DNA from: an uncultured Candidatus Saccharibacteria bacterium
Lineage (GTDB): Bacteria > Patescibacteriota > Minisyncoccia > Phycocordibacterales > WO2-35-19
NCBI GenBank assembly: GCA_964630525.1
Contig: CAZVUY010000003.1
Span: 48,699 to 112,698, forward strand
Length of the DNA: 64,000 nt
Direction of reading: 5' to 3'
Shown: in pieces, positions 1-64,000 of the stretch
Position numbering within the stretch: the first letter of the stretch is position 1
How the letters are laid out: each line of letters begins with the position of its first letter
Notes under the pieces: model-generated
Database searches by the model: none
What the model was told of the DNA's origin: nothing
What the model saw: only the letters and a program-made list of their open reading frames with translations
Translations under genes and position numbers: made by a program

Positions 1-1
1 T

Positions 2-814
2 TTTAACCAAGAGGCTTATGAAAAAGTGAAAAATCTTGGCGGACTTTTCGTCGTTGGTACTGAACGGCACGATGCTCGTCGTATCGACAACCAGCTCCGT
101 GGGCGTTCCGGCCGACAAGGTGATCCGGGCGAAACCCAATTTTTCGTCTCAATGGAGGATCATATCATGCGAGTTTTTGCGGCTGATACGGTGAAAAAAA
201 TGATGGGTCGGCTCGGTATCCCAGAAGATCAACCGATCGAGAACAAACTGATCACTCGTTCGCTCGAAAGCGCTCAGGAAAAAATCGAAGGACTCAATTT
301 TGATGCTCGCAAACACGTTTTGGAATATGATGATGTGCTCAATTTTCAACGCAAAGTCTTTTATGAAAGGAGGAGAAAGGTGTTGATGGAGCCAGCGAGC
401 GGTGAAGAAGCGGAGAGGGTGCGCCAGGTCAAACTCCAGGTTTATGATATGTTCTGGGTCGATCATTTGGAGATGATGGATTATCTGCGTAGTAGCGTGA
501 ACTTGCGCGCTTATGGTCAGCGCGACCCACTAGTCGAGTACAAGAAAGAGGGTTTGCGTTTGTTTAAAGAGATGGAAGCCTCAATTCAAAACACGATCGA
601 CGAAAATCTGCAAAAGTTGGCTGAAGCTCAGAAAACCACGGTGCTTTCGAATGTTCAAAAACAGGCGGAGCTGATTACAGACTCTGATAATTCTTCTAAT
701 CTCCCTAACCCTCTTTATTCTAAAGAGGGGACTGGAGGGAACAAGAACATTGGTCGCAACGACCCATGCTGGTGCGGCTCTGGTAAAAAATTCAAAAAAT
801 GCCACGGGGCTTAA
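2..814 (+). CDS. secA: Preprotein translocase SecA, C-terminal fragment (5' end lies outside the window)
   Basis: The ORF has no start inside the window. The SecA C-terminal region ends in the zinc-binding tail CWCGSGKKFKKCHGA. Confidence 0.85.
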   Translation, partial: FNQEAYEKVKNLGGLFVVGTERHDARRIDNQLRGRSGRQGDPGETQFFVSMEDHIMRVFAADTVKKMMGRLGIPEDQPIENKLITRSLESAQEKIEGLNFDARKHVLEYDDVLNFQRKVFYERRRKVLMEPASGEEAERVRQVKLQVYDMFWVDHLEMMDYLRSSVNLRAYGQRDPLVEYKKEGLRLFKEMEASIQNTIDENLQKLAEAQKTTVLSNVQKQAELITDSDNSSNLPNPLYSKEGTGGNKNIGRNDPCWCGSGKKFKKCHGA

Positions 815-817
815 AAA

Positions 818-1420
818 ATGAAATTTTCACCTAAGATAAAAAATCTGATCGACTTTATAGAATTCAATCACGAATTTAGAGAGGTAATTAGGGTGGCGCG
901 ATCGCCTAATGCTAAGAATTTTGAAAATGATGCCGAACATAGCTACCAACTTGCGATGGTTGCTTGGTATCTGATCGAATCTGACAAATTGAAGCTTAAT
1001 AAAGAACTTTGCTTTATGTATGCTCTTGCACATGATTTGGTAGAAATTTACGCTGGGGATACTTATTTTCTCGATAATCAAAAAGCCGAATCAAAACATA
1101 AAAGAGAAAAAGAGGCGTTATTGAAGATCAAAAAAAGATTTCCTCGTTTTAGATCACTTGTTAAAGTAATTGAACGATATGAAAAGAGGGAAGATGAAGA
1201 GAGTAAATTTATTTATGCAATTGATAAAATCATACCTCCGATCCAAATATACTTAGAGAATGGTAAATTATGGCGAGAGCAAAAAGTACCTTTTGATGGT
1301 TTGATGCAAAACAAAAATCCAAAAATTGCTCTTTCCAAACCAGTCGACAAGTATTGGCAAGAGATGAAAAGGGCGATTAGCAAAAATAAGAAAAAATTAT
1401 TTAATTATGAACACCACTGA
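818..1420 (+). CDS. HD-domain phosphohydrolase (YfbR-like)
   Basis: H...HD motif (EHSYQLAMVAW ... ALAHDLVEIYAGD). Starts 4 nt after the secA stop. Confidence 0.65.
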   Translation: MKFSPKIKNLIDFIEFNHEFREVIRVARSPNAKNFENDAEHSYQLAMVAWYLIESDKLKLNKELCFMYALAHDLVEIYAGDTYFLDNQKAESKHKREKEALLKIKKRFPRFRSLVKVIERYEKREDEESKFIYAIDKIIPPIQIYLENGKLWREQKVPFDGLMQNKNPKIALSKPVDKYWQEMKRAISKNKKKLFNYEHH

Positions 1421-1964
1421 AATCGAATGTCGGTTTTTGGAGATAGACAAGGATGACTTGGTTAAAAAACTTAAGGAGCTTGGGGCGCATGATGAAGGGG
1501 AAAATCTTATTGAGGAAACTGTGATTTATGACAAAGATCTGAAGTGGAGAGATGAACAAAAATTCGTGCGGATAAGAAAAGTTGGAAACAAAACCAAGCT
1601 GACTTATAAAGATCAAAAGATACAAACAGTAGATGGTACTTTTGAAATAGAATTTGAGATTGAAGATTACCAAAAAGCTGAACTCCTTTTTCAAAAAATA
1701 GGATTGTGGCCTTACCGACACCAACAAAAGAAGCGACATGCTTTTAAGTTGGATGGAGTTTCGATTGATATTGATTCTTGGCCTATGATTCCAACATATG
1801 TAGAACTGGAAGGTGAATCAGAAGAAGATTTAAAGAGAGTGGCAAAACTGCTTGATTTGGATTGGGAGAAAGCCGATTTCCATAATGCGAGATGGGTGAT
1901 AGAAAATGTTTACAACATTCCGGTCGGCACTTTTAGGTGGTATACCTTTGATAAATGTGAATAA
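1407..1964 (+). CDS. CYTH-domain protein (triphosphatase / class IV adenylyl cyclase fold)
   Basis: N-terminal EIECRFLEI matches the CYTH 'EIERKFL' start. Alternating acidic/basic beta-strand pattern. Overlaps the previous gene by 14 nt. Confidence 0.6.
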   Translation: MNTTEIECRFLEIDKDDLVKKLKELGAHDEGENLIEETVIYDKDLKWRDEQKFVRIRKVGNKTKLTYKDQKIQTVDGTFEIEFEIEDYQKAELLFQKIGLWPYRHQQKKRHAFKLDGVSIDIDSWPMIPTYVELEGESEEDLKRVAKLLDLDWEKADFHNARWVIENVYNIPVGTFRWYTFDKCE

Positions 1965-1965
1965 A

Positions 1966-2481
1966 ATGCGGGGAACTATTCCAGAATTTGGTATAAAACG
2001 GGAAAATGAGGAGCACCGAGATGGTGGTTGTGGAGTGGTTTTTGATCCGAAGACACAAAAATATGCGGTAGGAGAAAAAACTGATTCTGGTTTTTTTATA
2101 CTATTTTCAGGCGGAGTTGATAAAGGTGAAGATATAAAAGGGGGGATTTTGAGAGAGGTGACCGAAGAGAGCGGGCTTTACGATTTTGGTCATATCGAAA
2201 AGATAGCTGAAGCTTTTACTCATTATCGAAATACGGCGAAAAATGTAAACCGTGTCGCCCATGCGACGTGCTTTCTGGTTATTTTAAAGAGCACAAATTT
2301 GAAAAATACCAAACTAGAAGAACACGAAAAATTTGTTTTAAAATGGAAAACTTTGGAAGAAATTTTTGCTAACTGGAAAGAAAGCAATCAAAATAAAGAC
2401 AATGATCATTGGTTTTATTTTATGGAAAAAGCTGTCGCTCGAGCAAAAGAACTTGGATATGACAAGACAAGCAAAATATGA
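1966..2481 (+). CDS. NUDIX hydrolase
   Basis: Nudix box GGVDKGEDIKGGILREVTEESGL. ATG at 1966 directly after the CYTH stop; the track ORF starts upstream at 1906. Confidence 0.7.
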   Translation: MRGTIPEFGIKRENEEHRDGGCGVVFDPKTQKYAVGEKTDSGFFILFSGGVDKGEDIKGGILREVTEESGLYDFGHIEKIAEAFTHYRNTAKNVNRVAHATCFLVILKSTNLKNTKLEEHEKFVLKWKTLEEIFANWKESNQNKDNDHWFYFMEKAVARAKELGYDKTSKI

Positions 2482-2639
2482 AAAAACGGACCGTTGAAAA
2501 AATCCATCACTTTAGTTGTGAGAAGTGCAAAAGATGGTGGAGTGTAGGGGACGCGCCTCCTGAAAAGAAAAACTGGTTTTGTCCTTGGTGTGGTAAGGAA
2601 AATTTATACAAAAATCCACGGCCGTGGGAAAGTGTATAA
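2478..2639 (+). CDS. Small zinc-ribbon protein (53 aa, 2x CxxC)
   Basis: Its ATG overlaps the NUDIX stop (ATGA). CEKC...CPWC motifs. Below the ORF track's 60 aa cutoff. Confidence 0.4.
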   Translation: MKKRTVEKIHHFSCEKCKRWWSVGDAPPEKKNWFCPWCGKENLYKNPRPWESV

Positions 2640-2723
2640 AATGTAGCGATTAATTGCTACAAAATGGGAACTTCCTTTTTTGTTAGAGATGTGTAAGATT
2701 GAGGAAGGAAGGAGATTGATTGT

Positions 2724-2951
2724 ATGACAATTGACCTAATAGACGCTCGTTTTGAAGAAGAGAGGAAGAGGACAAAAAAGTGTTTGGATCAAGTGCTCCA
2801 GTATCTTTCACATGACACTTCTCCTACTCGAAAAAAACTTGCTGAAGTTTTGAGGCAGCAGGCTTATCTGGTTGAATCAGAATCCAATATAGATTGTTTT
2901 TCAGCTAAGTATGATATGACTGGAAAGGATGAATATGTCTGCGAAGATTGA
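2724..2951 (+). CDS. Hypothetical protein (75 aa)
   Basis: ORF with upstream GGAAGGAGA RBS. Confidence 0.4.
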   Translation: MTIDLIDARFEEERKRTKKCLDQVLQYLSHDTSPTRKKLAEVLRQQAYLVESESNIDCFSAKYDMTGKDEYVCED

Positions 2952-3285
2952 CAGCGATCTCAAGCAAATGGACATCGGTTCTCTTAGACGAGAAGTGATG
3001 AAACTACGCAGAGCCATTCGCCTGGAGCTGAGGCATACTGGCAATCGGCGCTGTTGGATCAACTTGGCAAATGTTTTGCCAGAAGGGGGCGAAATCTGCC
3101 CTCTGAATCTACCAGAAGAAGAGTTTCTGAAGAATTGTGCTCGTTATTACAAGCGCAACAAGAGGAAGAATCCAATTGAAAGAAATAACTTGATCAAAGT
3201 CATCCAAGAGATCGCAGAAAACCAAAAGCAGTTTGATGATTATAAGAAAAGGTCGGGATTGCGCCACTTGACCTTCACCTTGTGA
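2929..3285 (+). CDS. Hypothetical basic protein (118 aa)
   Basis: ORF overlapping the previous gene by 23 nt. Confidence 0.4.
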   Translation: MNMSAKIDSDLKQMDIGSLRREVMKLRRAIRLELRHTGNRRCWINLANVLPEGGEICPLNLPEEEFLKNCARYYKRNKRKNPIERNNLIKVIQEIAENQKQFDDYKKRSGLRHLTFTL

Positions 3286-3380
3286 CTTTTAGAGTCCGAT
3301 GCGAGAGACGATCTCGTGTCGGACTTTCGCTTTTTGGGCCAGTATTTTGCTATAATTCGACTTACTAATAACAAAAAATT

Positions 3381-3626
3381 ATGGAAGGATTTCAAAGGCC
3401 TAATACGGTGGAAGGAATAACGAAAATAATAGAAAATTTTGCCGAGCAAAATGAAATGGCGATTGAGGATTTATTTTCTGATGTGCTTACTTTTGCAGAA
3501 TTAGCTGAGGCGGGTGATGGGGCAGAAGAATATTTTGTTGAAATGGAGGAGTTAGCCGGTATTTCTAGAGCAGAAATGATCCAAGCGGCAAATGCGTATA
3601 AAGAGTCTCAAGAATCAGAAGAATAA
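3381..3626 (+). CDS. Hypothetical acidic protein (81 aa)
   Basis: ORF. Very acidic C-terminal half. Confidence 0.4.
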   Translation: MEGFQRPNTVEGITKIIENFAEQNEMAIEDLFSDVLTFAELAEAGDGAEEYFVEMEELAGISRAEMIQAANAYKESQESEE

Positions 3627-3628
3627 TT

Positions 3629-3943
3629 ATGGAAGAGTTAAATAATCAGGAACGTTTTGGGGATTTTAAAAATAGAATTTCAGAAATTTTTAAAACGGAA
3701 GGTCTTTCTGAAAACTTATTAGCAGAAGTAGAGAAGTGGCATAATCGCAGATATGAAGAGACTGATAGGCAAGGTGGCACCATAGAACAAAGAATTACCT
3801 TTCAGATGGAATTGGCAGAAATTTATCTAATCACAGAAAGGGTAGATCTTGCTTTGGAGATTTTAGATGATGCTTGGACTCAGGCTGATCAAGAAGGTTT
3901 ACAGGATCTTGCAGCTAAAATTGGAGATATAATAAGAGGTTAA
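3629..3943 (+). CDS. Hypothetical acidic protein (104 aa)
   Basis: ORF starting 2 nt after the previous stop. Confidence 0.4.
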   Translation: MEELNNQERFGDFKNRISEIFKTEGLSENLLAEVEKWHNRRYEETDRQGGTIEQRITFQMELAEIYLITERVDLALEILDDAWTQADQEGLQDLAAKIGDIIRG

Positions 3944-3965
3944 TGAGTTATCTAAAATAGATATT

Positions 3966-4110
3966 AAAAACGGCTGGGAGCGTAAGCTGCCAGCCGGGGG
4001 CGTCGGGTCTCTTGGGTTGTTCGCATAACAAACTCATTGTAGGCGTCCCACAAACGCCTCGTTGTTCGGCCCGCAGGGCGCAGGCCTACACCCGACATTG
4101 GTCATATGAT
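3966..4110. ncRNA. Candidate structured non-coding RNA, class unknown
   Basis: GC-rich intergenic block in an AT-rich genome. An 11-bp stem with a GUAA tetraloop lies at 3971-3996. A long-range 7-bp pairing joins GTCGGGT (4002-4008) to ACCCGAC (4090-4096). Internal hairpins are AGGCGT/ACGCCT and TTGTT/AACAA, and GTTGTTCG occurs twice as a direct repeat. Confidence 0.3.
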
Positions 4111-4167
4111 AGCCAAGTTACTCATTTGGTCAAGTTGCCGTTTACGATTTAATGTGTACTATGAATT

Positions 4168-4851
4168 ATGGAAAGGCTCTGTATGTCCAAAAAATTCAAC
4201 AATGGCTATGCGTTTGAGCGATATGTATTCGGTGAGCCGATCTTAAAAAGGGAGGCTCACCAGATCCAAGCGTCAGCGATCACTTTCAGCAATGCTTTAA
4301 GGAGGGTGATCGCCAATGCAAACGGGCATTTGCATTCTCAGCACCCTAAAACAGAAGTAGGGAGAGATTTGTGGCATTTCGTGCGCAAATTTTTGGTTGC
4401 AGCTCAATTGCCCATTCAGAAGTTTGGGTTCTATTCTGCCATCAAGACAGATGCCGACTTTCGGTACGGGGTCGATGGCTTCTTTTATTTGGTTAGCCAA
4501 GACAAGGAGGCTTTGGCAATAATTGACGCTTTTCTGATTCCGAATTTTCTGATTGAAAAATTGGAAAACCGGCAATTCAGTTCTTGTTCGCAAGTCCAAG
4601 ATGAGTTGTACCGGATGAAGAGAATCATCAGACAGGTAAAACAGTCAAATCCAAACAATGAGTTAACCTGGCCCCAATTTTGGCAAATATATAACAACAA
4701 AGAATCCGCGAAAGAATTTGTGAGGTTCAAGAATTCTTTCGTTTTTACCCAGTATGATTTGCGTAGGCCAAAGGGGATCAAGGAGTTGGGTAAAGAGATC
4801 GCCAGGTCCCTCTTTTGGCAGATACGACCCGGGGTAAAGTTATCTTTCTAG
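4168..4851 (+). CDS. Hypothetical protein (227 aa)
   Basis: ORF directly downstream of the structured RNA candidate. No recognisable domain. Confidence 0.45.
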   Translation: MERLCMSKKFNNGYAFERYVFGEPILKREAHQIQASAITFSNALRRVIANANGHLHSQHPKTEVGRDLWHFVRKFLVAAQLPIQKFGFYSAIKTDADFRYGVDGFFYLVSQDKEALAIIDAFLIPNFLIEKLENRQFSSCSQVQDELYRMKRIIRQVKQSNPNNELTWPQFWQIYNNKESAKEFVRFKNSFVFTQYDLRRPKGIKELGKEIARSLFWQIRPGVKLSF

Positions 4852-4862
4852 CTTCGGAAGGA

Positions 4863-4896
4863 AGCGGCCAGTTGGAGGCTGGTCGCTTTTATTTTG
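4863..4896 (+). terminator. Rho-independent terminator
   Basis: AGCGGCCAG-N7-CTGGTCGCT stem followed by TTTTATTTT. Confidence 0.5.
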
Positions 4897-4936
4897 AGGG
4901 TGTAATAAGATTATCGATATCAAATAATTACATTTA

Positions 4937-5575
4937 ATGATCGAATCACTCATACTTTTTTTACAGGTCAATGTTTTGCCGCTCGGGGCGCTCGGGGTAT
5001 TTTTGGCGAGCGTGATCGAAGAGGTGGTAGCTCCCATTCCATCGGCTCTTATCATGACCATGTCGGGCTTTCTGTTGGTGTCCGGGCCGGTCTCGGTTGG
5101 GACAATAACAAGCTTATTACTCAAAGTCGCGCTGCCCGCAGCCTTGGGAGTGACGATCGGCTCTTACGTCGTTTACTTCGCGGCTCGTTATGGTGGTAAG
5201 TTTGTAATTGAAAAATGGGGTAAATATATAGGTCTTTACTGGAGCGATATCGAAAAGTTACAAAACAAACTTTCAGGTACAAAGAGCGATGAACTTTTGA
5301 TAGCTGGAGCCAGAGTGCTACCGATTGTACCATCGGTCGCCATCTCGGCATTTTGCGGAATCATCGGTATGAATGCCGCCAAATATTTCCTGATTAGCTT
5401 GGTTGGCACGTTTCTAAGGGGGATTATTTTGGGTAGTATTGGTTGGCAGGTGGGCAATGTTTACGCTCGGTATGCCAAAGTGGTCGCTTCAGTAGAAAAT
5501 ATAGTGCTTTTATCCACCGTTTTTATTTTTATCGGATTTGTTGTGTTAAAATATAAAGGTAAATTGGGGGAGTGA
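4937..5575 (+). CDS. DedA/VTT-family membrane protein
   Basis: LGALGVFLASVIEEVVAPIPS motif. Multi-pass membrane protein. Confidence 0.75.
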   Translation: MIESLILFLQVNVLPLGALGVFLASVIEEVVAPIPSALIMTMSGFLLVSGPVSVGTITSLLLKVALPAALGVTIGSYVVYFAARYGGKFVIEKWGKYIGLYWSDIEKLQNKLSGTKSDELLIAGARVLPIVPSVAISAFCGIIGMNAAKYFLISLVGTFLRGIILGSIGWQVGNVYARYAKVVASVENIVLLSTVFIFIGFVVLKYKGKLGE

Positions 5576-5599
5576 GCACTATCCTTCAGTTTTACCCAT

Positions 5600-6646
5600 A
5601 TGTCTCAAAAAACTATCCAACTATCATTTTTTATCGCGCTTACTTTGGGACTTTTGGTACTCGCTTTCTTTGTTTTTAAGCCCTATCTCGGGATCATCTT
5701 TATCGCCAGTGTGTTGTCAGTCCTCTTTTACCCCCTTTACCAGAAATTTCTTATCTGGTTCAATGGCCGGCCGGGCCTCTCGGCTCTCGCTACACTTTTG
5801 GTGATTGTGGTCGCCATTGTTTTGCCAGCAATTTTCATATCAGCGAGCGTTTTTTCAGAAGCGATCGGTCTCTATAATTCGATCGCTTTCGGTGGCGGGG
5901 CTCAAAAAGCGATAGATTACATTGACCTGCTTTCCTCTAAGGTTGGTGGGTCGCTTTTCAATAATCCGACTTTTGAAATAGGTATCGAAAATTATTTTCG
6001 AGATATCTTGGGTTGGGTGATCAGTCATTTCGATTCTATTTTCTCAGCAGTATTCAAAGGGATTTTGGGTTTTGTCTTGATGCTCATCTCGATCTACTAT
6101 TTGCTGCGCAATGGTACCAAACTCAAAGAGGCGATCGTGATGTGGAGCCCGCTACCAGACAATTATGACGAAGAGATATTGGTGGCTCTGCGATCTTCTG
6201 TTGATGCGGTGATTCGCGGGAGGCTCCTAGTTTCGGTGGCCCAAGGTGTTTTTTTGAGCATTGGCTTCGTTATTTTCGGAGTGGCCAACCCAGTGTTGTG
6301 GGGTTTTGTGGGTAGTATCGCTTCTCTTATCCCAGCTCTCGGCACTTCGCTCATCACAATTCCGGCAGTGCTCTATCTTTTTGTAAACGGAAGTTATGGT
6401 GCGGGCTTAGGTCTTTTGGTTTGGGGAGCAGTGGCAGTCGGTTTGGTCGACGATACCCTTTCTTTCTTTATTTTGAAAAGAAGTATAAAAATTCACCCGC
6501 TCCTGATCCTCTTCTCTATTTTAGGCGGAGTCCAATTGTTCGGGATCATTGGTTTGATAGCCGGACCGGTCGTTATCAGTGCTTTTCTGGCGCTACTTCG
6601 GGTTTACCCCTTTATCCTTCGCCAGGATTTATCTACCAAAATGTAA
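5600..6646 (+). CDS. AI-2E family transporter (PerM/UPF0118)
   Basis: Roughly 350 aa polytopic membrane protein with the typical AI-2E layout. Confidence 0.7.
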   Translation: MSQKTIQLSFFIALTLGLLVLAFFVFKPYLGIIFIASVLSVLFYPLYQKFLIWFNGRPGLSALATLLVIVVAIVLPAIFISASVFSEAIGLYNSIAFGGGAQKAIDYIDLLSSKVGGSLFNNPTFEIGIENYFRDILGWVISHFDSIFSAVFKGILGFVLMLISIYYLLRNGTKLKEAIVMWSPLPDNYDEEILVALRSSVDAVIRGRLLVSVAQGVFLSIGFVIFGVANPVLWGFVGSIASLIPALGTSLITIPAVLYLFVNGSYGAGLGLLVWGAVAVGLVDDTLSFFILKRSIKIHPLLILFSILGGVQLFGIIGLIAGPVVISAFLALLRVYPFILRQDLSTKM

Positions 6647-6649
6647 ACA

Positions 6650-7939
6650 ATGGCAAGTTCGAGGTTACCAAGTGTACTCATGTTTGGGTGGGAGTTCCCA
6701 CCTTTTAATAGTGGTGGACTTGGAGTGGCCTGTGAGGGCTTGACCAAAGCGTTGTCGGCAAGCGGGGTCGACTTGACTTTTGTGTTGCCTTTTAAAATCC
6801 CGGTGGCGGCTTCCTGGTGCCGTTTTGTTTTTGCCAATGATTCGACCACTTTTAAAAATGAGGCCCAGATCCGGACACTTTTTGCTGGTTATCAGAGTCA
6901 TTCTGATACTGTTTATACTAAAAAATATGGGTTACCAAAAAATATTTCTGGCAGTTTGGTTGAGCGGGTACGCACTTATGCTCACAGTGCACCAGCGGTG
7001 GCGGCACGAGTCGAACATTCGGTGATCCATGCCCATGATTGGCTTACTTACCCGGCCGGGATAGCTGCCAAAGAAGTTTCTGGTAAGCCGCTGGTCGCTC
7101 ATGTGCATGCGACCGAGTTTGATCGTAGTGGAGGGGACAGTGTCAACCGAGAAATTTTTGAAGTGGAGATGGAAGGTTTTCATAAAGCCGATCGGGTGGT
7201 CACTGTTTCTGGTCTTACCAGAAAAAAAGTAATTGAAAAGTACGGAGTTGCACCAGAAAAGGTGCAAGTGGTCTACAATGGAATTGAATTTGGTACTAAC
7301 CACTCTGCGATCGAGCACAATCTGGAAAAGCTTAAGAGAGAAGGTAATTCAATTGTTTTGTTTGTAGGCCGGATCACTCTCCAAAAAGGTCCGGAGTTTT
7401 TTGTTGAGATGGCCAAGCGGGTGATGAGTTATGAACCAAACACATTTTTCGTAGTTTCGGGAAGTGGAGATATGGAAGGAGAAATGATTGGAAGGGTGGC
7501 AGCGGCCGGACTTTCTCACAAATTTATATTCTGTGGTTTCTTGCGAGGAGATGAGCTTGCACGAGTTTACAAAGCAGCCGATATTTTCGTGATGCCCTCG
7601 GTTTCTGAGCCGTTCGGGTTAGTGCCACTAGAGGCAATGATTTCAGAAGTACCGGTCCTAATCTCTAAAGAATCCGGAGTGAGTGAAATATTATCGACAG
7701 CGCTCAAATCTCATTTTTGGGACATAGACGATATGGCCGACAAAGTGGTGAGTGTTTTGCGTCATCAGAAACTAAAAAAACATTTGAGTATAAATGGTCG
7801 CGAAGAAGTGAAGACTATCCACTGGAAAAAAGCTGCAGACACCTTGATCTCAGTGTATAATTCTCTAGACAATGCCTTCGGTATGCTTTTACTTCCAAGT
7901 TCACCAGCCGTTGCGGGTGCGAAAGTACCGCATTTTTGA
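6650..7939 (+). CDS. Glycosyltransferase, GT4/GT5 glycogen-synthase-like
   Basis: N-terminal FGWEFPPFNSGGLGVACEGLTKAL and C-terminal SEPFGLVPLEAM motifs. Confidence 0.7.
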   Translation: MASSRLPSVLMFGWEFPPFNSGGLGVACEGLTKALSASGVDLTFVLPFKIPVAASWCRFVFANDSTTFKNEAQIRTLFAGYQSHSDTVYTKKYGLPKNISGSLVERVRTYAHSAPAVAARVEHSVIHAHDWLTYPAGIAAKEVSGKPLVAHVHATEFDRSGGDSVNREIFEVEMEGFHKADRVVTVSGLTRKKVIEKYGVAPEKVQVVYNGIEFGTNHSAIEHNLEKLKREGNSIVLFVGRITLQKGPEFFVEMAKRVMSYEPNTFFVVSGSGDMEGEMIGRVAAAGLSHKFIFCGFLRGDELARVYKAADIFVMPSVSEPFGLVPLEAMISEVPVLISKESGVSEILSTALKSHFWDIDDMADKVVSVLRHQKLKKHLSINGREEVKTIHWKKAADTLISVYNSLDNAFGMLLLPSSPAVAGAKVPHF

Positions 7940-9131
7940 TGTTGGTAACAACCGTTCTTATTTTAGCGACGAGAGCGGCACCAGCCTGGACAACAGAGCA
8001 ATCGTCGAGAAAGTGGCTACCAAATGTTATCTGCCAGCCAACGCTACTATTCTCGAAAATATAAAAAGCAATCCTGATTTCAAAGTGAGCTACTCGATCT
8101 CTGGGGTGGCACTCGAACAGTTTGAAAAGTTTAAGCCAGAAGTTATCGATTCGTTCAAAGCGCTGATTGACACCGGCAATGTCGAGCTGCTTTCTGAGAC
8201 TTATCACCACTCACTCTCTTCTATTTTTGCTGAGGATGAGTTTGTCAATCAGGTCAAAATGCACCGCAAGAAAGTGAGGGACATGTTTGGCGTCACTCCA
8301 ACTATTTTCCGCAACACGGAGCTTATTTATTCCAACGAGATTGCTCGTTTGGCAGAGGCGATGGGTTACAAAGGTATTTTGGCTGAAGGAGCCGACCATG
8401 TTTTGGGTTGGCGTAGCCCCACCTTTCTTTATCGACCGGTTGGTACGGAAAAAATAAAATTACTACTCAAGCATTATCGACTTTCCGATGATATCGCTTT
8501 TCGTTTTAGTCAGCGGAGTTGGGAAGGTTGGCCACTCACTGCGCCCAAGTTTGCTGATTGGGTAGCTTCGCACAATGGCAATGGGCAGACAGTCAATCTT
8601 TTCATGGATTATGAGACTTTCGGTGAACATCAGTGGGAGGATACCGGTATTTTCGAATTTTTGCGTCATTTGCCAGGAGAGATTTTGCGCAATCCGGACA
8701 ATAATTTTCTCACTCCTTCTGAAGTGGTTGATCGCTACGAGGCGGCAGCCGAACTCGATGTGCCGTACCATGTCTCTTGGGCCGATACTGAGCGCGACCT
8801 CTCGGCTTGGATGTCAAATGATTTACAAAATGAAGCACTGCGAACTGTCTATGATTTGGGTAAAGAAATAGTACACGTGAATGATCCTGAACTTTTGGAA
8901 GATTGGCGGCGATTGCAGACTTCTGATCACTTCTACTATATGTGCACCAAATATTTCAATGACGGCGATGTTCACAAATACTTTTCTCCATACGAGTCGC
9001 CCTACGAAGCCTTTATTGCTTATATGAATGTGATGCAAGATATGCGTCTGCGCCTTGAAGAGGCCAAGAAAAATGAATCACACGGGATTAGCATTCATCG
9101 AGTGAAGCCACTTCGTTTTAGTGAAATGTAA
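7872..9131 (+). CDS. Glycoside hydrolase family 57 (alpha-glucan acting)
   Basis: N-terminal FYFQVHQP matches the GH57 FHQHQP signature. About 420 aa. Confidence 0.75.
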   Translation: MPSVCFYFQVHQPLRVRKYRIFDVGNNRSYFSDESGTSLDNRAIVEKVATKCYLPANATILENIKSNPDFKVSYSISGVALEQFEKFKPEVIDSFKALIDTGNVELLSETYHHSLSSIFAEDEFVNQVKMHRKKVRDMFGVTPTIFRNTELIYSNEIARLAEAMGYKGILAEGADHVLGWRSPTFLYRPVGTEKIKLLLKHYRLSDDIAFRFSQRSWEGWPLTAPKFADWVASHNGNGQTVNLFMDYETFGEHQWEDTGIFEFLRHLPGEILRNPDNNFLTPSEVVDRYEAAAELDVPYHVSWADTERDLSAWMSNDLQNEALRTVYDLGKEIVHVNDPELLEDWRRLQTSDHFYYMCTKYFNDGDVHKYFSPYESPYEAFIAYMNVMQDMRLRLEEAKKNESHGISIHRVKPLRFSEM

Positions 9132-9333
9132 TTCACATAAACTGATTGCATTTTGTTATTTTTTTTCTAAAATACTGGGAGGAGCATTCCAAGAGAGAGA
9201 TGAGGGACAACTTCGGGTCGCAGCCATTTTCATACTTGGCTCGCGACCCTCTTTTTATATAAAAATAGAGAGGGCGCCTCGTCTTAAACCTTGCGGCTTG
9301 TAACGAAGCGCCCTTCTTGCGGGGGAGGAGGCG

Positions 9334-9870
9334 TCAGGCCCTTTTGCTAGCGGTGGGAGTGATGGTTGGCGGCATAAACGGTGTTAGGATCATCAGTTTC
9401 AAAAATTCGAAACTTTTCTCAACACCATTTTTGATTAACAAGCTTGCTGCTCTGGTGACGGCCAGTGTATTGTCACCGCCCGGGTTTCTCCACACAACCG
9501 TCACCTGGACATCTCCAGGAGAAGGATTCATAGCGTATGGGGCGAACAAAACACCTATTGTCTGGCCACAAATCGGACTCTCTTGCCCTTTTTGGACTTC
9601 TTTTTTTACCCAAGCGTCGATCTTCTCCTTCAAGGTAGAAGTGAAAACTTCATATCCTGCGGGATTAGATTTCCGGTTGAGCAAGAAATCCATCTTCGCC
9701 ACTCCTACATGGTCACCTCGCTTTTGAGCAGCAGCCCTTTCTGACCTGAGCTCAGCAAGGTAATCATTATCGGCGAGTGTGAAGACAATGACGTCCACAT
9801 TGGTTTGCCACTGCGCGAATGCGCTCGTGGCGGAAACGAACAGTAGCACAACCGTCAAAAGCCACGGCAT
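9334..9870 (-). CDS. Secreted hypothetical protein
   Basis: ATG at 9870 has an AAGGAGG RBS. Signal peptide MPWLLTVVLLFVSATSAFA. Confidence 0.5.
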   Translation of the reverse strand: MPWLLTVVLLFVSATSAFAQWQTNVDVIVFTLADNDYLAELRSERAAAQKRGDHVGVAKMDFLLNRKSNPAGYEVFTSTLKEKIDAWVKKEVQKGQESPICGQTIGVLFAPYAMNPSPGDVQVTVVWRNPGGDNTLAVTRAASLLIKNGVEKSFEFLKLMILTPFMPPTITPTASKRA

Positions 9871-9925
9871 GGCAGTGGCCTCCTTTCTTTCTTCTACTTT
9901 AATCCTCCCATTTTGATGCAAAAAG

Positions 9926-10534
9926 TCAAGTACTCTTGGGGAAGGGGGTGCGACACTCTTTTTCTCTAAAACAGGTAGTGAGGTGGTCGTTCGTCATACC
10001 TACGGCCTGCATATGGGCGTAAACCACAGTTGGACCCAAGAATTTAAACCCTCTTTTCTTCAAATCTTTGGCAAAAATTTCTGCCTCTCTAGTAACAGCG
10101 GGGATGTCTTTCAAACTTTTCCTCTTGTTTTGGATTTGCTTATTTTTCACAAAACCCCACATGTATTTGGCAAAACTACCGAACTCTTTTTGGACCAACA
10201 TAAACTTATTAGCATTGTTGATCGCCGCCGCTATCTTGAGTTTGTTCCTGATGATCCTGCTATCTTTTAGCAATGACGCTACTTTGGTTTTATTGAACCT
10301 AGCTATCTTTTTATAATCAAACTCGGCGAAGGCTTTGCGGAAATTTGCTCGCTTGTGCAAAATGGTGCGCCAAGAAAGTCCGGCCTGCATACTCTCAAGG
10401 ATTAAAAACTCAAATATTTTCTGGTCGTCAAAAACCGGCACACCCCATTCTCTGTCATGGTATTCGATCATGAGAGCGTCCTCTCCCGGCCATGGACAGC
10501 GAGCGCTTCCTTTTTTCTGTTTTTGCCCTAGCAT
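9926..10534 (-). CDS. tag: DNA-3-methyladenine glycosylase I
   Basis: CPWPGEDALMIEYHDREWGVP ... FEFLILESMQAGLSW. Confidence 0.85.
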   Translation of the reverse strand: MLGQKQKKGSARCPWPGEDALMIEYHDREWGVPVFDDQKIFEFLILESMQAGLSWRTILHKRANFRKAFAEFDYKKIARFNKTKVASLLKDSRIIRNKLKIAAAINNANKFMLVQKEFGSFAKYMWGFVKNKQIQNKRKSLKDIPAVTREAEIFAKDLKKRGFKFLGPTVVYAHMQAVGMTNDHLTTCFREKECRTPFPKST

Positions 10535-10848
10535 TATTTCTTCTTGTCGAGTTTGTCGATGCCGATTATCCGAACTCCGAAGTAGACGACTAGCGCGATT
10601 ACTAAAAAGTCTATAACAACCGCAACGAAGTCTCCATAAAGGATTTGATTTTCGCCTATTTTTAGCGAAGCAGATTTCAATCCTTCTGTGGTGCCAAGCA
10701 AAGCTCCGAGGAGGGGATTGACGATATCGGTGACAAGTGCACTCACCACTCTGGAAACAGCGCCTCCTAAAATAAAGCCGACCGCAAGCCCTACCACTCC
10801 CTGCTCACGTATAAAATCAACAAACGCCTCTATGTTATTTCGGATCAT
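10534..10848 (-). CDS. mscL: Large-conductance mechanosensitive channel
   Basis: Typical MscL sequence throughout, including GLAVGFILGGAVS. 104 aa. Confidence 0.85.
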   Translation of the reverse strand: MIRNNIEAFVDFIREQGVVGLAVGFILGGAVSRVVSALVTDIVNPLLGALLGTTEGLKSASLKIGENQILYGDFVAVVIDFLVIALVVYFGVRIIGIDKLDKKK

Positions 10849-11029
10849 TTTTTTTGATGAAGTAAATAAATACTATTGTTATGTCGACTATAAACCCAAT
10901 GATTCCGACGATGACAAGGACAGCAACACTCCACTTCGGCATCACCACTCCTCGCAGTGTATTAATAGCAAATATGGTTATATAAGCAAAAGCCAGCGAA
11001 CCTAAAATATCGAAATGTTGGGGCTTCAT
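10835..11029 (-). CDS. Small membrane protein (64 aa, 2 TM)
   Basis: Internal ATG (MKPQHF...) of the track ORF lies downstream of the pyrF terminator. Two hydrophobic helices. Confidence 0.35.
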   Translation of the reverse strand: MKPQHFDILGSLAFAYITIFAINTLRGVVMPKWSVAVLVIVGIIGFIVDITIVFIYFIKKNDPK

Positions 11030-11089
11030 AGCTTGAATGAAATATAGTTTATCAGATGAAATACCTAAAAGATATAAGAAACAAATATG

Positions 11090-11117
11090 CCCGGTCTGCA
11101 TTGTTGCAGACCGGGCA
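11090..11117 (-). terminator. Rho-independent terminator for pyrF
   Basis: Perfect 12-bp stem GCCCGGTCTGCA-TTGT-TGCAGACCGGGC with a T-rich run on the minus strand. Confidence 0.6.
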
Positions 11118-11138
11118 TTAACAGTATCATCTCTTTTA

Positions 11139-12053
11139 TCACGGCAGGTATTTTTTGATCTCTGCTGCCAGTTCTTGTGTTTTTGTTCGGGCCGCATCCG
11201 CATAATCCCTGTCGGACGAAGCGAAGATGATGCCGCGCGAGGAGTTGACGATGATGCCGTCGCCATTGTGGGTGATGCCAGCTTTGACCGTCTTCTCGAC
11301 GTCGCCGCCTTGAGCGCCGATGCCCGGAATGAGGATCGGCATGTCGTGGACGATCTTGCGAACGACTGTCAGTTCTTCCGGATAGGTGGCGCCGACTACG
11401 ACTCCGCAGTTGTGGCCAATTCGGTTCCAGACTCCGTGAACGCGATGCGCCACATACTTCCAGAGCGGCATGGATCTCTCCATGGTGAAGTGTTCTTCTG
11501 AAGCCAGTTGACCTTGATAGATTTCATCGAAGTGCTCCGACTGAAGCGAAACGGTCAGATCCTGGAACTCCCACGCTCCTGGATTGGAGGTGCGACAGAG
11601 CACGAAGATACCTTTGTTATCGCAATCGAGAAAAGGCTTCAGTGCGTCCGGTCCGCCGAGATACGGGTGAACGGTGATGGCGTCGACCTTAAGTCTGTCG
11701 AAAGCCATCTTGATGTAGCCGTTGTTGGTGTTGCCGATGTCTGCTCGCTTGGCGTCCAGAATGACAGGGACGTCTGGGGCGAGCCGATGGATGGTCCTCA
11801 CCGTTTCCTCGAGAACTTGCCAGCCACTGTTGCCGAACGCCTCATAAAAGGCAGCGTTTGGTTTGTATGCCAGCACCATGTCGCAAGTAGCATCGATGAT
11901 GCTTTCGTTGAAAATCCTCATGATTCTTTCAAGAGAATCTGATGAGCGGCGGAGGTGGTACGGAAGTTTGGAGACTTCAGAATCGAGGCCGACGCAGACG
12001 AATTTGCCTTCCGCCCATTTGGCTTTGAGTAATTCCTTGAAGTGTCTTCTCAT
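11139..12053 (-). CDS. pyrF: Orotidine-5'-phosphate decarboxylase, type 2
   Basis: VCVGLD, ILDAKRADIGNT and HPYLG motifs. About 300 aa. GC content clearly above the flanks. Confidence 0.75.
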   Translation of the reverse strand: MRRHFKELLKAKWAEGKFVCVGLDSEVSKLPYHLRRSSDSLERIMRIFNESIIDATCDMVLAYKPNAAFYEAFGNSGWQVLEETVRTIHRLAPDVPVILDAKRADIGNTNNGYIKMAFDRLKVDAITVHPYLGGPDALKPFLDCDNKGIFVLCRTSNPGAWEFQDLTVSLQSEHFDEIYQGQLASEEHFTMERSMPLWKYVAHRVHGVWNRIGHNCGVVVGATYPEELTVVRKIVHDMPILIPGIGAQGGDVEKTVKAGITHNGDGIIVNSSRGIIFASSDRDYADAARTKTQELAAEIKKYLP

Positions 12054-12369
12054 TAGGCACCCCTTTCTAAGTTGATTTGACTGTTGGTAAGGAACAGTTT
12101 CGGATCAATATTACATTATGTTTAATATAATACAACCCACCAAAAACAGTGCATCGGACACTTTTTTGTTTCTGGTGGACATCAGCCCGAAAAGTTGGAA
12201 CCAGTGGGAAATCTATGTATTTGAGAGCTATGGATTGTTGAGCGGGTTAAATATATAAAGAAATACCTTAATCTTATTTAAATTTAGATACACAAGAGAG
12301 GAATAGAATATTATAAAAAAAGAAACCGCCCGCCGAAACGAGTGGTCTCTGCGGGACGGGTGACTAAGG

Positions 12370-12735
12370 TTACTGCTTGACTAGATATCGTGTGCAAGTG
12401 TCCCAAATAGTCTTGACGACACTAACCCACTCCGTGGCAAGAAATTTATCAGTCGGGACGTAGCACTGCCGATTCTCGTCGGATACTGGGTGATAGTAGA
12501 CGTATTCGATTTTACCTCCACACAACATAATTGTCCGTAGAGGTTCCTCGTTAAGCTTAATCTTGACACCCACGGAGGAGAGATCGAGTGCTTTGCCCCA
12601 TAAGTAATCGACCTCAATTTGAAGCATCTCTGCTCCTGAAACAAAATCCTCTTTGGTAGGCGGACGATACCCTTGCAATGTTGCTAATTTGTAGAACATG
12701 CTGAGTCCCTCTTCAACAGATAGCTCAGTGACCAT
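12370..12735 (-). CDS. Hypothetical protein
   Basis: ATG at 12735 has an AAAGGAGGAG RBS. A GC hairpin plus T-run follows the stop on the minus strand. Confidence 0.45.
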   Translation of the reverse strand: MVTELSVEEGLSMFYKLATLQGYRPPTKEDFVSGAEMLQIEVDYLWGKALDLSSVGVKIKLNEEPLRTIMLCGGKIEYVYYHPVSDENRQCYVPTDKFLATEWVSVVKTIWDTCTRYLVKQ

Positions 12736-12810
12736 CACTACTCCTCCTTTTTCCAAAAGAACTTATATGTTTATATATTATACTTTACTATAAAAATAAA
12801 GTCAAATTTG

Positions 12811-12883
12811 TGGACCCTACCAGATTCGAACTGGTGACCTCCTCATTGCAAATGAGGCGCTCTACCAACTAAGCTAAGGGCCC
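12811..12883 (-). tRNA. tRNA-Cys (GCA)
   Basis: Cloverleaf folded by hand: acceptor GGGCCCU/AGGGUCC, anticodon loop UUGCAAU, T-loop UUCGAAU. 73 nt. Confidence 0.85.
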
Positions 12884-12963
12884 GTTATGGGTTTATTATA
12901 CGATTTTTTGATTTCAATTTACTACTCCATCAACCAAACTAAGTGCTTGCGTTGGCTAATATA

Positions 12964-13956
12964 TCACACCCTATCTCTTTTCCCAAGAGCTTTGTTGATG
13001 AGGTGGGAGAGGAATTCTTTGATGTTGGAACCGATGGCTTGGAGGGACTTTGGCAGAAGTGAAGTTTCGGTGAGGCCAGGGAGAGTGTTGGTTTCCAAAA
13101 TATAAATACCGCGCCGTGGATGGACGATAAAGTCTGAGCGGGAATAATGACGCAGGTGAAGGGCTCGGTGAGCTTCGGTAGCCAGTTGTTTTATAAGATC
13201 GGACTCTTCGGGTGTAAAGTTGCCAGGGCAAATCTCTTCAGCACCACCATTTTTGGAGTCGCTGTACTTGGCCGCATAGTCGAATAGATCTCGGCCATGC
13301 CTTATCTCTATCGGGATGAGTGGATAATGTTCGGTATTTCTAAAATGGTCGATCACACCACAGGTCGCTTCCTTGCCTTCTATCATCTCTTCGATCAAGA
13401 CAGCAGGGGAATGTTCGGCGGCTGCTACCACTGCTTCTTCGAGCTCGGGCAATGAGCGAGCCAGGTAAACACCGACCGAAGAGCCGGCCGAAGATGGTTT
13501 GACGATGAAAGGAGCTGGTACACTTTCATAAGCACTTCTGATCATTTGTTTACTCAAGTCTTCAAAGGGTATTACGAAAGAGGCTGGCGTCTTGAGTCCA
13601 TGGTGTCGATAGATTTTTTTGGCAGCCACTTTGTTCATGGCGATCGCTGAGGCGAGAGAAGTGGAGCCGGTGTAGGGGACTTTGAAATGCTCTAGTAAGC
13701 GTTGGACCTCGCCATCTTCGCCGTACTTGCCGTGGAGCCCGTTGATGACCAGGTCGAGCCTGGACAAAACATTTTCTGGTTTGCGTTCTACACCACGCTC
13801 GTGCCAGACACCGTCTTTGGAGATCAAGATATCGGCTGGCTCATATTCTTCACCCAAATTGGCGAGAATGTTGGCTCCGGTTTTGAGTGACACTTCATAT
13901 TCCGGAGAAGGGCCGCCGCGCAAAACACCAACTTTTATTTTATGAGCAAAAGACAT
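12964..13956 (-). CDS. ddl: D-alanine--D-alanine ligase
   Basis: Ddl-like N-terminus KIKVGVLRGGPSPEYEVS and an ATP-grasp body. Confidence 0.85.
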   Translation of the reverse strand: MSFAHKIKVGVLRGGPSPEYEVSLKTGANILANLGEEYEPADILISKDGVWHERGVERKPENVLSRLDLVINGLHGKYGEDGEVQRLLEHFKVPYTGSTSLASAIAMNKVAAKKIYRHHGLKTPASFVIPFEDLSKQMIRSAYESVPAPFIVKPSSAGSSVGVYLARSLPELEEAVVAAAEHSPAVLIEEMIEGKEATCGVIDHFRNTEHYPLIPIEIRHGRDLFDYAAKYSDSKNGGAEEICPGNFTPEESDLIKQLATEAHRALHLRHYSRSDFIVHPRRGIYILETNTLPGLTETSLLPKSLQAIGSNIKEFLSHLINKALGKRDRV

Positions 13957-14184
13957 ACGGTAATTATAATTGAAAGAAGGAAAGATTGAAAATTGAAAGA
14001 TTGAAAATCTGGTTTGACTTTTATTTATTAAGTTTATATTATTGAGATGGTTTTTAATATACTTCTCGCTTGTGCCAAACTTCTTGTAGAAGGCGGGAAG
14101 TATAGCTCCATAGGCGTTGTGTGTGAAGACTCCCGATCATACAACGCCTTTTTTTATATCCGATTTTTAGCTATACTTGGTCGC

Positions 14185-15216
14185 ATGTCAGAGGCACTTT
14201 ATCGAAAATATCGACCGCAAACTTTCAAAGAAGTCGTTGGTCAGGAGCAGGTAGTCAAAGTCCTCGAATCGGAGGTGGCTTCGGGCAAAGTGGCACACGC
14301 CTATCTGTTTGCTGGTAGTCGAGGGACGGGCAAGACCAGTATTGCTCGTATTTTCGCTAAAGCTCTCGGGGTTAGCGCTGAGGATGTGTATGAAATCGAT
14401 GCCGCCTCCAATCGTGGGATCGATGAAGTGCGAGAAATCAGAGACTCGGTGCATACTTACCCTTACTCTTCAAAATACAAAATCTATATTGTCGATGAAG
14501 TGCACATGCTTACTAAAGAAGCTTGGAACGCTTTCCTCAAAACTTTGGAAGAGCCGCCGGCTCATGTGATCTTTATCATGGCGACGACCGAGGAACACAA
14601 GTTGCCTGACACCGTGATTTCTCGTTGCGAAACTTTCACTTTCAAAAAACCAAACCACGCTCTGCTCGCCGCCGCTGTTTTAGAAGTGGCCAAAAAGGAG
14701 GGTTGCAAGCTGGAAAAGAAATCAGCCAACCTGATCGCCACTTTGGCGGAAGGCTCGTTTCGAGACGCTTTCTCTATTTTGCAGAAGACGATCAACTCTT
14801 CAAAAGACAAAACTCTCTCTCATGGAGAAGTAGAAGGGGTACTCGGTGCTCCGGAAGAATCTCTAATTCTCGAAGTGCTTGCGGGAGTGGCGGCTAAAGA
14901 TGCGAAGCAGGCTCTCGGGGCGATCCAAAAAGCGGTCGCCATGAATACTGATATGCAGGTTTTGTTGAAAATGATTATCCGCGCTTTGCGCTTTGTACTG
15001 CTGCTCCGGTTTGCGAGTGACACCAAAACAATGATCATAGCAGAGACCGGTGAAGCGGAATTTGAAAAACTTGCTGCGCTTGCCAAGACGGCGAGGGACC
15101 TAAATTCTAAAACAGTGGTCGCTTTTCTTGAAGCGGCTTCACGGCAAGCACACGCTTCTATGCCAGAATTGCCGATCGAATTGGCGATCATCGAATCTTG
15201 TGAAAGCGGGAAATAG
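14185..15216 (+). CDS. dnaX: DNA polymerase III subunit gamma/tau (short form)
   Basis: YRKYRPQTF, GTGKTS Walker A and IVDEVHML. ATG at 14185; the track ORF starts upstream at 14047. Confidence 0.85.
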   Translation: MSEALYRKYRPQTFKEVVGQEQVVKVLESEVASGKVAHAYLFAGSRGTGKTSIARIFAKALGVSAEDVYEIDAASNRGIDEVREIRDSVHTYPYSSKYKIYIVDEVHMLTKEAWNAFLKTLEEPPAHVIFIMATTEEHKLPDTVISRCETFTFKKPNHALLAAAVLEVAKKEGCKLEKKSANLIATLAEGSFRDAFSILQKTINSSKDKTLSHGEVEGVLGAPEESLILEVLAGVAAKDAKQALGAIQKAVAMNTDMQVLLKMIIRALRFVLLLRFASDTKTMIIAETGEAEFEKLAALAKTARDLNSKTVVAFLEAASRQAHASMPELPIELAIIESCESGK

Positions 15217-15341
15217 TTTTGCAACTTACAAAAATAGCTTCTTTCGCTTTGCGCACATAATTTTCTGCTGAAAATTTGCTCGTGCTCGCTTCAGTCAAGC
15301 CTCGCATGGCACACTCAAGAACTATTTTTGTAAGTTACAGG

Positions 15342-15851
15342 CTACTCGTCTTCTTTTAGTTCGGCCAAAGCGACTTTGAGCTCGTTTTGTTTGAGTGAAG
15401 CAAAAAATCTTTTTAGAGTATCGACGATCACCGGCAACTCTAGGTAGTCGATCAAGATAGCGACCCAGGCGAGCCAAAGAGGCAAAAGCAGCGGTGCATT
15501 TTCTACAAATGCATCGATCACAAACTCATCGGTGATCCAGAAGAGGTGCAACCATTGGGAATTGATAAAAAGGAAATACATCAATGACTTTTTGTTGAAA
15601 GATTTGCGGAGTTCGTTGAGGTACACAGTGGAGGTGGCCAAGATGGCTGGGATCTCGGTGTAGTCGATGAGGACGATGAAAGCTTTGGGGGCGTCGTGGA
15701 GGGAGAAGAGAGGGGCGCCGAAAAGTTTGGCTGTGATCACTTCGCCAAAAAGCCAGATCAAATGAAATATTTGTAGCAAAAAAAGTCCCGCGGCGATGCC
15801 GAGGTTTAGTGTGTAATGGCTTTCGTACCAACTCCAAAATTTTTTAAACAT
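15342..15851 (-). CDS. Hypothetical membrane protein
   Basis: ORF with several hydrophobic helices. Confidence 0.45.
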   Translation of the reverse strand: MFKKFWSWYESHYTLNLGIAAGLFLLQIFHLIWLFGEVITAKLFGAPLFSLHDAPKAFIVLIDYTEIPAILATSTVYLNELRKSFNKKSLMYFLFINSQWLHLFWITDEFVIDAFVENAPLLLPLWLAWVAILIDYLELPVIVDTLKRFFASLKQNELKVALAELKEDE

Positions 15852-15902
15852 GGAGGAAATAATACCATAACCGGCTTTTTTATGTTATAACTCTCTAGTA
15901 AT

Positions 15903-15976
15903 TGCCGGGTCGTCTAATGGTAGGACATCAGGTTTTGGTCCTGAGTATCGGGGTTCGAGTCCCTGCCCGGCAGCCA
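15903..15976 (+). tRNA. tRNA-Gln (UUG), CCA encoded
   Basis: U1-A72 acceptor pair, anticodon loop UUUUGGU, T-loop UUCGAGU, terminal CCA. Confidence 0.8.
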
Positions 15977-16126
15977 AGTCGTGCGGCGTTCGAGACGCGT
16001 CAACATAACGCTTTTCTTGCTAAGTAAAGCTGATCCGTCTAGAGTGCAAAAACCCATAAAATTCTTTTTCGTGGTCGATTCCAGTCTTCTGGATTTCTAG
16101 ACCATAAAAAGCTATTATGAGCAATA

Positions 16127-17596
16127 ATGATAACTCGAAGATTGGAATTTTGGGCTGACAGCTTCCATGAGGGAAATTGGGCTTGTGAGGAGCTTTCCAA
16201 ATTTTTTAAGCTGAAAAACATTTCTTATGCAAAGGGTTTTATACCAGTCTTTATTTTCTCGATTGATAAAGACACGGAGCTTGAGGTTACCGTTTTGGGA
16301 TCGTATAAGAATTGGTCGCCCATTCCTAAACCAATAAGTGAGCTGTTAGAGTGGGGTAAACCAGATCTCGTTGCTTACGATGTAGAGGATGACAAAATTC
16401 TTTTTGCGATGGAAGAAACTGCCGCAGTCCCTACTGGTAACCAGGCATTACAACGTTGCGAGCGCATTTACGGAAGTCTTCGACTAGGCATTCCATTTTG
16501 GTATCTTTTGGGAGAATTCGGCCTCCATGTGGATGGTGGGGTTCGAAGAGATTCCATTTGGCCAACCGTTTTGGGTATCAAGCTAAGTTGTATTCAACGT
16601 ACACCCTGCATGGTTCTTCATTACTCAGACCAAGAGCATCCAGAAGATTACTCAGTCGGCGAAGGCGTTAAATCCTTATATACAGCTCTTGCTACAGAAA
16701 TTGAAATTTTCCTTGGTAAAAAGAAGCGGGCTGACCTGAACCAAGTTCTTTCTGAGCAATATGCTCACATGCTTAAGTTTGTAGAGAGTCAGGGCCATAA
16801 TCTAGTGAACTTTATTCCTAATAAAGATGTTCTTTATCACTCAGATACTCCAATGCGTCTGGCACAGCTGGTTACTTCAGGTGAAGTGTTGAGTAATGAT
16901 GATCTTGATTTCTTTAATTGGGGAAAGACTGATGAGCTCCCATCAGAGATTTATGAAAAAATAAGACCCGGAGGATCAATAAAAGAAGATGTTTTCGTAA
17001 AATCTTTAGAAGGTTTAGTGGAAAGCAAAAAGGCCTATACCTTGTCAGGAAACGCTGGTTCACGACCTCAGGATATTGAAAGTATTCGTGAATGGTTGAG
17101 TCAACAAAAAGCATTGTTTGAGGCGGGTAATACCACAAACGCAAAATTTACACTTAAAGAAGGCGATTTCCCTTCGAGTATTTCAGGTAGGAGGCATGTT
17201 ACGACTGCTAAGAACGTGTTTTATCTGGTCGATTCATGTGAAGACATCGAAAATGCATTGAAGTTAAGTTTCCCTAGACTTAGTAGTCTTGATCTAACAT
17301 CAAAGGAGATGCCGGCGTTCGTGTATATTTCTAATAGCTTAAAGCCTGGTCGAATTTTTGGTGACCCATTTACAGGTCAGTTGTCAGCTTTTGCAAATAT
17401 TTTTACAAAGAATGTGCTCGGTGATAAAACGAGAATCTCTATTGCTTACTATCCCCATCAAGTTCATACTCAACTATTAGATCGGAATGGCAAACTGAGA
17501 CGCAACAAGGGAATTGTATTGATGTCTGAACTTCTCGACTACGCTGTTTTTCTGGGTGGGGTTGTCGTGAACATGAAATCAGGAGAAATCATATGA
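16127..17596 (+). CDS. Hypothetical protein (489 aa), first gene of a putative restriction-modification / defence operon
   Basis: ORF whose stop overlaps the next start (ATGA). A weak PDLVAYDVEDD...AMEE region. No clear domain. Confidence 0.45.
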   Translation: MITRRLEFWADSFHEGNWACEELSKFFKLKNISYAKGFIPVFIFSIDKDTELEVTVLGSYKNWSPIPKPISELLEWGKPDLVAYDVEDDKILFAMEETAAVPTGNQALQRCERIYGSLRLGIPFWYLLGEFGLHVDGGVRRDSIWPTVLGIKLSCIQRTPCMVLHYSDQEHPEDYSVGEGVKSLYTALATEIEIFLGKKKRADLNQVLSEQYAHMLKFVESQGHNLVNFIPNKDVLYHSDTPMRLAQLVTSGEVLSNDDLDFFNWGKTDELPSEIYEKIRPGGSIKEDVFVKSLEGLVESKKAYTLSGNAGSRPQDIESIREWLSQQKALFEAGNTTNAKFTLKEGDFPSSISGRRHVTTAKNVFYLVDSCEDIENALKLSFPRLSSLDLTSKEMPAFVYISNSLKPGRIFGDPFTGQLSAFANIFTKNVLGDKTRISIAYYPHQVHTQLLDRNGKLRRNKGIVLMSELLDYAVFLGGVVVNMKSGEII

Positions 17597-18165
17597 TCAA
17601 ATACACTTTCAACATCAATGAGGAAATTGCTCGGTGGGTTACCGAGGTGTACGTACGCGATAATAAAAATCTAGATTGGTGGGTAGCTTTTACTAATCCT
17701 ATTGCTGGTCCTTGGAAGAAAATAACAGCACTAAACGGAGACGGAGTTCCTGTTGAGATTTACCGATTCGAAAGAGAGGGAGAAAGGCCGGATCTTATTT
17801 TGGTCAATGACACGCATAAGACAATACTAATTATCGAGGCAAAAGATTTTGTTCAGAAATTAGTAGCTGGTGAGCAAATGCGTAAATCTGCCCGTGTTAT
17901 TAAAGAAATTACTTCTATACTTAGAAATTGCGGTAATGAACATTGGGTATCACGTAAGGATTATAAAATTATTCCTTCGTTCTTATGGTATACAGATAAA
18001 CAAGATCTGATTAAGCCAGAGGATGAGTTGGTACGAGTAACTTATAAAACAGTAGCGGATGATGATTCTGAACTATTGAATATAGTGATCACAAAAGGTG
18101 AATCAGGAGATCTAAAGAACAACTTTGTCTACAATTCACAGATCACTGATGATCTAACTGTTTAA
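17593..18165 (+). CDS. PD-(D/E)xK nuclease-fold protein (candidate restriction endonuclease subunit)
   Basis: RPDLILVND...ILIIEAKD motif. Converges on the methyltransferase genes. Confidence 0.5.
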   Translation: MIKYTFNINEEIARWVTEVYVRDNKNLDWWVAFTNPIAGPWKKITALNGDGVPVEIYRFEREGERPDLILVNDTHKTILIIEAKDFVQKLVAGEQMRKSARVIKEITSILRNCGNEHWVSRKDYKIIPSFLWYTDKQDLIKPEDELVRVTYKTVADDDSELLNIVITKGESGDLKNNFVYNSQITDDLTV

Positions 18166-20030
18166 AATAAAGTGGAAGTTCTGGTAATTCTTTGGAGATA
18201 GGCGTAATTTTTGTCGAATAAGACCGTGTGCTTCAATAGGTTTTTTACTTCTCCCAATGAAGGTGAACCGATATCAAAAGTAGACTCAAGTATAGCTTCA
18301 TAAAGTTCCTTTATACTCTTTTTACCATCTCGCAAAAGATCCACAGCCACATTTGCAACATATTCCTCAATCTTTTTCGCGTTCTCTATTTCTCCAAGAA
18401 ACTCATCTCTAAGTTGGTAATAATCCTTATCACTTGTCGCAATCGGAATAATTACTTCATTTATTTTTCCGAGAGTGAGTGTATTCATACCCTCATTTAG
18501 GATGCATAGGATGATCATCCTATGCACAAGGTTTTTTGGAGCGGTCCCTCCGCGACTCAGTAAAACCTTTTTAGCTATTTCGGTTAGGTGAAAAAGATCC
18601 TGCTTCTTTTTTGGGGGATGCACTTTCTTTTCAAATACACAGTAGTAGTCTCCCACATAGCTTGTGTTTGAAGCCGTCTGTGATTTTGATGATACCACTG
18701 CAGGAATTTGATATTTTGCCTCAGTACAAACGAAAGATTTTTCTGAGAAAGACTCAAGAACGATCTTCCATGCACGGGGATCTAGATTATTGAAAGTCAT
18801 AATAATTTTTCCTCCTTTTTTCAGCTTGCGCTGAAATAGATCCACGATAATTGCTATATCTGCTCCGTACTTATCCCAGGAGCTTACGTATTCTTTTCTG
18901 TCAGAAACGATAATTTCGTCATCGTAGGAAACTCTTTTCTTGAGGAAGCCGTTCCAAATGGCAGAGAATTCTACATACGGAACATTATCTCCGTAAGGTG
19001 GATCAAAGAAAATACCATCGATGCTTTCATCCTCAAATTCCTCTAGCCCATTCTGAGCAGGTTTTAAATCAATTTTGGATGTCGCACCTGTATTTTTGTA
19101 ACTACTTGCGAGAGCCTCAAGTCCTTTAACAAATTTTTTGTATCTAGCCTGTAGGTGAATCACTGGATTTGTTTCAAGGTGTAATGGAGCAATCCAAAAA
19201 CCTGGGATAGTCCATGCAGGCCCGCCTGTACTCAGGTTATTTCTGTAAGGTATAAGTCGTGACGATTGCGCAACGGAAGATGTTAAAAGTAAGAGTGCAG
19301 CATTTCTAATAGAATCTTTTTTTATCTTATGGGCTTTATCGAAGAGTTGGGAAAGTACATAAAATGCTCTAGGGGTGAACAGGTCAGAAAGTTGCATTCC
19401 CGGAAAAGCCAGAATTCTACGATTAATCAATAAATTTTCACTGTCTATCCTGGGAATTTTCTGAATAATAGATTCCTGTTTTTCAATAGCCTTTTTATCT
19501 ATATAAACTTCATTATCACGAGTGATAATTTTTACGATCCTAGTGCCTGTAAACTTTTCAAAATTAAAATACAGTCTTTCGTCACATTTCGCGCAGTGGT
19601 ATTTAGACCCTTTTTTTATTGCATTATCAATTGATCCAATGGTGTTGCAAGAAGGACACTCTGATTCCATGCGATGCACTAAGTACCGGACGTCCTTTCC
19701 ATCGAGGGTATAGAGTTCCTTAAAAGAATCCGCAAACGAAATCAGGTTCTCAATTTCGTGATTAAATTCCTCCACAGTAGGGGGATTAACTGTGACTTCA
19801 GAAAGTAGTTGAGCTAACGGATTTATGTCGAAACCCCTAGAATTAATCCCCAGCTTTTTTGCCTCAGCCAAGAAAACTCCACTTCCACAAAAAGGATCTA
19901 CTACTAAATCACCAGGCTTAAAATGTGACCTTATATATCCATGTAGAATATTTGAAGGCTTTCGTGCCCAGTACTTATGAATTAGGTATTCATTGGGATG
20001 GGTCTCAGCCATCAGTGCTCTTGAGCTCAT
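18162..20030 (-). CDS. DNA methyltransferase (N6-adenine/N4-cytosine type)
   Basis: Motif I VVDPFCGSG and motif IV IFFDPPYG with a long intervening region. Confidence 0.75.
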   Translation of the reverse strand: MSSRALMAETHPNEYLIHKYWARKPSNILHGYIRSHFKPGDLVVDPFCGSGVFLAEAKKLGINSRGFDINPLAQLLSEVTVNPPTVEEFNHEIENLISFADSFKELYTLDGKDVRYLVHRMESECPSCNTIGSIDNAIKKGSKYHCAKCDERLYFNFEKFTGTRIVKIITRDNEVYIDKKAIEKQESIIQKIPRIDSENLLINRRILAFPGMQLSDLFTPRAFYVLSQLFDKAHKIKKDSIRNAALLLLTSSVAQSSRLIPYRNNLSTGGPAWTIPGFWIAPLHLETNPVIHLQARYKKFVKGLEALASSYKNTGATSKIDLKPAQNGLEEFEDESIDGIFFDPPYGDNVPYVEFSAIWNGFLKKRVSYDDEIIVSDRKEYVSSWDKYGADIAIIVDLFQRKLKKGGKIIMTFNNLDPRAWKIVLESFSEKSFVCTEAKYQIPAVVSSKSQTASNTSYVGDYYCVFEKKVHPPKKKQDLFHLTEIAKKVLLSRGGTAPKNLVHRMIILCILNEGMNTLTLGKINEVIIPIATSDKDYYQLRDEFLGEIENAKKIEEYVANVAVDLLRDGKKSIKELYEAILESTFDIGSPSLGEVKNLLKHTVLFDKNYAYLQRITRTSTLF

Positions 20031-21271
20031 GTTTTCTTAAGAATTACCATTAGGTCACAAAGGTTAATTCCAACGTCTCCACCTTTTCTTCGTTGGCTTG
20101 CAGCCCATGAAGCCTCAGTGAACTTAGGTATTCTGAGAGCTACTTTTTCCACATTATATACATCTTTCAATCTGTGGATTAGATTATGTGTGACAGGTAT
20201 ATATTGACCTTTGATAACAGTGTCGCCAATCATTAAGACAACTCTACCATCAGACTCTAAGTAGCCGTTTAGGTTTCGAAGCCCGTTCTCCATATCATTA
20301 AGATATTCCTCAACTTTTTCTGGCTTTCCAACTTTAAATGCTTCTCTAATTTCACCTTTTCGAATAGATGCATGATCTATATCAAGCCAGGCCAGTTCAA
20401 GTGAATTAACTCCACTGTATTTATATGAATTAAAGTAAGGTGGATGACAGATAATTAATTTAGCAACCTGGTCCTTGCTATTTGGCGTATCAAATATAGA
20501 TCGAACTTCAATATTAATAACCGACTTCCTGGTTTTGGGTAGTTCAGGGGCTGACTCCGCAATTTCTAATGCTTTTTTAAGAAAGAAAGGGAAGGCATCC
20601 TTTTCAGCCGTCTCCACATCTAGAAAAAGTCTCCCTTGTTGTGTTGTCGCCCGCGAAACCCTACGGACGATACCCAAGAAAGCAACCATTAAAGCGTCTT
20701 TAATTTCAGAAGAGTAACTCAGATTCTTAACCCCTGTTCGAATCTTTTCAAGAGAAATAATTGTTTCTGGTAGAAACCAATGATCGGGGTTTCTTAGTCC
20801 CGTTAAAACAGGTTTTTTTATCCTTTTTGAATTTGTATAAAAATCTCTTACTTCATTGAGAGCTTGGAGATAGTCTTCCTTGTCAATCTTTGTAGTTTTA
20901 ACTCGTGATATCAGTACAGACAGAGGGTTGATATCGAAGCAAGAAGCCTGTCTCTTTAATAAGAGGGCTTCTAGTGCTGTGGTTCCACTACCACACATGG
21001 GATCAATAACCAAATCATTTTCCTTCGTGTATTCTTTAATTGCATGTCTTGCAATAGGAGGGGGGAATTTACCAAAATATCTGAAAATGCCATGAGATAA
21101 ATAAGACAGTGTTTTGTTTGAGGCACTAGAAGTCCAAACCTCGATATCTTTTGAAAGTTCCTTGATTCTGCTCCTATTTATTAAATCAGCATACTTTTCC
21201 TGAATTTCGTGGCTTGAAAAATCAACAATTTCAAGTTCTGGGATATTATCTTTTACGTTATAGATAGACAT
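20027..21271 (-). CDS. DNA methyltransferase (N6/N4 type), second copy
   Basis: VIDPMCGSGTT motif I and ICHPPYF motif IV. Its stop overlaps the start of the other methyltransferase gene. Confidence 0.7.
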   Translation of the reverse strand: MSIYNVKDNIPELEIVDFSSHEIQEKYADLINRSRIKELSKDIEVWTSSASNKTLSYLSHGIFRYFGKFPPPIARHAIKEYTKENDLVIDPMCGSGTTALEALLLKRQASCFDINPLSVLISRVKTTKIDKEDYLQALNEVRDFYTNSKRIKKPVLTGLRNPDHWFLPETIISLEKIRTGVKNLSYSSEIKDALMVAFLGIVRRVSRATTQQGRLFLDVETAEKDAFPFFLKKALEIAESAPELPKTRKSVINIEVRSIFDTPNSKDQVAKLIICHPPYFNSYKYSGVNSLELAWLDIDHASIRKGEIREAFKVGKPEKVEEYLNDMENGLRNLNGYLESDGRVVLMIGDTVIKGQYIPVTHNLIHRLKDVYNVEKVALRIPKFTEASWAASQRRKGGDVGINLCDLMVILKKT

Positions 21272-21321
21272 CAGCAATGTATATAGAATATGTTTGCAAT
21301 GTAATTATATCAGTAAAGTCT

Positions 21322-22638
21322 TTAATTTAACGATACCCGCTTGTTGATAAGTGTAATTTTCCCCCTTAAACAGCCGAGCAATTCTCTTTTTTCAAAATCT
21401 TTCCCTTCTCTAAGAATATATTTAGCATAATTACGAATATCTATTTCAGGTATATCAGGCCTTTCCCTGTTACCTAGTAGTACCCTTTGAAATTTTTTAT
21501 ACCTCTCCACTTCTTCTTTTATCTTCTTATTTATGCCGAGTTCGTCTATCTCGATCTGATCAATTAATTTCTCAAACTGAGTGATTAGATCATTCTCGTT
21601 GATATAGTTACCCTTACAATCCACCCCTTTACTCCTTGAACATCCGTAGTAGACATGTCTGTTCACGCTTCCACTCTTTAGCTTCTTAAATTTCTCCTCT
21701 GCTGTTATTCCGGAGCTGCATAGCCCACAAACCATCAACTTGGTAAAAGCAAACTCCTTATTTGAACCTCTAACGTAATCTATTCGCATATTTTCTTGCA
21801 CCATATCAAACAATTCTTTCGTTATGATAGGTTCGTGCTTGCCCTTATACCAATTACCGCTTTTTGTTGGAAACTCAAATGTGCCGTAATAGAAGTGATT
21901 GCATAATATCCGATGAACATTTCCTATGCTTAGGTTTTTATTTCCATTGGCTGTCCTAAAATTAAGATCAAATTTAAGCCAATTATAAATTTTCCTTGTT
22001 GACCACTTTTCGTAGGCTGCTTTTTCAAACATTTTCTTAATAATTGGCGCTCTCTCTGGATCTATCATCACATATCCCTTTCTATCGATTCTCTTTTCCG
22101 TAAGGTAGCCAGTCGGTGCAACAGATGGCCACAATCCCATTTCTACTCTAGCTCTCAACCCTCGTTTTACGTTTATGCTTTTATTATCGTTTTCAAGTTT
22201 TGCCTGAGAACATAGAATCATTAGTAGAAATTTTTCGCTCGGAGTGTTCGTAAAGGTTTGGCCGTAGGTTCTAATTTGTGTCAGTTTTTTCTCATCCATT
22301 AAATCAACAATTGATCCCAGATCTCCGGCGTTTCTAGACAATCTATCTGGATGCCAAACTAGTATTCCGTTGAATCTATCTCTCCTTAGATCCTCAAGAA
22401 TCTCTTTAAATACTGGCCGTTGCCCTGAATCCTTGGCAGAATGGGCTTCTCGTCGTATGTCTACAATCTCAAGGCTTTCTCGCTCAGCTATAGCGAGCAT
22501 TTCTTTAACCTGAGACTCAATTGATAAGGCCTGCTTTTCATCTTGTTCTGTTGATTTACGAGCATATAAGCAATACCTAACTTTTATTACTGGTATTGGT
22601 AATGGATTGCCGATTAGGGCAGTTGCTTGCGTTTCCAT
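21322..22638 (-). CDS. Large serine recombinase (integrase/transposase type)
   Basis: N-terminal YARKSTEQDEKQALSIESQ serine catalytic domain, a recombinase domain and a C-terminal Cys-rich zinc ribbon. ATG at 22638. Confidence 0.8.
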   Translation of the reverse strand: METQATALIGNPLPIPVIKVRYCLYARKSTEQDEKQALSIESQVKEMLAIAERESLEIVDIRREAHSAKDSGQRPVFKEILEDLRRDRFNGILVWHPDRLSRNAGDLGSIVDLMDEKKLTQIRTYGQTFTNTPSEKFLLMILCSQAKLENDNKSINVKRGLRARVEMGLWPSVAPTGYLTEKRIDRKGYVMIDPERAPIIKKMFEKAAYEKWSTRKIYNWLKFDLNFRTANGNKNLSIGNVHRILCNHFYYGTFEFPTKSGNWYKGKHEPIITKELFDMVQENMRIDYVRGSNKEFAFTKLMVCGLCSSGITAEEKFKKLKSGSVNRHVYYGCSRSKGVDCKGNYINENDLITQFEKLIDQIEIDELGINKKIKEEVERYKKFQRVLLGNRERPDIPEIDIRNYAKYILREGKDFEKRELLGCLRGKITLINKRVSLN

Positions 22639-22968
22639 GTATATATTGATGACAGACCCCAAAACCCTGCATAGCTATGCAGAACTAAGAAAACGTCGCA
22701 TACTCGCGTTTAGGGCTTAGCAAAAGCTCTGTAGTGCGATAGATTCAAATGGATAGCCGTAAGTGCTATCATGTAAATACAACTGAATATTGGCCCGTAA
22801 AGGGCAGGACCTAAACCCGAAAGGGCATGGTCCCAAATTCGCAAGCAACATAGAGAACCCGTCATTAGGGCGTTGCTTGCGTTACTAGGGGAAACCCTAG
22901 TAGAGGAGTCCGCGAGGCCCTTCCTAGTGGCGGGCTTTCTGTTTCTATTAAAAACGCAAGCAACAAAC

Positions 22969-23847
22969 ATGATTAAGAAAATATTACTGGGGCTAATTGG
23001 AGGCTTTGTCCTACTCGTATGGATCGGATCAATGCTTCCAGATGTCCCAAGGGAGGAAGTAAGCCAAGATAAAGTTTCTGTCTCATCTGATGTTCAAGAA
23101 GCAACTGCTCCTCAAATATCAATACAAGAAACTAGTTCAGTTACGAATCAATCTCCTACTACTGAAACCGCAACCAAGTCAGTCCAAACGACTCAATCAA
23201 GTCCCACTACAGCCCCGCAATACACATATTATTCAGTAACTGATGTGGTAGACGGAGATACGGTCAAAGTGAATATAAATGGAACTGTAACAACTCTTCG
23301 ATTGATTGGAATGGATACGCCAGAGACTGTTGATCCCAGAAAACCAGTTCAATGCTTTGGTAAAGAAGCATCTAACAAAGCAAAAGAATTACTTTCAGGA
23401 AAGAAAGTAAGACTTGAGATGGATCCAAGCCAAGGAACTCTCGATACTTATGGCAGAACTCTTGCTTATATCTACCGAGAAGACGGTTTGTTCTTTAACA
23501 AATACATGATTGAGCAGGGGTATGCCCACGAGTATACCTACCGAACTCCATACAAATACCAGGCTGAATTTAAAACTGCTCAAAAGACAGCTCAAACCAA
23601 TCAGGCGGGACTGTGGTCTCCAAGTACCTGTAACGGAGATACGACCTCCTCTTCCGAAACTGTCCCAGCCACTACTTCATCAGGTGGAAAGTTCTACACC
23701 TCATCACACTACAGTGCGAAATATTACTATCCAGAGGCATGTAATGGTTGGGAAAGTCTAAGTCCAACTTATCTCAAATCATTCGATACCCTAGAAGCTT
23801 TATTGGCTTCTTATCCTTCGAGAACTAAGAGCCCACAGTGTCAGTAG
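22969..23847 (+). CDS. Membrane-anchored thermonuclease (SNase family)
   Basis: N-terminal TM helix, a Ser/Thr-rich linker, then an SNase core LIGMDTPETV...GRTLAYIY. Confidence 0.75.
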   Translation: MIKKILLGLIGGFVLLVWIGSMLPDVPREEVSQDKVSVSSDVQEATAPQISIQETSSVTNQSPTTETATKSVQTTQSSPTTAPQYTYYSVTDVVDGDTVKVNINGTVTTLRLIGMDTPETVDPRKPVQCFGKEASNKAKELLSGKKVRLEMDPSQGTLDTYGRTLAYIYREDGLFFNKYMIEQGYAHEYTYRTPYKYQAEFKTAQKTAQTNQAGLWSPSTCNGDTTSSSETVPATTSSGGKFYTSSHYSAKYYYPEACNGWESLSPTYLKSFDTLEALLASYPSRTKSPQCQ

Positions 23848-24247
23848 TCTGGTTACTTTCTGTCTTGCCCCTGCTTGAGGTCGGCTCATTTTTACCATGT
23901 CTAATGATCACCTCAAAACCTTCCGATCTTTTTACTCCCATTAATTCAGCAATCAACCCTTTCGGTCTTGGTCGTACGTAGTTTTTATGATGATTATCAA
24001 GCCAATACTTCACAGCCCACTTTTCACCCCTTTGCATAGCCAAAAATAATTTACTATGTGCCAAATCATTTCCTGTTTCTTCTCCTAACTGCATGGCCTT
24101 ATCCATTTCTTTTCTGAACGCAGGATCTTTTTCTCGCCATTGGTAAACTGTGTTTCTTGCGATTCCAAGATTCTTGCAGACAACCGAGACATTCGGAAGT
24201 AGGCATAATTCCTCCAGAAGCTTTTTAGATTTTCGGTACTTCTTCAT
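23825..24247 (-). CDS. HTH protein, phage terminase small-subunit-like
   Basis: N-terminal HTH LLEELCLLPNVSVVCKNLGIARNTVYQW. Sits next to a ParB-MTase gene, as in phage packaging regions. Confidence 0.4.
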   Translation of the reverse strand: MKKYRKSKKLLEELCLLPNVSVVCKNLGIARNTVYQWREKDPAFRKEMDKAMQLGEETGNDLAHSKLFLAMQRGEKWAVKYWLDNHHKNYVRPRPKGLIAELMGVKRSEGFEVIIRHGKNEPTSSRGKTESNQTTDTVGS

Positions 24248-25508
24248 CTCTTAATACTTCAGCAGTTAACCCGGTGAGTTTTTCCCAACGCTTAACAATG
24301 AGATCGCAAAATATTGGCTCGAGCTCAATCCCATAGACTCTACGCTTTAATTGTTCTCCTGCGATTAGGGTACTACCAGAACCTAGGAAGCTATCCAAAA
24401 TCACGTCTCCAGGCCTTGTGCAGCGTAGGATGGCCTTCTCATGGAGCTTCGGTGGCTTTGAGGTAGCATGTTCGTAATCTTTGCCTGCCAATCTCTTAAC
24501 AGCCCAGATATCTCCAATCTGATCTAACATCTCGTTTCCTGTACTAATTTCTTTATTTAAAACCTCGTTAAGATCTTGCTTATCAGTTGAGAGATACGGA
24601 GAGCCTTTAGTGCCATAGGTACAAGGTTCGTAACACTTGTTGAATGCAACTGTAGGAGTGGGGTTGTGGCCATTCTTTACCCACAAGCACACTCGCTTAT
24701 TGTTAATTCCAAGTTCGGCGTAAAGAGTCTGCATGAGCCAAATGTATCGCTGATCCGACCAGTAAAAAATGTGGAAATCTTTCTTGGCTACGGAAAGAGC
24801 GTTTACCATAGAACTTCTAATTAGATTTCTGTACGCCTCTTCAGTGCGATTGTCCTCGACTTTACCACCGTAACCTCTTTTACCGCCGATACCTTTGTCA
24901 TAACTTACGTTCAGGTTATAGATAGGGTCCGAATAGATCATGGACGTCTTCTCATCCTCGAATAGTTTATGGACCACTTTTGGGTCAGTAGAGTCGCCAC
25001 AAATAATCTTGTGCTTACCCAGAGTGATAACATCTCCGAGTTTAGTCTTAGGTTCCCTAATCTTCTTGACCTCTTTTTCTACATCGAAGTCGTCGTCTTC
25101 AACTTCTGCATCCTTAGCCCAGATGTTATCTAACTCAATTTGGTCAAAACCGATATCCACCAGTAGATCCACATCAAAGTCCTTGAGTTTCTCGAAATCC
25201 CAGTCTCCAATCACGGCGTTACTCGTGAGCATATATCTTTTGTATTCATCTTCCGTTAGTTTACGATTTGGTACTCTCACTTCAATTTCTTCCTTACCTC
25301 TGCCAAGAATTTGGAGGGCTCTGATTCTTTGATGTCCGGCGCAGATCTTGCCATCTAGGTCTATTGCTGGAATTTCTACTAGATTAAACTTCTTTAAACT
25401 TTTCTTAAGATCTTCCATTGTCTTGTCCGACATAACCCTTGGGTTCTTAGGGGAGGGTAAGAGGGCGTCGACTGTACGTTTTTCCGTATGCCATATAAGT
25501 TTTTTCAT
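24225..25508 (-). CDS. ParB-like nuclease domain / DNA methyltransferase fusion
   Basis: ParB motif LVEIPAIDLDGKICAGHQRIRAL. Methyltransferase motifs SDPIYN and ILDSFLGSGST. ATG at 25508. Confidence 0.75.
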   Translation of the reverse strand: MKKLIWHTEKRTVDALLPSPKNPRVMSDKTMEDLKKSLKKFNLVEIPAIDLDGKICAGHQRIRALQILGRGKEEIEVRVPNRKLTEDEYKRYMLTSNAVIGDWDFEKLKDFDVDLLVDIGFDQIELDNIWAKDAEVEDDDFDVEKEVKKIREPKTKLGDVITLGKHKIICGDSTDPKVVHKLFEDEKTSMIYSDPIYNLNVSYDKGIGGKRGYGGKVEDNRTEEAYRNLIRSSMVNALSVAKKDFHIFYWSDQRYIWLMQTLYAELGINNKRVCLWVKNGHNPTPTVAFNKCYEPCTYGTKGSPYLSTDKQDLNEVLNKEISTGNEMLDQIGDIWAVKRLAGKDYEHATSKPPKLHEKAILRCTRPGDVILDSFLGSGSTLIAGEQLKRRVYGIELEPIFCDLIVKRWEKLTGLTAEVLRDEEVPKI

Positions 25509-25658
25509 ATTGTTGGTGATTAGCTTTGTAACCACTTCTAGACCTTACGCAAAACGGGCCCACAACGCCGATCCCGTAGGATCTGCTTTGTGGGCCCGTA
25601 GGCTCCGAATCTATGTAAGTGTGCTTAAAGTTTATATCCACCCGTAAAGGGTGTCAAG

Positions 25659-26345
25659 ATGCTTTACAAAATCTGTGGATTGGGCGATAATGAAAGTATG
25701 CATCAAACACAGCAGAAATTACTTGACCTGATTGGTCGCCAAGACCTGGGGAAAATGAGCCTAAGGCAGATTGCTAAGCTCGTGGGGGTTGAAAATAAGC
25801 CTCAGATCGTGAAGCATCATCTTCTTCAGCTTGAGAAGGCGGGGCTTATTCAGCTTAACCTCGAAAGTGGCATAATCCGTCTCACTAGCCGAGGGTTTAA
25901 CCCATCTCCTGTTAAGAGCATTTTCTACTCTATTCCCATTGTGGGTGCCGCTAACTGTGGCCCAGCAAATATTTTTGCAGAAGAAAGAGTTGAGGGGTAT
26001 CTAAAGGTATCTTCAAAAATGCTTCCCCGCAGGAGAAATGATCTCTATGTGCTTATAGCTGACGGACCATCCATGAACCGGGCGGAAGTGGTTGATGGCA
26101 AAACCATCGATAGTGGCGACTTCGTTATTGTTGACCGTTCATATAATACCCCTAAGGATGGTGACATCGTCGTGGCTGTTATTGACGGCATGGCGACAAT
26201 CAAAAGATATCGGGAAGATAAGGATCACGATCAAATTATTCTCGAGGCGGAATCTACTGAGAAATTTCTTCCAGTCTTTATCCACGAGGGAGACGATTTC
26301 GTGATTAGCGGTAAGGTTATCAATGTTATTAAGAATCCAAAATAA
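25659..26345 (+). CDS. S24-peptidase repressor (CI/LexA-like)
   Basis: N-terminal wHTH and C-terminal S24 domain (ADGPSMN ... GDIVVA ... TIKR). Divergent from the ParB-MTase gene. Confidence 0.7.
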   Translation: MLYKICGLGDNESMHQTQQKLLDLIGRQDLGKMSLRQIAKLVGVENKPQIVKHHLLQLEKAGLIQLNLESGIIRLTSRGFNPSPVKSIFYSIPIVGAANCGPANIFAEERVEGYLKVSSKMLPRRRNDLYVLIADGPSMNRAEVVDGKTIDSGDFVIVDRSYNTPKDGDIVVAVIDGMATIKRYREDKDHDQIILEAESTEKFLPVFIHEGDDFVISGKVINVIKNPK

Positions 26346-26347
26346 TT

Positions 26348-26587
26348 ATGGTTAAGAAAAATATTCACACGGTCTACAACAGTGACCGCAAGATGTGGGA
26401 GACAAAGAAGGAAGGACAAGCAAAACCACTCGCTTCATCACACACTAAGGATGCGGCAGAGGAGAAGTCTATTCGCGAAGCAAAGAAAGCAGGGGTTGAG
26501 CATGTGATCCACAACAAGGACGGCAAGATCTCTGACAAAGACAGTTACGGCAAGGACTCCAACCCTCCAATCGATAGGAAACACTAA
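26348..26587 (+). CDS. DUF2188-like small protein
   Basis: SHTKDAAEEKSIREAKKAG...VIHNKDGKI...SYGKDSNPP pattern. Confidence 0.5.
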   Translation: MVKKNIHTVYNSDRKMWETKKEGQAKPLASSHTKDAAEEKSIREAKKAGVEHVIHNKDGKISDKDSYGKDSNPPIDRKH

Positions 26588-26599
26588 TTACCAACTCCG

Positions 26600-27520
26600 A
26601 TGATGACTGTCTTTACATGGCTACTAGCTAAATTTGCTGAAACGGCATTTGGCGGTGTAATCATGGAAGGACTTGAGCACTATTTCCCAGATTTATTTAA
26701 GGGAAAGACAAAAGAATTGGTAGATGTTTATGAGAAAAGAATTAGGGAGAAGAATAAGAAAATTAGAGAGCTAGAAAAAGCAAAGACAAAGGAACAGCAA
26801 CGCCATGATGAAGAGGAATCAAGACTTATTGATTCATTGAAAAGAAGGAGCATAGCGACGGATAAATTGATTGAGCAGTACCACAAACCCCTGAATGCAA
26901 TATTAATTTCGTATGCCACACAACGAGAAGATGTGGGTGGGAGAAATAAAGAGTCCCATTTTCTTAAAGAAGAGTTAGAGAAATATAACTCTAAGTACCT
27001 AGGTGGAACAGATGTTCTTATTCCTCCCGCCCATGTTCCTTCAGGTATAAAAAGCCAGGGCGATTTAAAGAAATGGTTTGAGGAAGATATTTTGAAGGGT
27101 CGATATTGCAAGATAAAGTTTATGATCTTGTTTGATATAAAGAAGTCTGCTTTTTGGGGCACATATTTGCCCTACATTCAAAAGAAACCCATGCATCACA
27201 GTGTTGGTGAAGTCCTAAGTGTCGGAGATGTTTTCACAGAGGAGCAAATTAATAAATTGGCTCTAAGTGAGATTATTAAATCTGGCGATATAGCTTGGTT
27301 GGCATCATCAGTTATATCTGAGGCTGAAATAGAGATCATATTAAGAAACCAAAAAAAGATTGAGCAAGAGATTGGCAATCCTTCTTTAAGAGTGGTTGCT
27401 GATGGTGATATTAAAGTAAAATTATCCTCTGCATTATCAAAATTTATACAAAGTGCTGATTCTGTGGCTGACGCAATTATTGATGAGGCCAAGTTTTGGA
27501 ATGAAAAGATTAAGGGTTAA
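26600..27520 (+). CDS. Hypothetical protein (306 aa)
   Basis: ORF. Hydrophobic N-terminus and a charged coiled-coil segment. Confidence 0.4.
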   Translation: MMTVFTWLLAKFAETAFGGVIMEGLEHYFPDLFKGKTKELVDVYEKRIREKNKKIRELEKAKTKEQQRHDEEESRLIDSLKRRSIATDKLIEQYHKPLNAILISYATQREDVGGRNKESHFLKEELEKYNSKYLGGTDVLIPPAHVPSGIKSQGDLKKWFEEDILKGRYCKIKFMILFDIKKSAFWGTYLPYIQKKPMHHSVGEVLSVGDVFTEEQINKLALSEIIKSGDIAWLASSVISEAEIEIILRNQKKIEQEIGNPSLRVVADGDIKVKLSSALSKFIQSADSVADAIIDEAKFWNEKIKG

Positions 27521-27533
27521 AGATTAAAATCTT

Positions 27534-27908
27534 ATGATTAGATGCTCAAATTGCAAATCAATATTGGTTAAGGAGATAGACATGAATTATGCCTCTGTCA
27601 AAAAAGAAGGTGAGCCCGCTGATTCCTCAGAACTTTTACCAGAGTACTTTCAGTGCGAGACTTGTAGTCATGCCTGGTTTGCTGATCCGTCTGCTAAAAA
27701 ACTATATCTTGAATATAAGGAGTTGGTACCAAAAACAGAAATTATATCTCAGATTGCACGACCCCGTGGCACATATACTATCTATCATATTAAGCCAGAA
27801 GAACTTTCTCGGAGATTAGAAATTGCTCGTATACTTACTGAGGCACATCAGCATGATTTAAATATAGATGCTGGGGACTGGTATGAAATATTTCAAGATG
27901 CTAGATAG
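27534..27908 (+). CDS. Zinc-ribbon hypothetical protein
   Basis: CSNC...CETC motifs. Confidence 0.4.
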   Translation: MIRCSNCKSILVKEIDMNYASVKKEGEPADSSELLPEYFQCETCSHAWFADPSAKKLYLEYKELVPKTEIISQIARPRGTYTIYHIKPEELSRRLEIARILTEAHQHDLNIDAGDWYEIFQDAR

Positions 27909-27933
27909 TTAAAGATATTAAATTACAGACGAT

Positions 27934-28560
27934 ATGGAAACTTTCATATTAAACATTTATCAAAAATTAGGAGATTACTTTACAGGAAGTAAAAGAAGGA
28001 GGTTGTTATATGCACTTGTTGTAATATTCTTTGTATCTATTTTAGTAATTTCGACCTGTTTTAAATTATCTGTTTCAATCGATACTCTTTATTGGGTTTT
28101 TAGTAGTCTCGTTCAGGCACTTTTAGCACTTGTTGCATTAATGGGAGTCGTATCAGTATTTAAATTACAATCACTTAAATCATCTGAGGACCAGTTTTTG
28201 ATGATTGCAAGAGAAAGTACTTATACCTACTACATCGGAGCGCCACCATCAACTATTGAATTATTGTTATCAAAAATAGAACCAGTCATATCTTCTAATA
28301 ATTTAGACAAATCTAACCACCTGCACATTCTCAGAGATAACATTATGGAAGTAAGATCATCTAAGGAATTAGTGGTGAATTATGCTACAAAATATGCAAT
28401 ATTTACCTTTCTAGTTGTTCTGTTATCCCTACTTTTTCTAATGTGCACAACTTATATTTCTAGGTTCTATTTGGGTGTACCCTCCCTGTACCTCATGTTT
28501 GTGTTAACCGCATATTCTTTATTTCTTGCGATGAAGGGATTTTCTGGCTCTATTAGATAA
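27934..28560 (+). CDS. Hypothetical 4-TM membrane protein
   Basis: Four hydrophobic helices. Confidence 0.45.
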   Translation: METFILNIYQKLGDYFTGSKRRRLLYALVVIFFVSILVISTCFKLSVSIDTLYWVFSSLVQALLALVALMGVVSVFKLQSLKSSEDQFLMIARESTYTYYIGAPPSTIELLLSKIEPVISSNNLDKSNHLHILRDNIMEVRSSKELVVNYATKYAIFTFLVVLLSLLFLMCTTYISRFYLGVPSLYLMFVLTAYSLFLAMKGFSGSIR

Positions 28561-28627
28561 TGTCCATAAATAAATGCTGAAAAGTGTCACTTTTGTCACT
28601 TTTTGCTATCCTTAAAGAAACATATAT

Positions 28628-29263
28628 ATGGACCAGATAGTCTACATACTCACGAATGAAGCCATGCCCGGCTATGTAAAGATTGGGATTACTGGTGATT
28701 TACAGACAAGGATTAAGCAACTAAGTAGCACCTCGGTTCCCGTCCCTTTTGAATGTTTTTATGCCAAAAAGGTAAAAGATGCTCGGTTTGTAGAAAATAG
28801 GTTACAAGCCACATTCTCTCAGGACAGAGTCGATTCTGGGGCAGGTAGAGAATTTTTCATGATCCAACCCGAGCAGGCAGCAGCCGCCCTGAGTCTTGCT
28901 GAAGGAGAGGAAATCATATTAGGTGACTCAACCATATCTGAACAGGAGCGAATTGCTATTGAGGAAATCAAAAAACGCCGTCCTGGATTTAACTTTTCAA
29001 TGGTAGGTATAAAACCAGGTGCAATATTAACTTTCTCTTTAGATGAATCAATTACTTGTGTGGTTCATGATTCAAAGAAAGTTGAGTTTAATGGAGAGGT
29101 GACCTCACTATCAGATGCAGCTATGAAAGTTCTAGAATCAAAAGGTCTAAACTGGAAAGCGGTTTCTGGACCTGGTATCTGGATGTATGAAGGAGAGAAT
29201 CTATATGAAAGAAGAATTAGGATGGAGGAAGAAGGGGATGGATCTATTTCTGAGAATAATTAA
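28628..29263 (+). CDS. T5orf172 / MUG113 (GIY-YIG-like) domain protein
   Basis: VYILTNEAMPGYVKIGIT...R.KQL...PVPFE...GREFF motif. Confidence 0.55.
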   Translation: MDQIVYILTNEAMPGYVKIGITGDLQTRIKQLSSTSVPVPFECFYAKKVKDARFVENRLQATFSQDRVDSGAGREFFMIQPEQAAAALSLAEGEEIILGDSTISEQERIAIEEIKKRRPGFNFSMVGIKPGAILTFSLDESITCVVHDSKKVEFNGEVTSLSDAAMKVLESKGLNWKAVSGPGIWMYEGENLYERRIRMEEEGDGSISENN

Positions 29264-29482
29264 CGTGTACGAGACGCGTCATTCGGGAGTGTTAAAATAA
29301 ATCTATTCCGTCAAGCAGGGCTTGACCGACCACGGTTCTAACACGAGGCGGCCAGCAGCCATGTGAGATAGACTGAGACGCCTAAATCAGTCATATTTCT
29401 CAAAGTATTTTTTGAACGAGTCATGGGCTCGAACCGTCTTTGGATGGTGTCCTAAACGGGTCAAGATTGATAAAATATAAAT

Positions 29483-29923
29483 ATGAAAATTATTAGTCTA
29501 AATACTTGGGGTGGGCGTGCAGGAAAGGAAGGGTTACTTTCTTTCTTTAAGGAGCATAAGAATGATACGGATATCTTTTGTCTCCAAGAAATTTGGTCCG
29601 CACCCTATAGTCATTTAGAGGGATACAAAGCTGGCGGTAAGGAGATTAATCATGCGGAAATCATGGTTCAGGGTCTTCAGGAAATCACTGAGCTTTTATC
29701 TGATTTTGTTCCATATTTCCGACCACACCATGGTGATCACTACGGTCTTTTGATGATGGTAAAGAAAGATATCGAGGTGAAAGTTGAGGGAGAAATTTTT
29801 GTACACAAGCACAAGGGATATATTCCTGAAGGTGCCTCGCCCTACAACTTTGAGACCATGACAGCCAGCAGTCATATACTAAGTCAGGTGACTAGGATAC
29901 CTCGGCTTATTTATCCAAAATGA
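29483..29923 (+). CDS. Endonuclease/exonuclease/phosphatase-like protein, short and possibly truncated
   Basis: N-terminal MKIISLNTWGG resembles an EEP start. At 146 aa it is shorter than typical EEP proteins. Confidence 0.4.
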   Translation: MKIISLNTWGGRAGKEGLLSFFKEHKNDTDIFCLQEIWSAPYSHLEGYKAGGKEINHAEIMVQGLQEITELLSDFVPYFRPHHGDHYGLLMMVKKDIEVKVEGEIFVHKHKGYIPEGASPYNFETMTASSHILSQVTRIPRLIYPK

Positions 29924-30882
29924 TACCAGTTCAAAACCCAAAAAATAAAATTATTGTAGCCGCCATTCTTACTTTGCTTATGATCGTAGGTCTTGTAATC
30001 TGGTATTTAAATCAACCAAAACCAGCATCGGACCATATCCAGGAATTAACTATGGAAGAAGTAGAAGCAGGCTATGAAGTCAGTGCTCGCGCTATGGCTT
30101 CGAGCTCTCCTGATTTTGCTCGTCGAATGGCAATAAATGAATTACCTGCTATTGGAGATAGTAATTATAAAAAGGATGATAATTATGTATATTTTGGTAC
30201 TGATATTGTAGTGGGGGCAGATCCAAAAACTTTTGAAATAATAAATGAGGAATTCGCAAAAGATAAAACTCATGTGTATTACGAAGGAGATATGTTGGAA
30301 GATTCTAACTCTCCAACTTTTGTTCCAGGTCCGATTCCAAAGGATAAATATAGCGTGTATCTGCTTTTGATTTGTAAAGATAACCAATGGGATCAGTGTT
30401 ATCAAAAAGTAGCAGGAGCAGATCCAGCAACTTTTGAACCTGTAAAGTATGGATTTTATAAAGATAAATCTCATATCTTCTACAACACAAAGTTGGTTCC
30501 CGAGGCGGATGTAAACACTTTTGCTATTTATGATGGAGGTAAATATGACTATACCTATGGTTATGATAAGAACTATATTTTTGTAATTGGATACGACCGA
30601 GTCGGAGTGATTAAAGAAAAGTGTAGTGACTTAAATCGAATTGGTGGCTACTATTTGAAATGCGACGACAAAGTTTACTATGAAGATAAACTTTTGGTAG
30701 GTGCTGATGTAAATACTATGAGACCCGTGGGAGTTACAAGTAACTATGCGAAAGATTCAAAGACCGTTTACTTCGATGGAGAGGTTGTGGTAGGTGCAGA
30801 TGCGTCAACCTTTGAGATCGGAGATGGAATAAATGCGAAAGATAAAAATTACACATATCGATTTGGGAAGAGGGTGGAATAA
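29920..30882 (+). CDS. DKNYY repeat membrane protein
   Basis: N-terminal TM helix. Repeated YF/YY...GAD..TF units (KTHVYYEGD, KSHIFYN, KVYYEDK, KTVYFDG). Confidence 0.6.
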   Translation: MIPVQNPKNKIIVAAILTLLMIVGLVIWYLNQPKPASDHIQELTMEEVEAGYEVSARAMASSSPDFARRMAINELPAIGDSNYKKDDNYVYFGTDIVVGADPKTFEIINEEFAKDKTHVYYEGDMLEDSNSPTFVPGPIPKDKYSVYLLLICKDNQWDQCYQKVAGADPATFEPVKYGFYKDKSHIFYNTKLVPEADVNTFAIYDGGKYDYTYGYDKNYIFVIGYDRVGVIKEKCSDLNRIGGYYLKCDDKVYYEDKLLVGADVNTMRPVGVTSNYAKDSKTVYFDGEVVVGADASTFEIGDGINAKDKNYTYRFGKRVE

Positions 30883-30883
30883 T

Positions 30884-31393
30884 ATGGAAATAAAAACTGA
30901 ATTTGAATATCAAGGGAAAACATATCCAGTAACCTATAAGGAAGCTGATCCGACTAATGATTTGGAAGGAAAAATATTAAATGGAGTTCATGCATATTGT
31001 TTCTGTGGAGACAAATTCGTTTTAGTCTACAATCAAAAGAAAGATCACTATACTCCTCCGGGTGGCGGTATTGAACCTGGAGAAACTTATGAACAAGCCA
31101 TTATTCGAGAAGTAAAAGAGGAATCCAATATGAAAGTAATCAGCCAAGAATTAATTGGTTACCAAGATGTGGTAGATATCGCGAACGGAGATCGGGTTAT
31201 AAGGCAGGTTAGATCATTTTGTATCGTGGAGCCGTATGGAGATTTTGTTTCTGATCCAGATGGAGATATCACTGCAATTAAATTGATTGATCCCAAAGAT
31301 TACAAACAATATTTCGACTGGGGTAAAATTGGAGACAGAATAATGGAAAGAGCTTTGGAAATATACAATGGAAAATCAACCTCAACAATTTAA
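30884..31393 (+). CDS. NUDIX hydrolase
   Basis: PPGGGIEPGETYEQAIIREVKEESN. ATG at 30884 with a GGGTGGAATAAT RBS. Confidence 0.7.
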   Translation: MEIKTEFEYQGKTYPVTYKEADPTNDLEGKILNGVHAYCFCGDKFVLVYNQKKDHYTPPGGGIEPGETYEQAIIREVKEESNMKVISQELIGYQDVVDIANGDRVIRQVRSFCIVEPYGDFVSDPDGDITAIKLIDPKDYKQYFDWGKIGDRIMERALEIYNGKSTSTI

Positions 31394-31862
31394 TATCGAA
31401 AGTAGCCCAATGGAAGAAGCTTATGAGCTTCTTGAAGCCTCGACTCCTTTAGAGTTATCTCAAAACTATACGAAAGCAGAACAGCCGATATTCATTTCTC
31501 AAGAATGGGACTATGAAAATCCGGAGCAAATACAGAATAAAGTTAAAGATATTTTGGAAGCTGTGAATCCCAGTACCCTAACCGAAGAAGAACAAGATTG
31601 GAGGCAAGAAATACTCTGGTTCTGGTATCACCATGCGATTAGTTGTGCCATTTGGAAAAAAGATAGAGCCAAAGCGATTGAATATTCCAACAAAGCACTC
31701 TCACTTCAAGACGAAAATCATCCGAATAAAATAACAAAAGTATTAAGTCTCTTGGTAAACGATAAAGTGGAGGAAGCAGAAGAATTTGTAAAAACTGTAG
31801 ATACCGACAGAGAAGAAGCTGAGGGATTGATTGAGGATTATAAAGAAGGAAAATTCTTCTAG
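31368..31862 (+). CDS. Hypothetical acidic protein
   Basis: ORF with no recognisable domain. Confidence 0.4.
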   Translation: MENQPQQFNIESSPMEEAYELLEASTPLELSQNYTKAEQPIFISQEWDYENPEQIQNKVKDILEAVNPSTLTEEEQDWRQEILWFWYHHAISCAIWKKDRAKAIEYSNKALSLQDENHPNKITKVLSLLVNDKVEEAEEFVKTVDTDREEAEGLIEDYKEGKFF

Positions 31863-32128
31863 ATTAACTCCACTTTCTTATCTTTCAACACCAGCTTACT
31901 CTTAAGGCAACTTAAAGAAAGGGGTACCTTTCACTCCAATCAAGGTACGGACCCGTTGAATCTGAAAAATATATTTTGTACCACATCATGGTTGGTGGAA
32001 GCCCAGGTGAAGCCCCATTTTTTGATTTCCCAGAACCAGATTCAATCTATATTTGGTTGAAGAGCCAAATGAATCCCACCGAGTAATGATCGTGAAAGGT
32101 AGGATTTGTGCTATGTTATTATTGACTT

Positions 32129-33289
32129 ATGAAAAGAGTTTTTGCTTTTTTGGGTTTGGTACTAGTTTTGCCGTGGGTCGCTTTTGCCCAGGGTGAAATT
32201 GTGCAAGATAAATACGAGACAGTGCTTGCCAAGGTGGTTGAAATAATTGAGCAGGAGACAAAAAATATTCCCGGTACTGATACTCCCACTCTCCACCAAA
32301 AAATCAAAGTAGAATTGCTTGAAGGTTGGCAAAAAGGCGAGATAGTCCAAATAGACAACGACTATCTAAACCTCAAAAAGGGAGAAAAATTTTATGTTCT
32401 CCATACGATAGGTTGGGATAGTCAGAAGGATTATTATTCTGTCCAGGAAAAATATCGTCTACCAAATCTATTTATTCTCACGATTATATTTATCGGGATC
32501 GCTCTTTATTTCGGAAGAGGCCAGGGTTTTCGGGGGTTGATTAGTCTTGCGGGGAGTATTGTTTTGATAATTTTTGTCTTGTTGCCCGGCATTTTACACG
32601 GATTTTCTCCAATCTTTATGACTATTGCGGTCTCCTCTGTAATTATTATCCTTGGGTCTTATATTACACATGGGTTTAATAGGGTCACTTCGGCGGCTGT
32701 TGTGGGGATGATCGCTACTGTCGTCATCACAGGGGCGTTTGCCTACTTTGCTGTCCACTTTACCTCCCTTACTGGCTATGAATCTGAAGAAGCGACATAC
32801 CTCACTCTCAATTCAAGAGGAACGATCGATATTCTAGGTCTCTTGTTTGGTGGGATCATGATCGGTCTTTTGGGGGTGCTCTATGATGCTGCCATTTCAC
32901 AGGCGATCTCTGTTGAGGAGCTTTGGAAAATCGCTCCGCATGTTTCTGCCAGAAAAATTTATGAAAGAGCGATAAGGATTGGTCGAGAACACATCGGAGC
33001 GCTCGTCGATACTCTTGCTATCGCTTATGTCGGCGCCTCGCTCCCACTTCTTCTTTTGTTTTTCCAGACTTCGGCTGAAAGCCCTCTCATTACTCTAAAT
33101 CGTGAAATATTTTCTACCGAGATAGTACGCATCCTTATTGGTTCGATTGGCCTTATCCTTGCTGTGCCGATCACAACATTTGTGGCGGTACGGATGTTGC
33201 AAAATAAAAAAAGCTCCAAAATTAGTGAAAGTGAGCTTCAAAAAGAAGAGCACAAATTGCTCGCGGTCGAACAAGGGCATAGCCATTAA
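32129..33289 (+). CDS. YibE/F-family membrane protein
   Basis: Signal/TM start, a periplasmic domain, then a polytopic membrane domain. Confidence 0.55.
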   Translation: MKRVFAFLGLVLVLPWVAFAQGEIVQDKYETVLAKVVEIIEQETKNIPGTDTPTLHQKIKVELLEGWQKGEIVQIDNDYLNLKKGEKFYVLHTIGWDSQKDYYSVQEKYRLPNLFILTIIFIGIALYFGRGQGFRGLISLAGSIVLIIFVLLPGILHGFSPIFMTIAVSSVIIILGSYITHGFNRVTSAAVVGMIATVVITGAFAYFAVHFTSLTGYESEEATYLTLNSRGTIDILGLLFGGIMIGLLGVLYDAAISQAISVEELWKIAPHVSARKIYERAIRIGREHIGALVDTLAIAYVGASLPLLLLFFQTSAESPLITLNREIFSTEIVRILIGSIGLILAVPITTFVAVRMLQNKKSSKISESELQKEEHKLLAVEQGHSH

Positions 33290-33310
33290 AAACAAATCCT
33301 TATTTAATTT

Positions 33311-33589
33311 ATGTTTAAAGAATTGATCGAGTATTGCCGAGATAATCCTAAAGGCTATTGGTTTAAGCGCAAGGTGTATGGTTGGGGGTGGACTCCGGTC
33401 AAGTGGCAAGGGTGGCTGGTGGTGTTGGTGGCGGTAGCCTTCATCTTTGCTGGTGCTTACGTGGGAGAAACTGACGATGCGCCTGGGGCGACGTTACTTG
33501 GAATCTTGATCGCCACCGCGCTCATATTTGGTTTTGGTTATTGGAAAGGGGAGAAGCCACGTTGGCAATGGGGCCTGCCTAAAAAATAA
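33311..33589 (+). CDS. Small membrane protein
   Basis: ORF with two TM helices. Confidence 0.35.
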   Translation: MFKELIEYCRDNPKGYWFKRKVYGWGWTPVKWQGWLVVLVAVAFIFAGAYVGETDDAPGATLLGILIATALIFGFGYWKGEKPRWQWGLPKK

Positions 33590-33591
33590 AT

Positions 33592-33849
33592 ATGAACCCC
33601 ATTTCAAAAAAGACTTCCTTAATAATACTCGCTATCACCGCTCTGCTACTTTCTAGATTAATGTTTGTCTTTTTCGATGATCCAGAAGGGCCAAACTTGC
33701 TTATTGTTACTGTCGGAGCAGCAGTCGTTTATTTCTTGTCTCTCACTACCTACCGACTCAATCCTCCTATTGCTGGTCTTAAAAAACTACTCCTCGCTAT
33801 TTTTGTTCAAATTCTTATCGTCACCTGTGCTGGTCTGCTTTTGCATTAG
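33592..33849 (+). CDS. Small membrane protein
   Basis: ORF with three hydrophobic segments. Confidence 0.35.
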   Translation: MNPISKKTSLIILAITALLLSRLMFVFFDDPEGPNLLIVTVGAAVVYFLSLTTYRLNPPIAGLKKLLLAIFVQILIVTCAGLLLH

Positions 33850-33854
33850 TTCTG

Positions 33855-34388
33855 ATGGTTTTTCAGGCGGGTCTTGAATTTTATGTAAAAATAGCTATTC
33901 TTCATTTAGAAAGGAAGAGGATAATGCAAGCTGTAGATATTGTAATCTCCGGGATAGGTAGTATGAGCTTCGACTGGAATTCTAACGGATTCGGAGTCTC
34001 GTGCAATCTTTGTGGTTCAGAAAATGCAACCAACCGGCTATCTGGCGACATGCCACTAGGCATCCCTGGTTATTACTGCGATTCCTGCCACAAGACCGTG
34101 TGCCGGAGAGCCAGTGAATACTACCTAGAACAATTCAAGAAAAGTACCAAAAATCTCAGGTGGACGGTACTGTTCCGCGATAGCGGTACATGGTCAACCG
34201 AAGAGAGGAATTGTTTAATCTCTCTCAGTGGAGGAGTGTGGGATCATGTCGAGCATCCTGGTTATCTGATACTTGAGGGGCACTACTCCAGAAGAGCTGT
34301 CTCAAAGGCGCTTTTGGGGGGTCCTAAGTTTACTATTACCAAGGTTGTTGGCACAGAAGGGGGCCAGCTCCCATTCCTGCCAATCTAA
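33855..34388 (+). CDS. Hypothetical Cys-rich protein
   Basis: CNLC...CDSC motifs. Confidence 0.35.
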   Translation: MVFQAGLEFYVKIAILHLERKRIMQAVDIVISGIGSMSFDWNSNGFGVSCNLCGSENATNRLSGDMPLGIPGYYCDSCHKTVCRRASEYYLEQFKKSTKNLRWTVLFRDSGTWSTEERNCLISLSGGVWDHVEHPGYLILEGHYSRRAVSKALLGGPKFTITKVVGTEGGQLPFLPI

Positions 34389-34504
34389 CTCGTTTGCAAA
34401 ACCCAACTTGTTTGAAAAGGTACGACTTAATCGTCGTACCTTTGTGTTTTTAGGAGAGAATTGTTAATTCTAAAATTTAGAAAATTTGGTATAATGTTGA
34501 ACAT

Positions 34505-34786
34505 ATGAAAAATACAATTATTGCGATTGTGGCGATCGTCCTTCTGGTAGGTGGTTATGTGGTTTATTCTCGCAATCAAGGAGAGACATCGGTGCCAACA
34601 CCAAACCAAAATGGCAATGCCAAGATAAATATCGATGATGTTTGTGAAGGCGCGCTAGCTTACATGACTTTTGAAAACGGCGAGCAAGCGGAAATCTTTG
34701 TACAGGAGTGTAAAGAGGGTAAACACCCGCAAGTGATCGAACAGTACAAGGCTAGCTTGAATTTGGACGCGGGAGTAGAGATATAA
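34505..34786 (+). CDS. Small secreted or anchored protein
   Basis: N-terminal TM/signal segment. Confidence 0.4.
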   Translation: MKNTIIAIVAIVLLVGGYVVYSRNQGETSVPTPNQNGNAKINIDDVCEGALAYMTFENGEQAEIFVQECKEGKHPQVIEQYKASLNLDAGVEI

Positions 34787-34879
34787 GCCGGCCCATCATC
34801 ATTCCACAGCTGTCTAGACAGCTGATTTGGCTATGCTACAATTGACGCAAACGGATTATTATCAATTAATATATAAAAT

Positions 34880-35134
34880 ATGCCAAAAGCAAATTCCGCA
34901 TTTATGAAGCCTTGGAATCTTAGTCCGGAAATGGAAGTTATCGTGGGTAAGGGTCCGATGCCTCGATCTGAGGTAGTTTCTAAGATGTGGGTTTATATAA
35001 AAAAGAATGGTTTGCAAGACTCGGTCAATAAGAGGAACATTAATGCTGATGAAAACTTGAAGAAGGTTTTTGACGGCAAGTCTATGGTGACTATGTTTGA
35101 AATGGCCAAATATATTTCAAAGCATCTCTCTTAG
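34880..35134 (+). CDS. SWIB/MDM2 domain protein
   Basis: LSPEMEVIVG ... VSKMWVYIKKNGLQD ... MFEMAKYISKHL. Confidence 0.7.
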   Translation: MPKANSAFMKPWNLSPEMEVIVGKGPMPRSEVVSKMWVYIKKNGLQDSVNKRNINADENLKKVFDGKSMVTMFEMAKYISKHLS

Positions 35135-35237
35135 TCAGAAATCATTATGTAAAACAAAATCCATCCGGCTTTTGCTTGGGTGGGTTTTGTTTTGGAGATA
35201 TTTCCTTTGAACGCCAAAACTGGTAGGATAGACGATC

Positions 35238-36113
35238 ATGAAGAGTGAATACAAAGTTATCCTTTTTTATAAATTCGTCCGTCTTAAAAATCCGGAAAAG
35301 ATATTAAGGGAGCAGAAGAAGCTCTGCTCAAGCCTCAATTTGAAGGGGCGGATGCTTTTGGCCAAAGAGGGGATCAACGCTACTTTTGAAGGTAAGGTAC
35401 GAGATATCGGTCGGTACAAAAAAGCCCTAAACGAAAGCCGATTGTTTAAAAATATTGTTTTCAAAGAAAGCGAGAGTGACGGTCGAGCCTTCACTAAGCT
35501 GAAAATAAAAGTGCGCAATGAGGTGGTGACACTGGGAGATTTTGATTTTAACGTAAAAAAGGAAACCGCGAAGACCCTCACGGCTCGCGAACTCGAGCAG
35601 ATGTATAAAAAAGATGAAGATTTTGTGGTCCTTGATCTACGCAATGATTATGAAATCCAGGTTGGTCGTTTTGAAAAGACGGTTAATGACGATATTGGCT
35701 TTGCGACCCAAAATTTCCGAGAGTTGCCAGATCAGCTCAGACGACTCAAACCACTAAAAGAAAAGAAGGTGGTGGCGGTTTGTACAGGTGGTATTCGTTG
35801 TGAAAAGGCCACTTGTCTTCTCAGGCGAGAAGGGTTTAAAAATATTTTCCAGCTTCAGGACGGTATCCATACCTATATGCAAAAGTATCCCGGTAAAAAT
35901 TTCAAAGGTTCTCTTTTTGTTTTTGATAATCGGATGACGACTCCGGTCAAAGATAGTGCGGATCGAGAAATAATCGGTCACTGCCTCTATTGTCAGAAAA
36001 AATGTGAACAATTTTTTAGCGATGACACTTTCAGTCCTTCACGTAAGGTGATTTGCTGCTCGGCTTGCGCCAAAAAACACGGCACTCATCTGCGCCACTG
36101 CTTGCCAGCCTAA
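35238..36113 (+). CDS. trhO: Rhodanese-domain protein, UPF0176/TrhO (YceA) family
   Basis: N-terminal LFYKF fold, a rhodanese Cys loop CTGGIRCEKA, and a C-terminal Cys cluster. Confidence 0.7.
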   Translation: MKSEYKVILFYKFVRLKNPEKILREQKKLCSSLNLKGRMLLAKEGINATFEGKVRDIGRYKKALNESRLFKNIVFKESESDGRAFTKLKIKVRNEVVTLGDFDFNVKKETAKTLTARELEQMYKKDEDFVVLDLRNDYEIQVGRFEKTVNDDIGFATQNFRELPDQLRRLKPLKEKKVVAVCTGGIRCEKATCLLRREGFKNIFQLQDGIHTYMQKYPGKNFKGSLFVFDNRMTTPVKDSADREIIGHCLYCQKKCEQFFSDDTFSPSRKVICCSACAKKHGTHLRHCLPA

Positions 36114-36139
36114 TTTTCAACGTTATCCCCAGCTTTTAT

Positions 36140-36168
36140 TTGCTAGGTGAACTATGGTTCACTATAAT
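36140..36168 (+). promoter_or_regulatory. Sigma-70-like promoter with an embedded GAAC-N4-GTTC LexA (Cheo-type) box
   Basis: TTGCTA -35, 17 nt spacer, TATAAT -10. The perfect palindrome GTGAACTATGGTTCAC lies in the spacer, upstream of a small ORF and lexA. Confidence 0.5.
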
Positions 36169-36227
36169 GTTTTTATATTAGATTATTTAGAAATTAAGTC
36201 GCACTCCAAAGGACGGTATCGTGCGAC

Positions 36228-36449
36228 ATGATTTCACTAAATCAAATGAGCAAATATCAAATCGCAAAAGCTGTCCAACGAGAATTAGAAATCTTGAATC
36301 GAAGGATTGACCAAAAGATTCTTCGAGGCATGTCTTATGTTACCGAAGCGAGACGCCACAAAATGCTCCTTGCTCAACTCAATCGTCTGCATCGCCACAA
36401 TTCAGTCGGTCTTTTGAGCAGGATCGCTTCGGTGTTCTCATTTTCTTAA
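36228..36449 (+). CDS. Small hypothetical protein (73 aa) upstream of lexA
   Basis: ORF between the SOS-box promoter and lexA. Confidence 0.35.
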   Translation: MISLNQMSKYQIAKAVQRELEILNRRIDQKILRGMSYVTEARRHKMLLAQLNRLHRHNSVGLLSRIASVFSFS

Positions 36450-36461
36450 GTTCTCCCAATA

Positions 36462-37028
36462 ATGTTCGAATCACATAAAAACAAAATATTAAATTTTTAC
36501 AAAAAGCATCGACGGATGCCGGGTTATAACGAGATGCTCTCATTGCTTGGATTTAAATCTAAAAATGCAGTCTATAAATTGATTCAGAAAATGGTAGATG
36601 ATGGTACGGTGAGCAAAGACGCTAAGGGCAGGATCATTCCAACCAAACTGATAGGGGAGCTACCGTTTTTGGGTTTGGTAGAAGCTGGTATACCCACCAT
36701 GGCCGAAGCCCTAACCTCAGACACCTTGAGCCTCGATGATTATTTGATCCGTAGTAAAGAAGGTACCTATATTTTAGAAGTAAAAGGTGACTCCATGATC
36801 GAAGAGGGTATCAAAGAGGGTGATCTGGTGATCGTCGAGAGGCACGGCGAACCAAAAGAAGGAGACATTGTCATCGCCGAAGTCGATGGTGGCTGGACAA
36901 TGAAATTTTTTAGAAAGAATGGAAAACAAATTTATCTTGAACCAGCCAACAAAAAATACAAACCCATTTATCCCGAGTATGATTTGAAGATCGCCGCCAT
37001 CGTCAAAGGGGTAATCCGCAAATACTGA
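36462..37028 (+). CDS. lexA: LexA repressor (S24 peptidase)
   Basis: N-terminal wHTH. C-terminal S24 domain with GDSM and the KEGDIVIAEVDGGWTMKFF pattern. Confidence 0.8.
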   Translation: MFESHKNKILNFYKKHRRMPGYNEMLSLLGFKSKNAVYKLIQKMVDDGTVSKDAKGRIIPTKLIGELPFLGLVEAGIPTMAEALTSDTLSLDDYLIRSKEGTYILEVKGDSMIEEGIKEGDLVIVERHGEPKEGDIVIAEVDGGWTMKFFRKNGKQIYLEPANKKYKPIYPEYDLKIAAIVKGVIRKY

Positions 37029-37216
37029 TTTGTCTTTTAGGTAAAATAATGCATAATAGAAAGTGCCCCAAGCAGGGGTTTTATTATGGATCCTGTAGTA
37101 GAAAATGGCATAGAAAGCTTTTCTCTCAGGCTAAGCGTATTTTGGAATTATTAGAATGAACTAAAATAATGGCGCAAATGCTTTCCAAATAAGCAATGCC
37201 ATTTTTCACTAACAGG

Positions 37217-38992
37217 ATGGAAATTAGAAACATTGCTATTATCGCTCACGTCGACCACGGCAAAACGACTCTCACTGACTCTATTTTGAAGCAGACCCAT
37301 GCCGTTGAAGAAGGAGTGAGTATGGACTCAAATGCGCTCGAAAAGGAGCGTGGTATTACCATTTATTCCAAAAATGCTTCTATTCAATACAAAAGTACCA
37401 AGATCAATATTGTCGACACTCCAGGGCATGCCGACTTTGGTTCTGAAGTAGAGCGAATCTTGCGATCGATCGACTCGGTTCTTTTGGTAGTCGATGCGCA
37501 AGAAGGGCCAATGCCCCAGACTCGCTTTGTGTTGAAAAAATCTTTGGAAATCGGCCATCGCCCGATCGTGGTTTTAAATAAAATCGATAAACCAGCGGCT
37601 GACCCGAAACGGGCGCATGATGAAATATTCGAATTATTTTTTGACTTGGGAGCGACCGAAGAACAACTCGATTTCACTACAGTCTATGCGATCGGTAAGG
37701 ATGGGGTGGCGATGAAAAATTTGGACGATGAACGGAAAAATATGGAACCACTTTTGGATACTATTTTAGAAAAGGTTACTCCGGCCCCCGACAAGACTGA
37801 AACAGCCCTCAGGGCTCAACCTTTTAATCTGGGTTATGACAACTTTTTGGGTCGCTTGGCGATCGTGAGGGTTTACGAGGGGGTACTCAAAGATGGTCAA
37901 AAAGTTTTTGTGAAGAAATCGGAAGGCAAGATCGAAGAAGGCAAGATCACCAAAATTTTCGTTTTTGAAGGTACCAACCGAAAGGAGGTGGCTGAAGTGA
38001 GAGCAGGGGATATTGCGATTATTGCTGGCCTGCCAAATATTTATATTGGAGACACCGTGACCGACAATCGAGAAGTGGAAAATTTGCCCTCGATCCATGT
38101 CGATGAGCCGACCATCGCTGTCAACTTTTTGGTCAACAATTCGCCTTTTGCTGGTCGGGAAGGCAAGTTTGTGACTAGTCGCCAGATTCGGGACAGATTG
38201 GTCAAAGAGCTTGAGATAAACGTAGGTCTAAAAGTGGACTTCGACGAGGAGGTAATGAAAGTTTATGGTCGTGGCGAGCTACATATCGCTATTTTGCTTG
38301 AAAATATGCGCCGCGAAGGTTTTGAGCTCCAGGTTTCTCAACCGCAGGTGATCATCAAAGAGATCGAGGGGGTGAAATGTGAGCCTTTCGAAGAAGTAAC
38401 CATCGATGTGCCTGAGGAAATGCAGGGGGTGGTGATCGAAAAGTTGGGCAAGCGTGGCGCTATCATGACCAATACTCGACACCACAACAACCATGTGCGA
38501 CTGATTTTCGAAGGACCAACTCGAGGGCTCCTCGGTTACCGCAACCAATTTGTGGTAGACACCAAAGGGGAAGGTATTTTTGCCAGTCGCGTGCTCGGCT
38601 TCAAACCTTATGCTGGTGAAATCCAAAAAAGACCGACCGGCTCGATGACTTCGATGGCTTCTGGCAAGGCGCTTGCTTTCGCGCTCGACAATCTGCAAAC
38701 TCGAGGCACTCTTTATATTGGTCCGACGACCGAAGTGTATGAAGGAATGGTGATCGGCAATACAGCGAAGGGTGATGAACTCGTGGTCAACCCAACCAAA
38801 GGCAAACAACTTACCAACATGCGTGCTTCCGGCTCGGACGACAAGATTTATCTAGCGCCCCCACTCCCAGTTACCATCGAAAGTGGTTTGGAAATAATGG
38901 CTGAGGATGAATATTTGGAAATTACTCCAAAAAGTGTCCGTTTGCGCAAAAAATATCTGACCGAACTCGAGCGCAACAAACATAGGGCATAA
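37217..38992 (+). CDS. typA: Translational GTPase TypA/BipA
   Basis: [18 protein letters not shown]1 motif and an EF-G-like body. An alternative start exists at 37196. Confidence 0.85.
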
Positions 38993-39086
38993 ATAAACCC
39001 AGACTTGCATTTTTTGCAACAATAATGTAGTATCCTGCCGGGCCTCTTTATGAGGCTTAATTTGATCTTTGAATTTGGAGGATAGT

Positions 39087-39857
39087 ATGCGACAAATCGT
39101 CGCCTTTTTTGTGATTTTCGTTTTTGCTTCCCTGGCTCCGGCCGCGGAGCTGATGCCGGATTTCGCTGGCGTACCTACCGGTTGGGTGACTGACCGGTAT
39201 CAGCCGAATGTTTTCGCCAACGTCGGCAACTTTGCCGGGCGCGACAATGTGCTCGGTATAACCACCACGGCGGACGAGAGTCTCGGTTCCCGTCCGGGGC
39301 CTTTCCAATCCACGTTCTACAACACTCAGGGCATGCAGTACGCCCTGACTGGCGGCGCAGGTGATTCGCTTTCAGCGGATCTCTGGGTGCCAGAAGAGTG
39401 GCGGAGCGAGGCCAATGGCTCGCGGAGGACCGATATGTGGGGGGTGATGACCGACGGCTCGTTGGTGACCGACTACCCAATAATCGGATTCACCAACTAC
39501 GGCGGGACTCCAACGTTTCGGGTGTGGGATGACATTGCTTGGGTGAACTTGAGCGATCCCATCCAGTACGGGTCATGGAACCGACTGAGCTTGCTATTCA
39601 CTGGTGCTTCCTACGAGTACTACGTAAATGGCAATCTTGCTTACACCGATAACACACTCGGTGCTGGAACCACTGGTTTCAGCGCCACGATCATGCAGAT
39701 CTACAATTTGGGCGATCCAGCATTTCCCAACGCGGTGGTCAACGACTATAGCGCCCATTGGGACAACGTAGGAGATGTACCCGAGCCGGCGACGTTGTCG
39801 CTTGCTGGACTGAGTCTGATGGGGCTCGGAATCTGGCATCGACGAAAAAAGGCCTGA
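39087..39857 (+). CDS. PEP-CTERM sorting-domain protein
   Basis: Signal peptide and the C-terminal motif VPEPATLSLAGLSLMGLGIWHRRKKA. GC content far above the flanks. GGAGGA RBS. Confidence 0.7.
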   Translation: MRQIVAFFVIFVFASLAPAAELMPDFAGVPTGWVTDRYQPNVFANVGNFAGRDNVLGITTTADESLGSRPGPFQSTFYNTQGMQYALTGGAGDSLSADLWVPEEWRSEANGSRRTDMWGVMTDGSLVTDYPIIGFTNYGGTPTFRVWDDIAWVNLSDPIQYGSWNRLSLLFTGASYEYYVNGNLAYTDNTLGAGTTGFSATIMQIYNLGDPAFPNAVVNDYSAHWDNVGDVPEPATLSLAGLSLMGLGIWHRRKKA

Positions 39858-39881
39858 GCCTCATCGTTTGTTCATTCCCAA

Positions 39882-39920
39882 AACGCCCGAGACCGTAAGG
39901 TCTCGGGCGTTACCTTTTTT
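39882..39920 (+). terminator. Rho-independent terminator
   Basis: Perfect 13-bp stem AACGCCCGAGACC-GTAA-GGTCTCGGGCGTT followed by a T6 run. Confidence 0.7.
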
Positions 39921-40662
39921 AATTTAATTTTTGTATCAGAGCCTGCACCCCATCCCAGAGACCGTCACCGTCAGTGTCTCTCATTTTCGGATTGGTTTTA
40001 TTGCAAACCTCACCATCTTTAGCACCGAGGCATTCTTCATTGTAATCAGCGATACCGTCTTGGTCGGTATCTTCCGACCAGCGGGTGACTCTAGCTGTTA
40101 ATTCTTCTTCACCGGCCTCACCTCTATTTGTTGCCCCGCCTTGGGTTGGACTAAAACTGAGCATTTTGAGATTGCCGGCCTCGTCTTTGAGGAAAAAGAT
40201 AATGCTGCGAAAGCGGCCGATCAGGTTCATGTCTTTGTTATTTTCGATCCAGAAATCGGTAGCCAGGATTGCTTGCTTTTCGTCTGACCAGAAATGGACA
40301 AAGTCAGATTTTTTGAAAGCGCTACCGTAAGAGTAGGCGGCTCCCATCCGGGCTTCGCAGTCGATCCGAGTCTTTGGATCTTCACAGACCGGAGCGATTT
40401 TGTAGACTACACTTTTGATGCCTGCCAAATTGCGAGTTTTGTTGTATTCCAAATATTTTTGAAATAGATTCCAGGCCGCGTCTTTTGGATCATTCGAGAG
40501 TGGTAGGGACATTTCTGGCACTTCCGGATTTAGTGCTATTTTTTCTAATTGAGGCTCTTCTTTGGTGTTGGTCGGGTCGCCTGGTTGGTAGCGCATGATC
40601 AATACCAAAAGACCGATGATTGCCAAGAAAGAAAAAGTGAAATATATGATTTTGGTTTTCAT
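39919..40662 (-). CDS. Membrane-anchored protein with calcium-binding (thrombospondin type-3-like) repeats
   Basis: N-terminal TM anchor. DTDQDGIADYNE and DTDGDGLWDG motifs. Confidence 0.45.
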   Translation of the reverse strand: MKTKIIYFTFSFLAIIGLLVLIMRYQPGDPTNTKEEPQLEKIALNPEVPEMSLPLSNDPKDAAWNLFQKYLEYNKTRNLAGIKSVVYKIAPVCEDPKTRIDCEARMGAAYSYGSAFKKSDFVHFWSDEKQAILATDFWIENNKDMNLIGRFRSIIFFLKDEAGNLKMLSFSPTQGGATNRGEAGEEELTARVTRWSEDTDQDGIADYNEECLGAKDGEVCNKTNPKMRDTDGDGLWDGVQALIQKLN

Positions 40663-40697
40663 AATGGGGTAGGATAACATAGGTGTATAATATTTTC

Positions 40698-41315
40698 ATG
40701 CAAAACCTAATCAAGACACTCAAGACACCGCAACGGGTACAAGATTTTCTCGACACCATTCCTTTCAATTTTGAAAACAGTAGAGAAACATATTGGTCGC
40801 CAAAGAAGGCATTAGCGAAAAACAAAATGCACTGCTTTGAAGGAGCACTGTTCGCTTGTGCTTGCTTGCATCATCACCTCTTAGTCAACTATTTGCTCGA
40901 TCTCAAAGTGAAAAATTTGCAAAAAGATAGCGATCACACCCTGTGTGTTTTCAAGGTGAATGGTTTTTGGGGAGCGATCAGCAAGACCAACCATGGTGTT
41001 TTGCGTTACCGCGATCCGATCTATCGGACGACCCGGGAGCTGGCGATGTCGTATTTCCATGAATACTTTATAAATTCTGGAGAGAAAACTTTGCACTCTT
41101 TTTCCAAACCTTTCGATATTTGGAAAAAGTTTGGTACTGATTGGGTGGAGAGCGAAGCCGATTTGGATGAGATAGCGCAGGCTCTGGATAGCTCCCCTCA
41201 CGAGCTGTTTGTGCCCAAGACTAATCGAAAGTATGTCCGCCCAGCTGGTAAATTGGAAATAAAAATGGCTTCTTTGCAAGAGTGGAGCAAAAAAGGGAAA
41301 AAAGGTATATTTTAG
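40698..41315 (+). CDS. Hypothetical protein
   Basis: The ORF track starts at a GTG (40683); ATG at 40698 is the likely start. Confidence 0.4.
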   Translation: MQNLIKTLKTPQRVQDFLDTIPFNFENSRETYWSPKKALAKNKMHCFEGALFACACLHHHLLVNYLLDLKVKNLQKDSDHTLCVFKVNGFWGAISKTNHGVLRYRDPIYRTTRELAMSYFHEYFINSGEKTLHSFSKPFDIWKKFGTDWVESEADLDEIAQALDSSPHELFVPKTNRKYVRPAGKLEIKMASLQEWSKKGKKGIF

Positions 41316-41319
41316 CAAT

Positions 41320-41826
41320 ATGAAAAAAGCAATCACTTGGATAGTTTGGCTGCTGGTACTTATCGGCCTTGTTTATCTTTATCGTATTTCGACCAAGGTA
41401 GAATTGCCAGTGGTAGGAACTAATGGCGAAGTGAAGGGGGAATACGCGATCAGCAATATCATGGCTTTGGGCAAACCCTATCGTTGTACTTTTGAAAAGA
41501 AAGACGAAACCTCGATGATCCAAGGCGTACTTACCACCGATGCGCTCAATATTTACGGTGAATTTAAAATCAATACTGAAATTTTGGAGGAGAGCTTCAG
41601 AACTTTCCTTCTGGTCAGGGGCAAAGAATCATACATTTGGACTTCGCTGCAAAATGTAGGTTTCAAGTCGAGAGTGACAAATTCTGCGACCAAAAATGCT
41701 TCACCGGAAGAGCAGGCTCAGATCGTCGGCCTCAAAGACAAGTTGGAACTTAGCTGCTCACCACTCGCTGAGATCGACCCTTCTACTTTCGAAGTGCCAT
41801 CCTCGATAGAATTCGTAAGTCGCTAA
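41320..41826 (+). CDS. Secreted hypothetical protein
   Basis: TM/signal start. Confidence 0.4.
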   Translation: MKKAITWIVWLLVLIGLVYLYRISTKVELPVVGTNGEVKGEYAISNIMALGKPYRCTFEKKDETSMIQGVLTTDALNIYGEFKINTEILEESFRTFLLVRGKESYIWTSLQNVGFKSRVTNSATKNASPEEQAQIVGLKDKLELSCSPLAEIDPSTFEVPSSIEFVSR

Positions 41827-41905
41827 TCCACAGCCCCACTTTTTGACTTTTTAAGTCAAGGAGTGTATTGTTTTTATTAGTAGTTATTTCTTCTCAAGGA
41901 GATTT

Positions 41906-42169
41906 TTGATGCGCTTGTCTATGGAGGAAGTGAGGAAGATGTTAGAAGGTGGTAGCCCCATCCTTCTTTCGGAAGGAATTCATCCGAAAGTGGTTGAGCA
42001 GGCTGTCCGGCATACCTACAATGTGCCGGATCATATTGGATTGAAGTTTCTTCCAAAATTTGGAGGAGGTATGCCGCCCAAGAATGCGATCATATCGGAA
42101 ATCCCGATTGTTTCGATGGCAGAAATGGATCCCAAGAAGATCCCTGTTACATTCAGACAGATGCAGTAA
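41906..42169 (+). CDS. Hypothetical protein (87 aa)
   Basis: ORF. Confidence 0.3.
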   Translation: MMRLSMEEVRKMLEGGSPILLSEGIHPKVVEQAVRHTYNVPDHIGLKFLPKFGGGMPPKNAIISEIPIVSMAEMDPKKIPVTFRQMQ

Positions 42170-42321
42170 TATTCCGGCCGGCGCGTCTGACGCGCCGGCC
42201 ACTTTCATGCCCAAAAGTTATCCCCAACTCCACTACCTCTTGCAAGTTTTAAATAATAGGTGTATAAAATGTGAGGAGGACCTTCCGTTGACGAGGAGGT
42301 CAATCTAGAAGGAGATTTTTT

Positions 42322-42507
42322 ATGGTGAGTCCAGGGTTTGGGTATAATAATACCCCGAGAAGACAACTGCGTCAGGCAGCAAAGGAGGAAGCGGTAATTT
42401 GTTCCTGCTGCTTCAAAAACTCGTTGGCTCATGCCAACAGGTTTGGGACTTGTCGCGGTTGCCGGCAAGTTCTCAAAGGATACGAGAAGGTGGCCAAGGT
42501 TCAGTAG
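42322..42507 (+). CDS. Small Cys-rich protein (61 aa)
   Basis: CSCC...CRGC motifs. Confidence 0.3.
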   Translation: MVSPGFGYNNTPRRQLRQAAKEEAVICSCCFKNSLAHANRFGTCRGCRQVLKGYEKVAKVQ

Positions 42508-42606
42508 TCCTAGGGAGGGGCTTCGAGGTGTTTACCCCGGAGTGCTAGGCCCCGCACACGTTGTTGATGCGGGGCTTAATCGTGCCAACCACTTTTTGAT
42601 GCTATA

Positions 42607-43617
42607 ATGCGAGGGATGATCGAAAAGTTTAAAGACACCAAATACATATTTTTTGTTGGTATTGGTGGGTCGGACCTGGCATCCAAAGCAGTTTGGGAAG
42701 CGATAACTCTCCACAAACCAGAGACAGGCAAAAAAGTTTTTTTCTTGGAATCGCCGGATTCGCGCGAATATGAAGAAGTTAGTTATTTTGTAAACGAGGT
42801 GGCGGCCGATCTCAGCGAGGTGGTGCTTTTGGTGGTCAGCAAATCCGGACGGACGACTGAAACCATCGAAGCTTATCAAAAAACTTTCGATATACTTTCT
42901 GAAAAATTTGGCGGTCCGATCAGCGAACAGACTGTTGTCATCTCTACTCCGGGTTCGCCCCTTTGGCAGATGGCCGAATCGAAAGGGTTTTCTCTCATTG
43001 CCTGGGAAGGGGAGGTGGGCGGCCGGTTCAGCGCTTTTACAGTAGCGCATACTGCTTTTTTGAAGATGGTTGACCTCGATGTGGAATCTTTCCTCTCTGG
43101 TAAGGCTGATATGGATAAACGTTGTGAGAGCGAAGACAGTCCCGCCAAGATTTTGGCTCAAAATATTTTTGATAATTACAAAAAAGGTCTTGAGATCCTT
43201 GATTTCTTTTTCTTCAATTCCGAACTTGAAAGTTTGGGCAAGTGGTGCCGGCAGCTGATCGCCGAGAGTCTTTCGGTTTTGACACCAACTATTTCGTTGG
43301 GTCCGACCGATCTCCACTCGATGCTCGAACTCTATTTGGGCGGACCAAAAGATCGCTTTACTCTTTTTGTTCGATCAATTGAGGAGATAAGGGGAGGTGT
43401 CAACGAAAAGGCTTATGGAGATGTGGCGCTCGCTTATGAGAAAGCCTCGCTACCTTTTGAAAAGTATGAAATGGAGAAGATCGACGAATACAATATCGGT
43501 GCTTTTATGGCGTTTATGATTGCGACAACACTCGAGCTCGCAGAGCTGCTCGGAGTCGACCCTTATGATCAGCCAGCGGTGGAGGAGTATAAAAAACATT
43601 TAACTGATAACCAGTAA
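42607..43617 (+). CDS. pgi: Glucose-6-phosphate isomerase (short SIS-type)
   Basis: FVGIGGSDLASKA and VSKSGRTTET. Confidence 0.75.
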   Translation: MRGMIEKFKDTKYIFFVGIGGSDLASKAVWEAITLHKPETGKKVFFLESPDSREYEEVSYFVNEVAADLSEVVLLVVSKSGRTTETIEAYQKTFDILSEKFGGPISEQTVVISTPGSPLWQMAESKGFSLIAWEGEVGGRFSAFTVAHTAFLKMVDLDVESFLSGKADMDKRCESEDSPAKILAQNIFDNYKKGLEILDFFFFNSELESLGKWCRQLIAESLSVLTPTISLGPTDLHSMLELYLGGPKDRFTLFVRSIEEIRGGVNEKAYGDVALAYEKASLPFEKYEMEKIDEYNIGAFMAFMIATTLELAELLGVDPYDQPAVEEYKKHLTDNQ

Positions 43618-43627
43618 TCACAATTTT

Positions 43628-44407
43628 ATGGGCTTTATATTATTCGACATAGGAGGAACCAAAATAAGGATGGCATATTCAGACGATGGCGAGAGTTTTG
43701 AAGAACCGAGAGTGATTGAGACACCCAAAAATTATGAAGAAGGTAAAAAAATTTTTGTAGAGCTTGCAAAAGATTTGACCAAAGGTAGGGAGGCAAAAAA
43801 ATTTGTAGGTGGTATGAGTAGGAGCGTTGCTGGCTGGGGTTATGGTTGGTTTAAGTCAGATTTGGAGAACCTGGTACAGGCAGAAATCTATCTTGAAAAC
43901 GATGCCGCCATGGTTGGGCTTGGTGAAGCGGTTTATGGCGCTGGCAGAGGTTTTGATATTGTGGCATATGTTACAGTTTCTACCGGAGTGGGCGGTGCGC
44001 GGATTGTTGGTGGTAAAATCGACGAGAAGGCAGTGGGCTTTGAGCCAGGTAAGCAGATAATCGATATCGATGCGGGTGACAGACTTGAAGATTTGATATC
44101 TGGCAAGGCTCTAGAAGAAAAGACCGGTAAGTCTCCAAAGGAAATAACTGATCCGAAAGTGTGGAATGAGCATGCCTACTTCCTCGCGGTGGGACTCAAC
44201 AATGTTATCGTTGGCTGGTCGCCAAACGTGGTGGTGCTAGGTGGCTCCATGATAACCGGCGATCCAGCTATTCCTCTCGACAAAACCGAAGAATATCTTA
44301 AAGGTTTGTTGAAAATTTTCCCAGAATTGCCGGCGATCAAAAAAGCAAAGCTTGGCGACTTTGGCGGGCTCTGGGGCGCACTGACATACCTAAAAGCTAA
44401 AAATTAA
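43628..44407 (+). CDS. ROK-family sugar kinase (glucokinase-like)
   Basis: DIGGTKIR N-terminus and a Gly-rich ROK core. Adjacent to pgi. Confidence 0.7.
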   Translation: MGFILFDIGGTKIRMAYSDDGESFEEPRVIETPKNYEEGKKIFVELAKDLTKGREAKKFVGGMSRSVAGWGYGWFKSDLENLVQAEIYLENDAAMVGLGEAVYGAGRGFDIVAYVTVSTGVGGARIVGGKIDEKAVGFEPGKQIIDIDAGDRLEDLISGKALEEKTGKSPKEITDPKVWNEHAYFLAVGLNNVIVGWSPNVVVLGGSMITGDPAIPLDKTEEYLKGLLKIFPELPAIKKAKLGDFGGLWGALTYLKAKN

Positions 44408-44433
44408 AAGCATAAAGTTAAAAGTTTATAAAC

Positions 44434-44661
44434 ATGGGAATCAAAGATTTTTTTGTTCGAAAGATGGTGGAGGCCAAACTGAAGGATGTGCCGAAGGAAC
44501 AACAGGAGCAAATGCTTAAACTGATCGAACAAAATCCGGAGCTGTTTCAAAAGATCGCTCTTGAAATTCAAGCTGAAATGAAAAATGGCAAAGAGGAGAT
44601 GGTGGCGGCGATGTCAGTGATGGCAAAATACAAAGATGATTTACAAAAGTTAATGAAATAA
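44434..44661 (+). CDS. Hypothetical helical protein (75 aa)
   Basis: ORF. Confidence 0.35.
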   Translation: MGIKDFFVRKMVEAKLKDVPKEQQEQMLKLIEQNPELFQKIALEIQAEMKNGKEEMVAAMSVMAKYKDDLQKLMK

Positions 44662-44666
44662 TCGCT

Positions 44667-45239
44667 ATGAAGAAAATCTGCATCATTATCGGTCACCCGG
44701 ACACCATAAGCTTCAACCACCAATTGGCCGAATCTTACGCAGAGGGGGCGAGAGAAAAAGGTCATGAAGTGAGGGTTACCAACTTGGGCGATCTATCTTT
44801 TGATCCAGTGCTGCACCACGGTTATCGCGAAATTCAGGAGTTGGAGCCAGACCTGAAAAAGATCCAGGAGGATATAAAATGGTGTGAGCACCTAGTGATC
44901 ATCTACCCATCTTGGTGGTCGACGATGCCGGCTATCCTGAAAGGTATGTTTGATCGTATTTGGTTGCCGGGTTTTGCTTTTCATTTCCACCCAAACGGTT
45001 TGTGGTGGGACGGTTTGCTCAAAGGTCGCACCGCGAGAGTCTTTGTGACTTCCGATGCTCCACCCATCTTCACTCGCATTATCTTTGGTGATACGACCAA
45101 TGAAATCCGCAAAGGTATTTTGTGGTTTGCTGGCCTCTCTGTCTCAGTCAAAAAGATTGGCCCTCTCAAAAGAATTTCAGAAGAGAAGAAGCAAAAGTGG
45201 CTCAACAAGCTCAAAAAGTGGGGGAGCAAGGTTTACTGA
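44667..45239 (+). CDS. Flavodoxin-like NAD(P)H dehydrogenase (quinone) family protein
   Basis: KKICIIIGHP N-terminus and the HLVIIYPSWW pattern. Confidence 0.65.
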   Translation: MKKICIIIGHPDTISFNHQLAESYAEGAREKGHEVRVTNLGDLSFDPVLHHGYREIQELEPDLKKIQEDIKWCEHLVIIYPSWWSTMPAILKGMFDRIWLPGFAFHFHPNGLWWDGLLKGRTARVFVTSDAPPIFTRIIFGDTTNEIRKGILWFAGLSVSVKKIGPLKRISEEKKQKWLNKLKKWGSKVY

Positions 45240-45251
45240 TACCTATAATTT

Positions 45252-45779
45252 TTAAGCAATATTTTTAAGGAGAGCACCGACGAAATAAGCAACTAAAGCG
45301 GCGATAGTGCCGATGGTACATGTTTGCAACGCAGTTTTCCAGCTTGGAGTGTGAGATACTTTGCCTCTAATCAAACCGATTATGAAAAACGTGATAAGAG
45401 TTAGTATTGAAGCGATGAGGAATTCATCTTTAATTGTTTCCGGTGAAAAATAGCTTATGACGTAAGCAACGAGGGGAATCGAACCGACAGTGATAAAAGA
45501 GAAAAAGGTGGCCAGGGCTGTTTTCCAGGGTTTGGTATGTGAATGTCCGCTTTCGTGCTTGGTTTGGTCTTGGTGCGATTCTTCGGAGAGATAATTTGAA
45601 GAGGCCATAGAAAAGCCGTCGGCGAGTACATTCGAAAAGCCCAAAATTAAAACAATGCCCGAGTCTAGTCTGGCTCCGGCGATACCAGCAATAATAGCGA
45701 AGGTGGTCACGGCGCCATCGATCGAACCGTAAACAAACTCCGGCAAATATTTCCAAAATTTTTTCTTCAATCGTTCCAT
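45252..45779 (-). CDS. VIT1/CCC1-family membrane protein
   Basis: GSIDGAVTTFAIIAG motif. Confidence 0.7.
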   Translation of the reverse strand: MERLKKKFWKYLPEFVYGSIDGAVTTFAIIAGIAGARLDSGIVLILGFSNVLADGFSMASSNYLSEESHQDQTKHESGHSHTKPWKTALATFFSFITVGSIPLVAYVISYFSPETIKDEFLIASILTLITFFIIGLIRGKVSHTPSWKTALQTCTIGTIAALVAYFVGALLKNIA

Positions 45780-46108
45780 TTACGAAATAATAACACAAAA
45801 CCCGAGGAGCAAAAGCTCAACTCGGGTGTTTTGTTTATCGCGGGACGAGCTGGTTTAGATCAAAGCCAGCTTCGAGATTTCTGCTTGTATTACTCATCAC
45901 TGCGTTTGCGGTGTTGAGTGTGTTGACAAGCAGGTCTTCTCCGGCGACAAACACTTCGGACATAAGGAACTTGAGGATTATTATCGTTAACCCAAGTCCC
46001 AAAGCTTTTCTAATCATCCGATTAAAATTGCGGGGGCTAAATGTAGTGGCCCGGACCCCAAAATTTGCACACTGATCTTGTATAATTAGTCACCTAATAT
46101 ACAAGTAT

Positions 46109-46363
46109 ATGAAAAAGCATCGCATCGCTCCCGAAGTTAAGGAGCAAATCATTAATCGCATCAAGAACGATGGTTTAACTGTCGTTCAGGCTGCCAAAGA
46201 TCACGGAGTGGCCGAGGGCACCATCTATACTTGGATCGCCAGGAAAACGGACGAGAATGTATCTCTATCAGACTTTCTCAAGATTAAAAGAGAAAATGAT
46301 CAGCTCAAGATGCTTCTGGGCGAGATCACCCTCAAGCTGTCCGAAACCCAAAAAAAGAAGTGA
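46109..46363 (+). CDS. IS3 transposase OrfA (HTH)
   Basis: HTH LTVVQAAKDHGVAEGTIYTW and a leucine-zipper-like tail. Confidence 0.8.
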   Translation: MKKHRIAPEVKEQIINRIKNDGLTVVQAAKDHGVAEGTIYTWIARKTDENVSLSDFLKIKRENDQLKMLLGEITLKLSETQKKK

Positions 46364-47184
46364 GGGAAACCAGCCTGACCACCAAAGCTCTTCGGGCCCG
46401 AGAGTTAGGTGTGTCACTGCGTAGTCTGTACTACAGACCAAAGAAACCGGACAAAGATTGGCTTCTGAAGTGTCAGATTGAATCTGTTCTGCGAGAACAT
46501 CCATCATATGGATCGAGGAGAATATCAATCCATCTGAATATGAATCGCAAACCGGTGAAGCGAGTGATGAACCTTTTTGGCATCAAAGCATACAGACGTA
46601 GAGGCAGAAAATGGAAGAAAACCAAGAATATCAGGGTGATATATCCAAACCTGCTCCTGACAGAATATCCAGCATATCCTAACCATATCTGGACAGCAGA
46701 TTTCACTCACTTAAATTTTCAAGGAAAAATCATATACATCGCCACCGTGATGGATTTGTTCACCAGGCGGATTGTCGGCGTAGCGGTGTATACGAATCAC
46801 GCTGTTCAGTTGGTATTAGCTGCTCTAATGAACGCAATATTGACCAACCAAAGGCCGGAGATATTCCACTCCGACAACGGCAGTGAATACAACGCGGATG
46901 TATTCATCGAGGCTCTAACAAATATCGGAACAATGATTTCCAGATCTGCTCCAGGTTGTCCGTGGGAGAATGGCTACCAAGAGAGCTTCCACTCACAGTT
47001 TAAGGTGGACTTTGGTGATCCTGCTAGATTCAAAAGTCTCGGTGAGTTGGTCTACGAAATATATCAGACGATCTACCGCTACAATCACATGAGGATTCAT
47101 TCAGCTCTCAAGATGCCGCCACAGAAATTTGCAGATTTAGCGGCAGCAGAATACAATTTAGAATACAAGATTCGTGTGCAATGA
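46360..47184 (+). CDS. IS3 transposase OrfB (DDE integrase core)
   Basis: DDE triad at WTADFTH, HSDNGSEY and ENGYQESFH. Probably expressed as an OrfAB fusion by a -1 frameshift. Confidence 0.8.
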   Translation: MRETSLTTKALRARELGVSLRSLYYRPKKPDKDWLLKCQIESVLREHPSYGSRRISIHLNMNRKPVKRVMNLFGIKAYRRRGRKWKKTKNIRVIYPNLLLTEYPAYPNHIWTADFTHLNFQGKIIYIATVMDLFTRRIVGVAVYTNHAVQLVLAALMNAILTNQRPEIFHSDNGSEYNADVFIEALTNIGTMISRSAPGCPWENGYQESFHSQFKVDFGDPARFKSLGELVYEIYQTIYRYNHMRIHSALKMPPQKFADLAAAEYNLEYKIRVQ

Positions 47185-47488
47185 ATGGGGTCCAGTACAG
47201 GTCGACATAAAAGCAAAGAGCCCCAAGTCTTTCAACTTGGGACCCCGCAGTTGATGTCATTTGGCACTACTGCCAAACGTGGACTCATTCTATACCAAGT
47301 TAGATGAAAAATCAATGATATTCACAGCTTTACATTTAAATCCCAAAATATGGCTTCAGAACTAAGCATCGGCATAGTCTAGATACTACACGTAACTATT
47401 TTGGCCAACAGAAAGGTATTCCATTTGAATTTGTTGTAAAACTTCCTCCTCGCCGCAAGCTATTTGGTAATCCGTAATCTGGCATTCT

Positions 47489-47524
47489 AATTAAAATAAA
47501 AAGCCCCCAGTTTCCTAGGGGCTT
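47489..47524 (-). terminator. Rho-independent terminator
   Basis: AAGCCCC...GGGGCTT stem with a T-rich run on the minus strand. Confidence 0.45.
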
Positions 47525-47643
47525 CTTGCTAACGAGAGGTTAGGTTCTTATTCTCTGACTTAATCTCAAACTACGAGAGAGTCAGAATTAGCCTTTTAGG
47601 AAATCCCGAAGGACTTCACCTTGTCGTTTGCAAGTAATGAGTA

Positions 47644-47901
47644 CTAATCGTACTCGAAGTGTTCCTTGTTCTGCGCTACCGACTCAGGAGCCGGCGGCTT
47701 TGCAAGGGAAGCAATTTGAGCGTCGAAGAGTTCACGATAAACTTCCGTGACGAACTCGACGGACTCCTCGTAAGTGATACCGATGGCTTTGGCCTCGTTG
47801 GCCAGCTCTCGGTTGAGACCTCGCCGTAGCTTGATCCCATTCTCACGAAGTTGCTTCTTCATCAGCAATAGAGCAATTTGCCCTTTGCGTTCTTCTGTCA
47901 T
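47644..47901 (-). CDS. Hypothetical protein (85 aa)
   Basis: ATG at 47901 has an AGGAGGTG RBS; the longer track ORF starts at 47952. Confidence 0.4.
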   Translation of the reverse strand: MTEERKGQIALLLMKKQLRENGIKLRRGLNRELANEAKAIGITYEESVEFVTEVYRELFDAQIASLAKPPAPESVAQNKEHFEYD

Positions 47902-48014
47902 GTACATCACCTCCTTTCCGAAGTGATCTAGGTATAGTATAGCATAATCCATCCGCTATTGCAAGTTTTATTAAAACATGGTTGAATTATGCGCGGAAAA
48001 GGAGATTTTACACA

Positions 48015-48809
48015 ATGCAGAAGAAAGTTGGTCCCTACGTTGGAGTCACAGGATTCATGTCCCGCGCTGAAGTAAATGAGGCGCTTGCTATGGTCCCTGA
48101 GGGATCAAAGCATCGTCTCATGGTCGGAGTTCTTATTAGCTCCAAGACATTCGCTGGTTTGCCAAACAAATGGCCCGGCCGGTATCCGAAGAAAGAGGTC
48201 GCGGCAGACATCTTCGCTGATGATCCGCGAGCACTCAACCTTATCCACTACAACACTGACAACCGTAACCAGCTTCATCATGAGCTCGTCGAGATCACGC
48301 GATTCATTGGTCCCGATAAGTTCGATGGATTCCAGATCAACATGCGATGGCCGTGTGCTACGGAACTACGCAATTACCAGCACATTTTCCCTGACAAGTT
48401 GCTGGTAGTGCAGGTTGGTGGCGGCGCACTTGAAGATGTGGGACGGATTGGTGGTCATCTGGGAGGTATTCTTTACCTCGTCTATGACCACCGCTCATGC
48501 TGTAGTTGGATGATCGATTCAGTTCTTATCGATCCAAGTGGTGGTAAGGGAATACCACTGAATACCGAGGAAGGAGCTGATCATCTTCGCGATGTCCGCG
48601 ATCACTACAAGACAAAAGAAGTTGGTATCGGCATTGCCGGTGGTCTTGGTCCGGATACGCTTCATCTCATCGAGCCGCTTGTTCAGGAGTTTCCGAACCT
48701 GAGCATTGATGCAGAAGGCAGGCTTCGCACCCAAGATGACCAGTTGGATATGTTAAGGGTCAAACTCTACCTTCAACGCGCATTCGAAATGTTCAATCGT
48801 CGGGCCTAA
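48015..48809 (+). CDS. Hypothetical TIM-barrel-like protein, possibly TrpF/PRAI-like
   Basis: Weak IDPSGGKG...GIAGGLGPD...IDAEGRLR pattern. GC-rich. The ORF track starts at TTG 47982; ATG at 48015 has a GGAG RBS. Confidence 0.3.
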   Translation: MQKKVGPYVGVTGFMSRAEVNEALAMVPEGSKHRLMVGVLISSKTFAGLPNKWPGRYPKKEVAADIFADDPRALNLIHYNTDNRNQLHHELVEITRFIGPDKFDGFQINMRWPCATELRNYQHIFPDKLLVVQVGGGALEDVGRIGGHLGGILYLVYDHRSCCSWMIDSVLIDPSGGKGIPLNTEEGADHLRDVRDHYKTKEVGIGIAGGLGPDTLHLIEPLVQEFPNLSIDAEGRLRTQDDQLDMLRVKLYLQRAFEMFNRRA

Positions 48810-49122
48810 TAGCCCACTCTCGCGTCAGGCCAAGTGTCTGGCGCGAGCTTTCTTTTTATCCAAAATTTAATTACACTCTATAAATCATGGCCAATATTTC
48901 TGTTGGCACGGGAGGGACGCAATCGAGCATTTTCATAACCCAATGGCTTCTAAGAAAATTCCCTTCTTTTTCGAGATAAAATTACCGCCTCCACTCCGTA
49001 GGGGAATCGACTACGGCATTACCAAGGACAACCGCTGGGTCTTTACCGTAGATAAAAAAGAATAGTCCGACTTCTCGGGTAAGGTTTACTAACAAACAAA
49101 TATAAGATAAATTACCTTTGGT

Positions 49123-49557
49123 ATGAAAAATTGTGTATATTGCACGTTACCGGAAATCAAGGAAAGACAGATTATCGAGAATGATCTGGCTTGGGCTTTC
49201 TTAACCAACATCCCAATCACCCCCGGCCACACACTCGTTATACCGAAGAGGTGTGTCGCAAAGTATGAGGACCTGACCACAGAAGAAAAGTCGGCGATTG
49301 AAGAACTTCGAGTGAAGATCGTCGATGTCCTTACAAAGCTCTACGGAGCTGAAGGGTTCAATATCGCTTGGAACGTGAACAAGATCGCTGGCCAGTCGGT
49401 CCCTCATTTTCACTTGCACATTGTGCCTCGGAAGGAAGGCGACGAAGGTATCTACGAATACGAGCCGAGGAAGTTTTTATATCGGCCGGGAAGTCGCGAG
49501 ACAACTCCGGAAGATGAACTCAAAGCCACTTCGGAGGAAATACGAAATGCACTGTAG
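49123..49557 (+). CDS. HIT-family hydrolase
   Basis: Histidine triad HFHLHIVPR. Confidence 0.8.
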   Translation: MKNCVYCTLPEIKERQIIENDLAWAFLTNIPITPGHTLVIPKRCVAKYEDLTTEEKSAIEELRVKIVDVLTKLYGAEGFNIAWNVNKIAGQSVPHFHLHIVPRKEGDEGIYEYEPRKFLYRPGSRETTPEDELKATSEEIRNAL

Positions 49558-49599
49558 TACAAAGGGCCGCGGAGAATATCCACGGCCCTGTTCTTTTGT

Positions 49600-50171
49600 T
49601 CATAGAGCAAGTTCCTTTTTGACAACTTCCACGATCTTCGGCCAATCCCGTTCGTGGAAAGCCATATACTCGCGAATGGCATGTTGCACTTGGCGCCAGC
49701 CGCCATCTCCGTTACTTCTCGGATAGACTTTGCCGGTCTTCATGTCGAACACCTCGCTTCCCATAAAAGTAGCAACACGAGCGGTATGCAAAGCCGGTTT
49801 TTCCATGTCTGGATACTTGAGCGGTTTGTGGGCTCGCCATAGTTCACAACCCAGATTGTCATTTTGGTCTTCTCCTCGACAGAGAAAGAACGATTCGATA
49901 CCGAGGTCATGCAGCTCTTTGGCAAAAGCGAGCTGTTTGTGCGAGATACCGGGGATCTTGCCGGGCAGCCAGCAATTTTCGAAGATAATGGCCCGAAGTT
50001 TCCCATCAACCAAACACTGCTTCAGCTTGGTTAGTTCTTCTTCTGGATTGGTGTCGAAGATGTCGTTGTGCAGGCAAAAGGTATGCAGCCCTTGGCCAGT
50101 TTGGGCGGTTTCCGTAAGTTGCCCAGTTCCGGACGAATAGCTGGTAGTCGCCAGTATTTTGAGTTTTTTCA
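49600..50171 (-). CDS. Hypothetical protein (190 aa)
   Basis: ATG at 50171 has a GGAAGGAG RBS. Moderately GC-rich. Confidence 0.4.
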
Positions 50172-50262
50172 TCAGAACTCCTTCCGGGAGTAAAGCTACC
50201 TCCAAAACGCCACTATGTAAATAGCTTTCTTTTTATCTAAATTTTGGTTAAGCTCAATACCA

Positions 50263-51345
50263 ATGGCCAATATTTCTGTTGGGATAGTCGGTTTGCCGAA
50301 TGTGGGGAAGTCCACCCTTTTTAATGCGCTTACCAAAAAAAGCGTGCCGGCGGAGAATTATCCTTTTTGCACCATTGATCCGAGTGTTGGGATTGTGCCG
50401 GTGCCAGACGATCGTCTCACCAAGCTGGCCGAGCTTAGTCACTCGGCCAAAACGATTCCAGCGGTAGTGGAATTTACTGACATTGCCGGGTTGGTAAAAG
50501 GCGCTTCGGAGGGTGAAGGGTTGGGCAACCAATTTCTCTCTCATATCAGAGAGGTAGATGCGATCGCTCAGGTGGTCCGTATCTTTGAGGACAAAGATAT
50601 CATTCATGTTCATAATAAAGTGGATCCGGTATTTGATATCGGTACTATCAACCTCGAGCTTATCTTGGCCGACTTGCAGACGGTGAGCAAAAGACTTGGG
50701 ACTTTGGAGAAAGATGTCAAAAGAGGCGATAAGGAAGCAGTGATTTTACAAGGGGCGTTGCAAAAAATAAAAGAAGCACTGGAGAGCGAAAAACTTGCTT
50801 CCACTGTTTTTGCTCCGACGCACGAAGTGGTCGGAGGGTCGGCTGTAAACGTCGACCATGATAAAGAGTATCCGCTAGTCAAACAAATGCAACTTCTCAC
50901 CATGAAGCCGATCTTTTATGTTCTGAATACTTCGGAGGCAAGTGAAAATTTGGAAATTGAAAATTTACTCCGACGTGAAGTCGGAGAGCCGACCGAAGCG
51001 TCGGCTTTGAAAATTAACAACTATGTTGTTGTTGATGCGGTGTTTGAAAAAGGTTTTGATGATTTGATCAAAAAAGCTTACGAAGTGCTTGATCTCATAA
51101 CTTTTTTCACTACCGGAGAGGACGAAACCAGGGGTTGGACTACCAAAAAAAATTCGACAGCACCGGAAGCGGGTACGGCGATCCATACAGATTTTAAAGA
51201 CAAATTCATTCGAGCCGAAGTGGTGTATTGTGATGATCTGCTAAGTGCTGGCTCTTATACTACTGCTCGCGAGAAAGGTCTGGTCCGCACCGAAGGCAAG
51301 GAGTACATTGTCAAAGATGGCGATGTGATTGAGTTTAAGATCTAA
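50263..51345 (+). CDS. ychF: Ribosome-binding ATPase YchF
   Basis: GIVGLPNVGKSTLFNALT. Obg-like with a TGS domain. Confidence 0.9.
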   Translation: MANISVGIVGLPNVGKSTLFNALTKKSVPAENYPFCTIDPSVGIVPVPDDRLTKLAELSHSAKTIPAVVEFTDIAGLVKGASEGEGLGNQFLSHIREVDAIAQVVRIFEDKDIIHVHNKVDPVFDIGTINLELILADLQTVSKRLGTLEKDVKRGDKEAVILQGALQKIKEALESEKLASTVFAPTHEVVGGSAVNVDHDKEYPLVKQMQLLTMKPIFYVLNTSEASENLEIENLLRREVGEPTEASALKINNYVVVDAVFEKGFDDLIKKAYEVLDLITFFTTGEDETRGWTTKKNSTAPEAGTAIHTDFKDKFIRAEVVYCDDLLSAGSYTTAREKGLVRTEGKEYIVKDGDVIEFKI

Positions 51346-51390
51346 TAATTTAATGATATAATCTGATTTATTATTTTAATTGAAAACTTT

Positions 51391-52332
51391 ATGGAAAATA
51401 ATATCCCCACAAATCGTGGTACTAGCGCCAAGGACTTCTTCCTCCATCTTGGCATGATAGTTTCGCTCTATGTAGTTGCCGGTAACTTTATTAGCCTTTT
51501 GTTTACTATCATCAACAAGTCTTATCCTGAGGTTGCTAGATATTATAGCTATTATTACAACGGTTCCGAAATAAGCTTGCCAGTTGCGACGCTCATTATT
51601 GTCTTTCCGGTTTTTGTTGTTCTCTCAAGATGGGTACATCGGAGCTACGAAGAATTTCCCGAGAAAAAGCACCTGGCGATCCGCAAGTGGCTGACTTACA
51701 TCACTCTTTTTGTGGCCGGTATCATGTTGGTGGGGGATTTGGTAACAGTACTCTATAAGTTTTTGGATGGTCAGGATCTGACTGCCGCCTTCTTGCTCAA
51801 AGCACTCACTGTACTTTTGGTTTCCGGAGCGGTATTTGGGTTCTATCTGCAGGATATCCGAGATCGGGTATCAGAAAAAGCACGCAATATATGGGCGGTA
51901 GCGGTCGGCTGCATTCTTTTGATCAGTATCATCCTCGGTTTTTCAGTCATCGGCTCACCCAGAACCCAACGGCTGATGAGGTGGGATAATCAAAAAATTT
52001 CTGATCTCCAAAACTTGCAATGGCAGGTGATCAATTATTGGCAAATGAATGGCATGATCCCGGAGATGATGCCAAACATTCCTCTTGACCCAGAGACCGG
52101 CACTCCTTATGAATATCGCAAGAGAGGCGATTTGCAATTTGAACTTTGTGCTAGTTTCAACCGCTCTTTTGAAGGCAATGGTTATGGTGGTAGGGGTGTT
52201 GGAATGATGGGTGAAGGACCATACTTTAAAGGTGGCATGATGAATAATGACAATTGGATGCATAGCGCTGGCCGACAATGCTTTACTCGAGAAATCGATC
52301 CCATTGCATATCCGACCAGTGTAAGGGGGTAG
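51391..52332 (+). CDS. Hypothetical membrane protein
   Basis: Polytopic N-terminal half and a Gly/Met-rich tail. Confidence 0.45.
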   Translation: MENNIPTNRGTSAKDFFLHLGMIVSLYVVAGNFISLLFTIINKSYPEVARYYSYYYNGSEISLPVATLIIVFPVFVVLSRWVHRSYEEFPEKKHLAIRKWLTYITLFVAGIMLVGDLVTVLYKFLDGQDLTAAFLLKALTVLLVSGAVFGFYLQDIRDRVSEKARNIWAVAVGCILLISIILGFSVIGSPRTQRLMRWDNQKISDLQNLQWQVINYWQMNGMIPEMMPNIPLDPETGTPYEYRKRGDLQFELCASFNRSFEGNGYGGRGVGMMGEGPYFKGGMMNNDNWMHSAGRQCFTREIDPIAYPTSVRG

Positions 52333-52340
52333 GCTCCCTA

Positions 52341-52377
52341 CAACAAAAAACCGCTTTGAATCAGCGGTTTTTTGTTG
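52341..52377 (+). terminator. Rho-independent terminator
   Basis: AAAACCGCT-TTGAATC-AGCGGTTTT plus TTTTGTTG. The outer 15-bp arms also pair. Confidence 0.6.
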
Positions 52378-52389
52378 TATATTTTGGTT

Positions 52390-54768
52390 ATGGATAATTA
52401 TAATCACCAAGAAATAGAAAAGAAGTGGCAAGAGAAGTGGAAGGCAGAAAAAATGTACGAAGCCAAAGATGATACTTCTAGAGATAAGAATTTTTATCTT
52501 CTTTTTGAATTCCCGTATCCATCGGGCAATCTGCATATAGGTCATTGGTACGCTTTTGCGATGCCTGATATTTTTGCTCGAATGAAGCGAATGCAGGACT
52601 TCAATATTCTTTTTCCGATTGGTTTCGATGCATTTGGTTTGCCGGCAGAGAACGCGGCGATCAAGCATGGCCTTGATCCTAAAAAGTGGACTTACGAAAA
52701 TATAGCCTACATGGAGCAGCAGCTCTCGAGTATGGGCGGCTCTTTTGATTGGTCGCGCAAGGTGGTGACTGCAGATCCAGAGTATTACAGGTGGACTCAG
52801 TGGTTGTTTTTGAAATTTTTCAAAAAAGGTTTGGCTTATAAGAGGCGGGCCAATGTTAACTGGTGTCCCAAAGATCAGACCGTGCTTGCCAATGAACAGG
52901 TGATAGCGGGCAAATGTGAAAGGTGCGGGACTGAGGTGGTGCAGAAAGATTTGGAGCAATGGTTTTTCAAAATTACGGATTATGCCGATCGCTTAGTTGA
53001 CGATCTGGCAAATCTAAATTGGCCTGAGCCCATCAAGGACGCACAGAGAAATTGGATAGGGAAGTCAGAAGGATCGGAAATAAGCTTTGAGCTTAAAGCT
53101 AAAAGCTTAGAGTCCGAACAGCTCCAAGCTCCAAGCTCCAAGCTCTCAGCTATTAATATATTCACCACCAGGGCAGACACTCTTTTGGGTGCTACTTACC
53201 TTGTTTTGGCGCCGGAGCATCCAGCAATTAAAAATCTAGCATCTAGCATCCAGAATCTAGCAGAAGTGGAAAAATATATTGAAGCAGTAAAGAAAAAAAC
53301 GGAAATAGAAAGGACTGATGCTAAAAAAGAAAAAACTGGTGTGGAGTTGAAGGGGGTAAAGGCTATCAATCCAGCGACTGGGGAAGAAATACCGGTTTGG
53401 GTGGCTGACTATGTACTTGGTGGCTATGGGACTGGGGCGGTAATGGCTGTACCAGCTCATGATGAGCGCGATTTTGATTTTGCTCAAAAATACAATTTGC
53501 CGATCAAGGAAATTACTCCTGATTGGGGTTTGTTGGAGCAGTTTGGCAAAAAAGTCACTAAATATAAATTGCGAGATTGGTTGTTGAGCCGCCAGCGCTA
53601 TTGGGGAGTGCCAATCCCGATCGTTTATGATCCGCAGGGTCAGCCGCAGCCAGTCCCTGAAGAGTATTTGCCTTGGCTTTTGCCGGAAGACAATATCGAC
53701 TTTACTCCTAGAGGTGCTTCACCACTCGCTTCATCTGCCGAACTAAAAGAAAGGGTGGTAAAAATTTTTGGTGAAGGCTGGACTCCAGAGTACGACACAA
53801 TGGATACTTTTGTTGATTCCTCTTGGTATTTTCTGAGGTACACCGATCCCAAGAATAGTCAGGAGTTTGCTTCTCAGGAGAAAATGAATGCTTGGTTGCC
53901 AGTCGACAAATATTCTGGCGGAGCCGAACATACGACGATGCATCTTTTGTATTCGCGCTTTTTCCACAAAGCTCTTTTCGATATGGGTTTGGTCAAAGAT
54001 TCAGAACCATATTTAAACCGAATGAATCGGGGTTTGATCCTCGGTCCCGATGGTCAAAAGATGAGCAAATCAAAAGGTAATGTGATTGATCCTGATGAAC
54101 AAGTGACTCGAGTTGGGGCTGACACGGTCCGCATGTACCTAGCCTTTATTGGGCCCTACAACGAGACCGGCCAATATCCGTGGGACCTAGGCGGGGTCGC
54201 TGGTGTTAGAAGATTTTTGGAAAGAGTGTGGAGAGTAAGCTTAGAGCTTAAAGCTAAAAGCTCAGAGGAAGAAAAGCTCTCAGCTCCAAGCTCTCAGCTC
54301 TCAACTCTTTTGCATAAAACTATAAAAAAAGTTACTGAAGATATCGAAGCTTTCAAATTCAACACCGCCATTTCGGCACTCATGATATTGCTGAATGAGT
54401 TGGAGAAACAGGTCACTAATAACCAGCCACAATTAACCAAACAAACATTCGAAGTATTTTTGAAGTTGTTGGCCCCGTTTGCACCACACATAACTGAAGA
54501 GATCTGGCATAATTTTGGGTATCAAAATTCTATTCATCTCGAAAAGTGGCCAGAATACGATGAAGCTGAAATCGTCGAGGATAAAGTGACAATATCAGTA
54601 CAGATCAATGGCAAAATCAGGGCTAAGTTTGAGGCCAGCTCTGATATTTCGGAGCAAGAGGCCAAAGATAGAGCGCTTATGATGCCGGAGGTGACCAAAT
54701 GGCTAGGGAGTGGGGAAGTTAAAAAGACAGTCTTTGTACCTAAAAAGATCATTAGTTTTGTGGTATAA
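52390..54768 (+). CDS. leuS: Leucyl-tRNA synthetase
   Basis: HIGH motif (PYPSGNLHIGHWY) and KMSKS present. The track ORF starts at TTG 52372; ATG at 52390. Confidence 0.9.
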   Translation: MDNYNHQEIEKKWQEKWKAEKMYEAKDDTSRDKNFYLLFEFPYPSGNLHIGHWYAFAMPDIFARMKRMQDFNILFPIGFDAFGLPAENAAIKHGLDPKKWTYENIAYMEQQLSSMGGSFDWSRKVVTADPEYYRWTQWLFLKFFKKGLAYKRRANVNWCPKDQTVLANEQVIAGKCERCGTEVVQKDLEQWFFKITDYADRLVDDLANLNWPEPIKDAQRNWIGKSEGSEISFELKAKSLESEQLQAPSSKLSAINIFTTRADTLLGATYLVLAPEHPAIKNLASSIQNLAEVEKYIEAVKKKTEIERTDAKKEKTGVELKGVKAINPATGEEIPVWVADYVLGGYGTGAVMAVPAHDERDFDFAQKYNLPIKEITPDWGLLEQFGKKVTKYKLRDWLLSRQRYWGVPIPIVYDPQGQPQPVPEEYLPWLLPEDNIDFTPRGASPLASSAELKERVVKIFGEGWTPEYDTMDTFVDSSWYFLRYTDPKNSQEFASQEKMNAWLPVDKYSGGAEHTTMHLLYSRFFHKALFDMGLVKDSEPYLNRMNRGLILGPDGQKMSKSKGNVIDPDEQVTRVGADTVRMYLAFIGPYNETGQYPWDLGGVAGVRRFLERVWRVSLELKAKSSEEEKLSAPSSQLSTLLHKTIKKVTEDIEAFKFNTAISALMILLNELEKQVTNNQPQLTKQTFEVFLKLLAPFAPHITEEIWHNFGYQNSIHLEKWPEYDEAEIVEDKVTISVQINGKIRAKFEASSDISEQEAKDRALMMPEVTKWLGSGEVKKTVFVPKKIISFVV
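53083..53152 (+). repeat. In-frame repeat element, copy 1, inside leuS
   Basis: AAGCTTTGAGCTTAAAGCTAAAAGCTTAGAG followed by (AGCTCCA)x3-AGCTCTCAGCT. Translated as ELKAKSLE...APSSKLSA. Confidence 0.6.
54236..54305 (+). repeat. In-frame repeat element, copy 2, inside leuS
   Basis: AAGCTTAGAGCTTAAAGCTAAAAGCTCAGAG is 29/31 identical to copy 1 and is followed by AGCTCTCAGCTCCAAGCTCTCAGCTCTC. Translated as ELKAKSSEEEKLSAPSSQLS. Confidence 0.6.
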
Positions 54769-54858
54769 TCTGTTTGTTTGACAAAAAACTACTCTATGAT
54801 ATTGTTTAGAGCGTTCTAATTAAACTTTTTAATTTTATTATCAAAATAACTCAATCGG

Positions 54859-55914
54859 ATGAAAAAAGAAGTTCAAAAAAATAAATTAGCTACTCTCTCC
54901 TTCAATCCAAAGCAGGTGGTCAAAAAGCTGCTTGGCTCTCTACCAAACAGGGCTCAAGATGTGATAGTGGGTCGATTCGGACTGAACCAAGCGGGTGATG
55001 AAATGACCCTTGAAGCGATTGGTCAAAAATACGGCATTACCAGAGAACGTGTCCGACAAATAGAGAATTATGCCATCAACCACATTCGCAAATCCGATAT
55101 TTATACTAAAGAGAAGCCTGTTTTTGAAGAACTGCTTTCGGTCGTGGCCAAGATGGGCGGAGTTATCTCTGAAGAAGATTTGCTTGACTACTTAGCAAAA
55201 GATGAGAGTACTAAAAAACACCTTCATTTTTTGCTAGTAGTAGGTGATGATTTCAACAAGATCAAGGAAGACAGTGAATTTAAACATCGTTGGCATATCG
55301 ATAAAGCTTTGTCCGAAAGGATTGAAGATGCTCTTCGCAAGCTCTATACCAAACTCTCTGATGACGCGATCGTGCCAGAGTCAGAAATGATCTCTTCTTT
55401 TTTGGAACATTTGAAAGACGTTTCTGAAGATTATAAACAGGATGAGATCATCACTCGATGGCTTTCTCTTTCTAAAAACATTTCTAAGAATCCGCTCGGT
55501 GAATGGGGTAAAACCAAATCTTCCAACATCAAAACCAAAGGTGTCAGGGATTATGCTTATCTTATCTTGCGTCGACACGGTTCTCCTATTCATTTTCGGG
55601 AAGTTGCCAAATTGATCAGCGAAGTTTTCAAGAAGAAGGCTCACGTAGCGACAACTCACAATGAATTGATCAAGGATCCGAGATTTGTTTTGGTGGGCCG
55701 CGGCCTCTATGCTCTCAAAGAATGGGGTTATTCGACCGGTGTTGTCAAAGATGTGATCCGGGAAATCATCAAAAAGAATGGACCACTTTCGAAAGAGGAT
55801 ATCTTGGAGAGAGTATTGAAAGAGCGATATGTCAAACCAAACACTGTAATGGTCAACCTCCAAAACCCAAAGTATTTTAAAAAGACCAAACAAGGAGTAT
55901 ACACAATTGCCTAA
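54859..55914 (+). CDS. Sigma-70 region-4 HTH protein with a C-terminal HARE-HTH-like domain
   Basis: N-terminal LEAIGQKYGITRERVRQIENYAINHIR and C-terminal IHFREVAKLI...RFVLVGRGLYALKEWG. Confidence 0.55.
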   Translation: MKKEVQKNKLATLSFNPKQVVKKLLGSLPNRAQDVIVGRFGLNQAGDEMTLEAIGQKYGITRERVRQIENYAINHIRKSDIYTKEKPVFEELLSVVAKMGGVISEEDLLDYLAKDESTKKHLHFLLVVGDDFNKIKEDSEFKHRWHIDKALSERIEDALRKLYTKLSDDAIVPESEMISSFLEHLKDVSEDYKQDEIITRWLSLSKNISKNPLGEWGKTKSSNIKTKGVRDYAYLILRRHGSPIHFREVAKLISEVFKKKAHVATTHNELIKDPRFVLVGRGLYALKEWGYSTGVVKDVIREIIKKNGPLSKEDILERVLKERYVKPNTVMVNLQNPKYFKKTKQGVYTIA

Positions 55915-55938
55915 AAAGTCCTGTGCTATAATTTGGAC

Positions 55939-57168
55939 ATGCCAGATTTTATACCCCCAGAGATAGGGAATGCTCTTGTTCAAGCTTTCAAATATATCTA
56001 CTTAGCGATGCCTGTTTGGTTGCCTGTTTTTTTCCTCGTTACTCTTTTTAATGCCTGGATTTACTATCGCCGCTCAGCTTATTTCGCTGGCTTGGGGAGT
56101 ATTTTGCTTGAAATCAAATTGCCGAGAGAAGTATTTAAATCACCTGCGGCGATGGAGATCGTGCTTCAGGTTTTGCATCAAGGTGGTGGGGAGAGTACCT
56201 GGATCGATCGTCTTTGGCTTGGCAAAAAAAGAGATTGGTTTTCTCTCGAGATAGTCTCTTCTGGAGGTAAAGTGAGTTTCTACATTTGGACTCGACCCAA
56301 GTATCGCAACTTGATCGAGTCTCAGATCTATTCTCAATACCCAGGTGTCGAGGTTTATGAAGTCAAAGACTATACTTTGCCGTTTTTCTACAATCCGGAG
56401 GCCAATGAAGTTTGGGCTTGCGGCTTTGAGTTGGCTGAAGCTGATCCGTATCCCATTAAGACCTATATTGATTATGGTCTGGAGAAAGATCCTAAAGAAG
56501 AGTTCAAGATTGATCCGATGACCTCGATGATCGAGTTCCTTGGTTCGATCGTGAGTGGTCAGAATATTTGGATCCAAATATTAGTGCGAGCTCACAAGAA
56601 ACGTCGTGTTCTCGATCTTTTTGATGAAAAGGAAGATGCTTGGAAGGATGAGGCCAAAAATCAAATAAAAACAATCATTGAGAGCATGAAGGTTGAGGGT
56701 GCTAGTTTTGGTCGGATTCCAACCAAAGGTGAAGCAGATAAAATCGCCGCTTTAGAGAGGAGTGTCACCAAACTACCTTTTGATTGTGGTATCCGAGCCA
56801 TCTATTTGACTGATAAAGAAAAATTTAATTCAGCCAACATTGGCGGTATTACCGGGGCTCTCAAACAGTATGGTTCAAATGGTTTGAATGGATTCAAGCC
56901 GGCTGGTGGGATGACTATCTTCGATTACCCTTGGCAAGAGTGGTTTGGGGCCAAAGAAAAACTAAAACCAATTTTTCTTGATGAGTATAAACTCAGAAGA
57001 TTTTTTCACTCACCTTATGTTGGTAAAAAGTTTTATCACAAACCGTTTGTACTGAATGCTGAAGAGTTGGCCACAATTTTCCATTTTGTTGGATCGGTCG
57101 CCATGACACCAACCTTCGAAAGAGTTAATTCTAAGAAAGCTGAAGCACCTTCCAATTTACCGATATGA
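55939..57168 (+). CDS. Hypothetical membrane protein
   Basis: N-terminal TM helix. The track ORF starts at TTG 55933; ATG at 55939. Confidence 0.4.
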   Translation: MPDFIPPEIGNALVQAFKYIYLAMPVWLPVFFLVTLFNAWIYYRRSAYFAGLGSILLEIKLPREVFKSPAAMEIVLQVLHQGGGESTWIDRLWLGKKRDWFSLEIVSSGGKVSFYIWTRPKYRNLIESQIYSQYPGVEVYEVKDYTLPFFYNPEANEVWACGFELAEADPYPIKTYIDYGLEKDPKEEFKIDPMTSMIEFLGSIVSGQNIWIQILVRAHKKRRVLDLFDEKEDAWKDEAKNQIKTIIESMKVEGASFGRIPTKGEADKIAALERSVTKLPFDCGIRAIYLTDKEKFNSANIGGITGALKQYGSNGLNGFKPAGGMTIFDYPWQEWFGAKEKLKPIFLDEYKLRRFFHSPYVGKKFYHKPFVLNAEELATIFHFVGSVAMTPTFERVNSKKAEAPSNLPI

Positions 57169-58271
57169 TAAAAATTTCAAATTTCAAAACTCAAATCTCA
57201 AAATTGTGGAGAAGATTTTTAGCCGAGACAGAAAGCCTGCGGGTGATTGTCGGCACCAATCCAAAAGTTATACTTTGGCGACTCCATATTTTCGGTTACT
57301 CCCCATTTCTTTCAAGGCATATTTTCAAAATCGCAGCTACTGGTCTGGTACTTTTCTCATTCTTTTTTAGTTTCTATATTTTTTGTTGGCGTTCACCACG
57401 ACCATTCCCTGAAAATGCATTAGTTACTGTTGAACGAGGTGAGCCTCTTTCTCAAATAGTGAACGATTTTGCTAGCAAAGGGGTGGTTCGTTCGTCATTT
57501 TGGCTTAGGGTTTTTATCACTATTTCAGGTGGACAAAATAGGGTGATTGCCGGAGATTATTATTTCCCAAAAGCAAAAAATGTTTTTAGTGTTGCTAAGG
57601 TGTTGCATCAGGGTAAATTTGGGCTTATCCCTTTTCGAGTCACTATCCCGGAAGGTCTTTCCTCAATGGAAATTGCTGACATCTTAGATGAACAGTTACC
57701 CGCTTTTAATTCAAGTGATTTTATAAGCGAGGTTGATAGCGGTGATTTTGAAGGTTACTTATTCCCCGATACTTACTTTTTTATGCCCAATACCAAGGCG
57801 GGCGATGTCATCTTGACCATGCGCGAGAATTTTGCGCGACAGGTGAGTACTTATGAAGCTGATATTGCAAAGTTTGAAAAGCCGCTGCATGAGGTGGTGA
57901 TCATGGCTTCTATCATTGAAGATGAGGCTAACAAGTCACTTGCCGATAAAAGGATTATTTCCGGTATTCTTTGGAAGCGGATCAGGATGGAAATGCCAAT
58001 GCAGGTGGATGCTCCTTTCAAATATTACAACGGCAAGCACAGCTACACTTTGACCAACGAAGATTTAAAAGAAGATCATCCTTACAATACTTATATAAAC
58101 AAAGGTTTGCCGCCGACGGCGATCAGCAACCCGGGGATTGATTCTATTCGCGCCGCTATCACCCCGACCCCGACTAATTACCTTTACTTCATGTCTGACA
58201 AGTCAGGTAACCTTTACTACGCTTCCGACTTTGAGGGGCATCAGGTGAATAGGGAGCGGTATTTGAGGTAG
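57165..58271 (+). CDS. mltG: Endolytic murein transglycosylase MltG (YceG-like)
   Basis: N-terminal TM helix and a YceG-like domain with GLPPTAISNPG. Confidence 0.75.
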   Translation: MIKISNFKTQISKLWRRFLAETESLRVIVGTNPKVILWRLHIFGYSPFLSRHIFKIAATGLVLFSFFFSFYIFCWRSPRPFPENALVTVERGEPLSQIVNDFASKGVVRSSFWLRVFITISGGQNRVIAGDYYFPKAKNVFSVAKVLHQGKFGLIPFRVTIPEGLSSMEIADILDEQLPAFNSSDFISEVDSGDFEGYLFPDTYFFMPNTKAGDVILTMRENFARQVSTYEADIAKFEKPLHEVVIMASIIEDEANKSLADKRIISGILWKRIRMEMPMQVDAPFKYYNGKHSYTLTNEDLKEDHPYNTYINKGLPPTAISNPGIDSIRAAITPTPTNYLYFMSDKSGNLYYASDFEGHQVNRERYLR

Positions 58272-58299
58272 CGATTAAAATATTGAAAGATTTAAAGAT

Positions 58300-58350
58300 T
58301 GAAAAAATAGAAAGCGAGCCGTCCTCCGAGTACGGCTCGCTCTGGTTTAT
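58300..58350. terminator. Bidirectional terminator hairpin
   Basis: Perfect 10-bp stem AGCGAGCCGT...ACGGCTCGCT with T-runs on both strands. Confidence 0.5.
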
Positions 58351-58727
58351 TGGCCTGCCGGTAATCTCTCCAGAGCTTTTTCGAACACGGCTTTGTAGAC
58401 CTCCATTGGTTTTGCCTGCCCCACCCCTTTCGCGAGGAAAAACATTGGGTTGGGGTCGGAATCTGTGGACAAACAGCAAAAGATTCTGGTTGCCCAAGAC
58501 CCCGATTGACAAATAAAACGCACAAGAAATTGAACCGAGAAAATATTATGTCCTGACTGCTGGTACCTTTCTATTTCAAGTCGAACTATTGAATCTTTTG
58601 GCAACGAAACACCTTGATTTATAACCTCACACTGTAACATCAAGGATGTAACGGTTTGGGCTGTTACGATGTGGTTGAAGTCAGGATTGTTGAATTCAAC
58701 ATTTTTTATTTCAAACTGGAAATTCAT
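58347..58727 (-). CDS. Hypothetical protein (126 aa)
   Basis: ATG at 58727 has an AAAGGAG RBS. The terminator lies directly downstream. Confidence 0.45.
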   Translation of the reverse strand: MNFQFEIKNVEFNNPDFNHIVTAQTVTSLMLQCEVINQGVSLPKDSIVRLEIERYQQSGHNIFSVQFLVRFICQSGSWATRIFCCLSTDSDPNPMFFLAKGVGQAKPMEVYKAVFEKALERLPAGQ

Positions 58728-58776
58728 CCAAAGCTCCTTTCTTGCGAACTTTCCGAAAATAAACTAACATACTGTT

Positions 58777-60027
58777 ATGAAAAGTCAACCAAGTAGTGAA
58801 AAATTCCATAGCCCTAAAAAAGCAGGCAAGGCCCAATCGAATTTTCTACTACAAGATCAAGCGAAAAAAGGAAGGGTGTTTGTCGGACTCTCCGGTGGGG
58901 TGGACTCGGCGGTGAGTGCGGCGCTCTTAAAAAAAGAAGGTTACGAGGTGACCGGAGTTTTTATAAAGGCCTGGGACCCAGCCTCGACGTCAAACCACAG
59001 GCATATAAAATATCCGTGCACATGGAAAGAAGACAGGCGGAGCGCTATGCGAGCGGCAGCTGTTTTGGACATACCATTTTTAACTTTGGATTTGGAAAAA
59101 GAATACAAACAGGAAGTGGTGGACTACATGATAAAAGAATACAAAGAGGGTAAAACTCCAAACCCGGATGTTATGTGCAACAAAGAAATAAAATTTGGCC
59201 ATTTTTTGAAGTTCGCTTTAAAAAATGGAGCAGATTTTGTGGCGACCGGGCATTATGCTCAAAAGCTAAAAGCTAAAAGCTTAGAGCTTAAAGTAAAAAT
59301 TTCCAATTCCAAACCTCTTAGCTCCAAGCTTTTAGCTCCAAGCTATATCTTGAGTGAAGCGAAAGATAAAAACAAAGATCAATCATATTTCCTCTGGACT
59401 CTTACTCAAGAGCAGCTTGCTCGTACGCTCTTTCCGGTCGGTCATCTTGAGAAAGAAGGGGTGAGGAAGTTGGCGGTGAAATTTGGTTTGCCGCAGGCCA
59501 CTCGGAAAGACAGCCAGGGTCTGTGCTTCCTTGGCAAGATCGATATAAAAGAATTTTTGAAAGATTATTTACAATCAGCAAAAGGCGAGGTGATTAATGA
59601 AAAAGGTGAAGTGGTGGGCGAACATGATAGTGCTGTATTTTATACGATTGGGGAGAGGCATGGTTTTAGGGTTACCCAAAAGAGGGACAACGAAGTGCCG
59701 CTGTATGTGGTGGCTAAAGATATAGTTAAAAATACCATCACTGTTGCACCCAGGTTGAATACTGGAGAAAAGAAAGAGAGAGTTAGACAAAAGATTGCCT
59801 TGTCAGATGTAAACTGGAATCAAGGCAAAGAGCCTGATTTGAAAAAGTTTTATACCGCCAGAGTGAGATATCGGGGTGAAAAAATAAAATGCCAAATTAA
59901 GATTGAGGAAGGTGGGGTGGTCGTGAGCCTAGCCAAATACCAACAAGGAGTATCTCTCGGTCAATCACTCGTTTTGTATCAGGGTGAAATTTGTATTGGT
60001 GGCGGCGTGATGTCTGAAATATTGTAA
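58777..60027 (+). CDS. mnmA: tRNA-specific 2-thiouridylase MnmA
   Basis: VGLSGGVDSAVSA PP-loop and DQSYFLW. About 30 aa N-terminal extension. Confidence 0.85.
   Translation: MKSQPSSEKFHSPKKAGKAQSNFLLQDQAKKGRVFVGLSGGVDSAVSAALLKKEGYEVTGVFIKAWDPASTSNHRHIKYPCTWKEDRRSAMRAAAVLDIPFLTLDLEKEYKQEVVDYMIKEYKEGKTPNPDVMCNKEIKFGHFLKFALKNGADFVATGHYAQKLKAKSLELKVKISNSKPLSSKLLAPSYILSEAKDKNKDQSYFLWTLTQEQLARTLFPVGHLEKEGVRKLAVKFGLPQATRKDSQGLCFLGKIDIKEFLKDYLQSAKGEVINEKGEVVGEHDSAVFYTIGERHGFRVTQKRDNEVPLYVVAKDIVKNTITVAPRLNTGEKKERVRQKIALSDVNWNQGKEPDLKKFYTARVRYRGEKIKCQIKIEEGGVVVSLAKYQQGVSLGQSLVLYQGEICIGGGVMSEIL
59262..59345 (+). repeat. In-frame repeat element, copy 3, inside mnmA
   Basis: AAAGCTAAAAGCTAAAAGCTTAGAGCTTAAAG followed by AGCTCCAAGCTTTTAGCTCCAAGCT. 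Translated as KLKAKSLELKVKIS...SSKLLAPS. The insert is about 20 aa longer than the equivalent loop in E. coli MnmA. Confidence 0.55.
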
Positions 60028-60049
60028 ATATGTTATATAATACTCATCT

Positions 60050-60886
60050 ATGAATGATGGTGTCACTATAGTCAAAGCTACGGGCGAGAGAGAAGTTTTC
60101 GATCCGCAAAAACTTCGCAATTCTTTACGTAAAGCTGGTGCGGGAGAAGAAACGACCAACAGGATCATTGATCAAATAGTTGGAGTTCTAAAAGATGGTG
60201 ATACTACCAAAGAGATTTATACTCGAGCTTTCGACCTCCTTAAACAGGAAAATGTGCCAAAGGTAACTGCTCGTTATTCCTTGAGAAATGCCATCATGGA
60301 TTTGGGTCCTTCCGGTTTTCCGTTTGAACAGTTTGTCGCTCAGATTTTCCAGGCCAAAGGTTTTGAGACTGCAACTGATTTTATTGCTCAAGGTCACTGC
60401 GCTGAACACGAGATCGATATTGTGGCTTGGAATCCAGAAAAATTGATCATGGTGGAAGCAAAGTTTCACAATATCTTCGGTATCAAGTCTGATCTGAAGG
60501 TGGCGCTTTATGTCAAAGCGCGTTGGGAAGATTTGGTAGATCAAGAATTTGATTTTGGTCACAAACGTAAATTAGATGAAGGTTGGCTTGTCACCAATAC
60601 CAAGTTTTCGGAAGCAGCGATCAAATATGCCAATTGCCGAGGAATGAAATTGGTCGGCTGGAATTATCCAGAAGATGGCAGTTTGCAAGATTTGATCGAA
60701 GATGCCAGGCTTCATCCGATCACCTGCCTCACCTCTATCAACCCGAGTGACGAAAAGCTTCTGATGGCTGCCGGTATAGTGCTCTGTAAACAGGCTAAGG
60801 ACAATCCGGATGTGGTGCTTCAAACCGGACTAAATAAAAACAAGTTAGATAAAATGTTGGAGGAGATTGAAATTATTTCTAACTGA
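60050..60886 (+). CDS. ATP-cone domain fused to an Mrr-like PD-(D/E)xK restriction-endonuclease domain
   Basis: N-terminal ATP-cone IVKATGEREVFDPQKLRNSL. Nuclease motif EIDIVAW...LIMVEAKF. Confidence 0.6.
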   Translation: MNDGVTIVKATGEREVFDPQKLRNSLRKAGAGEETTNRIIDQIVGVLKDGDTTKEIYTRAFDLLKQENVPKVTARYSLRNAIMDLGPSGFPFEQFVAQIFQAKGFETATDFIAQGHCAEHEIDIVAWNPEKLIMVEAKFHNIFGIKSDLKVALYVKARWEDLVDQEFDFGHKRKLDEGWLVTNTKFSEAAIKYANCRGMKLVGWNYPEDGSLQDLIEDARLHPITCLTSINPSDEKLLMAAGIVLCKQAKDNPDVVLQTGLNKNKLDKMLEEIEIISN

Positions 60887-61620
60887 TGGCCTTTTATCGC
60901 AAAAAACTTTATGATCCGAAAGCAAAGGAGGCTTTCAAAATAAGCCGGTCCAAAATCGACCTTTTCATCCAATGCCCGCGTTGTTTCTACCTTGATCGTC
61001 GGCTGGGGGTGTCGAGACCACAAGGTTTCCCTTTCAACCTAAACAGCGCAGTCGATATTTTGCTTAAAAAAGAATTTGACTTGCATCGAGCTCAAAAAAC
61101 ACCGCATCCTCTCATGGATGCTTATGGAGTCGAGGCAGTACCTTTGGCTCATCAAAACATGGACACCTGGAGAGATACCTTCAAAGGAGTAGAGTTTTTC
61201 CATGAACCAACCAATTTTATTGTTTTCGGCGGGGTAGATGATGTTTGGATCAATCAAAATCAGGAGCTTATCGTAGTTGACTACAAGGCGACTAGTAAAG
61301 ATGAAAAAGTAAATTTGGATGCCGAGTGGCAAGATGGTTACAAGAGGCAAATGGAAGTTTACCAATGGCTCTTGCGCCAAAATGGTTTTAAGGTTAGTGA
61401 CACTGGGTATTTCGTTTACGCCAATGGCAAAAGAGACAGGGAAGCCTTCGATGGGAAACTAGAGTTTGATGTGACCCTGATTCCTTACACTGGTTCCGCT
61501 GATTGGATAGAAAAAACTTTGCTAAAAATGAAAGAATGTTTAGATGGAGAAATACCAAAATCTTCTCCGGTTTGCGAGTATTGTGCTTATATAAATAATG
61601 TAAATAATTCTTTAAAATAG
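60886..61620 (+). CDS. PD-(D/E)xK nuclease with a Cas4/RecB-like Cys cluster
   Basis: N-terminal CPRC, ELIVVDYKAT and C-terminal CEYC. Its start overlaps the previous stop. Confidence 0.55.
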   Translation: MAFYRKKLYDPKAKEAFKISRSKIDLFIQCPRCFYLDRRLGVSRPQGFPFNLNSAVDILLKKEFDLHRAQKTPHPLMDAYGVEAVPLAHQNMDTWRDTFKGVEFFHEPTNFIVFGGVDDVWINQNQELIVVDYKATSKDEKVNLDAEWQDGYKRQMEVYQWLLRQNGFKVSDTGYFVYANGKRDREAFDGKLEFDVTLIPYTGSADWIEKTLLKMKECLDGEIPKSSPVCEYCAYINNVNNSLK

Positions 61621-61622
61621 TA

Positions 61623-61646
61623 GTGGCGAACCTTTCGGTTCGCCAC
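61623..61646. terminator. GC hairpin / terminator
   Basis: GTGGCGAACC-TTTC-GGTTCGCCAC perfect 10-bp stem. Confidence 0.45.
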
Positions 61647-61797
61647 ACTGGTTTGTCTGCCTAGCCCTTTCTCTTCTTGAGAGGGTCCGGTAGACGGAAA
61701 GTATCTTTCCCCTTGGTTTGAGCGATGATGAAATCGGTCCGCGCCAAGAGCTTTCTGAAATTACTCAAACTCATCCTGTTCTCCTAATGAAAATAGT

Positions 61798-62070
61798 ATG
61801 AAAACAAAAATAAAAACACAAATAACTTTTACACAGAAAGTTTTGGAGGTTGTAAGGAAAATACCAAGGGGGAAAATTTTGACCTACAAACAAGTGGCCA
61901 AATTTGCAGGGAGTCCAAATGCGGCTCGGGCAGTCGGGAGTGTTTTGAAGCAAAATTATGATCCCAAAATTCCTTGTCACCGAGTGATTCGTAGCGACGG
62001 AGTAGCCGGTGAATACAATCGTGGGCGAGCCAACAAAATCAAATTATTAAAAGCAGAAGAGGCGCTCTAG
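61798..62070 (+). CDS. MGMT-family (O6-alkylguanine transferase DNA-binding domain) protein
   Basis: PCHRV active-site motif and the HTH GKILTYKQVAKFAGSPNAARAVG. Confidence 0.65.
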   Translation: MKTKIKTQITFTQKVLEVVRKIPRGKILTYKQVAKFAGSPNAARAVGSVLKQNYDPKIPCHRVIRSDGVAGEYNRGRANKIKLLKAEEAL

Positions 62071-62208
62071 TTTGGCGCCCCTGAGAAAAACTCGTTAATA
62101 AGAACTATTACTATCCAAAGCAGGATAATAATATCAATAAAGCGAATCTTAACCAACCCCTTCTGATTCATAGTTGCACCTCTCCTCCATTTATAACATA
62201 ATTGCCGC

Positions 62209-62814
62209 ATGTCTCAAACAGTAGAAGAGAGGAGAGAATTGTTAAAAAAGATACGTGACGAAGTGGTGGAGTTGAAAAACTCGCCACTATATAAATTTCG
62301 GGTTGAAAATAAAAATCTGCCGGTGATCGGGGAGGGAAGTCATTTTGCCAAAATCATGTTTATCGGTGAGGCGCCGGGTAGGAACGAAGCCAAGACCGGC
62401 CGACCATTTTGCGGGGCGGCCGGTAAAATTTTGGACGAGCTCTTAGGGGCTGTAGGTATTGAGCGGAGCGAAATATATGTGACCAATATCGTCAAAGATC
62501 GGCCGCCACAAAATAGGGATCCGTTGCCGGAGGAGATAAAAATTTATGGTCCGTTTTTGGATCGACAAATTGAGATTATCCAACCGAGAGTGATCGCAAC
62601 TTTGGGTCGGTATGCGATGGGGTATGTTATGCCGAAGTTTGACCTGTCTCTCAAGTTAGAACCGATCAGCAAAGCTCATGGCAAAACATATGAAGCCCTG
62701 GCTACTTATGGTCCGATCAAAATTATCCCTCTCTATCACCCAGCCGTTGCTGTCTACAACTCCCATACCAAAGATATTTTAAAAAAAGATTTTGAGGTTT
62801 TGAAAAATTTGTAG
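62209..62814 (+). CDS. Uracil-DNA glycosylase, family 4
   Basis: GEAPGRNEAKTGRPFCGAAGKILDELL. Confidence 0.8.
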   Translation: MSQTVEERRELLKKIRDEVVELKNSPLYKFRVENKNLPVIGEGSHFAKIMFIGEAPGRNEAKTGRPFCGAAGKILDELLGAVGIERSEIYVTNIVKDRPPQNRDPLPEEIKIYGPFLDRQIEIIQPRVIATLGRYAMGYVMPKFDLSLKLEPISKAHGKTYEALATYGPIKIIPLYHPAVAVYNSHTKDILKKDFEVLKNL

Positions 62815-62826
62815 TAAGGTTTTCCT

Positions 62827-64000
62827 ATGAAATACAAAACGGAGTGGGATTTGGGTCATATCTATAAAGGAGAGGTGAAAAGGCAGGTAGCCAAAGATCT
62901 GGCTACTACTAAAAAAGAGTATTTGGCATTTGCCAAAAAATATCGCCAAAACAAAAAGCATCTTAAAAATCCAAAGGCGCTAGCGGGGGCTATTTTAGAA
63001 TATGAAAAATTAGGAGCCAATCCATCTAGCTCCCGGCCGAGTGCTTACTATTCGTACCGAAAGAGCTTGAATGCGCTGGACAATGAAGCTCAAGCCGAGC
63101 TCGCCAAACTCTCTGATTTTTATTCCAAACTTGGGAATGAAGTGGAATTTTTTATGCTGGAAGTTGGGAAAATATCCAAAAATCTACAACCCAAATTTTT
63201 GAAATCAAAAGAGTTGGCGCCTTTTAAATATTTTTTGACTAAAGTCTTTGAAAATGCCAAACATGATTTGAGTGAAGCGGAAGAAAAAATAATGAATCTA
63301 AAAAGCGCACCCTCTCACCAGATGTGGGTTTCTGGTTTTGCTCGGCTTTTGAATAAGCAAGAAGTGGAACACGAGGGGAGGCCAGTGCCTATCTCTGAAG
63401 CTGGCTCAAAAATTTCTACTTTGCCGACGAAAGCAAGAAGAGAGCTACATCAAAAATTGATGAAGGTTTACGAAAACGTGGCTGATTTTTCGGAAAGCGA
63501 AATAAATGCGATCGTGACCAACAAGAAAATCAGTGATGAATTGCGAGGGTTCAAAACTCCTTATGAAGAAACTGTCAAAGGTTATGAAAATGAACCAAAG
63601 ACGGTGAGGGAACTGACAGAGGCAGTAACCAAAAATTTTGAGATTGCTCACCGTTTTTTCAAGTTGAAAGCCGAAATGCTGGGTGAAAAAAGGCTGACCT
63701 ATGCCGACCGGGCGGCTAAAGTCGGCTCGGCTCAAGTGAAGATTGGCTTTGAAGAAGCAACGGAAAGAGTGATCCGTTCATTCAATGAAGCTGATCCAAG
63801 TTTCGGCGCTTTTGTCAAAGAAATGCTGGAGCGAGGTTTAGTGGACGTTTTTCCCAAGAAGGGCAAAACCAGTGGGGCCTTCTGTTCTTCTTGTACCGGC
63901 CTACCTTCTTATGTGCTCCTAAATCATATTGAAGATTTTAGATCGATCACCACTTTGGCTCACGAGATGGGCCATGCTCTGCACAGCAAATATTCGAAAA
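62827..64000 (+). CDS. pepF: Oligoendopeptidase F / M3-family peptidase, N-terminal part (3' end lies outside the window)
   Basis: Open to the window end. HEMGHALH zinc motif near the end. Confidence 0.75.
   Translation, partial: MKYKTEWDLGHIYKGEVKRQVAKDLATTKKEYLAFAKKYRQNKKHLKNPKALAGAILEYEKLGANPSSSRPSAYYSYRKSLNALDNEAQAELAKLSDFYSKLGNEVEFFMLEVGKISKNLQPKFLKSKELAPFKYFLTKVFENAKHDLSEAEEKIMNLKSAPSHQMWVSGFARLLNKQEVEHEGRPVPISEAGSKISTLPTKARRELHQKLMKVYENVADFSESEINAIVTNKKISDELRGFKTPYEETVKGYENEPKTVRELTEAVTKNFEIAHRFFKLKAEMLGEKRLTYADRAAKVGSAQVKIGFEEATERVIRSFNEADPSFGAFVKEMLERGLVDVFPKKGKTSGAFCSSCTGLPSYVLLNHIEDFRSITTLAHEMGHALHSKYSK

What the first reader, a model, noticed from the sequence alone, without database searches (positions are those of the whole stretch)
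26348..29263. Tight five-gene cassette of unknown function ending in a T5orf172/GIY-YIG-like gene
Directly downstream of the island repressor lie five co-oriented genes with 12-67 nt gaps. They encode a DUF2188 protein, a 306-aa coiled-coil protein with a hydrophobic N-terminus, a CxxC zinc-ribbon protein, a 4-TM membrane protein and a T5orf172/MUG113 GIY-YIG-like protein. T5orf172-domain and small membrane proteins recur in defence islands, and the cassette sits in a mobile island next to a restriction-modification module. The combination is not one I recognise as a named system. It may be an abortive-infection or defence cassette, or satellite interference genes.
Basis: inference. Interest (0 to 1): 0.7.

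Follow-up and report, generated by a model that had tools for sequence, protein, structure and literature searches.

The report
Mosaic defence cargo on integrative island
The five tightly packed genes are real, but they are not one five-part machine: they are a repressor-led string of independently mobile, mostly uncharacterised candidate anti-phage genes at the end of a 13-kb integrative island, which is an ordinary kind of thing with two protein families worth testing.

Summary
There are five co-oriented ORFs at the stated coordinates, with gaps of 12, 13, 25 and 67 nt and the stated domains. The reading as one five-gene system does not hold. The genes form the right arm of a ~13.3-kb island (about 15991-29281). 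The island sits beside tRNA-Gln, is flanked by a 12-bp direct repeat, and carries a large serine recombinase and a type II restriction-modification module.

Related islands share only the head of the operon: S24 repressor, DUF2188, g2 and g3. DNA similarity to a sister island stops at the g3 stop codon and resumes at a conserved ~88-nt terminal element. Between those points the cargo differs: g4 and g5 here, DUF5655/PDC-S18 and other genes there.

- **g5** is a full-length member of PADLOC's untested single-gene candidate PDC-S57, a GIY-YIG-type nuclease.
- **g1** matches PDC-S16.
- **g2** belongs to a small unannotated family (~110 clusters). It usually occurs alone after restriction or nuclease genes (Vsr, Mrr, HsdR-YgjP, HNH), and in one clade near uvrB.
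- **g4** is a 4-TM protein that recurs in other islands next to TIR, PifA-like or Ymh genes.

None of g2, g4 or g5 had relatives in viral contigs. The likeliest function is repressor-linked defence cargo made of independent modules. No function has been tested.

The parts
15903..15976 (+). tRNA-Gln, 15 nt to the left of the left island end
   Evidence: ARAGORN and Rfam.
15991..16002 (+). Left copy of the 12-bp direct repeat CGAGACGCGTCA (att-like core)
   Evidence: There are only two copies in the 64-kb window, against 0.1 expected by chance. blastn-short gave E = 0.008.
16127..17596 (+). Type II restriction endonuclease of the nicking-endonuclease type
   Evidence: PADLOC REase_II PDLC03392, 1.9e-142, full length.
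17593..18165 (+). 190-aa protein of unknown function, overlapping the REase stop codon
   Evidence: ORF. No family found in Pfam, NCBIfam or PADLOC.
18162..20030 (-). Type II DNA methyltransferase
   Evidence: PADLOC MTase_II 7.3e-135. Pfam N6_N4_Mtase.
20027..21277 (-). Second type II DNA methyltransferase
   Evidence: PADLOC MTase_II 1.4e-105.
21322..22662 (-). Large serine recombinase (island integrase)
   Evidence: Pfam Resolvase + Recombinase + Zn_ribbon_recom. PHROG integrase 9e-65. 75% identical to the recombinase of sister island L009.
22808..22923 (+). LOOT RNA (Rfam RF03000), a recurrent backbone element of these islands
   Evidence: 63.2 bits against a gathering score of 46.4. Also present in L009 and L020.
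22873..23847 (+). Staphylococcal-nuclease-fold protein
   Evidence: Pfam SNase 2e-25.
23825..24247 (-). Small HTH protein with weak terminase-small-subunit-like or transposase-HTH-like matches; possibly a directionality factor
   Evidence: All matches are below threshold. Conserved in L009 at 51% identity.
24225..25535 (-). ParB-domain DNA methyltransferase (orphan)
   Evidence: Pfam N6_N4_Mtase 2.9e-28. PHROG 498 7e-86 and a ParB-like PHROG.
25554..25599 (.). 21-nt-arm inverted repeat in the divergent promoter region; a candidate operator or hairpin
   Evidence: the repeat finder I1: 90% complementary, 4-nt loop. Not tested further.
25659..26345 (+). LexA/CI-type S24 repressor, first gene of the rightward operon
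   Evidence: Pfam Peptidase_S24 7.5e-19. TIGR00498 lexA scores 89.9 bits, below its cut-off of 110.95. By eye the sequence shows GPSM (Ser) and IKR (Lys) motifs.
26348..26587 (+). g1: DUF2188 protein (PADLOC candidate PDC-S16)
   Evidence: Pfam 2.2e-12. PADLOC 6.1e-20. Follows an S24 gene in all three island variants.
26600..27520 (+). g2: member of a small unannotated family (coiled coil plus alpha/beta core plus helical C-terminal domain)
   Evidence: 106 clusters. 110 representatives among 1.84 billion proteins. No Pfam or PDB sequence match. AF2 pLDDT is 76 overall and above 90 for residues 100-180.
27534..27908 (+). g3: zinc-ribbon protein, a rare companion of g2
   Evidence: 5 clusters only. 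Found next to g2 in the window, L009/L010, L026 and L013/L014.
27934..28560 (+). g4: 4-TM protein, recurrent cargo at island ends
   Evidence: 25 clusters. TM2 is nearly invariant. AF2 pLDDT 83. Contexts.
28628..29263 (+). g5: T5orf172 (GIY-YIG-type) protein = PADLOC PDC-S57, the last gene of the island
   Evidence: Pfam 7e-17. PADLOC PDLC05041 2.8e-66, profile positions 5-208 of 212.
29270..29356 (+). Conserved ~88-nt right-terminal element that begins with the right copy of the 12-bp repeat
   Evidence: 79% identical to L009 10643-10730 and 82% identical to L024 8683-8769. No Rfam match and no covariation.

Best explanation
The five genes are the distal part of one repressor-led transcription unit (S24-g1-g2-g3-g4-g5). 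This unit forms the right arm of a ~13.3-kb serine-recombinase island inserted beside tRNA-Gln. It is a mosaic, not a single machine.

**Shown**
- A conserved head (S24 repressor, DUF2188, g2, g3) is shared by related islands.
- It is followed by a swappable cargo slot between the g3 stop codon and a conserved terminal att-like element.
- In this island the slot holds g4 (a 4-TM protein) and g5 (a GIY-YIG/T5orf172 protein of the PDC-S57 family).
- Each family also travels on its own in other restriction or defence neighbourhoods.

**Inferred mechanism**
- While the island is integrated, the genes are transcribed together with the repressor from its maintenance promoter. Phage lambda expresses rexA-rexB with cI in the same way (established knowledge).
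- They protect the host and the island against incoming phages or other mobile DNA, as separate one- or two-gene modules.
- g5 probably cuts foreign DNA.
- g4 probably acts at the membrane, in exclusion or in abortive depolarisation.
- g1-g3 probably form a module tied to DNA-damage signalling. The S24 repressor is of the self-cleaving LexA/CI type. DUF2188 also recurs in operons governed by the DNA-damage-activated CapH/CapP regulators.
For: **Anatomy.** The gaps are tight and the consensus scan found no internal terminator-like site on the + strand. S24 ends 2 nt before g1. The equivalent spacing is an 8-nt overlap in L009 and a 5-nt gap in L026.

**Island boundaries.**
- The 12-bp repeat occurs only at 15991 and 29270.
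- An independent 13,424-bp contig spans window 15919-29342.
- Island GC is 0.395 against 0.436 for the rest of the window.

**Modularity.**
- blastn against L009 aligns 26534-27911 at 76% and stops at the g3 stop codon. It resumes at 29270-29357.
- The same terminal element lies 47 nt after the g4 homologue in L024.
- L009 carries different cargo in the slot: a 356-aa protein, DUF5677, DUF5655 = PDC-S18 (9.4e-98), and 78-aa and 193-aa proteins.
- Cargo families are shared among islands. Family f12 is in L009 and L024, f27 in L026 and L024, and g4 in the window, L020, L021-23 and L024.

**Defence association.**
- g1 = PDC-S16 and g5 = PDC-S57. PADLOC's PDC families were derived from genes embedded in BREX, DISARM or type I RM systems and are untested (10.1101/2024.01.29.577857).
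- g2 lies directly after Vsr+Dcm (L004, L011, L015), Mrr (L029), HsdR-YgjP (L044), HNH (L033/L040) and an N6_N4 MTase (L027).
- g4 lies next to a TIR protein matching PDC-S66/ThsB-like models, a PifA-like KAP NTPase, and a Hypoth_Ymh protein in an S24-led operon that also encodes Prok-E2/ThiF and Prok-JAB proteins.
- DUF2188 has been predicted to act in defence and occurs in operons with the DNA-damage-activated CapH/CapP regulators (10.1101/2022.04.27.489752). It also sits in the lysogeny module of Streptococcus prophages, close to the CI-like repressor.
Against: - No function has been tested for any of the five families. The PDC families are untested candidates by their authors' own statement.
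- One g2 clade sits in plain housekeeping surroundings (uvrB, ruvABC, ATP synthase, S16). g2 may therefore have a cellular, DNA-related role rather than a defence role.
- Co-transcription is inferred from spacing only.
- The contexts of the closest g4 relatives (64-69% identity) could not be retrieved, so a g4-g5 pairing at short evolutionary range is not excluded.
- The att assignment rests on a 12-bp repeat found by a post hoc search.
Confidence: 0.6

Rival explanations
1. One reading: all five genes form one multi-component abortive-infection or defence system.
For: The genes are co-oriented with tight spacing and no predicted internal terminator. The parts could plausibly combine: a membrane protein, a nuclease and small adaptors.
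Against: The five genes co-occur only in this island and its near-identical copy (L001). The sister island L009, whose g2 is 87% identical, lacks g4 and g5. g2, g4 and g5 relatives each have different neighbours elsewhere.
Confidence: 0.05
2. S24-DUF2188-g2-g3 is the island's own regulatory or life-cycle module, controlling maintenance, excision or replication. On this reading it is not defence, and only g4 and g5 are cargo.
For: This four-gene head is the part conserved among the three island variants. DUF2188 genes sit in the lysogeny modules of temperate phages and in a satellite. No replication gene has been recognised in the island, so an unannotated gene could fill that role.
Against: g2 mostly occurs without any recombinase, S24 or DUF2188 gene. 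It appears as a single gene after restriction or nuclease genes, or near uvrB. That is hard to reconcile with an island-specific life-cycle role. g2 relatives are absent from IMG/VR viral contigs.
Confidence: 0.15
3. g2 is a DNA-damage-inducible DNA-repair or DNA-processing protein. It would limit the collateral damage of restriction-modification and cytosine methylation, as Vsr does, rather than attack phages.
For: - g2 lies directly after vsr in two separate g2 clades (L011/L015 and L004).
- In L011 and L015 it stands opposite a LexA-S24-Dcm fusion protein.
- In the window, L009 and L026 it stands behind an S24 repressor.
- In one clade it stands near uvrB.
Against: - There is no sequence support. 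Pfam scans of 69 family members never hit HhH-GPD.
- The uvrB-linked copies form a single clade, so they count as one evolutionary event.
Confidence: 0.15
4. g4 and g5 form a two-gene system, with a membrane partner and a GIY-YIG nuclease.
For: They are adjacent and co-oriented, and together they make up the variable cargo of this island. g4 relatives are tightly linked to another enzyme-like gene in other islands: TIR with a 13-nt gap or an overlap, and Ymh with an 8-nt gap.
Against: The 67-nt gap is the largest in the operon. g4 partners differ from island to island. In L024 g4 lies directly next to the terminal element with no g5-like gene. The four g5 relatives that were fetched lack g4. 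PDC-S57 is modelled as a single-gene candidate.
Confidence: 0.05

Closest known systems
PADLOC phage defence candidates PDC-S57 (g5) and PDC-S16 (g1)
   Same: g5 matches the PDC-S57 model over its full length (2.8e-66). g1 matches PDC-S16 (6.1e-20). Like those families, both genes sit beside restriction-modification genes.
   Different: The PDC families are untested candidates found by 'guilt-by-embedding'. Here the genes lie in a repressor-led island operon, not inside a BREX, DISARM or type I RM system.
Phage lambda cI-rexA-rexB (and similar repressor-linked exclusion genes of prophages)
   Same: An S24-type repressor is followed in the same transcription unit by accessory genes that include a 4-TM membrane protein. 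This parallel rests on established knowledge of lambda and on the anatomy seen here.
   Different: No RexA or RexB homology was detected. The element is not a prophage: no structural or replication genes were recognised. The cargo is swappable and larger.
CapH/CapP-regulated operons that contain DUF2188 (Lau et al., bioRxiv 10.1101/2022.04.27.489752)
   Same: A DNA-damage-responsive repressor system is coupled to an operon that encodes a DUF2188 protein and further uncharacterised proteins.
   Different: The regulator here is a single self-cleaving S24 (LexA/CI-type) protein on the same strand as the operon. CapH/CapP is an HTH plus a metallopeptidase, transcribed divergently from the operon. 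The downstream genes are also different.
T5orf172 / GIY-YIG nucleases of phage-satellite conflicts (ICP1 Odn; PLE proteins)
   Same: They share the T5orf172 domain. The literature links this domain to nuclease-based conflicts between mobile elements (PMC8263062, PMC8096241).
   Different: Only the ~90-aa N-terminal domain is shared. The C-terminal half of g5 is specific to PDC-S57. Phage matches cover at most 77% of g5, at 29-42% identity.
Defence islands carried by integrative elements next to tRNA genes
   Same: The island has a recombinase, an RM system, an orphan methylase and variable candidate defence genes. It has direct repeats at its ends and lower GC than the flanking DNA.
   Different: The backbone includes the LOOT RNA and a conserved ~88-nt terminal element. 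Neither has been described as part of such islands, as far as I could find.

Membership tests
Single multi-gene defence system (any named or new) | The component genes co-occur and keep their order across unrelated genomes | tested here: not met
   About 45 g2 loci, 4 kinds of g4 island and 4 g5 loci were examined. The five genes are together only in the window and its identical copy.
PADLOC PDC-S57 | Full-length match to the PDC-S57 profile | tested here: met
   PDLC05041, 2.8e-66, residues 2-201 against profile positions 5-208 of 212.
PADLOC PDC-S57 | Demonstrated anti-phage activity | not testable with these tools
   The authors describe the 145 PDC systems as untested. No paper mentioning PDC-S57 was found.
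PADLOC PDC-S16 / DUF2188 | Match to the PDC-S16 profile and to Pfam PF09954 above the gathering score | tested here: met
   PADLOC 6.1e-20. Pfam 47.3 bits against a cut-off of 22.
GIY-YIG superfamily (T5orf172 branch) | Domain match above the gathering score | tested here: met
   PF10544, 62.2 bits against a cut-off of 20.
GIY-YIG superfamily (T5orf172 branch) | Catalytic Tyr, Arg and Glu residues present | tested here: inconclusive
   By eye the sequence shows VYIL, YVKIG, R28 and GREFF (E75). These were not aligned to a structural reference.
LexA/CI self-cleaving S24 repressors | S24 peptidase domain plus an N-terminal winged-helix DNA-binding domain | tested here: met
   Peptidase_S24 7.5e-19. 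The LexA_DNA_bind and HTH_5 matches are weak.
LexA (equivalog TIGR00498) | Score above the curated cut-off | tested here: not met
   89.9 bits against a cut-off of 110.95. It is a LexA/CI-like repressor, not the host LexA.
CapH/CapP-regulated DUF2188 operons | A divergently transcribed HTH repressor plus a Zn-metallopeptidase | tested here: not met
   No metallopeptidase is present. The regulator is an S24 protein on the same strand.
HhH-GPD DNA glycosylases (considered for g2) | Sequence or profile match to HhH-GPD | tested here: not met
   Pfam scans of 69 family members gave no HhH-GPD hit. hhalign against Nth gave probability 0.4%. There was no PDB sequence hit.
HhH-GPD DNA glycosylases (considered for g2) | Fold match that includes the helix-hairpin-helix motif and the catalytic Asp | tested here: inconclusive
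Phage satellites (PICI/PLE-like) | Integrase plus repressor plus replication module plus packaging or capsid-redirection genes | tested here: not met
   An integrase and a repressor are present. Only a sub-threshold TerS-like HTH match was found, and no primase, replication or capsid genes.
Lambda Rex / known membrane Abi proteins / SLATT (considered for g4) | Homology to RexB, SLATT or another known TM effector | tested here: not met
Integrative island with a serine recombinase | A recombinase gene, defined ends, and insertion relative to conserved flanking DNA | tested here: met
   Recombinase. 12-bp repeat at both ends. Terminal element conserved in L009 and L024. No empty site was observed, so insertion itself is inferred.

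The most novel reading that the evidence does not exclude
g2 defines a new, compact defence family of about 110 clusters across bacteria and archaea. It rides at the 3' end of restriction and nuclease operons, in the same 'guilt-by-embedding' pattern that produced the PADLOC candidates. In this island family it has been joined to an S24 repressor, DUF2188 and the g3 zinc ribbon to form a DNA-damage-triggered module. g4 would be a second new family: a membrane effector that works with interchangeable enzymatic partners (TIR, T5orf172, Ymh).
Probability: 0.25. Interest if true: 0.6.

Novelty: new member of a known kind. Interest (0 to 1): 0.4.

Why it matters
If the reading is right, this locus is a clean natural example of how integrative islands assemble defence cargo. 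A fixed repressor-led head and a fixed terminal site bracket a slot in which single-gene modules are exchanged.

It also gives two concrete, small families to test. g2 is ~300 aa and associated with restriction genes. g4 is ~210 aa, has four TM helices, and occurs with TIR, PifA-like or Ymh partners. Both are absent from Pfam, NCBIfam and PADLOC v2.

It adds an S24-type regulator to the DUF2188 operons previously linked to DNA-damage-activated CapH/CapP control.

None of this changes current concepts. The value lies in candidate discovery and in correcting the 'five-gene system' reading.

Tried and rejected
- **g2 in the genome collection:** single-sequence patterns found no relatives.
- **Viral contigs:** scans for g2, g4 and g5 found nothing.
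- **PDB sequence searches:** g1, g2, g4 and g5 gave nothing useful.
- **Foldseek of the g2 model:** no hit with E below 0.3. The afdb50 library was unavailable.
- **Pfam scan of 69 g2 members at E up to 5:** only coiled-coil noise, such as H-NS_N, MAT1 and SieB.
- **Longer g2 relatives:** no informative domain fusions.
- **hhalign of the g2 profile against E. coli Nth:** probability 0.4%. I therefore keep the glycosylase-like fold only as a weak lead.
- **Literature:** no paper mentions PDC-S57. The Burroughs & Aravind 2020 paper on DUF2188 is not held. The LOOT motif is not described in the main text of its source paper, and no supplements are held.
- **The ~88-nt terminal element:** no Rfam match and no covariation.
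- **Truncated EEP gene to the right (29483-29923):** I considered whether the island had split it and rejected this. The gene keeps its N-terminus and reads away from the island.
- **uvrB linkage:** I rejected it as independent evidence for a repair role, because those g2 copies form a single clade.
- **Promoter and terminator scans:** no more hits than in shuffled sequence.


Full report
**1. Observation**

The five ORFs exist exactly as listed. They are g1 26348-26587 (79 aa), g2 26600-27520 (306 aa), g3 27534-27908 (124 aa), g4 27934-28560 (208 aa) and g5 28628-29263 (211 aa). All lie on the + strand, separated by 12, 13, 25 and 67 nt.

Pfam confirms DUF2188 for g1 (2.2e-12) and T5orf172/MUG113 for g5 (7e-17 and 4.5e-12). 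It finds nothing for g2, g3 or g4. g3 has two CxxC pairs that are conserved in its homologues. g4 has four long hydrophobic helices around a variable loop. The g2 model has N-terminal amphipathic helices, a long helix at 36-81, and a confident alpha/beta core.

The upstream gene, 25659-26345, is an S24 LexA/CI-type repressor (7.5e-19). It scores below the LexA equivalog cut-off. It ends only 2 nt before g1, so the transcription unit really has six genes. The consensus scan found no terminator-like site on the + strand within the cassette.

**2. The element that carries them**

The 12-mer CGAGACGCGTCA occurs only twice in the window. One copy is at 15991-16002, 15 nt after tRNA-Gln. The other is at 29270-29281, 7 nt after the g5 stop codon. 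About 0.1 matches would be expected by chance. An independently assembled 13,424-bp contig from another data set covers window 15919-29342. Island GC is 0.395, against 0.436 for the rest of the window.

Between the repeats lie, in order:
- a type II restriction enzyme of the nicking-endonuclease type (1.9e-142) and a 190-aa protein of unknown function;
- two full-length type II methyltransferases;
- a large serine recombinase;
- a LOOT RNA;
- an SNase-fold protein;
- a small HTH protein;
- a ParB-methyltransferase;
- the S24-led operon.

**3. Synteny test**

*g2.* g2 has a real family of 106 clusters at 39-87% identity and about 290-310 aa. A full HMM search of 1.84 billion representatives found only 110 clusters, with no informative domain fusions. 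I retrieved about 45 loci and clustered all neighbouring ORFs.

The order S24-DUF2188-g2-g3 recurs in only two other island variants:
- L009/L010: g2 87% identical, g3 70%, g1 51%, S24 49%, recombinase 75%.
- L026: g2 78% identical; the upstream 258-aa protein is an S24 peptidase.

In neither variant do g4 or g5 follow. In L009, g3 is followed by a 356-aa protein, DUF5677, DUF5655 (= PADLOC PDC-S18, 9.4e-98) and two further genes.

At the DNA level, similarity between the window and L009 runs from the end of g1 to the g3 stop codon (26534-27911, 76%). It then disappears and resumes at 29270-29357. The same ~88-nt stretch, which starts with the att-like repeat, lies 47 nt after a g4 homologue in a third island, L024.

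The slot between the g3 stop codon and this terminal element is therefore a variable cargo position. g4 and g5 are what occupy it here.

*Other g2 contexts.* Elsewhere g2 is a solitary gene in varied company:
- after vsr next to dcm, in two separate g2 clades (L004; L011 and L015). In L011 and L015 it faces a LexA-S24-Dcm fusion protein;
- after an Mrr-type endonuclease (L029);
- after HsdR and YgjP (L044);
- after an HNH protein (L033, L040);
- after an N6_N4 methyltransferase (L027);
- near TraG-like and ArdC genes (L057);
- between a resolvase-domain gene and an integrase-family gene on a haloarchaeal plasmid.

One clade lies near uvrB among housekeeping genes. Those copies cluster together, so they count as one evolutionary event.

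*g3.* g3 is a very small family of 5 clusters and is seen only next to g2.

*g4.* g4 has 25 clusters. It occurs:
- at the end of an island carrying a PifA-like KAP NTPase (L020);
- directly before a TIR protein (PDC-S66/ThsB-like), in an island with a type III-like RM and a serine recombinase next to tRNA genes (L021-23);
- directly after a Hypoth_Ymh protein, at the end of another S24-led operon that also encodes Prok-E2/ThiF and Prok-JAB proteins (L024).

*g5.* The g5 relatives in four MAGs from different phyla have no g4 nearby.

None of g2, g4 or g5 has relatives in IMG/VR viral contigs.

**4. What the parts are**

*g5.* It matches PADLOC's PDC-S57 model end to end (2.8e-66), and g1 matches PDC-S16 (6.1e-20). 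The PDC families are 145 single- and multi-gene candidates. They were derived from genes embedded in BREX, DISARM and type I RM systems, and their authors describe them as untested. g5 carries the GIY-YIG-type T5orf172 domain. By eye, the expected Tyr, Arg and Glu positions are present.

*g1 (DUF2188).* It has been predicted to act in defence. It occurs in operons controlled by the DNA-damage-activated CapH/CapP regulator pair. It has also been proposed as a putative Thoeris effector domain. In Streptococcus prophages it sits in the lysogeny module, close to the CI-like repressor.

*g4.* Its fold search was uninformative.

**5. Most likely mechanism**

*Shown.* There is one tightly spaced, repressor-led gene string, with a conserved head and a swappable tail. 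Each family moves independently among restriction and defence neighbourhoods.

*Inferred.* The genes are expressed together with the S24 repressor while the island is integrated, as lambda expresses rexAB with cI. They act as separate protective modules:
- g5 as a nuclease against incoming DNA;
- g4 at the membrane;
- g1-g3 as a module connected to DNA-damage signalling through the self-cleaving type of repressor.

My confidence that the locus is a mosaic of independent modules rather than one system is about 0.6, and higher for the negative part of that statement. That the modules are truly anti-phage remains untested.

*Rivals.*
- The head is island life-cycle machinery (0.15).
- g2 is a DNA-repair or DNA-processing accessory (0.15).
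- g4-g5 is a two-gene system (0.05).
- All five genes form one system (0.05).

**6. Comparison and novelty**

The locus works like the repressor-linked exclusion genes of prophages, and like defence cargo on integrative islands. Two genes belong to PADLOC candidate families. It is not a member of any named multi-gene system.

It resembles the CapH/CapP-DUF2188 operons in logic but not in regulator type. I rate it a new member of a known kind.

The points of interest are the g2 and g4 families, which are unannotated, small and repeatedly associated with defence genes, and the clearly delimited cargo slot.

**7. Limits**

- The source organism is unknown.
- The att assignment comes from a post hoc repeat search, although the conserved terminal element and the independent contig support it.
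- All functions are inferred.

Noticed in passing
window 22808-22923 (+); L009 1948-2063; L020 3472-3591: LOOT RNA (Rfam RF03000), an orphan sRNA motif, recurs in these islands at 63-80 bits. In the window and L009 it lies between the serine recombinase and the first rightward gene. In L020 it lies at the head of the rightward genes leading to a PifA-like gene and a g4 homologue. It looks like a backbone part of this island family.
   Followed up: partly
window 29270-29356; L009 10643-10730; L024 8683-8769: A conserved ~88-nt element marks the right end of three islands that carry different cargo. It starts with the att-like repeat and contains a nearly invariant ~50-nt stretch (TTCCGTCAAGCAGGGCTTGACCGACCACGGTTCTA...). 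It has no Rfam match and no covariation. It could be a recombinase-binding att arm or a conserved host target.
   Followed up: partly
L011 1460-3037 (-) and L015 898-2472 (-): Proteins of ~525 aa fuse a LexA DNA-binding domain, an S24 peptidase and a C5 cytosine methyltransferase. They sit inside RM modules (C protein, REase, Vsr) and are transcribed divergently from vsr-g2. This suggests a self-cleaving, damage-responsive methyltransferase/regulator.
   Followed up: no
window 25554-25599: A GC-rich inverted repeat with 21-nt arms (90% complementary, 4-nt loop) lies in the divergent region between the ParB-methyltransferase and the S24 repressor. It is a candidate operator or hairpin.
   Followed up: no
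window 16127-21277: The RM module has one nicking-endonuclease-type REase (489 aa), a 190-aa protein of unknown function that overlaps its stop codon, and two separate methyltransferases. From my own knowledge, this layout is typical of type IIS systems that use one methylase per strand.
   Followed up: no
window 29483-29923: The first gene to the right of the island is a truncated Exo_endo_phos protein (146 aa, covering profile positions 1-87 of 225). It overlaps the start of a DKNYY-family gene and is probably a pseudogene remnant.
   Followed up: no
L024 189-8636; L009 7027-8097; L026 2621-3298: Two further unannotated cargo families are shared among the S24-led island operons. Family f12 is 356 aa in L009 and 230 aa in L024. 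Family f27 is 225 aa in L026 and 212 aa in L024. Neither has a Pfam or PADLOC match.
   Followed up: partly
L061 (Thermus thermophilus plasmid NZ_AP025620.1, 16577-22021): A DUF2188 gene follows a TPR protein and abuts an HTH gene, with a thermonuclease-family gene 2.3 kb away. The window island likewise combines DUF2188 and an SNase-fold gene.
   Followed up: no

Follow-up and report, generated by a model that had tools for sequence, protein, structure and literature searches.

A PEP-CTERM gene with its own expression signals lies downstream of typA

The DNA analysed here (the window, 64 kb in its whole length) carries a single PEP-CTERM gene, located downstream of typA/bipA. L- and P-numbers are used below for the loci and proteins of its relatives. 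The locus comprises the following features:

37196 to 38992, + strand: typA/bipA, the conserved anchor upstream of the slot (Pfam; synteny in L003, L004 to L006, L007, L077 to L079, L178 and L180)
39005 to 39033, + strand: promoter-like element TTGCAT-17 nt-TAGTAT in the spacer downstream of typA (read from the sequence)
39040 to 39058, + strand: 5' UTR hairpin GGGCCTC-TTTAT-GAGGCTT (terminator scan)
39077 to 39082, + strand: Shine-Dalgarno sequence GGAGGA, 4 nt upstream of the ATG
39084 to 39776, + strand: exchangeable segment (alignment, blastn end points, contexts), with a type-B passenger in its place in L077, L078, L079 and L178
39087 to 39857, + strand: PEP-CTERM ORF, 256 aa
39087 to 39143, + strand: predicted signal peptide, residues 1-19, MRQIVAFFVIFVFASLAPA, with A-x-A and then AELMPDF (sequence and family alignment)
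39144 to 39776, + strand: type-A passenger domain, a concanavalin-A (ConA)-like beta jelly roll (AF2, Foldseek)
39777 to 39857, + strand: PEP-CTERM sorting/anchor signal (VPEP, helix, HRRKKA) and stop codon (PF07589, TIGR02595)
39882 to 39920, + strand: intrinsic terminator, 13-bp stem and T-run, common to type-A and type-B alleles

An alternative start codon for the ORF, TTG, is present at 39069. With a GC content of 56.5% (GC3 65.8%), the ORF is the GC maximum among the 771-bp stretches of the window (z = 3.6), and GC content steps sharply at both of its borders. A preliminary description had presented it as a GC-rich gene in a low-GC genome. The gene is indeed richer than its surroundings, but 'low-GC' is slightly overstated because the window has 42.7% GC. 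The strong ribosome-binding site and the 13-bp stem terminator of that description were both recovered. The terminator hairpin (39882-39911) has nine G-C pairs in its stem and a 4-nt loop, is followed by ACCTTTTTT, and folds with an energy of -29.5 kcal/mol (z = -6.2).

The promoter-like element is kept in both Parcubacteria lineages (the window, L003, L077, L007, L178, L004 and L180), independently of the passenger type. Since it scores under the threshold of a consensus scan, its function as a promoter is putative. In the 5' UTR hairpin the stem sequence is constant and the loop is variable across seven loci from the two lineages. No covariation is seen, so that we can only propose a role for it, possibly as a stabiliser of the mRNA 5' end or as the terminator of typA.

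The protein combines a predicted signal peptide, a lectin-like domain and a PEP-CTERM tail

By inspection and family alignment, the N-terminus of the protein reads as a Sec signal peptide, in agreement with the preliminary description. The sequence MRQIVAFFVIFVFASLAPA, followed by AE, consists of MRQ, a 13-residue hydrophobic core and A-P-A, and 39 relatives have signal peptides that align with it. AF2 models residues 2-14 as helical, at low-to-medium confidence.

The AF2 model (mean pLDDT 89.5) shows the passenger as a ConA-like beta jelly roll. Foldseek searches against the PDB returned GH16 glucanases, CBM66, galectin and sialidase CBMs (E 3e-7 to 3e-5, probability 1.0, TM ~0.46), all at 9-17% sequence identity to the passenger, and Pfam Laminin_G_3 scored 17.5 bits, under its cut-off of 27.6. 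The passenger resembles GH16 beta-glucanases, CBM66 and galectin-type domains in its jelly roll and in the many aromatic and polar residues that are invariant in the family alignment and typical of sugar-binding faces; it differs from them in the low identity and TM score and the sub-cut-off Laminin_G_3 match. A GH16 glycoside hydrolase was considered and rejected: the fold agrees, but the protein sequence does not contain the catalytic ExDxxE motif and the Pfam search gave no GH16 match. On the strength of the model, the domain of ~210 residues is most likely glycan-binding and probably non-catalytic. Its family spans 1135 representative clusters.

The C-terminus carries the tripartite signal VPEP-ATLSLAGLSLMGLGIW-HRRKKA. 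This tail, VPEPATLSLAGLSLMGLGIWHRRKKA, exceeds the curated cut-offs of both PF07589 (27.9 bits, cut-off 20.7) and TIGR02595 (18.1 bits, cut-off 16), which bears out its earlier designation as PEP-CTERM. No CPR copy lacks VPEP, the helix or the basic end, and each copy is followed by a terminator-like hairpin and T-run.

The gene is a selected, long-standing resident of the typA slot

The nearest TypA proteins with a named source (81-85% identity) come from Candidatus Zambryskibacteria, Paceibacterota and Parcubacteria group bacteria. Judging from these TypA relatives, the host is a Parcubacteria/Paceibacterota (CPR) bacterium. The taxon labels of the metagenome-assembled genomes (MAGs) conflict: L007 and L014 are labelled 'Saccharibacteria', and their relatives Paceibacterota. 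Patescibacteria have been described as monoderm and as rich in competence genes (PMC11665869).

The slot after typA is filled in L003 (TypA 99.3% identical, PEP-CTERM protein 93%), in L007 (89% and 82%) and in L004, L005 and L006 (69% and 66%). In a neighbour-joining tree, the copies of the window, L003, L007 and L004 form a clade with 97% bootstrap support. The backbone of this tree is unresolved and we therefore make no strong claim on the number of separate transfers into CPR. The dN/dS ratio of the gene is 0.08-0.11, and the gene is thus under purifying selection. Most members of the passenger family occur in Proteobacteria, Acidobacteriota and similar groups, as expected from the earlier statement that such proteins are typical of Gram-negative bacteria, and identity to any non-CPR sequence tops out at about 63%. 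A search for relatives of the protein in viral contigs found none.

These data bear on two explanations offered in the preliminary description. According to the first, the gene was acquired recently by horizontal transfer and could lack a function in the absence of its sorting partner; its composition would then be that of a GC-rich Gram-negative donor from which it has yet to drift. Such an origin would account for the GC maximum, for the G/C shift in every class of synonymous sites, which is as in foreign DNA, for the mostly Proteobacterial and Acidobacteriotal passenger family, and for a 23-nt stretch of tail DNA (encoding PEPATLSL) that recurs unchanged in many unrelated PEP-CTERM genes of Gram-negative bacteria. 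However, slot and gene are common to lineages whose TypA is 89% and 69% identical, GC3 is still 0.59-0.68 in relatives with a pS of 0.72, the CPR copies form a supported clade with no non-CPR sequence above about 63% identity, and dN/dS is about 0.1. A recent transfer is thus largely refuted and, in our estimate, very improbable. The second explanation, a Gram-negative piece joined into a CPR contig by misassembly or contamination, has only the abrupt change in GC at either end of the ORF in its favour. The junctions and near-identical flanks recur in Logan contigs (SRR12487014, SRR27197508, SRR16642443 and SRR27197502) and in NCBI CAZRKB01, JGI contigs also have near-identical flanks, and the spacer, ribosome-binding site and terminator are common to alleles from JGI samples, so that a chimera is barely conceivable. 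Purifying selection and the recurrence of the slot in independent assemblies leave hardly any room for misassembly or for a gene that is newly acquired or dead.

Unrelated passengers are exchanged at the slot

In L077, L078 and L079 (TypA 99% identical, ~89% nucleotide identity overall) and in L178 (TypA 91%), a different passenger stands in this slot, and the 5' spacer, ribosome-binding site and terminator around it are those of the type-A loci. This type-B passenger, which is also found in L180 (TypA 95% to L004), is a beta-sandwich unrelated to the type-A jelly roll, and the protein that contains it is still a PEP-CTERM protein. Both passenger types are present in each of two lineages. Inside the two lineages, type A is 82% and 66% identical and type B 82% and 57%, with TypA at about 90% and 69%.

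The borders of the exchange are sharp. In the lineage of the window the junctions are the ribosome-binding site and VPEP: homology between the window and L077 stops at 39083, so that GGAGGA also marks the 5' edge of the exchanged segment, and homology to type B restarts exactly at the Val codon at 39777. In the L004/L180 lineage the junctions fall after the signal peptide and at VPEP. The 5' UTR, the tail and the terminator are thus retained around the exchange, and in the L004/L180 lineage only, the signal peptide is retained as well. Unrelated passengers share near-identical, lineage-specific tails and, in one lineage, near-identical signal peptides. P0002 is a mosaic in which a type-A passenger is joined to a tail seen on type B. 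Between the window and L003, a divergent tract of 600 bp is limited to the passenger, and dS is 0.43 in the PEP-CTERM gene compared with 0.07-0.22 in five neighbouring genes.

The concentration of window-L003 divergence in the passenger might also be expected of a diversity-generating retroelement target or of programmed cassette switching from silent copies, and in the relative L074 a pair of bAvd and reverse-transcriptase genes lies just upstream of typA. The differences between the window and L003 are mostly synonymous (dN/dS 0.08), though, and not the adenine-directed recoding of a retroelement. The window was found to hold no template repeat and neither a further copy of the gene nor one of the type-B passenger, and those of its proteins that were run against Pfam included no reverse transcriptase. 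We consider this mechanism highly improbable.

The high GC content is a maintained state

Every CPR copy of the family is richer in GC than its own flanks by 0.06 to 0.18 (6-18 points), whereas 33 Gram-negative copies differ from their flanks by -0.08 to +0.01. The two ranges do not overlap (Mann-Whitney p = 4e-8). Three MAG loci labelled 'Bdellovibrionales' show a GC excess like that of the CPR copies. In the window all classes of synonymous sites are shifted to G/C, with NNR-G and four-fold GC raised and not NNC alone, and the lineage-specific signal peptide is also GC-rich. Relatives with saturated synonymous sites still have the high GC3 given above. We conclude that the raised GC is a maintained state and no fresh scar. 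Two candidate causes were rejected. Expression-linked codon bias does not fit, as in L001 the GC3 of enolase, MreB and TypA is 0.23-0.26 compared with 0.51 for the PEP-CTERM gene, and as the shift in the window extends beyond NNC to NNR-G and four-fold sites. A GC floor intrinsic to the family does not fit either, as mid-GC Gram-negative copies reach a GC3 of only 0.39-0.47.

GC could also be sustained by continuing import, if naturally competent CPR cells repeatedly took up new passengers from GC-rich hosts and recombined through homology on one side only, at the near-universal tail DNA. In favour of this, the 23-nt tail sequence occurs without a mismatch in about 100 Gram-negative PEP-CTERM genes from many families, relatives of either passenger type exist in Gram-negative bacteria, the tree puts three Moraniibacteriota copies within Proteobacteria, though with weak support, and the phylum is enriched in competence genes (PMC11665869). 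The 'Bdellovibrionales' loci with the same GC excess would be compatible with such import. Against it, types A and B each diverge in step with TypA inside two lineages, as would be expected of descent within CPR but not of recent uptake; high GC also extends to the lineage-specific signal peptide, and a near-identical donor was not found. Scanning metagenomes with the 23-nt tail DNA gave high-GC Gram-negative PEP-CTERM genes only and no further CPR cassettes. Continuing import appears quite unlikely to us.

The PEP-CTERM tail and its possible sorting partner

As reported in the preliminary description, no exosortase was found among the multi-pass membrane proteins or other large proteins of the window. 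Neither the window nor ~390 kb of CPR sequence yielded an exosortase, an archaeosortase or a sortase in a motif screen run without a positive control. Among multi-pass membrane proteins with a CSG-like motif at 17 CPR or predator loci there was no exosortase, the candidates belonging to other Pfam families. The only archaeosortase-like match in the window, the ORF at 15342-15851 on the - strand, was rejected as a member of ArtF (TIGR04293) because it scores 18 bits against a cut-off of 150 and has zero cysteines, Cys being catalytic in the family along with Arg and His. On ~1 Mb of Gram-negative flanks, too, the motif screen failed to give a convincing exosortase, so that nothing can be concluded from its absence close to the gene. 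An exosortase may be encoded far from the genes of its substrates. Nothing was found in the literature on exosortase or archaeosortase in CPR.

The system has been defined as limited to outer-membrane bacteria, with exopolysaccharide genes as part of the host range, and classical PEP-CTERM genomes have a median of eight PEP-CTERM genes (PMC1569441). The present host, from a phylum described as monoderm, falls outside that range of two membranes plus exopolysaccharide genes: the 64-kb window contains one GT4 glycosyltransferase, and an exopolysaccharide cluster was not found there. The window also contains only one PEP-CTERM gene.

One way to read these data is that there is no exosortase and that the tail is a stop-transfer helix tethering the lectin-like domain outside a single membrane, its motif persisting as a recombination arm. 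The failure to see an exosortase in ~390 kb of CPR sequence, the monoderm phylum (PMC11665869), the single PEP-CTERM gene per window and the restart of allele homology exactly at VPEP are all in keeping with such an arrangement. However, V/I-P-E-P occurs in every CPR lineage examined, even in the very divergent L040, L064 and L073, and an anchor needs no such motif. Moreover, in some Acidobacteriota members of the family the whole tail has given way to another C-terminal module, so that it can evidently be lost when it has no use, and tails resemble one another more closely inside a lineage than across lineages, a pattern also seen in species with an exosortase (PMC1569441). We find this reading doubtful as a whole; that the tail serves as a membrane anchor only is a tentative possibility. 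That VPEP, helix and basic end persist throughout the CPR copies and alongside two unrelated passenger types argues for a cognate enzyme, and it is somewhat probable that an enzyme of the exosortase/archaeosortase type, with its gene elsewhere in the genome, processes the tail.

A proposed modular surface protein of a CPR bacterium

We propose, with a probability of roughly 70% for the explanation as a whole, that the gene is a long-resident, selected CPR gene for a Sec-exported surface protein in a fixed, modular slot after typA. The family would have entered CPR from Gram-negative bacteria, for this clade long ago. The gene would be expressed from signals of its own, with the promoter-like element, the hairpin and the strong ribosome-binding site in front of it and the terminator behind. 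The protein would be exported by Sec, its signal peptide being cleaved off, and would carry the ConA-like jelly roll outside, while the PEP-CTERM tail would keep it in, or hand it over at, the cytoplasmic membrane. Within a lineage, the 5' expression and export module and the VPEP-helix-basic tail with its terminator would stay fixed, and the passenger would be swapped by homologous recombination in these conserved arms, which could be the reason why relatives carry either a ConA-like or an unrelated beta-sandwich passenger. From the model we infer that the product may be a variable host- or glycan-binding surface protein, and its fold (TM ~0.46) suggests a possible host- or exopolysaccharide-binding adhesin of an epibiont. 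Passenger exchange would then be expected to alter binding specificity or antigenicity.

A more far-reaching, and in our judgement unlikely, version is that monoderm CPR possess a PEP-CTERM display system of their own, with an unrecognised exosortase/archaeosortase-type partner and with passengers that move as cassettes between a constant export module and the constant tail at the typA slot. Its near-universal tail DNA might capture passengers from Gram-negative hosts, and recombination might keep GC high. If so, the slot would set which host surface or exopolysaccharide is bound by the epibiont.

Host recognition by CPR epibionts is a central open question, and a small lectin-like protein whose binding domain is swapped among close relatives is a candidate specificity determinant. 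To our knowledge, PEP-CTERM has been defined as a signal of outer-membrane bacteria that is always paired with an exosortase. A conserved, selected PEP-CTERM protein in monoderm CPR means either that exosortases have a wider host range or that the signal works without the enzyme. A compositional outlier, the usual flag of recent transfer, here marks an old resident gene.

Relation to known systems

The protein shares with the PEP-CTERM/exosortase system (EpsH, XrtA; Haft et al. 2006, PMC1569441) the signal peptide, a variable passenger with few known domains, the PEP motif, helix and basic end, the closer resemblance of tails within a lineage, and a passenger family common to many Gram-negative PEP-CTERM proteins. 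It differs in its monoderm CPR host outside the stated range, in the lack of a visible exosortase in the window and ~390 kb of CPR sequence, in its one copy per 64 kb, in a composition unlike that of the genome and in passenger exchange at a fixed chromosomal slot. In haloarchaea, archaeosortase A cleaves the tripartite C-terminal PGF-CTERM signal and the S-layer glycoprotein becomes lipid-anchored (PMC7157517). This enzyme could serve as a functional model for an exosortase-family enzyme in a single-membrane cell, although its motif is PGF and not PEP, and it belongs to another domain of life and has other substrates.

PepA of Zoogloea (NF033554; Gao et al. 2018), which, according to a citation in PMC11393006, acts with exopolysaccharide in cell aggregation, is likewise a small secreted PEP-CTERM protein (about 260 aa) and is weakly similar over the last 88 residues (29.9 bits). 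This score is far below the cut-off of 80 bits for a full-length NF033554 match, and PepA comes from a floc-forming Gram-negative host.

The mosaic adhesive trimer fibres of Bdellovibrio (NF053851) reportedly combine a conserved module with swappable binding domains. They would thus be alike in having exchangeable binding modules in a bacterium that lives on other bacteria. Here, by contrast, it is an export signal and a PEP-CTERM tail that stay fixed, and the small protein has one domain and shows no sign of a trimeric fibre. The gene that follows typA in L075, a Zambryskibacteria relative, matches NF053851 weakly (22.9 bits).

The PEP-CTERM gene and its signals

The ORF directly downstream of typA encodes 256 amino acids, or six more if a TTG at 39069 serves as the start. 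At 56.5% GC and 65.8% GC3, it is the most GC-rich 771-bp stretch of the whole 64 kb (z = 3.6; window GC 42.7%). Its elements are as follows.

39087-39857 (+), PEP-CTERM ORF
4 nt 5' of the ATG, ribosome-binding site GGAGGA, read from the sequence
39882-39920, terminator with a 13-bp stem (9 G-C pairs), a 4-nt loop and a T-run (-29.5 kcal/mol, z = -6.2)

The protein begins with a plain Sec signal peptide, recognised on inspection and by comparison with aligned relatives. The tail reads VPEP-ATLSLAGLSLMGLGIW-HRRKKA and passed both curated models, PF07589 (27.9 bits, cut-off 20.7) and TIGR02595 (18.1 bits, cut-off 16); by its defining sequence features, the product is a PEP-CTERM protein. These data confirm the preliminary description of a GC-rich gene with a ribosome-binding site, a signal peptide, a PEP-CTERM tail and a 13-bp terminator. 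Together with its elements, the gene makes up a self-contained transcription unit for a secreted protein that combines a jelly roll with a PEP-CTERM tail.

The convergent gene on the 3' side (39919-40680, minus strand), whose synteny is kept in all close relatives, encodes 253 amino acids; the product has a membrane helix at the N-terminus and, at the C-terminus, an Asp-rich, calcium-binding-like repeat of the TSP3/CglD type (weak matches only).

The passenger is a jelly roll that probably binds sugar

An AlphaFold model of the protein gave a confident beta jelly roll (pLDDT 89.5), and its best PDB matches were GH16 glucanases, CBM66, galectin and carbohydrate-binding modules of sialidases (E down to 3e-7, TM about 0.46). 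The protein lacks the GH16 ExDxxE motif and scores under the Pfam Laminin_G_3 cut-off. On the strength of the model, the passenger, i.e. the part between signal peptide and tail, is probably a non-catalytic, sugar-binding domain. We refer to it as type A. The family is well conserved, at about 260 amino acids, with 439 matches in a word-indexed search and 1135 representative clusters in a profile search, including cases where the domain is a module of giant proteins. Most of its occurrences in species-representative genomes are in Proteobacteria, Acidobacteriota, Verrucomicrobiota, Myxococcota and Gemmatimonadota; 11 MAGs labelled Patescibacteria (CPR) have it as well. MAG taxon labels are inconsistent. 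Five Acidobacteriota members (L036, L045, L049, L050 and L059) have no PEP-CTERM tail and end in a conserved Cys-containing module, CKNGGW...NQGDCIQYVNTG[KR].

The gene is a long-standing resident downstream of typA

The window carries secA (3' end), a GT4 glycosyltransferase gene, ddl, dnaX, typA, leuS, mnmA, mltG/yceG, ychF, pgi, and genes for a ROK kinase and a DUF5671 protein. Since its nearest source-named TypA proteins (81-85% identity) belong to Candidatus Zambryskibacteria, Candidatus Paceibacterota and Parcubacteria group bacteria, we assign the window to a Parcubacteria (CPR/Patescibacteria) bacterium. In independent contigs bearing homologues, the PEP-CTERM gene again lies directly after typA.

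Contigs with the gene directly after typA, and identity to the window
L003, Logan SRR12487014: TypA 99.3%, PEP-CTERM protein 93%
L007, NCBI CAZRKB01: TypA 89%, PEP-CTERM protein 82%
L004/L005/L006, three Logan runs: TypA 69%, PEP-CTERM protein 66%

In a neighbour-joining tree of 206 columns with an unresolved backbone, the window, L003, L007 and L004 formed one clade with 97% bootstrap, which two Paceibacterota-type loci (L001 and L014, with typA about 5 kb from the gene) joined at 67%. The shared position in independent contigs contradicts the earlier suspicion of contamination or a chimeric assembly, and a slot shared down to 69% TypA identity, together with the 97% CPR clade, speaks against a recent acquisition. 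Nor is the gene non-functional, as had been considered: dN/dS was 0.08-0.11 in all comparisons (Nei-Gojobori), and the gene is under purifying selection.

Two unrelated passengers occupy the same slot

Three further loci, L077, L078 and L079, match the window in gene order, at 99% TypA protein identity and about 89% nucleotide identity across 13.8 kb. Their slot after typA is occupied by another gene of 228 amino acids, likewise GC-rich (55.5%, GC3 0.60 for the 228-aa ORF; 54.3% for the 241-aa gene call), with a signal peptide and a PEP-CTERM tail (PF07589, 24.6 bits). Its passenger, type B, is a beta-sandwich unrelated to type A; it belongs to a small family (31 matches), and a PDB search with its fold returned no confident match. 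In alignment A2 and by blastn end points, homology between the window and the type-B loci spans typA, the spacer and the ribosome-binding site and ends at 39083; the Val codon of VPEP (39777) is the exact point where it returns, to continue through the terminator. Irrespective of passenger, 7 of 7 loci have a 5' hairpin and a promoter-like TTGCAT-17-TAGTAT.

Type B also follows typA in L178 (TypA 91% identical to that of the window). L180 has it too, and the TypA of L180 shares 95% identity with that of L004, a type-A carrier. Both passengers are therefore present in each of two lineages with TypA 31% apart. In the L004/L180 lineage the shared arms are longer, with the spacer, the ribosome-binding site and the whole signal peptide to AQGA on the 5' side, and VPEP to the stop on the 3' side (alignment A5). 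Divergence runs roughly in step with TypA, at 82% and 66% identity for type A and 82% and 57% for type B, which suggests that each passenger type has descended inside the CPR. One relative's protein, P0002, is a mosaic of a type-A passenger and a tail otherwise found on type B. Between the window and L003, a 600-bp tract of mostly synonymous differences is confined to the passenger: identity is complete over the first 100 bp of the gene and 97% over the tail, and dS is 0.43 for the gene vs 0.07-0.22 for five neighbouring genes.

The passenger is exchanged through recombination in the conserved 5' and 3' arms. In the mechanism we propose, an epibiont would present the protein on its surface, where, judging from its fold, it may bind host glycan or exopolysaccharide, so that an exchange could change binding or antigenic specificity.

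In nearer Zambryskibacteria relatives the slot is empty or holds another secreted protein. The former is the case in L074 (Zambryskibacteria-like, TypA 85%), which has no PEP-CTERM gene after typA and carries a DGR pair, bAvd and reverse transcriptase (4447-5877), directly upstream of it. In L075 (7843-8853) and L076, both Candidatus Zambryskibacteria, the post-typA gene has ordinary GC and encodes a secreted protein of 336 amino acids. Its weak match (22.9 bits, L075) to the N-domain of Bdellovibrio mosaic adhesive trimer fibres hints that the slot may be a general surface-adhesin site.

GC excess is a general property of the CPR copies

At 33 Gram-negative loci, gene GC tracks the flanks (gene minus flank -0.078 to +0.006), and GC3 = 2.03 x flank GC - 0.56 (r = 0.91), a fit that has to be extended to GC values lower than those of the Gram-negative set. 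The gene exceeds its flanks by 0.061 to 0.180 in 14 of 14 CPR loci; the two ranges do not overlap (Mann-Whitney p = 4e-8, for loci that are not phylogenetically independent). The GC excess is thus a general property of CPR copies. It spans signal peptide, passenger and tail, ends at the ORF borders, and shifts all synonymous classes relative to the window (NNY-C 0.60 vs 0.37, NNR-G 0.82 vs 0.41, four-fold GC 0.63 vs 0.44). The comparison of the window with L004 shows saturation at synonymous sites (pS 0.72), with GC3 still 0.66-0.68 in both; because synonymous divergence is saturated within the CPR clade, the high GC3 is a maintained state.

Two explanations were rejected. Ordinary expression-linked bias does not fit L001, where enolase, MreB and TypA genes have a GC3 of 0.23-0.26 vs 0.51 for the PEP-CTERM gene, and mid-GC Gram-negative copies, with GC3 of 0.39-0.47, exclude a family-intrinsic GC floor. 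GC-biased gene conversion at a passenger recombination hot spot and selection on mRNA are both possible causes. Continuing import from GC-rich donors is possible too. In a metagenome scan, about 100 PEP-CTERM genes of high-GC, Gram-negative bacteria, unrelated to this one, contained the exact 23-nt tail string CCCGAGCCRGCGACRYTGTCGCT (PEPATLSL; L080-L159). Conservation of the tail thus reaches the DNA level and spans families and phyla.

CPR-like excesses (+0.10 to +0.18) were also seen at three MAG loci labelled Bdellovibrionales (L015, L016 and L019), type-A relatives with variant tails such as VPTPASLSL.

A possible sorting partner for the tail

The protein has the sequence-level features of the PEP-CTERM/exosortase system but not its outer-membrane host, Patescibacteria being described as monoderm and naturally competent (PMC11665869). 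The 64 kb contain one PEP-CTERM gene. Haloarchaeal ArtA is an example of the exosortase family at work in a cell with one membrane, where it lipid-anchors its substrates (PMC7157517). We found no exosortase, archaeosortase or sortase among the membrane proteins or other large proteins of the window, or among multi-pass proteins of the screened CPR and predator loci. Absence near the gene says little, because the same crude screen also gave no clear exosortase on about 1 Mb of Gram-negative flanks.

We consider it somewhat probable (about 0.55) that an unseen exosortase-type enzyme acts on the tail. Every CPR copy, however divergent, retains V/I-P-E-P, a helix and a basic end; tails are lineage-specific and common to unrelated passengers, as in exosortase-bearing species (PMC1569441); and some Acidobacteriota relatives have swapped out the whole tail. 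Alternatively, and with lower probability, the tail may be a plain membrane anchor.

A candidate ArtF, the 169-aa membrane protein at 15342-15851 (minus strand), was rejected: it scored 18 bits where the cut-off is 150, and since it lacks cysteine it is no active archaeosortase. The type-B locus L078 carries a homologous ORF.

The NCBI pipeline names one homologue 'PEP-CTERM sorting domain-containing protein [Candidatus Paceibacterota bacterium]'. Our literature searches returned no paper linking exosortase, archaeosortase or PEP-CTERM proteins to CPR bacteria. Three features seem to be new: the conserved post-typA slot, a design with two passengers whose junctions are mapped, and a GC excess that is stable across the phylum.

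Other features of the window

A lower-GC block (0.34-0.40) at about 16000-31500 resembles an integrated mobile element or prophage remnant. Besides a T5orf172 protein and a DKNYY protein, it contains the following.

18162-20030, 20027-21277 and 24225-25535, three N6/N4 DNA methylases
21322-22662 (-), serine recombinase
25659-26345, second LexA-like S24 protein

At the border of the recombinase block, a LOOT RNA (RF03000; 22808-22923, plus strand; 63 bits vs a gathering score of 46) overlaps the first part of a nuclease ORF. Apart from the PEP-CTERM gene, the window has a second compositional outlier, an orotidine-5'-phosphate decarboxylase gene (PF00215; 11139-12053, minus strand) with 53.9% GC, a GC3 of 0.65 and a strong C bias at four-fold sites (0.46), a pattern unlike that of the PEP-CTERM gene.

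Follow-up and report, generated by a model that had tools for sequence, protein, structure and literature searches.

Probable serine-recombinase integration scars within the 5' end of ychF in a Candidatus Saccharibacteria genome

The ychF Locus and Its Upstream Island

The window, i.e., the whole 64-kb stretch of DNA analyzed here, contains an intact ychF gene on the forward strand (50263-51345), which encodes a 360-aa protein with the Pfam domains MMR_HSR1 and YchF-GTPase_C and starts, as the first-pass annotation of this DNA had recognized, at the second of two repeated sequences. Downstream of ychF, the relatives share a conserved block of genes (DUF5671, LeuRS, sigma factor, DUF8128 and YceG). 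Its usual left neighbour in relatives is a Flavodoxin_2/FMN_red gene (Pfam), representing the commonest family upstream of ychF (14 of 132 ORFs) and lying directly upstream of it in L007, L012, L023, L035, L040, L041, L048 and other loci. In many relatives the two genes are separated by 0.1-0.7 kb, compared with 5 kb in the window, where the Flavodoxin_2 gene (44667-45239, forward strand) marks the left edge of a 5-kb variable island.

Inside the island lies an IS3-family insertion sequence (46109-47184, forward strand) composed of orfA (46109-46363) and orfB (46360-47184), with Pfam domains HTH_Tnp_1 and rve and a homologue of 59% identity in L113. Two genes of unassigned function, a 102-aa one on the reverse strand (47644-47952) and a 264-275-aa one on the forward strand (47982/48015-48809), are situated between the older and the newer of the two junctions described below; neither produced a match in Pfam or NCBIfam, and the promoter region between them is 80% identical to a region of L182 located there 3' of a recombinase-like tail. 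The larger of these genes is followed by an intrinsic terminator on the same strand (48819-48857) with a 12-pair stem and then CTTTCTTTTT, the T-tract of which constitutes the first 12 nt of the first repeat copy. Between the repeat copies, in agreement with the first-pass annotation, a HIT gene (49123-49557, forward strand) and a convergent 190-aa gene (49600-50172, reverse strand) are found, with a terminator hairpin between them at about 49564-49588. The HIT protein matched Pfam HIT over residues 11-105 (E=2.8e-23) and contains PHFHLHIVPR, which conforms to the HxHxHxx motif, and it scored under every NCBIfam equivalog cut-off. The 190-aa protein has 8 homologues only; it matched nothing in Pfam or NCBIfam, and its AF2 model (pLDDT 71) gave no fold match in PDB (TM <= 0.35).

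A Direct Repeat of the ychF Start

Sequence comparison confirmed a direct repeat on the forward strand with copy 1 at 48846-48906 and copy 2 at 50223-50282; earlier it had been placed at 48846-48910 and 50216-50282, so that its existence stands, with the second copy having been started 7 nt too early. The copies open with AGCTTTCTTTTTATC, identical at 15 of 15 positions, continue through 26 nt carrying nine mismatches and one indel, and end in ATGGCCAATATTTCTGTTGG, identical at 20 of 20 positions and corresponding to ychF codons 1-7. Both this 20-mer (even at <=3 mismatches; it was matched in 0 of 100 shuffles) and the 23-nt 5' motif of the repeat occur only twice in the window. Copy 1 comprises a displaced ychF promoter region (48846-48886) and codons 1-7 (48887-48906) and opens an ORF of 30 codons (48887-48979), correctly described before as a dead end, while copy 2 comprises the putative working promoter region (50223-50262) and codons 1-7 of the present ychF. 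In the closest relative ychF starts with ATGGCTAAGATTTCGATTGG (MAKISIG). Upstream, the two copies share a sharp 5' edge, GCTTTCTTTTTAT, with the copy in L182. Past the 20-mer their resemblance ends just as sharply: alignment revealed no significant similarity to ychF in the 192 nt 3' of copy 1, and a decayed ychF following copy 1 was ruled out, as local and global alignments of 48907-49100 with ychF scored no better than shuffles.

The source is a metagenome assembly, and the first-pass annotation had allowed for copy 1 being an artefact. Nothing more specific speaks for a chimeric join or a collapsed repeat, which we find scarcely credible: an independent Logan assembly of SRR13355620 matches the window at 100% identity through 21 kb that include both junctions, an identical YchF protein in unchanged gene surroundings was recovered on three contigs, and homologous junctions are present in independent samples (L182). 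Moreover, the copies differ in sequence, their identical stretches being just 15 and 20 nt, which makes duplication by the assembler unlikely.

The first-pass annotation had interpreted the locus as a partial duplication with an insertion of foreign DNA, and variable or foreign DNA does lie between the copies, with no counterpart in the relatives whose Flavodoxin_2 gene stands 0.1-0.7 kb from ychF. A plain local duplication of the ychF 5' end combined with an unrelated illegitimate insertion, or else a long transposon target-site duplication, would agree with direct repeats around a 1.4-kb insert and with the IS3 element 1.7 kb away. IS3 elements, however, make duplications of just 3-4 bp. Since, in addition, the mismatches are distributed unevenly (0/35 at the ends versus 9/26 in the middle), the repeat in relatives varies from 11 to 61 nt in length yet keeps a constant junction position, and the sequence joined at this junction in many genomes is a recombinase tail (see below), this explanation appears very improbable. 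Direct repeats of gene starts are enriched at ychF as compared with five other conserved genes of the same loci.

A structured RNA or an attC-like hairpin at the junction was ruled out, as no Rfam match was obtained in 47900-50400 and the fold after copy 1 was no better than that of shuffled sequence (z = +0.67 and -0.47). An Xer/dif-like or palindromic site in the repeat was likewise dropped, only weak AT-rich dyads being visible by inspection. Four relatives (L017, L102, L112 and L013) possess ychF-start duplications lacking the tail described in the next section; the short inserts of L013 and L112 alone share a hairpin (z = -4.2 and -1.9).

Severed Recombinase Tails

The break lies inside ychF and not, as previously supposed, just upstream of it. 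The N-terminal ..S-I/V-G motif of ychF is interrupted at its Gly codon, number 7 in the window, and joined there to a 159-nt segment designated X1 (48907-49065, forward strand), which has no start codon, is read in frame +2 relative to the ychF ATG and encodes HGRDAIEHFHNPMASKKIPFFFEIKLPPPLRRGIDYGITKDNRWVFTVDKKE up to a stop codon. X1 aligns with sequences of L011 and L039 (tblastx and alignment), and a profile search with the X tail retrieved 63 representative proteins (<=50% identity), C-termini of recombinases among them. The longer matches display a Zn-ribbon, a coiled coil and the pattern '..LQVYGYIPI..N(V/I).L.S..R/HG.NTTRH..IPFEF.IKLPPPLRRG(V/I)DYGF' (here and below, a slash outside brackets in a protein sequence marks the junction), and Pfam Zn_ribbon_recom is present in one of them, P0033. 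About 37 of the 63 representatives read like 'YVTIHR/HG', which is the translation of ATGTCACTATCCATCGG in the frame of the large serine recombinase (LSR), and seven contain the uncut tail. Conversely, the recombinase C-termini used as tblastn queries matched the window at 48883-49026. These matches show X to be the severed 3' tail of an LSR gene.

Neither the opposite strand of X nor its reading in frame with ychF displays conservation, and coding in either was ruled out; stop codons appear two codons past the junction in three X copies (hand translation). Nor does X belong to a larger non-recombinase protein: a word-indexed search returned three short ORFs only, and the exhaustive profile search led to recombinases. 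Copy 1 together with X1 is homologous to positions 219-457 of L182 (84% identity), and the differences between the two X tails fall on first, second and third codon positions in the ratio 1/2/16 (16/19 at the third; p = 7e-6); between the X of L039 and that of L181 the corresponding numbers are 9/6/19. The flanks beyond X are unrelated between the compared contigs. Such a pattern shows that X diverged as a coding sequence, with apparent purifying selection at the protein level between copies.

An older ychF-start-like fragment, overlooked in the first-pass annotation, is located at 47350-47372 on the forward strand (ATGGCTTCAGAACTAAGCATCGG, reading MASELSIG). It terminates in ..ATCGG, at the same position as at the other junctions, and would represent the left half of an older attL-type junction. 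Directly after it, tblastn with X peptides and alignments detected a second severed tail without a start codon, X2 (47373-47477, forward strand), which encodes HSLDTTRNYFGQQKGIPFEFVVKLPPRRKLFGNP and a stop. The presence of this older scar (47350-47477) besides the newer one implies that integration occurred at least twice and that the region is an array.

The Same Junction in Other Patescibacteria

The junction at which a ychF start ending in ..ATCGG or ..TTGG is followed by X was encountered in 10 instances on 9 contigs, namely twice in the window and once each in L002, L011, L034, L039, L090, L181, L182 and L186, the last being the one further attL scar recovered from IMG/VR with the tail profile. 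At attR, the remainder of ychF resumes from the same position as the attL junctions. The hosts of these LSR elements are Patescibacteria. Unoccupied sites prevail: most of the approximately 125 Patescibacteria ychF loci bear no scar, many of them having Flavodoxin_2 directly upstream. The first-pass annotation had reasoned that the same arrangement with diverged copies in relatives would indicate an old, fixed feature; the recurrence is indeed old and clade-wide, but the individual events are independent.

An integrated form was found in L084, a locus on contig Ga0172379_10000240 of which 8 kb covering the ychF-side junction were examined. It encodes a 539-aa LSR (6419-8038) with Pfam domains Resolvase, Recombinase and Zn_ribbon_recom, preceded upstream by a Prim-Pol/D5_N gene; the LSR ends with ..NINVFSFNR/DCGIT and a stop, its last codons overlapping the ychF ATG at 8001, as expected of an attR-like junction. 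The uncut, attP-like form is provided by L185, a 1.3-kb contig, free or integrated elsewhere, carrying an LSR gene without its 5' end. Across the junction this gene reads ..atcaATGTCCTCTCTAGCTATCGA/CATGGTGTGAAC.., and in the LSR frame ..NINVLSSYR/HGVNTTRH...GIDYGFMSSVKPR followed by a stop, which means that a ychF-like start (MSSLAI) is embedded within the recombinase frame. Remnants of LSR C-termini are located directly upstream of ychF in L002, L032 and L181, and L002 and L181 possess both scars, around islands of 1.7 and 6.8 kb, respectively. The comparisons establish the junction position, the identity of X and, in relatives, the existence of intact integrated and uncut forms.

A tblastn search with the LSR of L084 detected no LSR body in any part of the 64-kb window, just the two 3' tail fragments, so the window contains relics and not a complete element; in most of the scar-bearing relatives no LSR body adjoins ychF either. 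The Pfam scan of the 132 ORFs upstream of ychF recognized no recurrent integrase family, by which a tyrosine integrase beside ychF was ruled out. In IMG/VR, a degenerate ychF P-loop pattern found only full-length ychF genes at provirus edges, and no close relative of the L084 LSR was detected. Genome and metagenome scans yielded no YchF above 69% identity, and hence no empty site from the same species; the closest relative (YchF 71%) was found through homologues of the 190-aa protein.

The HIT Gene Module

The HIT gene and the 190-aa gene form a portable pair (49099-50233, both strands) between the repeat copies, 3' of X1. Its nucleotide identity is 79% to L174 and 73.5% to L170-172, compared with 69% for ychF itself; at the protein level the respective identities are 91% and 89% for HIT and 78% and 71% for the 190-aa protein, with 71% for YchF. 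The neighbours of the pair differ among contigs, and its occurrence in other genomic contexts shows it to be mobile. The 5' motif of the repeat borders HIT/190-aa modules in L173, L174, L176 and L177 too, with neither ychF nor X adjacent.

These observations bear on the possibility that the pair came in independently, through homologous recombination at a promoter/terminator repeat that is itself portable, GCTTTCTTTTTATYYAAAWTTT..ATG, in which case the likeness of the two repeat copies 5' of the ATG would reflect a promoter family and not a recombinase event. Consistent with it, the module is better conserved than ychF between genomes, the motif stands on both sides of the module in L174 and L177 and, far from any ychF or X, also encloses a NADAR-HD_3-190-aa module in L173 (19 nt, 1 mismatch), and the closest module relative, L176 (190-aa protein 95% identical), ceases to match the window within copy 2, immediately past AGCTTTCTTTTTA. 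Such an arrival leaves unexplained, however, the identical 20-nt ychF coding segment of copy 1 and the X tail after it; the motif is, besides, short and AT-rich, and in copy 1 it is partly just a terminator T-tract. We therefore judge it unlikely.

Proposed Integration Mechanism

A break inside ychF, an LSR tail joined there and the same junction in at least eight other contigs make up the signature of site-specific integration. Copy 1 with X1 (48846-49065) then corresponds to an attL-type scar, and copy 2 to the attR side, bearing the start of ychF as it stands today. The repeated ychF start of the window probably represents the scars of site-specific integration of LSR elements, in at least two events. 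The chromosomal attachment site of this element family, borne by the Paceibacteria/Parcubacteria clade of the candidate phyla radiation (CPR) to which the window's genome belongs, would be the first ~20 nt of ychF, and the element's own site would lie inside the 3' end of its LSR gene, where the coding sequence just upstream of the crossover would encode, in another frame, ATG and the first 6-8 ychF codons. Integration would thereby generate attL, in which the old ychF promoter and first codons are fused to the last ~35-55 LSR codons (X), and attR, in which the LSR body is set against the rest of ychF supplied with a replacement start. The empty site would have consisted of the copy-1 arm, the 20-mer and GATAGTCGG, and the junction of the circular form of the copy-2 arm, the 20-mer and X1. 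Presumably the window's own event was catalyzed by such an LSR, whose body either was later lost from the unit or had never been carried by it, and transcription from copy 1 presumably runs today through X into the HIT gene, with copy 2 driving ychF.

Several facts count against this integration scenario: the LSR body is missing from the window and from beside ychF in most scar-bearing relatives; the upstream arm of copy 2 is too short and diverged to reveal an origin from an LSR gene (in a comparison by eye of 33 nt, ~61% identity to its counterpart in L084); the shared 5' edge GCTTTCTTTTTAT would not result from independent decay of different LSR genes; the 5' motif also flanks the modules of L173, L174, L176 and L177; and the duplications of L017, L102, L112 and L013 have no X. 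Furthermore, serine recombinases need no long homology, and so the 20 identical nucleotides and the 78% identical arm call for something additional to account for them, either dual coding or a previous cassette.

Some of these facts would suit a non-autonomous cassette, built of X, cargo and the 61-nt ychF promoter/start, which never had a recombinase and was mobilized in trans by an LSR encoded elsewhere, such as that of the L084 element. Its two ends together would form a complete attachment site, minicircles would enter ychF, and the array would grow at its ychF-proximal end by an integron-like logic. The 5' edge and motif common to both copies in the window and to that in L182 fit this scheme, as do the three consecutive R-like/ychF-start units (47350, 48887 and 50263), after each of which comes X or ychF, the small size (0.9-1.7 kb) of the recombinase-less inserts in the window, L034, L090 and L039, and the lack of a recurrent integrase family among the 132 ORFs just upstream of ychF. 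Yet purifying selection on X agrees better with descent from live recombinase genes than with an untranslated half-site, the decaying LSR remnants at the attR side of L002 and L181 demonstrate that loss by deletion does occur, and the window's genome revealed neither a circular form nor an LSR acting in trans. We consider the cassette scheme rather unlikely.

Returning to integration by LSR elements, we tentatively suggest, as a possibility somewhat short of an even chance, that they constitute an undescribed class of serine-recombinase elements in CPR bacteria. The codons before the crossover would be dual-coding, specifying the recombinase C-terminal region in one frame and the ychF promoter and start in another; integration would split the recombinase's own gene, re-start ychF and place the newly arrived cargo behind the former ychF promoter. 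Clipping of the tail might act as a built-in directionality switch, and, because X is apparently under purifying selection, the clipped tail may keep a function. Repeated rounds, or recombinase-less derivatives, would produce cassette-like arrays such as that of the window.

Comparison with Known Integrative Systems

LSR elements that insert into conserved genes include phiC31, Bxb1, A118 in comK, SPbeta and those of TnpX type. The L084 recombinase resembles their enzymes in combining Resolvase, Recombinase, Zn-ribbon and coiled-coil parts, and the element in using one precise crossover position in a conserved gene; it carries replication genes (Prim-Pol/D5_N). The difference is that here the attachment site is within the recombinase's own coding sequence, so that integration takes off the last ~45-55 residues, and the segment preceding the crossover serves at the same time as the target gene's start. 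Also distinctive are the target itself, the ychF 5' end, and the candidate phyla radiation hosts, and the window keeps scars only.

Archaeal viruses and plasmids possess 'suicidal' integrases of SSV type, whose genes harbour the attachment site and become partitioned when the element integrates; these enzymes belong to the tyrosine recombinases, have tRNA genes as their targets and, according to a 2021 review, are exclusively archaeal (PMC8371274). The ychF system shares with them the site inside the integrase gene, the splitting of this gene into one fragment per element end and the persistence of fragments as scars: the L084 LSR ends in ..FNR/DCGIT, that of L185 continues as ..SYR/HGVNTTRH, and the tail sits at the attL scars. 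It differs in possessing a serine recombinase (Pfam Resolvase), in being bacterial and directed to ychF, and in that just a short C-terminal tail is cut off, the attR of L084 retaining an undamaged catalytic body. On the predicted gene structures, the ychF system is thus one that works like a partitioned integrase and is not a member of the SSV type, and the pattern of the window looks like a bacterial serine-recombinase counterpart of the archaeal split integrases.

Genomic islands at tRNA and tmRNA genes carry a replacement gene end and leave a partial direct repeat at their far border. The ychF islands are similar in being bordered by an intact target on one side and by part of it on the opposite side, in their variable cargo (defence genes in the L181 island, including ThiF/JAB and restriction-modification, and metabolism genes in the window) and in tandem relics; here, however, what is exchanged is the 5' end of a protein-coding gene, its promoter and start codon included, instead of the 3' end of an RNA gene, and the recombinase is of serine type. 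In pneumococci, a prophage site lies next to ychF, and a defective prophage is reported to control ychF expression (PMC8637289, citing Chen et al. 2019). In that account, too, the element is immediately upstream of ychF with an adjacent integrase gene, and the prophage affects ychF transcription, but its site is intergenic (between the DUF951 gene and ychF), the host belongs to Firmicutes, the integrase is another one, and the account, as far as it goes, describes no duplication of the ychF start. Integron arrays are comparable in the stacking of one- or two-gene units at a fixed site, with a resident promoter reading into the newest; here, in contrast, there is no IntI, attC hairpins are absent from the junction region according to both Rfam and folding scans, and the cargo lies in both orientations.

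Implications for Patescibacteria

The ychF start followed by a conserved tail of ~50 codons is a recurrent signature of integration sites and small islands in Patescibacteria, a group with little-studied mobile elements, and the 63 representatives (<=50% identity) in public data can be used for mapping such islands and their cargo. The dual-coding segment, in which the recombinase C-terminus would overlap the ychF start and promoter, is an unusual case of overlapping information. The elements may also offer a natural system for studying how removal of the C-terminal tail affects integration versus excision, and genome engineering has a practical use for serine integrases that recognize defined sites in a conserved gene. 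The self-cutting integrase has been thought of as an archaeal strategy confined to tyrosine recombinases; a bacterial serine version, if true, would mean that this strategy evolved twice.

Duplication of the ychF Start

The direct repeat at the ychF start proved to be real, with copy 1 at 48846-48906 and copy 2 at 50223-50282, the intact ychF occupying 50263-51345; the duplication upstream of ychF proposed in the first-pass annotation is thereby confirmed. The repeat consists of a 5′ part of 15 nt identical in both copies (AGCTTTCTTTTTATC), a middle of 26 nt with nine mismatches and one indel, and an identical 3′ 20-mer (ATGGCCAATATTTCTGTTGG) corresponding to ychF codons 1-7, past which the likeness stops sharply. 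The 20-mer occurs twice in the window even with three mismatches allowed, and matches were obtained in 0 of 100 shuffles. Copy 1 opens a dead-end 30-codon ORF, and a HIT gene with a convergent 190-aa gene lies between the copies, both as annotated initially. An assembly artefact, the danger pointed out at that stage for the first copy, is very unlikely, since the Logan assembly of SRR13355620 is identical to the window over 21 kb and the copies differ in sequence.

The fetched loci of related genomes (L-numbers) were scanned for direct repeats of the ychF start; among the 82 Patescibacteria loci entering the control comparison, upstream repeats overlapping the start codon were detected in L002, L017, L034, L102 and L112, and a diverged one was spotted by eye in L013. 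When five further conserved genes of these loci were scanned likewise, almost no start-codon repeats appeared. Several of the relatives' repeats share their end point, the ..S-I-G codon (..ATCGG).

The Segment Following Copy 1

The 192 nt following copy 1 are not ychF-like on comparison, which rules out a decayed ychF, and a known RNA was ruled out as well. Homologues of this segment, designated X, follow truncated ychF starts in L011, L039, L034, L002, L090, L181, L182 and L186, and another one occurs in the window itself at 47350-47477, where a third ychF-start-like fragment (MASELSIG) precedes X2. X lacks a start codon and is clearly patterned as coding sequence in frame +2, counted from the ychF ATG, with the consensus H-G-x-N-T-T-R-H...I-P-F-E-F-x-I-K-L-P-P-P-L-R-R-G-I-D-Y-G. 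An exhaustive profile search with X returned 63 representative proteins, mostly short ORFs; in several of them X is the C-terminal end of a longer protein, in the order Zn-ribbon, coiled coil, '..LQVYGYIPI..NV.L.S..R', X, and one representative (P0033) contains the Pfam domain Zn_ribbon_recom, which typifies large serine recombinases (LSRs). X is the tail of an LSR. About 37 of the 63 representative matches read '(Y/H)V(T/S)..(R/W)|HG', the recombinase-frame translation of ATGTCACTATCCATCGG, and are consequently attL-type scars, i.e., a ychF start joined to X.

Three different states of the recombinase were found in relatives. In the integrated locus L084, an intact 539-aa LSR (Resolvase, Recombinase and Zn_ribbon_recom; 6419-8038), with a Prim-Pol/D5_N replication gene upstream, overlaps by its final codons the ychF ATG at 8001, the overlap reading ..I N V F S F N R | D C G I T * in the LSR frame and ATG TCT TCT CTT TCA ATC GG|G (MSSLSIG) in that of ychF. 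In the uncut L185 the LSR 3′ end reads ..atcaATGTCCTCTCTAGCTATCGA|CATGGTGTGAAC.., so that a start resembling that of ychF is embedded in the LSR gene itself, out of frame with it and immediately ahead of the scar break point. In L002 and L181 both scars are present: a ychF start joined to X at one end and, immediately in front of ychF, remnants of an LSR C-terminus at the other. The islands between them measure 1.7 and 6.8 kb, respectively. The L181 island (2321-9394, from attL scar to attR recombinase remnant) encodes ThiF, Prok-JAB, a 497-aa unknown protein and type I restriction-modification fragments, and looks like defence cargo.

Duplications of the ychF start lacking X were found in L017, L102, L112 and L013. 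In L017 (9095-9992) a 46-nt duplication is followed by a KilA-N-like gene, and in L102 (6276-7942) a 548-aa FG-GAP-repeat-like gene has taken up the ychF promoter together with the ATG, to which it is fused, both genes being assigned by eye; L112 (7859-7995) and L013 (9877-9997) carry an insert of about 100 nt with a common hairpin, C[CT]CAG[AT]AGTA...ACTACGGGG. The ychF promoter is repeated downstream of ychF in L042 (11777-11808), likewise with no recombinase tail.

The Probable Integration Array in the Window

Copy 1 together with X1 (48846-49065) would represent an attL-type junction, in which the ychF promoter and codons 1-7 have been displaced and joined to a severed recombinase tail, copy 2 being the present ychF start on the attR side and 47350-47477 a junction of this type that formed earlier. 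The order of the region would then be [start-0 + X2, 102-aa gene, 275-aa gene], [copy 1 + X1, HIT, 190-aa gene], [copy 2 + ychF], that is, an array with at least two integration scars. No recombinase body is left in the 64-kb window. The site is probably a relic attL/attR pair within an array of two units, the remains of serine-recombinase elements that target ychF. The initial reading, a duplication with insertion of foreign DNA, was right in outline and missed the mechanism and the older scar.

Between X1 of the window (48907-49065) and that of L182 (276-434), 1, 2 and 16 differences fall at codon positions 1, 2 and 3 (p = 7e-6), with 15 synonymous and 4 non-synonymous codons; the third-position share of 16/19 indicates strong purifying selection between the start-less tails of two scar copies. 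X of L039 and L181 differ at 9, 6 and 19 sites, respectively, their flanks past X being unrelated. This excess implies that the tails were being translated as they diverged, the simplest case being that they still belonged to live recombinase genes, which would mean that related elements integrated independently; another reading is that the clipped tail retains some function.

The two copies in the window and the one in L182 have in common a sharp 5′ edge, GCTTTCTTTTTAT, which in copy 1 partly coincides with the T-tract of the upstream terminator. The motif GCTTTCTTTTTATYYAAAWTTT, followed by an ATG some 15-20 nt on, was found in the window (48846-48868 and 50223-50245) and in L173, L174, L176, L177, L180 and L182; in L173, L174, L176 and L177, where neither ychF nor X lies close by, the edge motif sits at either end of HIT/190-aa or NADAR-HD_3-190-aa modules. 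Its role may be that of a recombination site or of a promoter/terminator unit that is portable. The common edge and the occurrence of the motif apart from ychF and X are at odds with simple decay of two different recombinase genes, but fit both a family of cassettes that lack a recombinase, have a fixed half-site of 61 nt and are mobilised in trans, and a portable promoter unit recombining on its own.

The HIT/190-aa Module and the ychF Neighbourhood

The HIT/190-aa pair (49099-50233) forms a portable module. Its nucleotide identity to L174 is 79% versus 69% for ychF (HIT 91%, 190-aa protein 78%, YchF 71% at the protein level), and it adjoins other genes in L170-172, L173, L176 and L177. The 190-aa protein (49600-50172, minus strand) belongs to a very rare family, with only eight homologues among 5.8 billion clustered proteins, and gave neither a family nor a fold match; its gene always lies among genes of nucleotide or ADP-ribose metabolism (HIT, NADAR, HD_3, Nudix, CTP_transf_like, dCMP deaminase). 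In the merged L174/L175, a 25-nt palindrome, ATCATTCTCCAAA[A/G]ATAGAGAATGA, flanks an ArsR-like HTH_20 gene on both sides between the 190-aa gene and ychF, and might serve as an operator or mark the termini of a miniature element.

The nearest YchF proteins come from Parcubacteria/Paceibacteria metagenome-assembled genomes (identity 67-71% or less), and relatives share the block ychF, DUF5671, LeuRS, sigma factor, DUF8128 and YceG. A Flavodoxin_2 gene lies 0.1-0.7 kb upstream of ychF in many relatives; in the window (44667-45239) it is 5 kb away, the stretch between containing a VIT1 gene, an IS3 element, two unknown genes, copy 1, HIT, the 190-aa gene and copy 2. The IS3-family insertion sequence (HTH_Tnp_1 + rve; 46109-47184) lies in the variable island immediately left of the older scar, and a copy 59% identical to it is present in L113. 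Within the clade, gene content upstream of ychF varies extremely, 117 Pfam families being represented in 132 ORFs, and no recurrent integrase was found among these Pfam families. Since ychF starts in the clade mostly have an extended -10 box (TGnTAnnnT) 6-9 nt ahead of the ATG and mostly lack a Shine-Dalgarno sequence, leaderless ychF transcripts are suggested.

Relation to Known Integrative Elements

In its enzyme class and its site-specific insertion into a conserved gene, the ychF element resembles ordinary serine integrases. What is unusual in comparison with them is that the recombinase ORF itself contains the attachment site, with the result that integration would clip the last ~45-55 residues, and that the codons ahead of the crossover also serve as the beginning of the target gene. 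Archaeal 'suicidal' tyrosine integrases of the SSV type are known to be partitioned when they integrate, a behaviour that a 2021 review regarded as exclusive to archaea (PMC8371274); our literature search found no serine-recombinase or Patescibacteria counterpart. Pneumococci possess a prophage site beside ychF (PMC8637289), which is intergenic and unrelated in mechanism to the junction in the window. Provirus predictions of IMG/VR in high-GC (Actinobacteria-like) contigs (L162-L169) stop exactly at the ATG of full-length ychF, probably owing to trimming at gene boundaries, and hint at prophages beside ychF there too.
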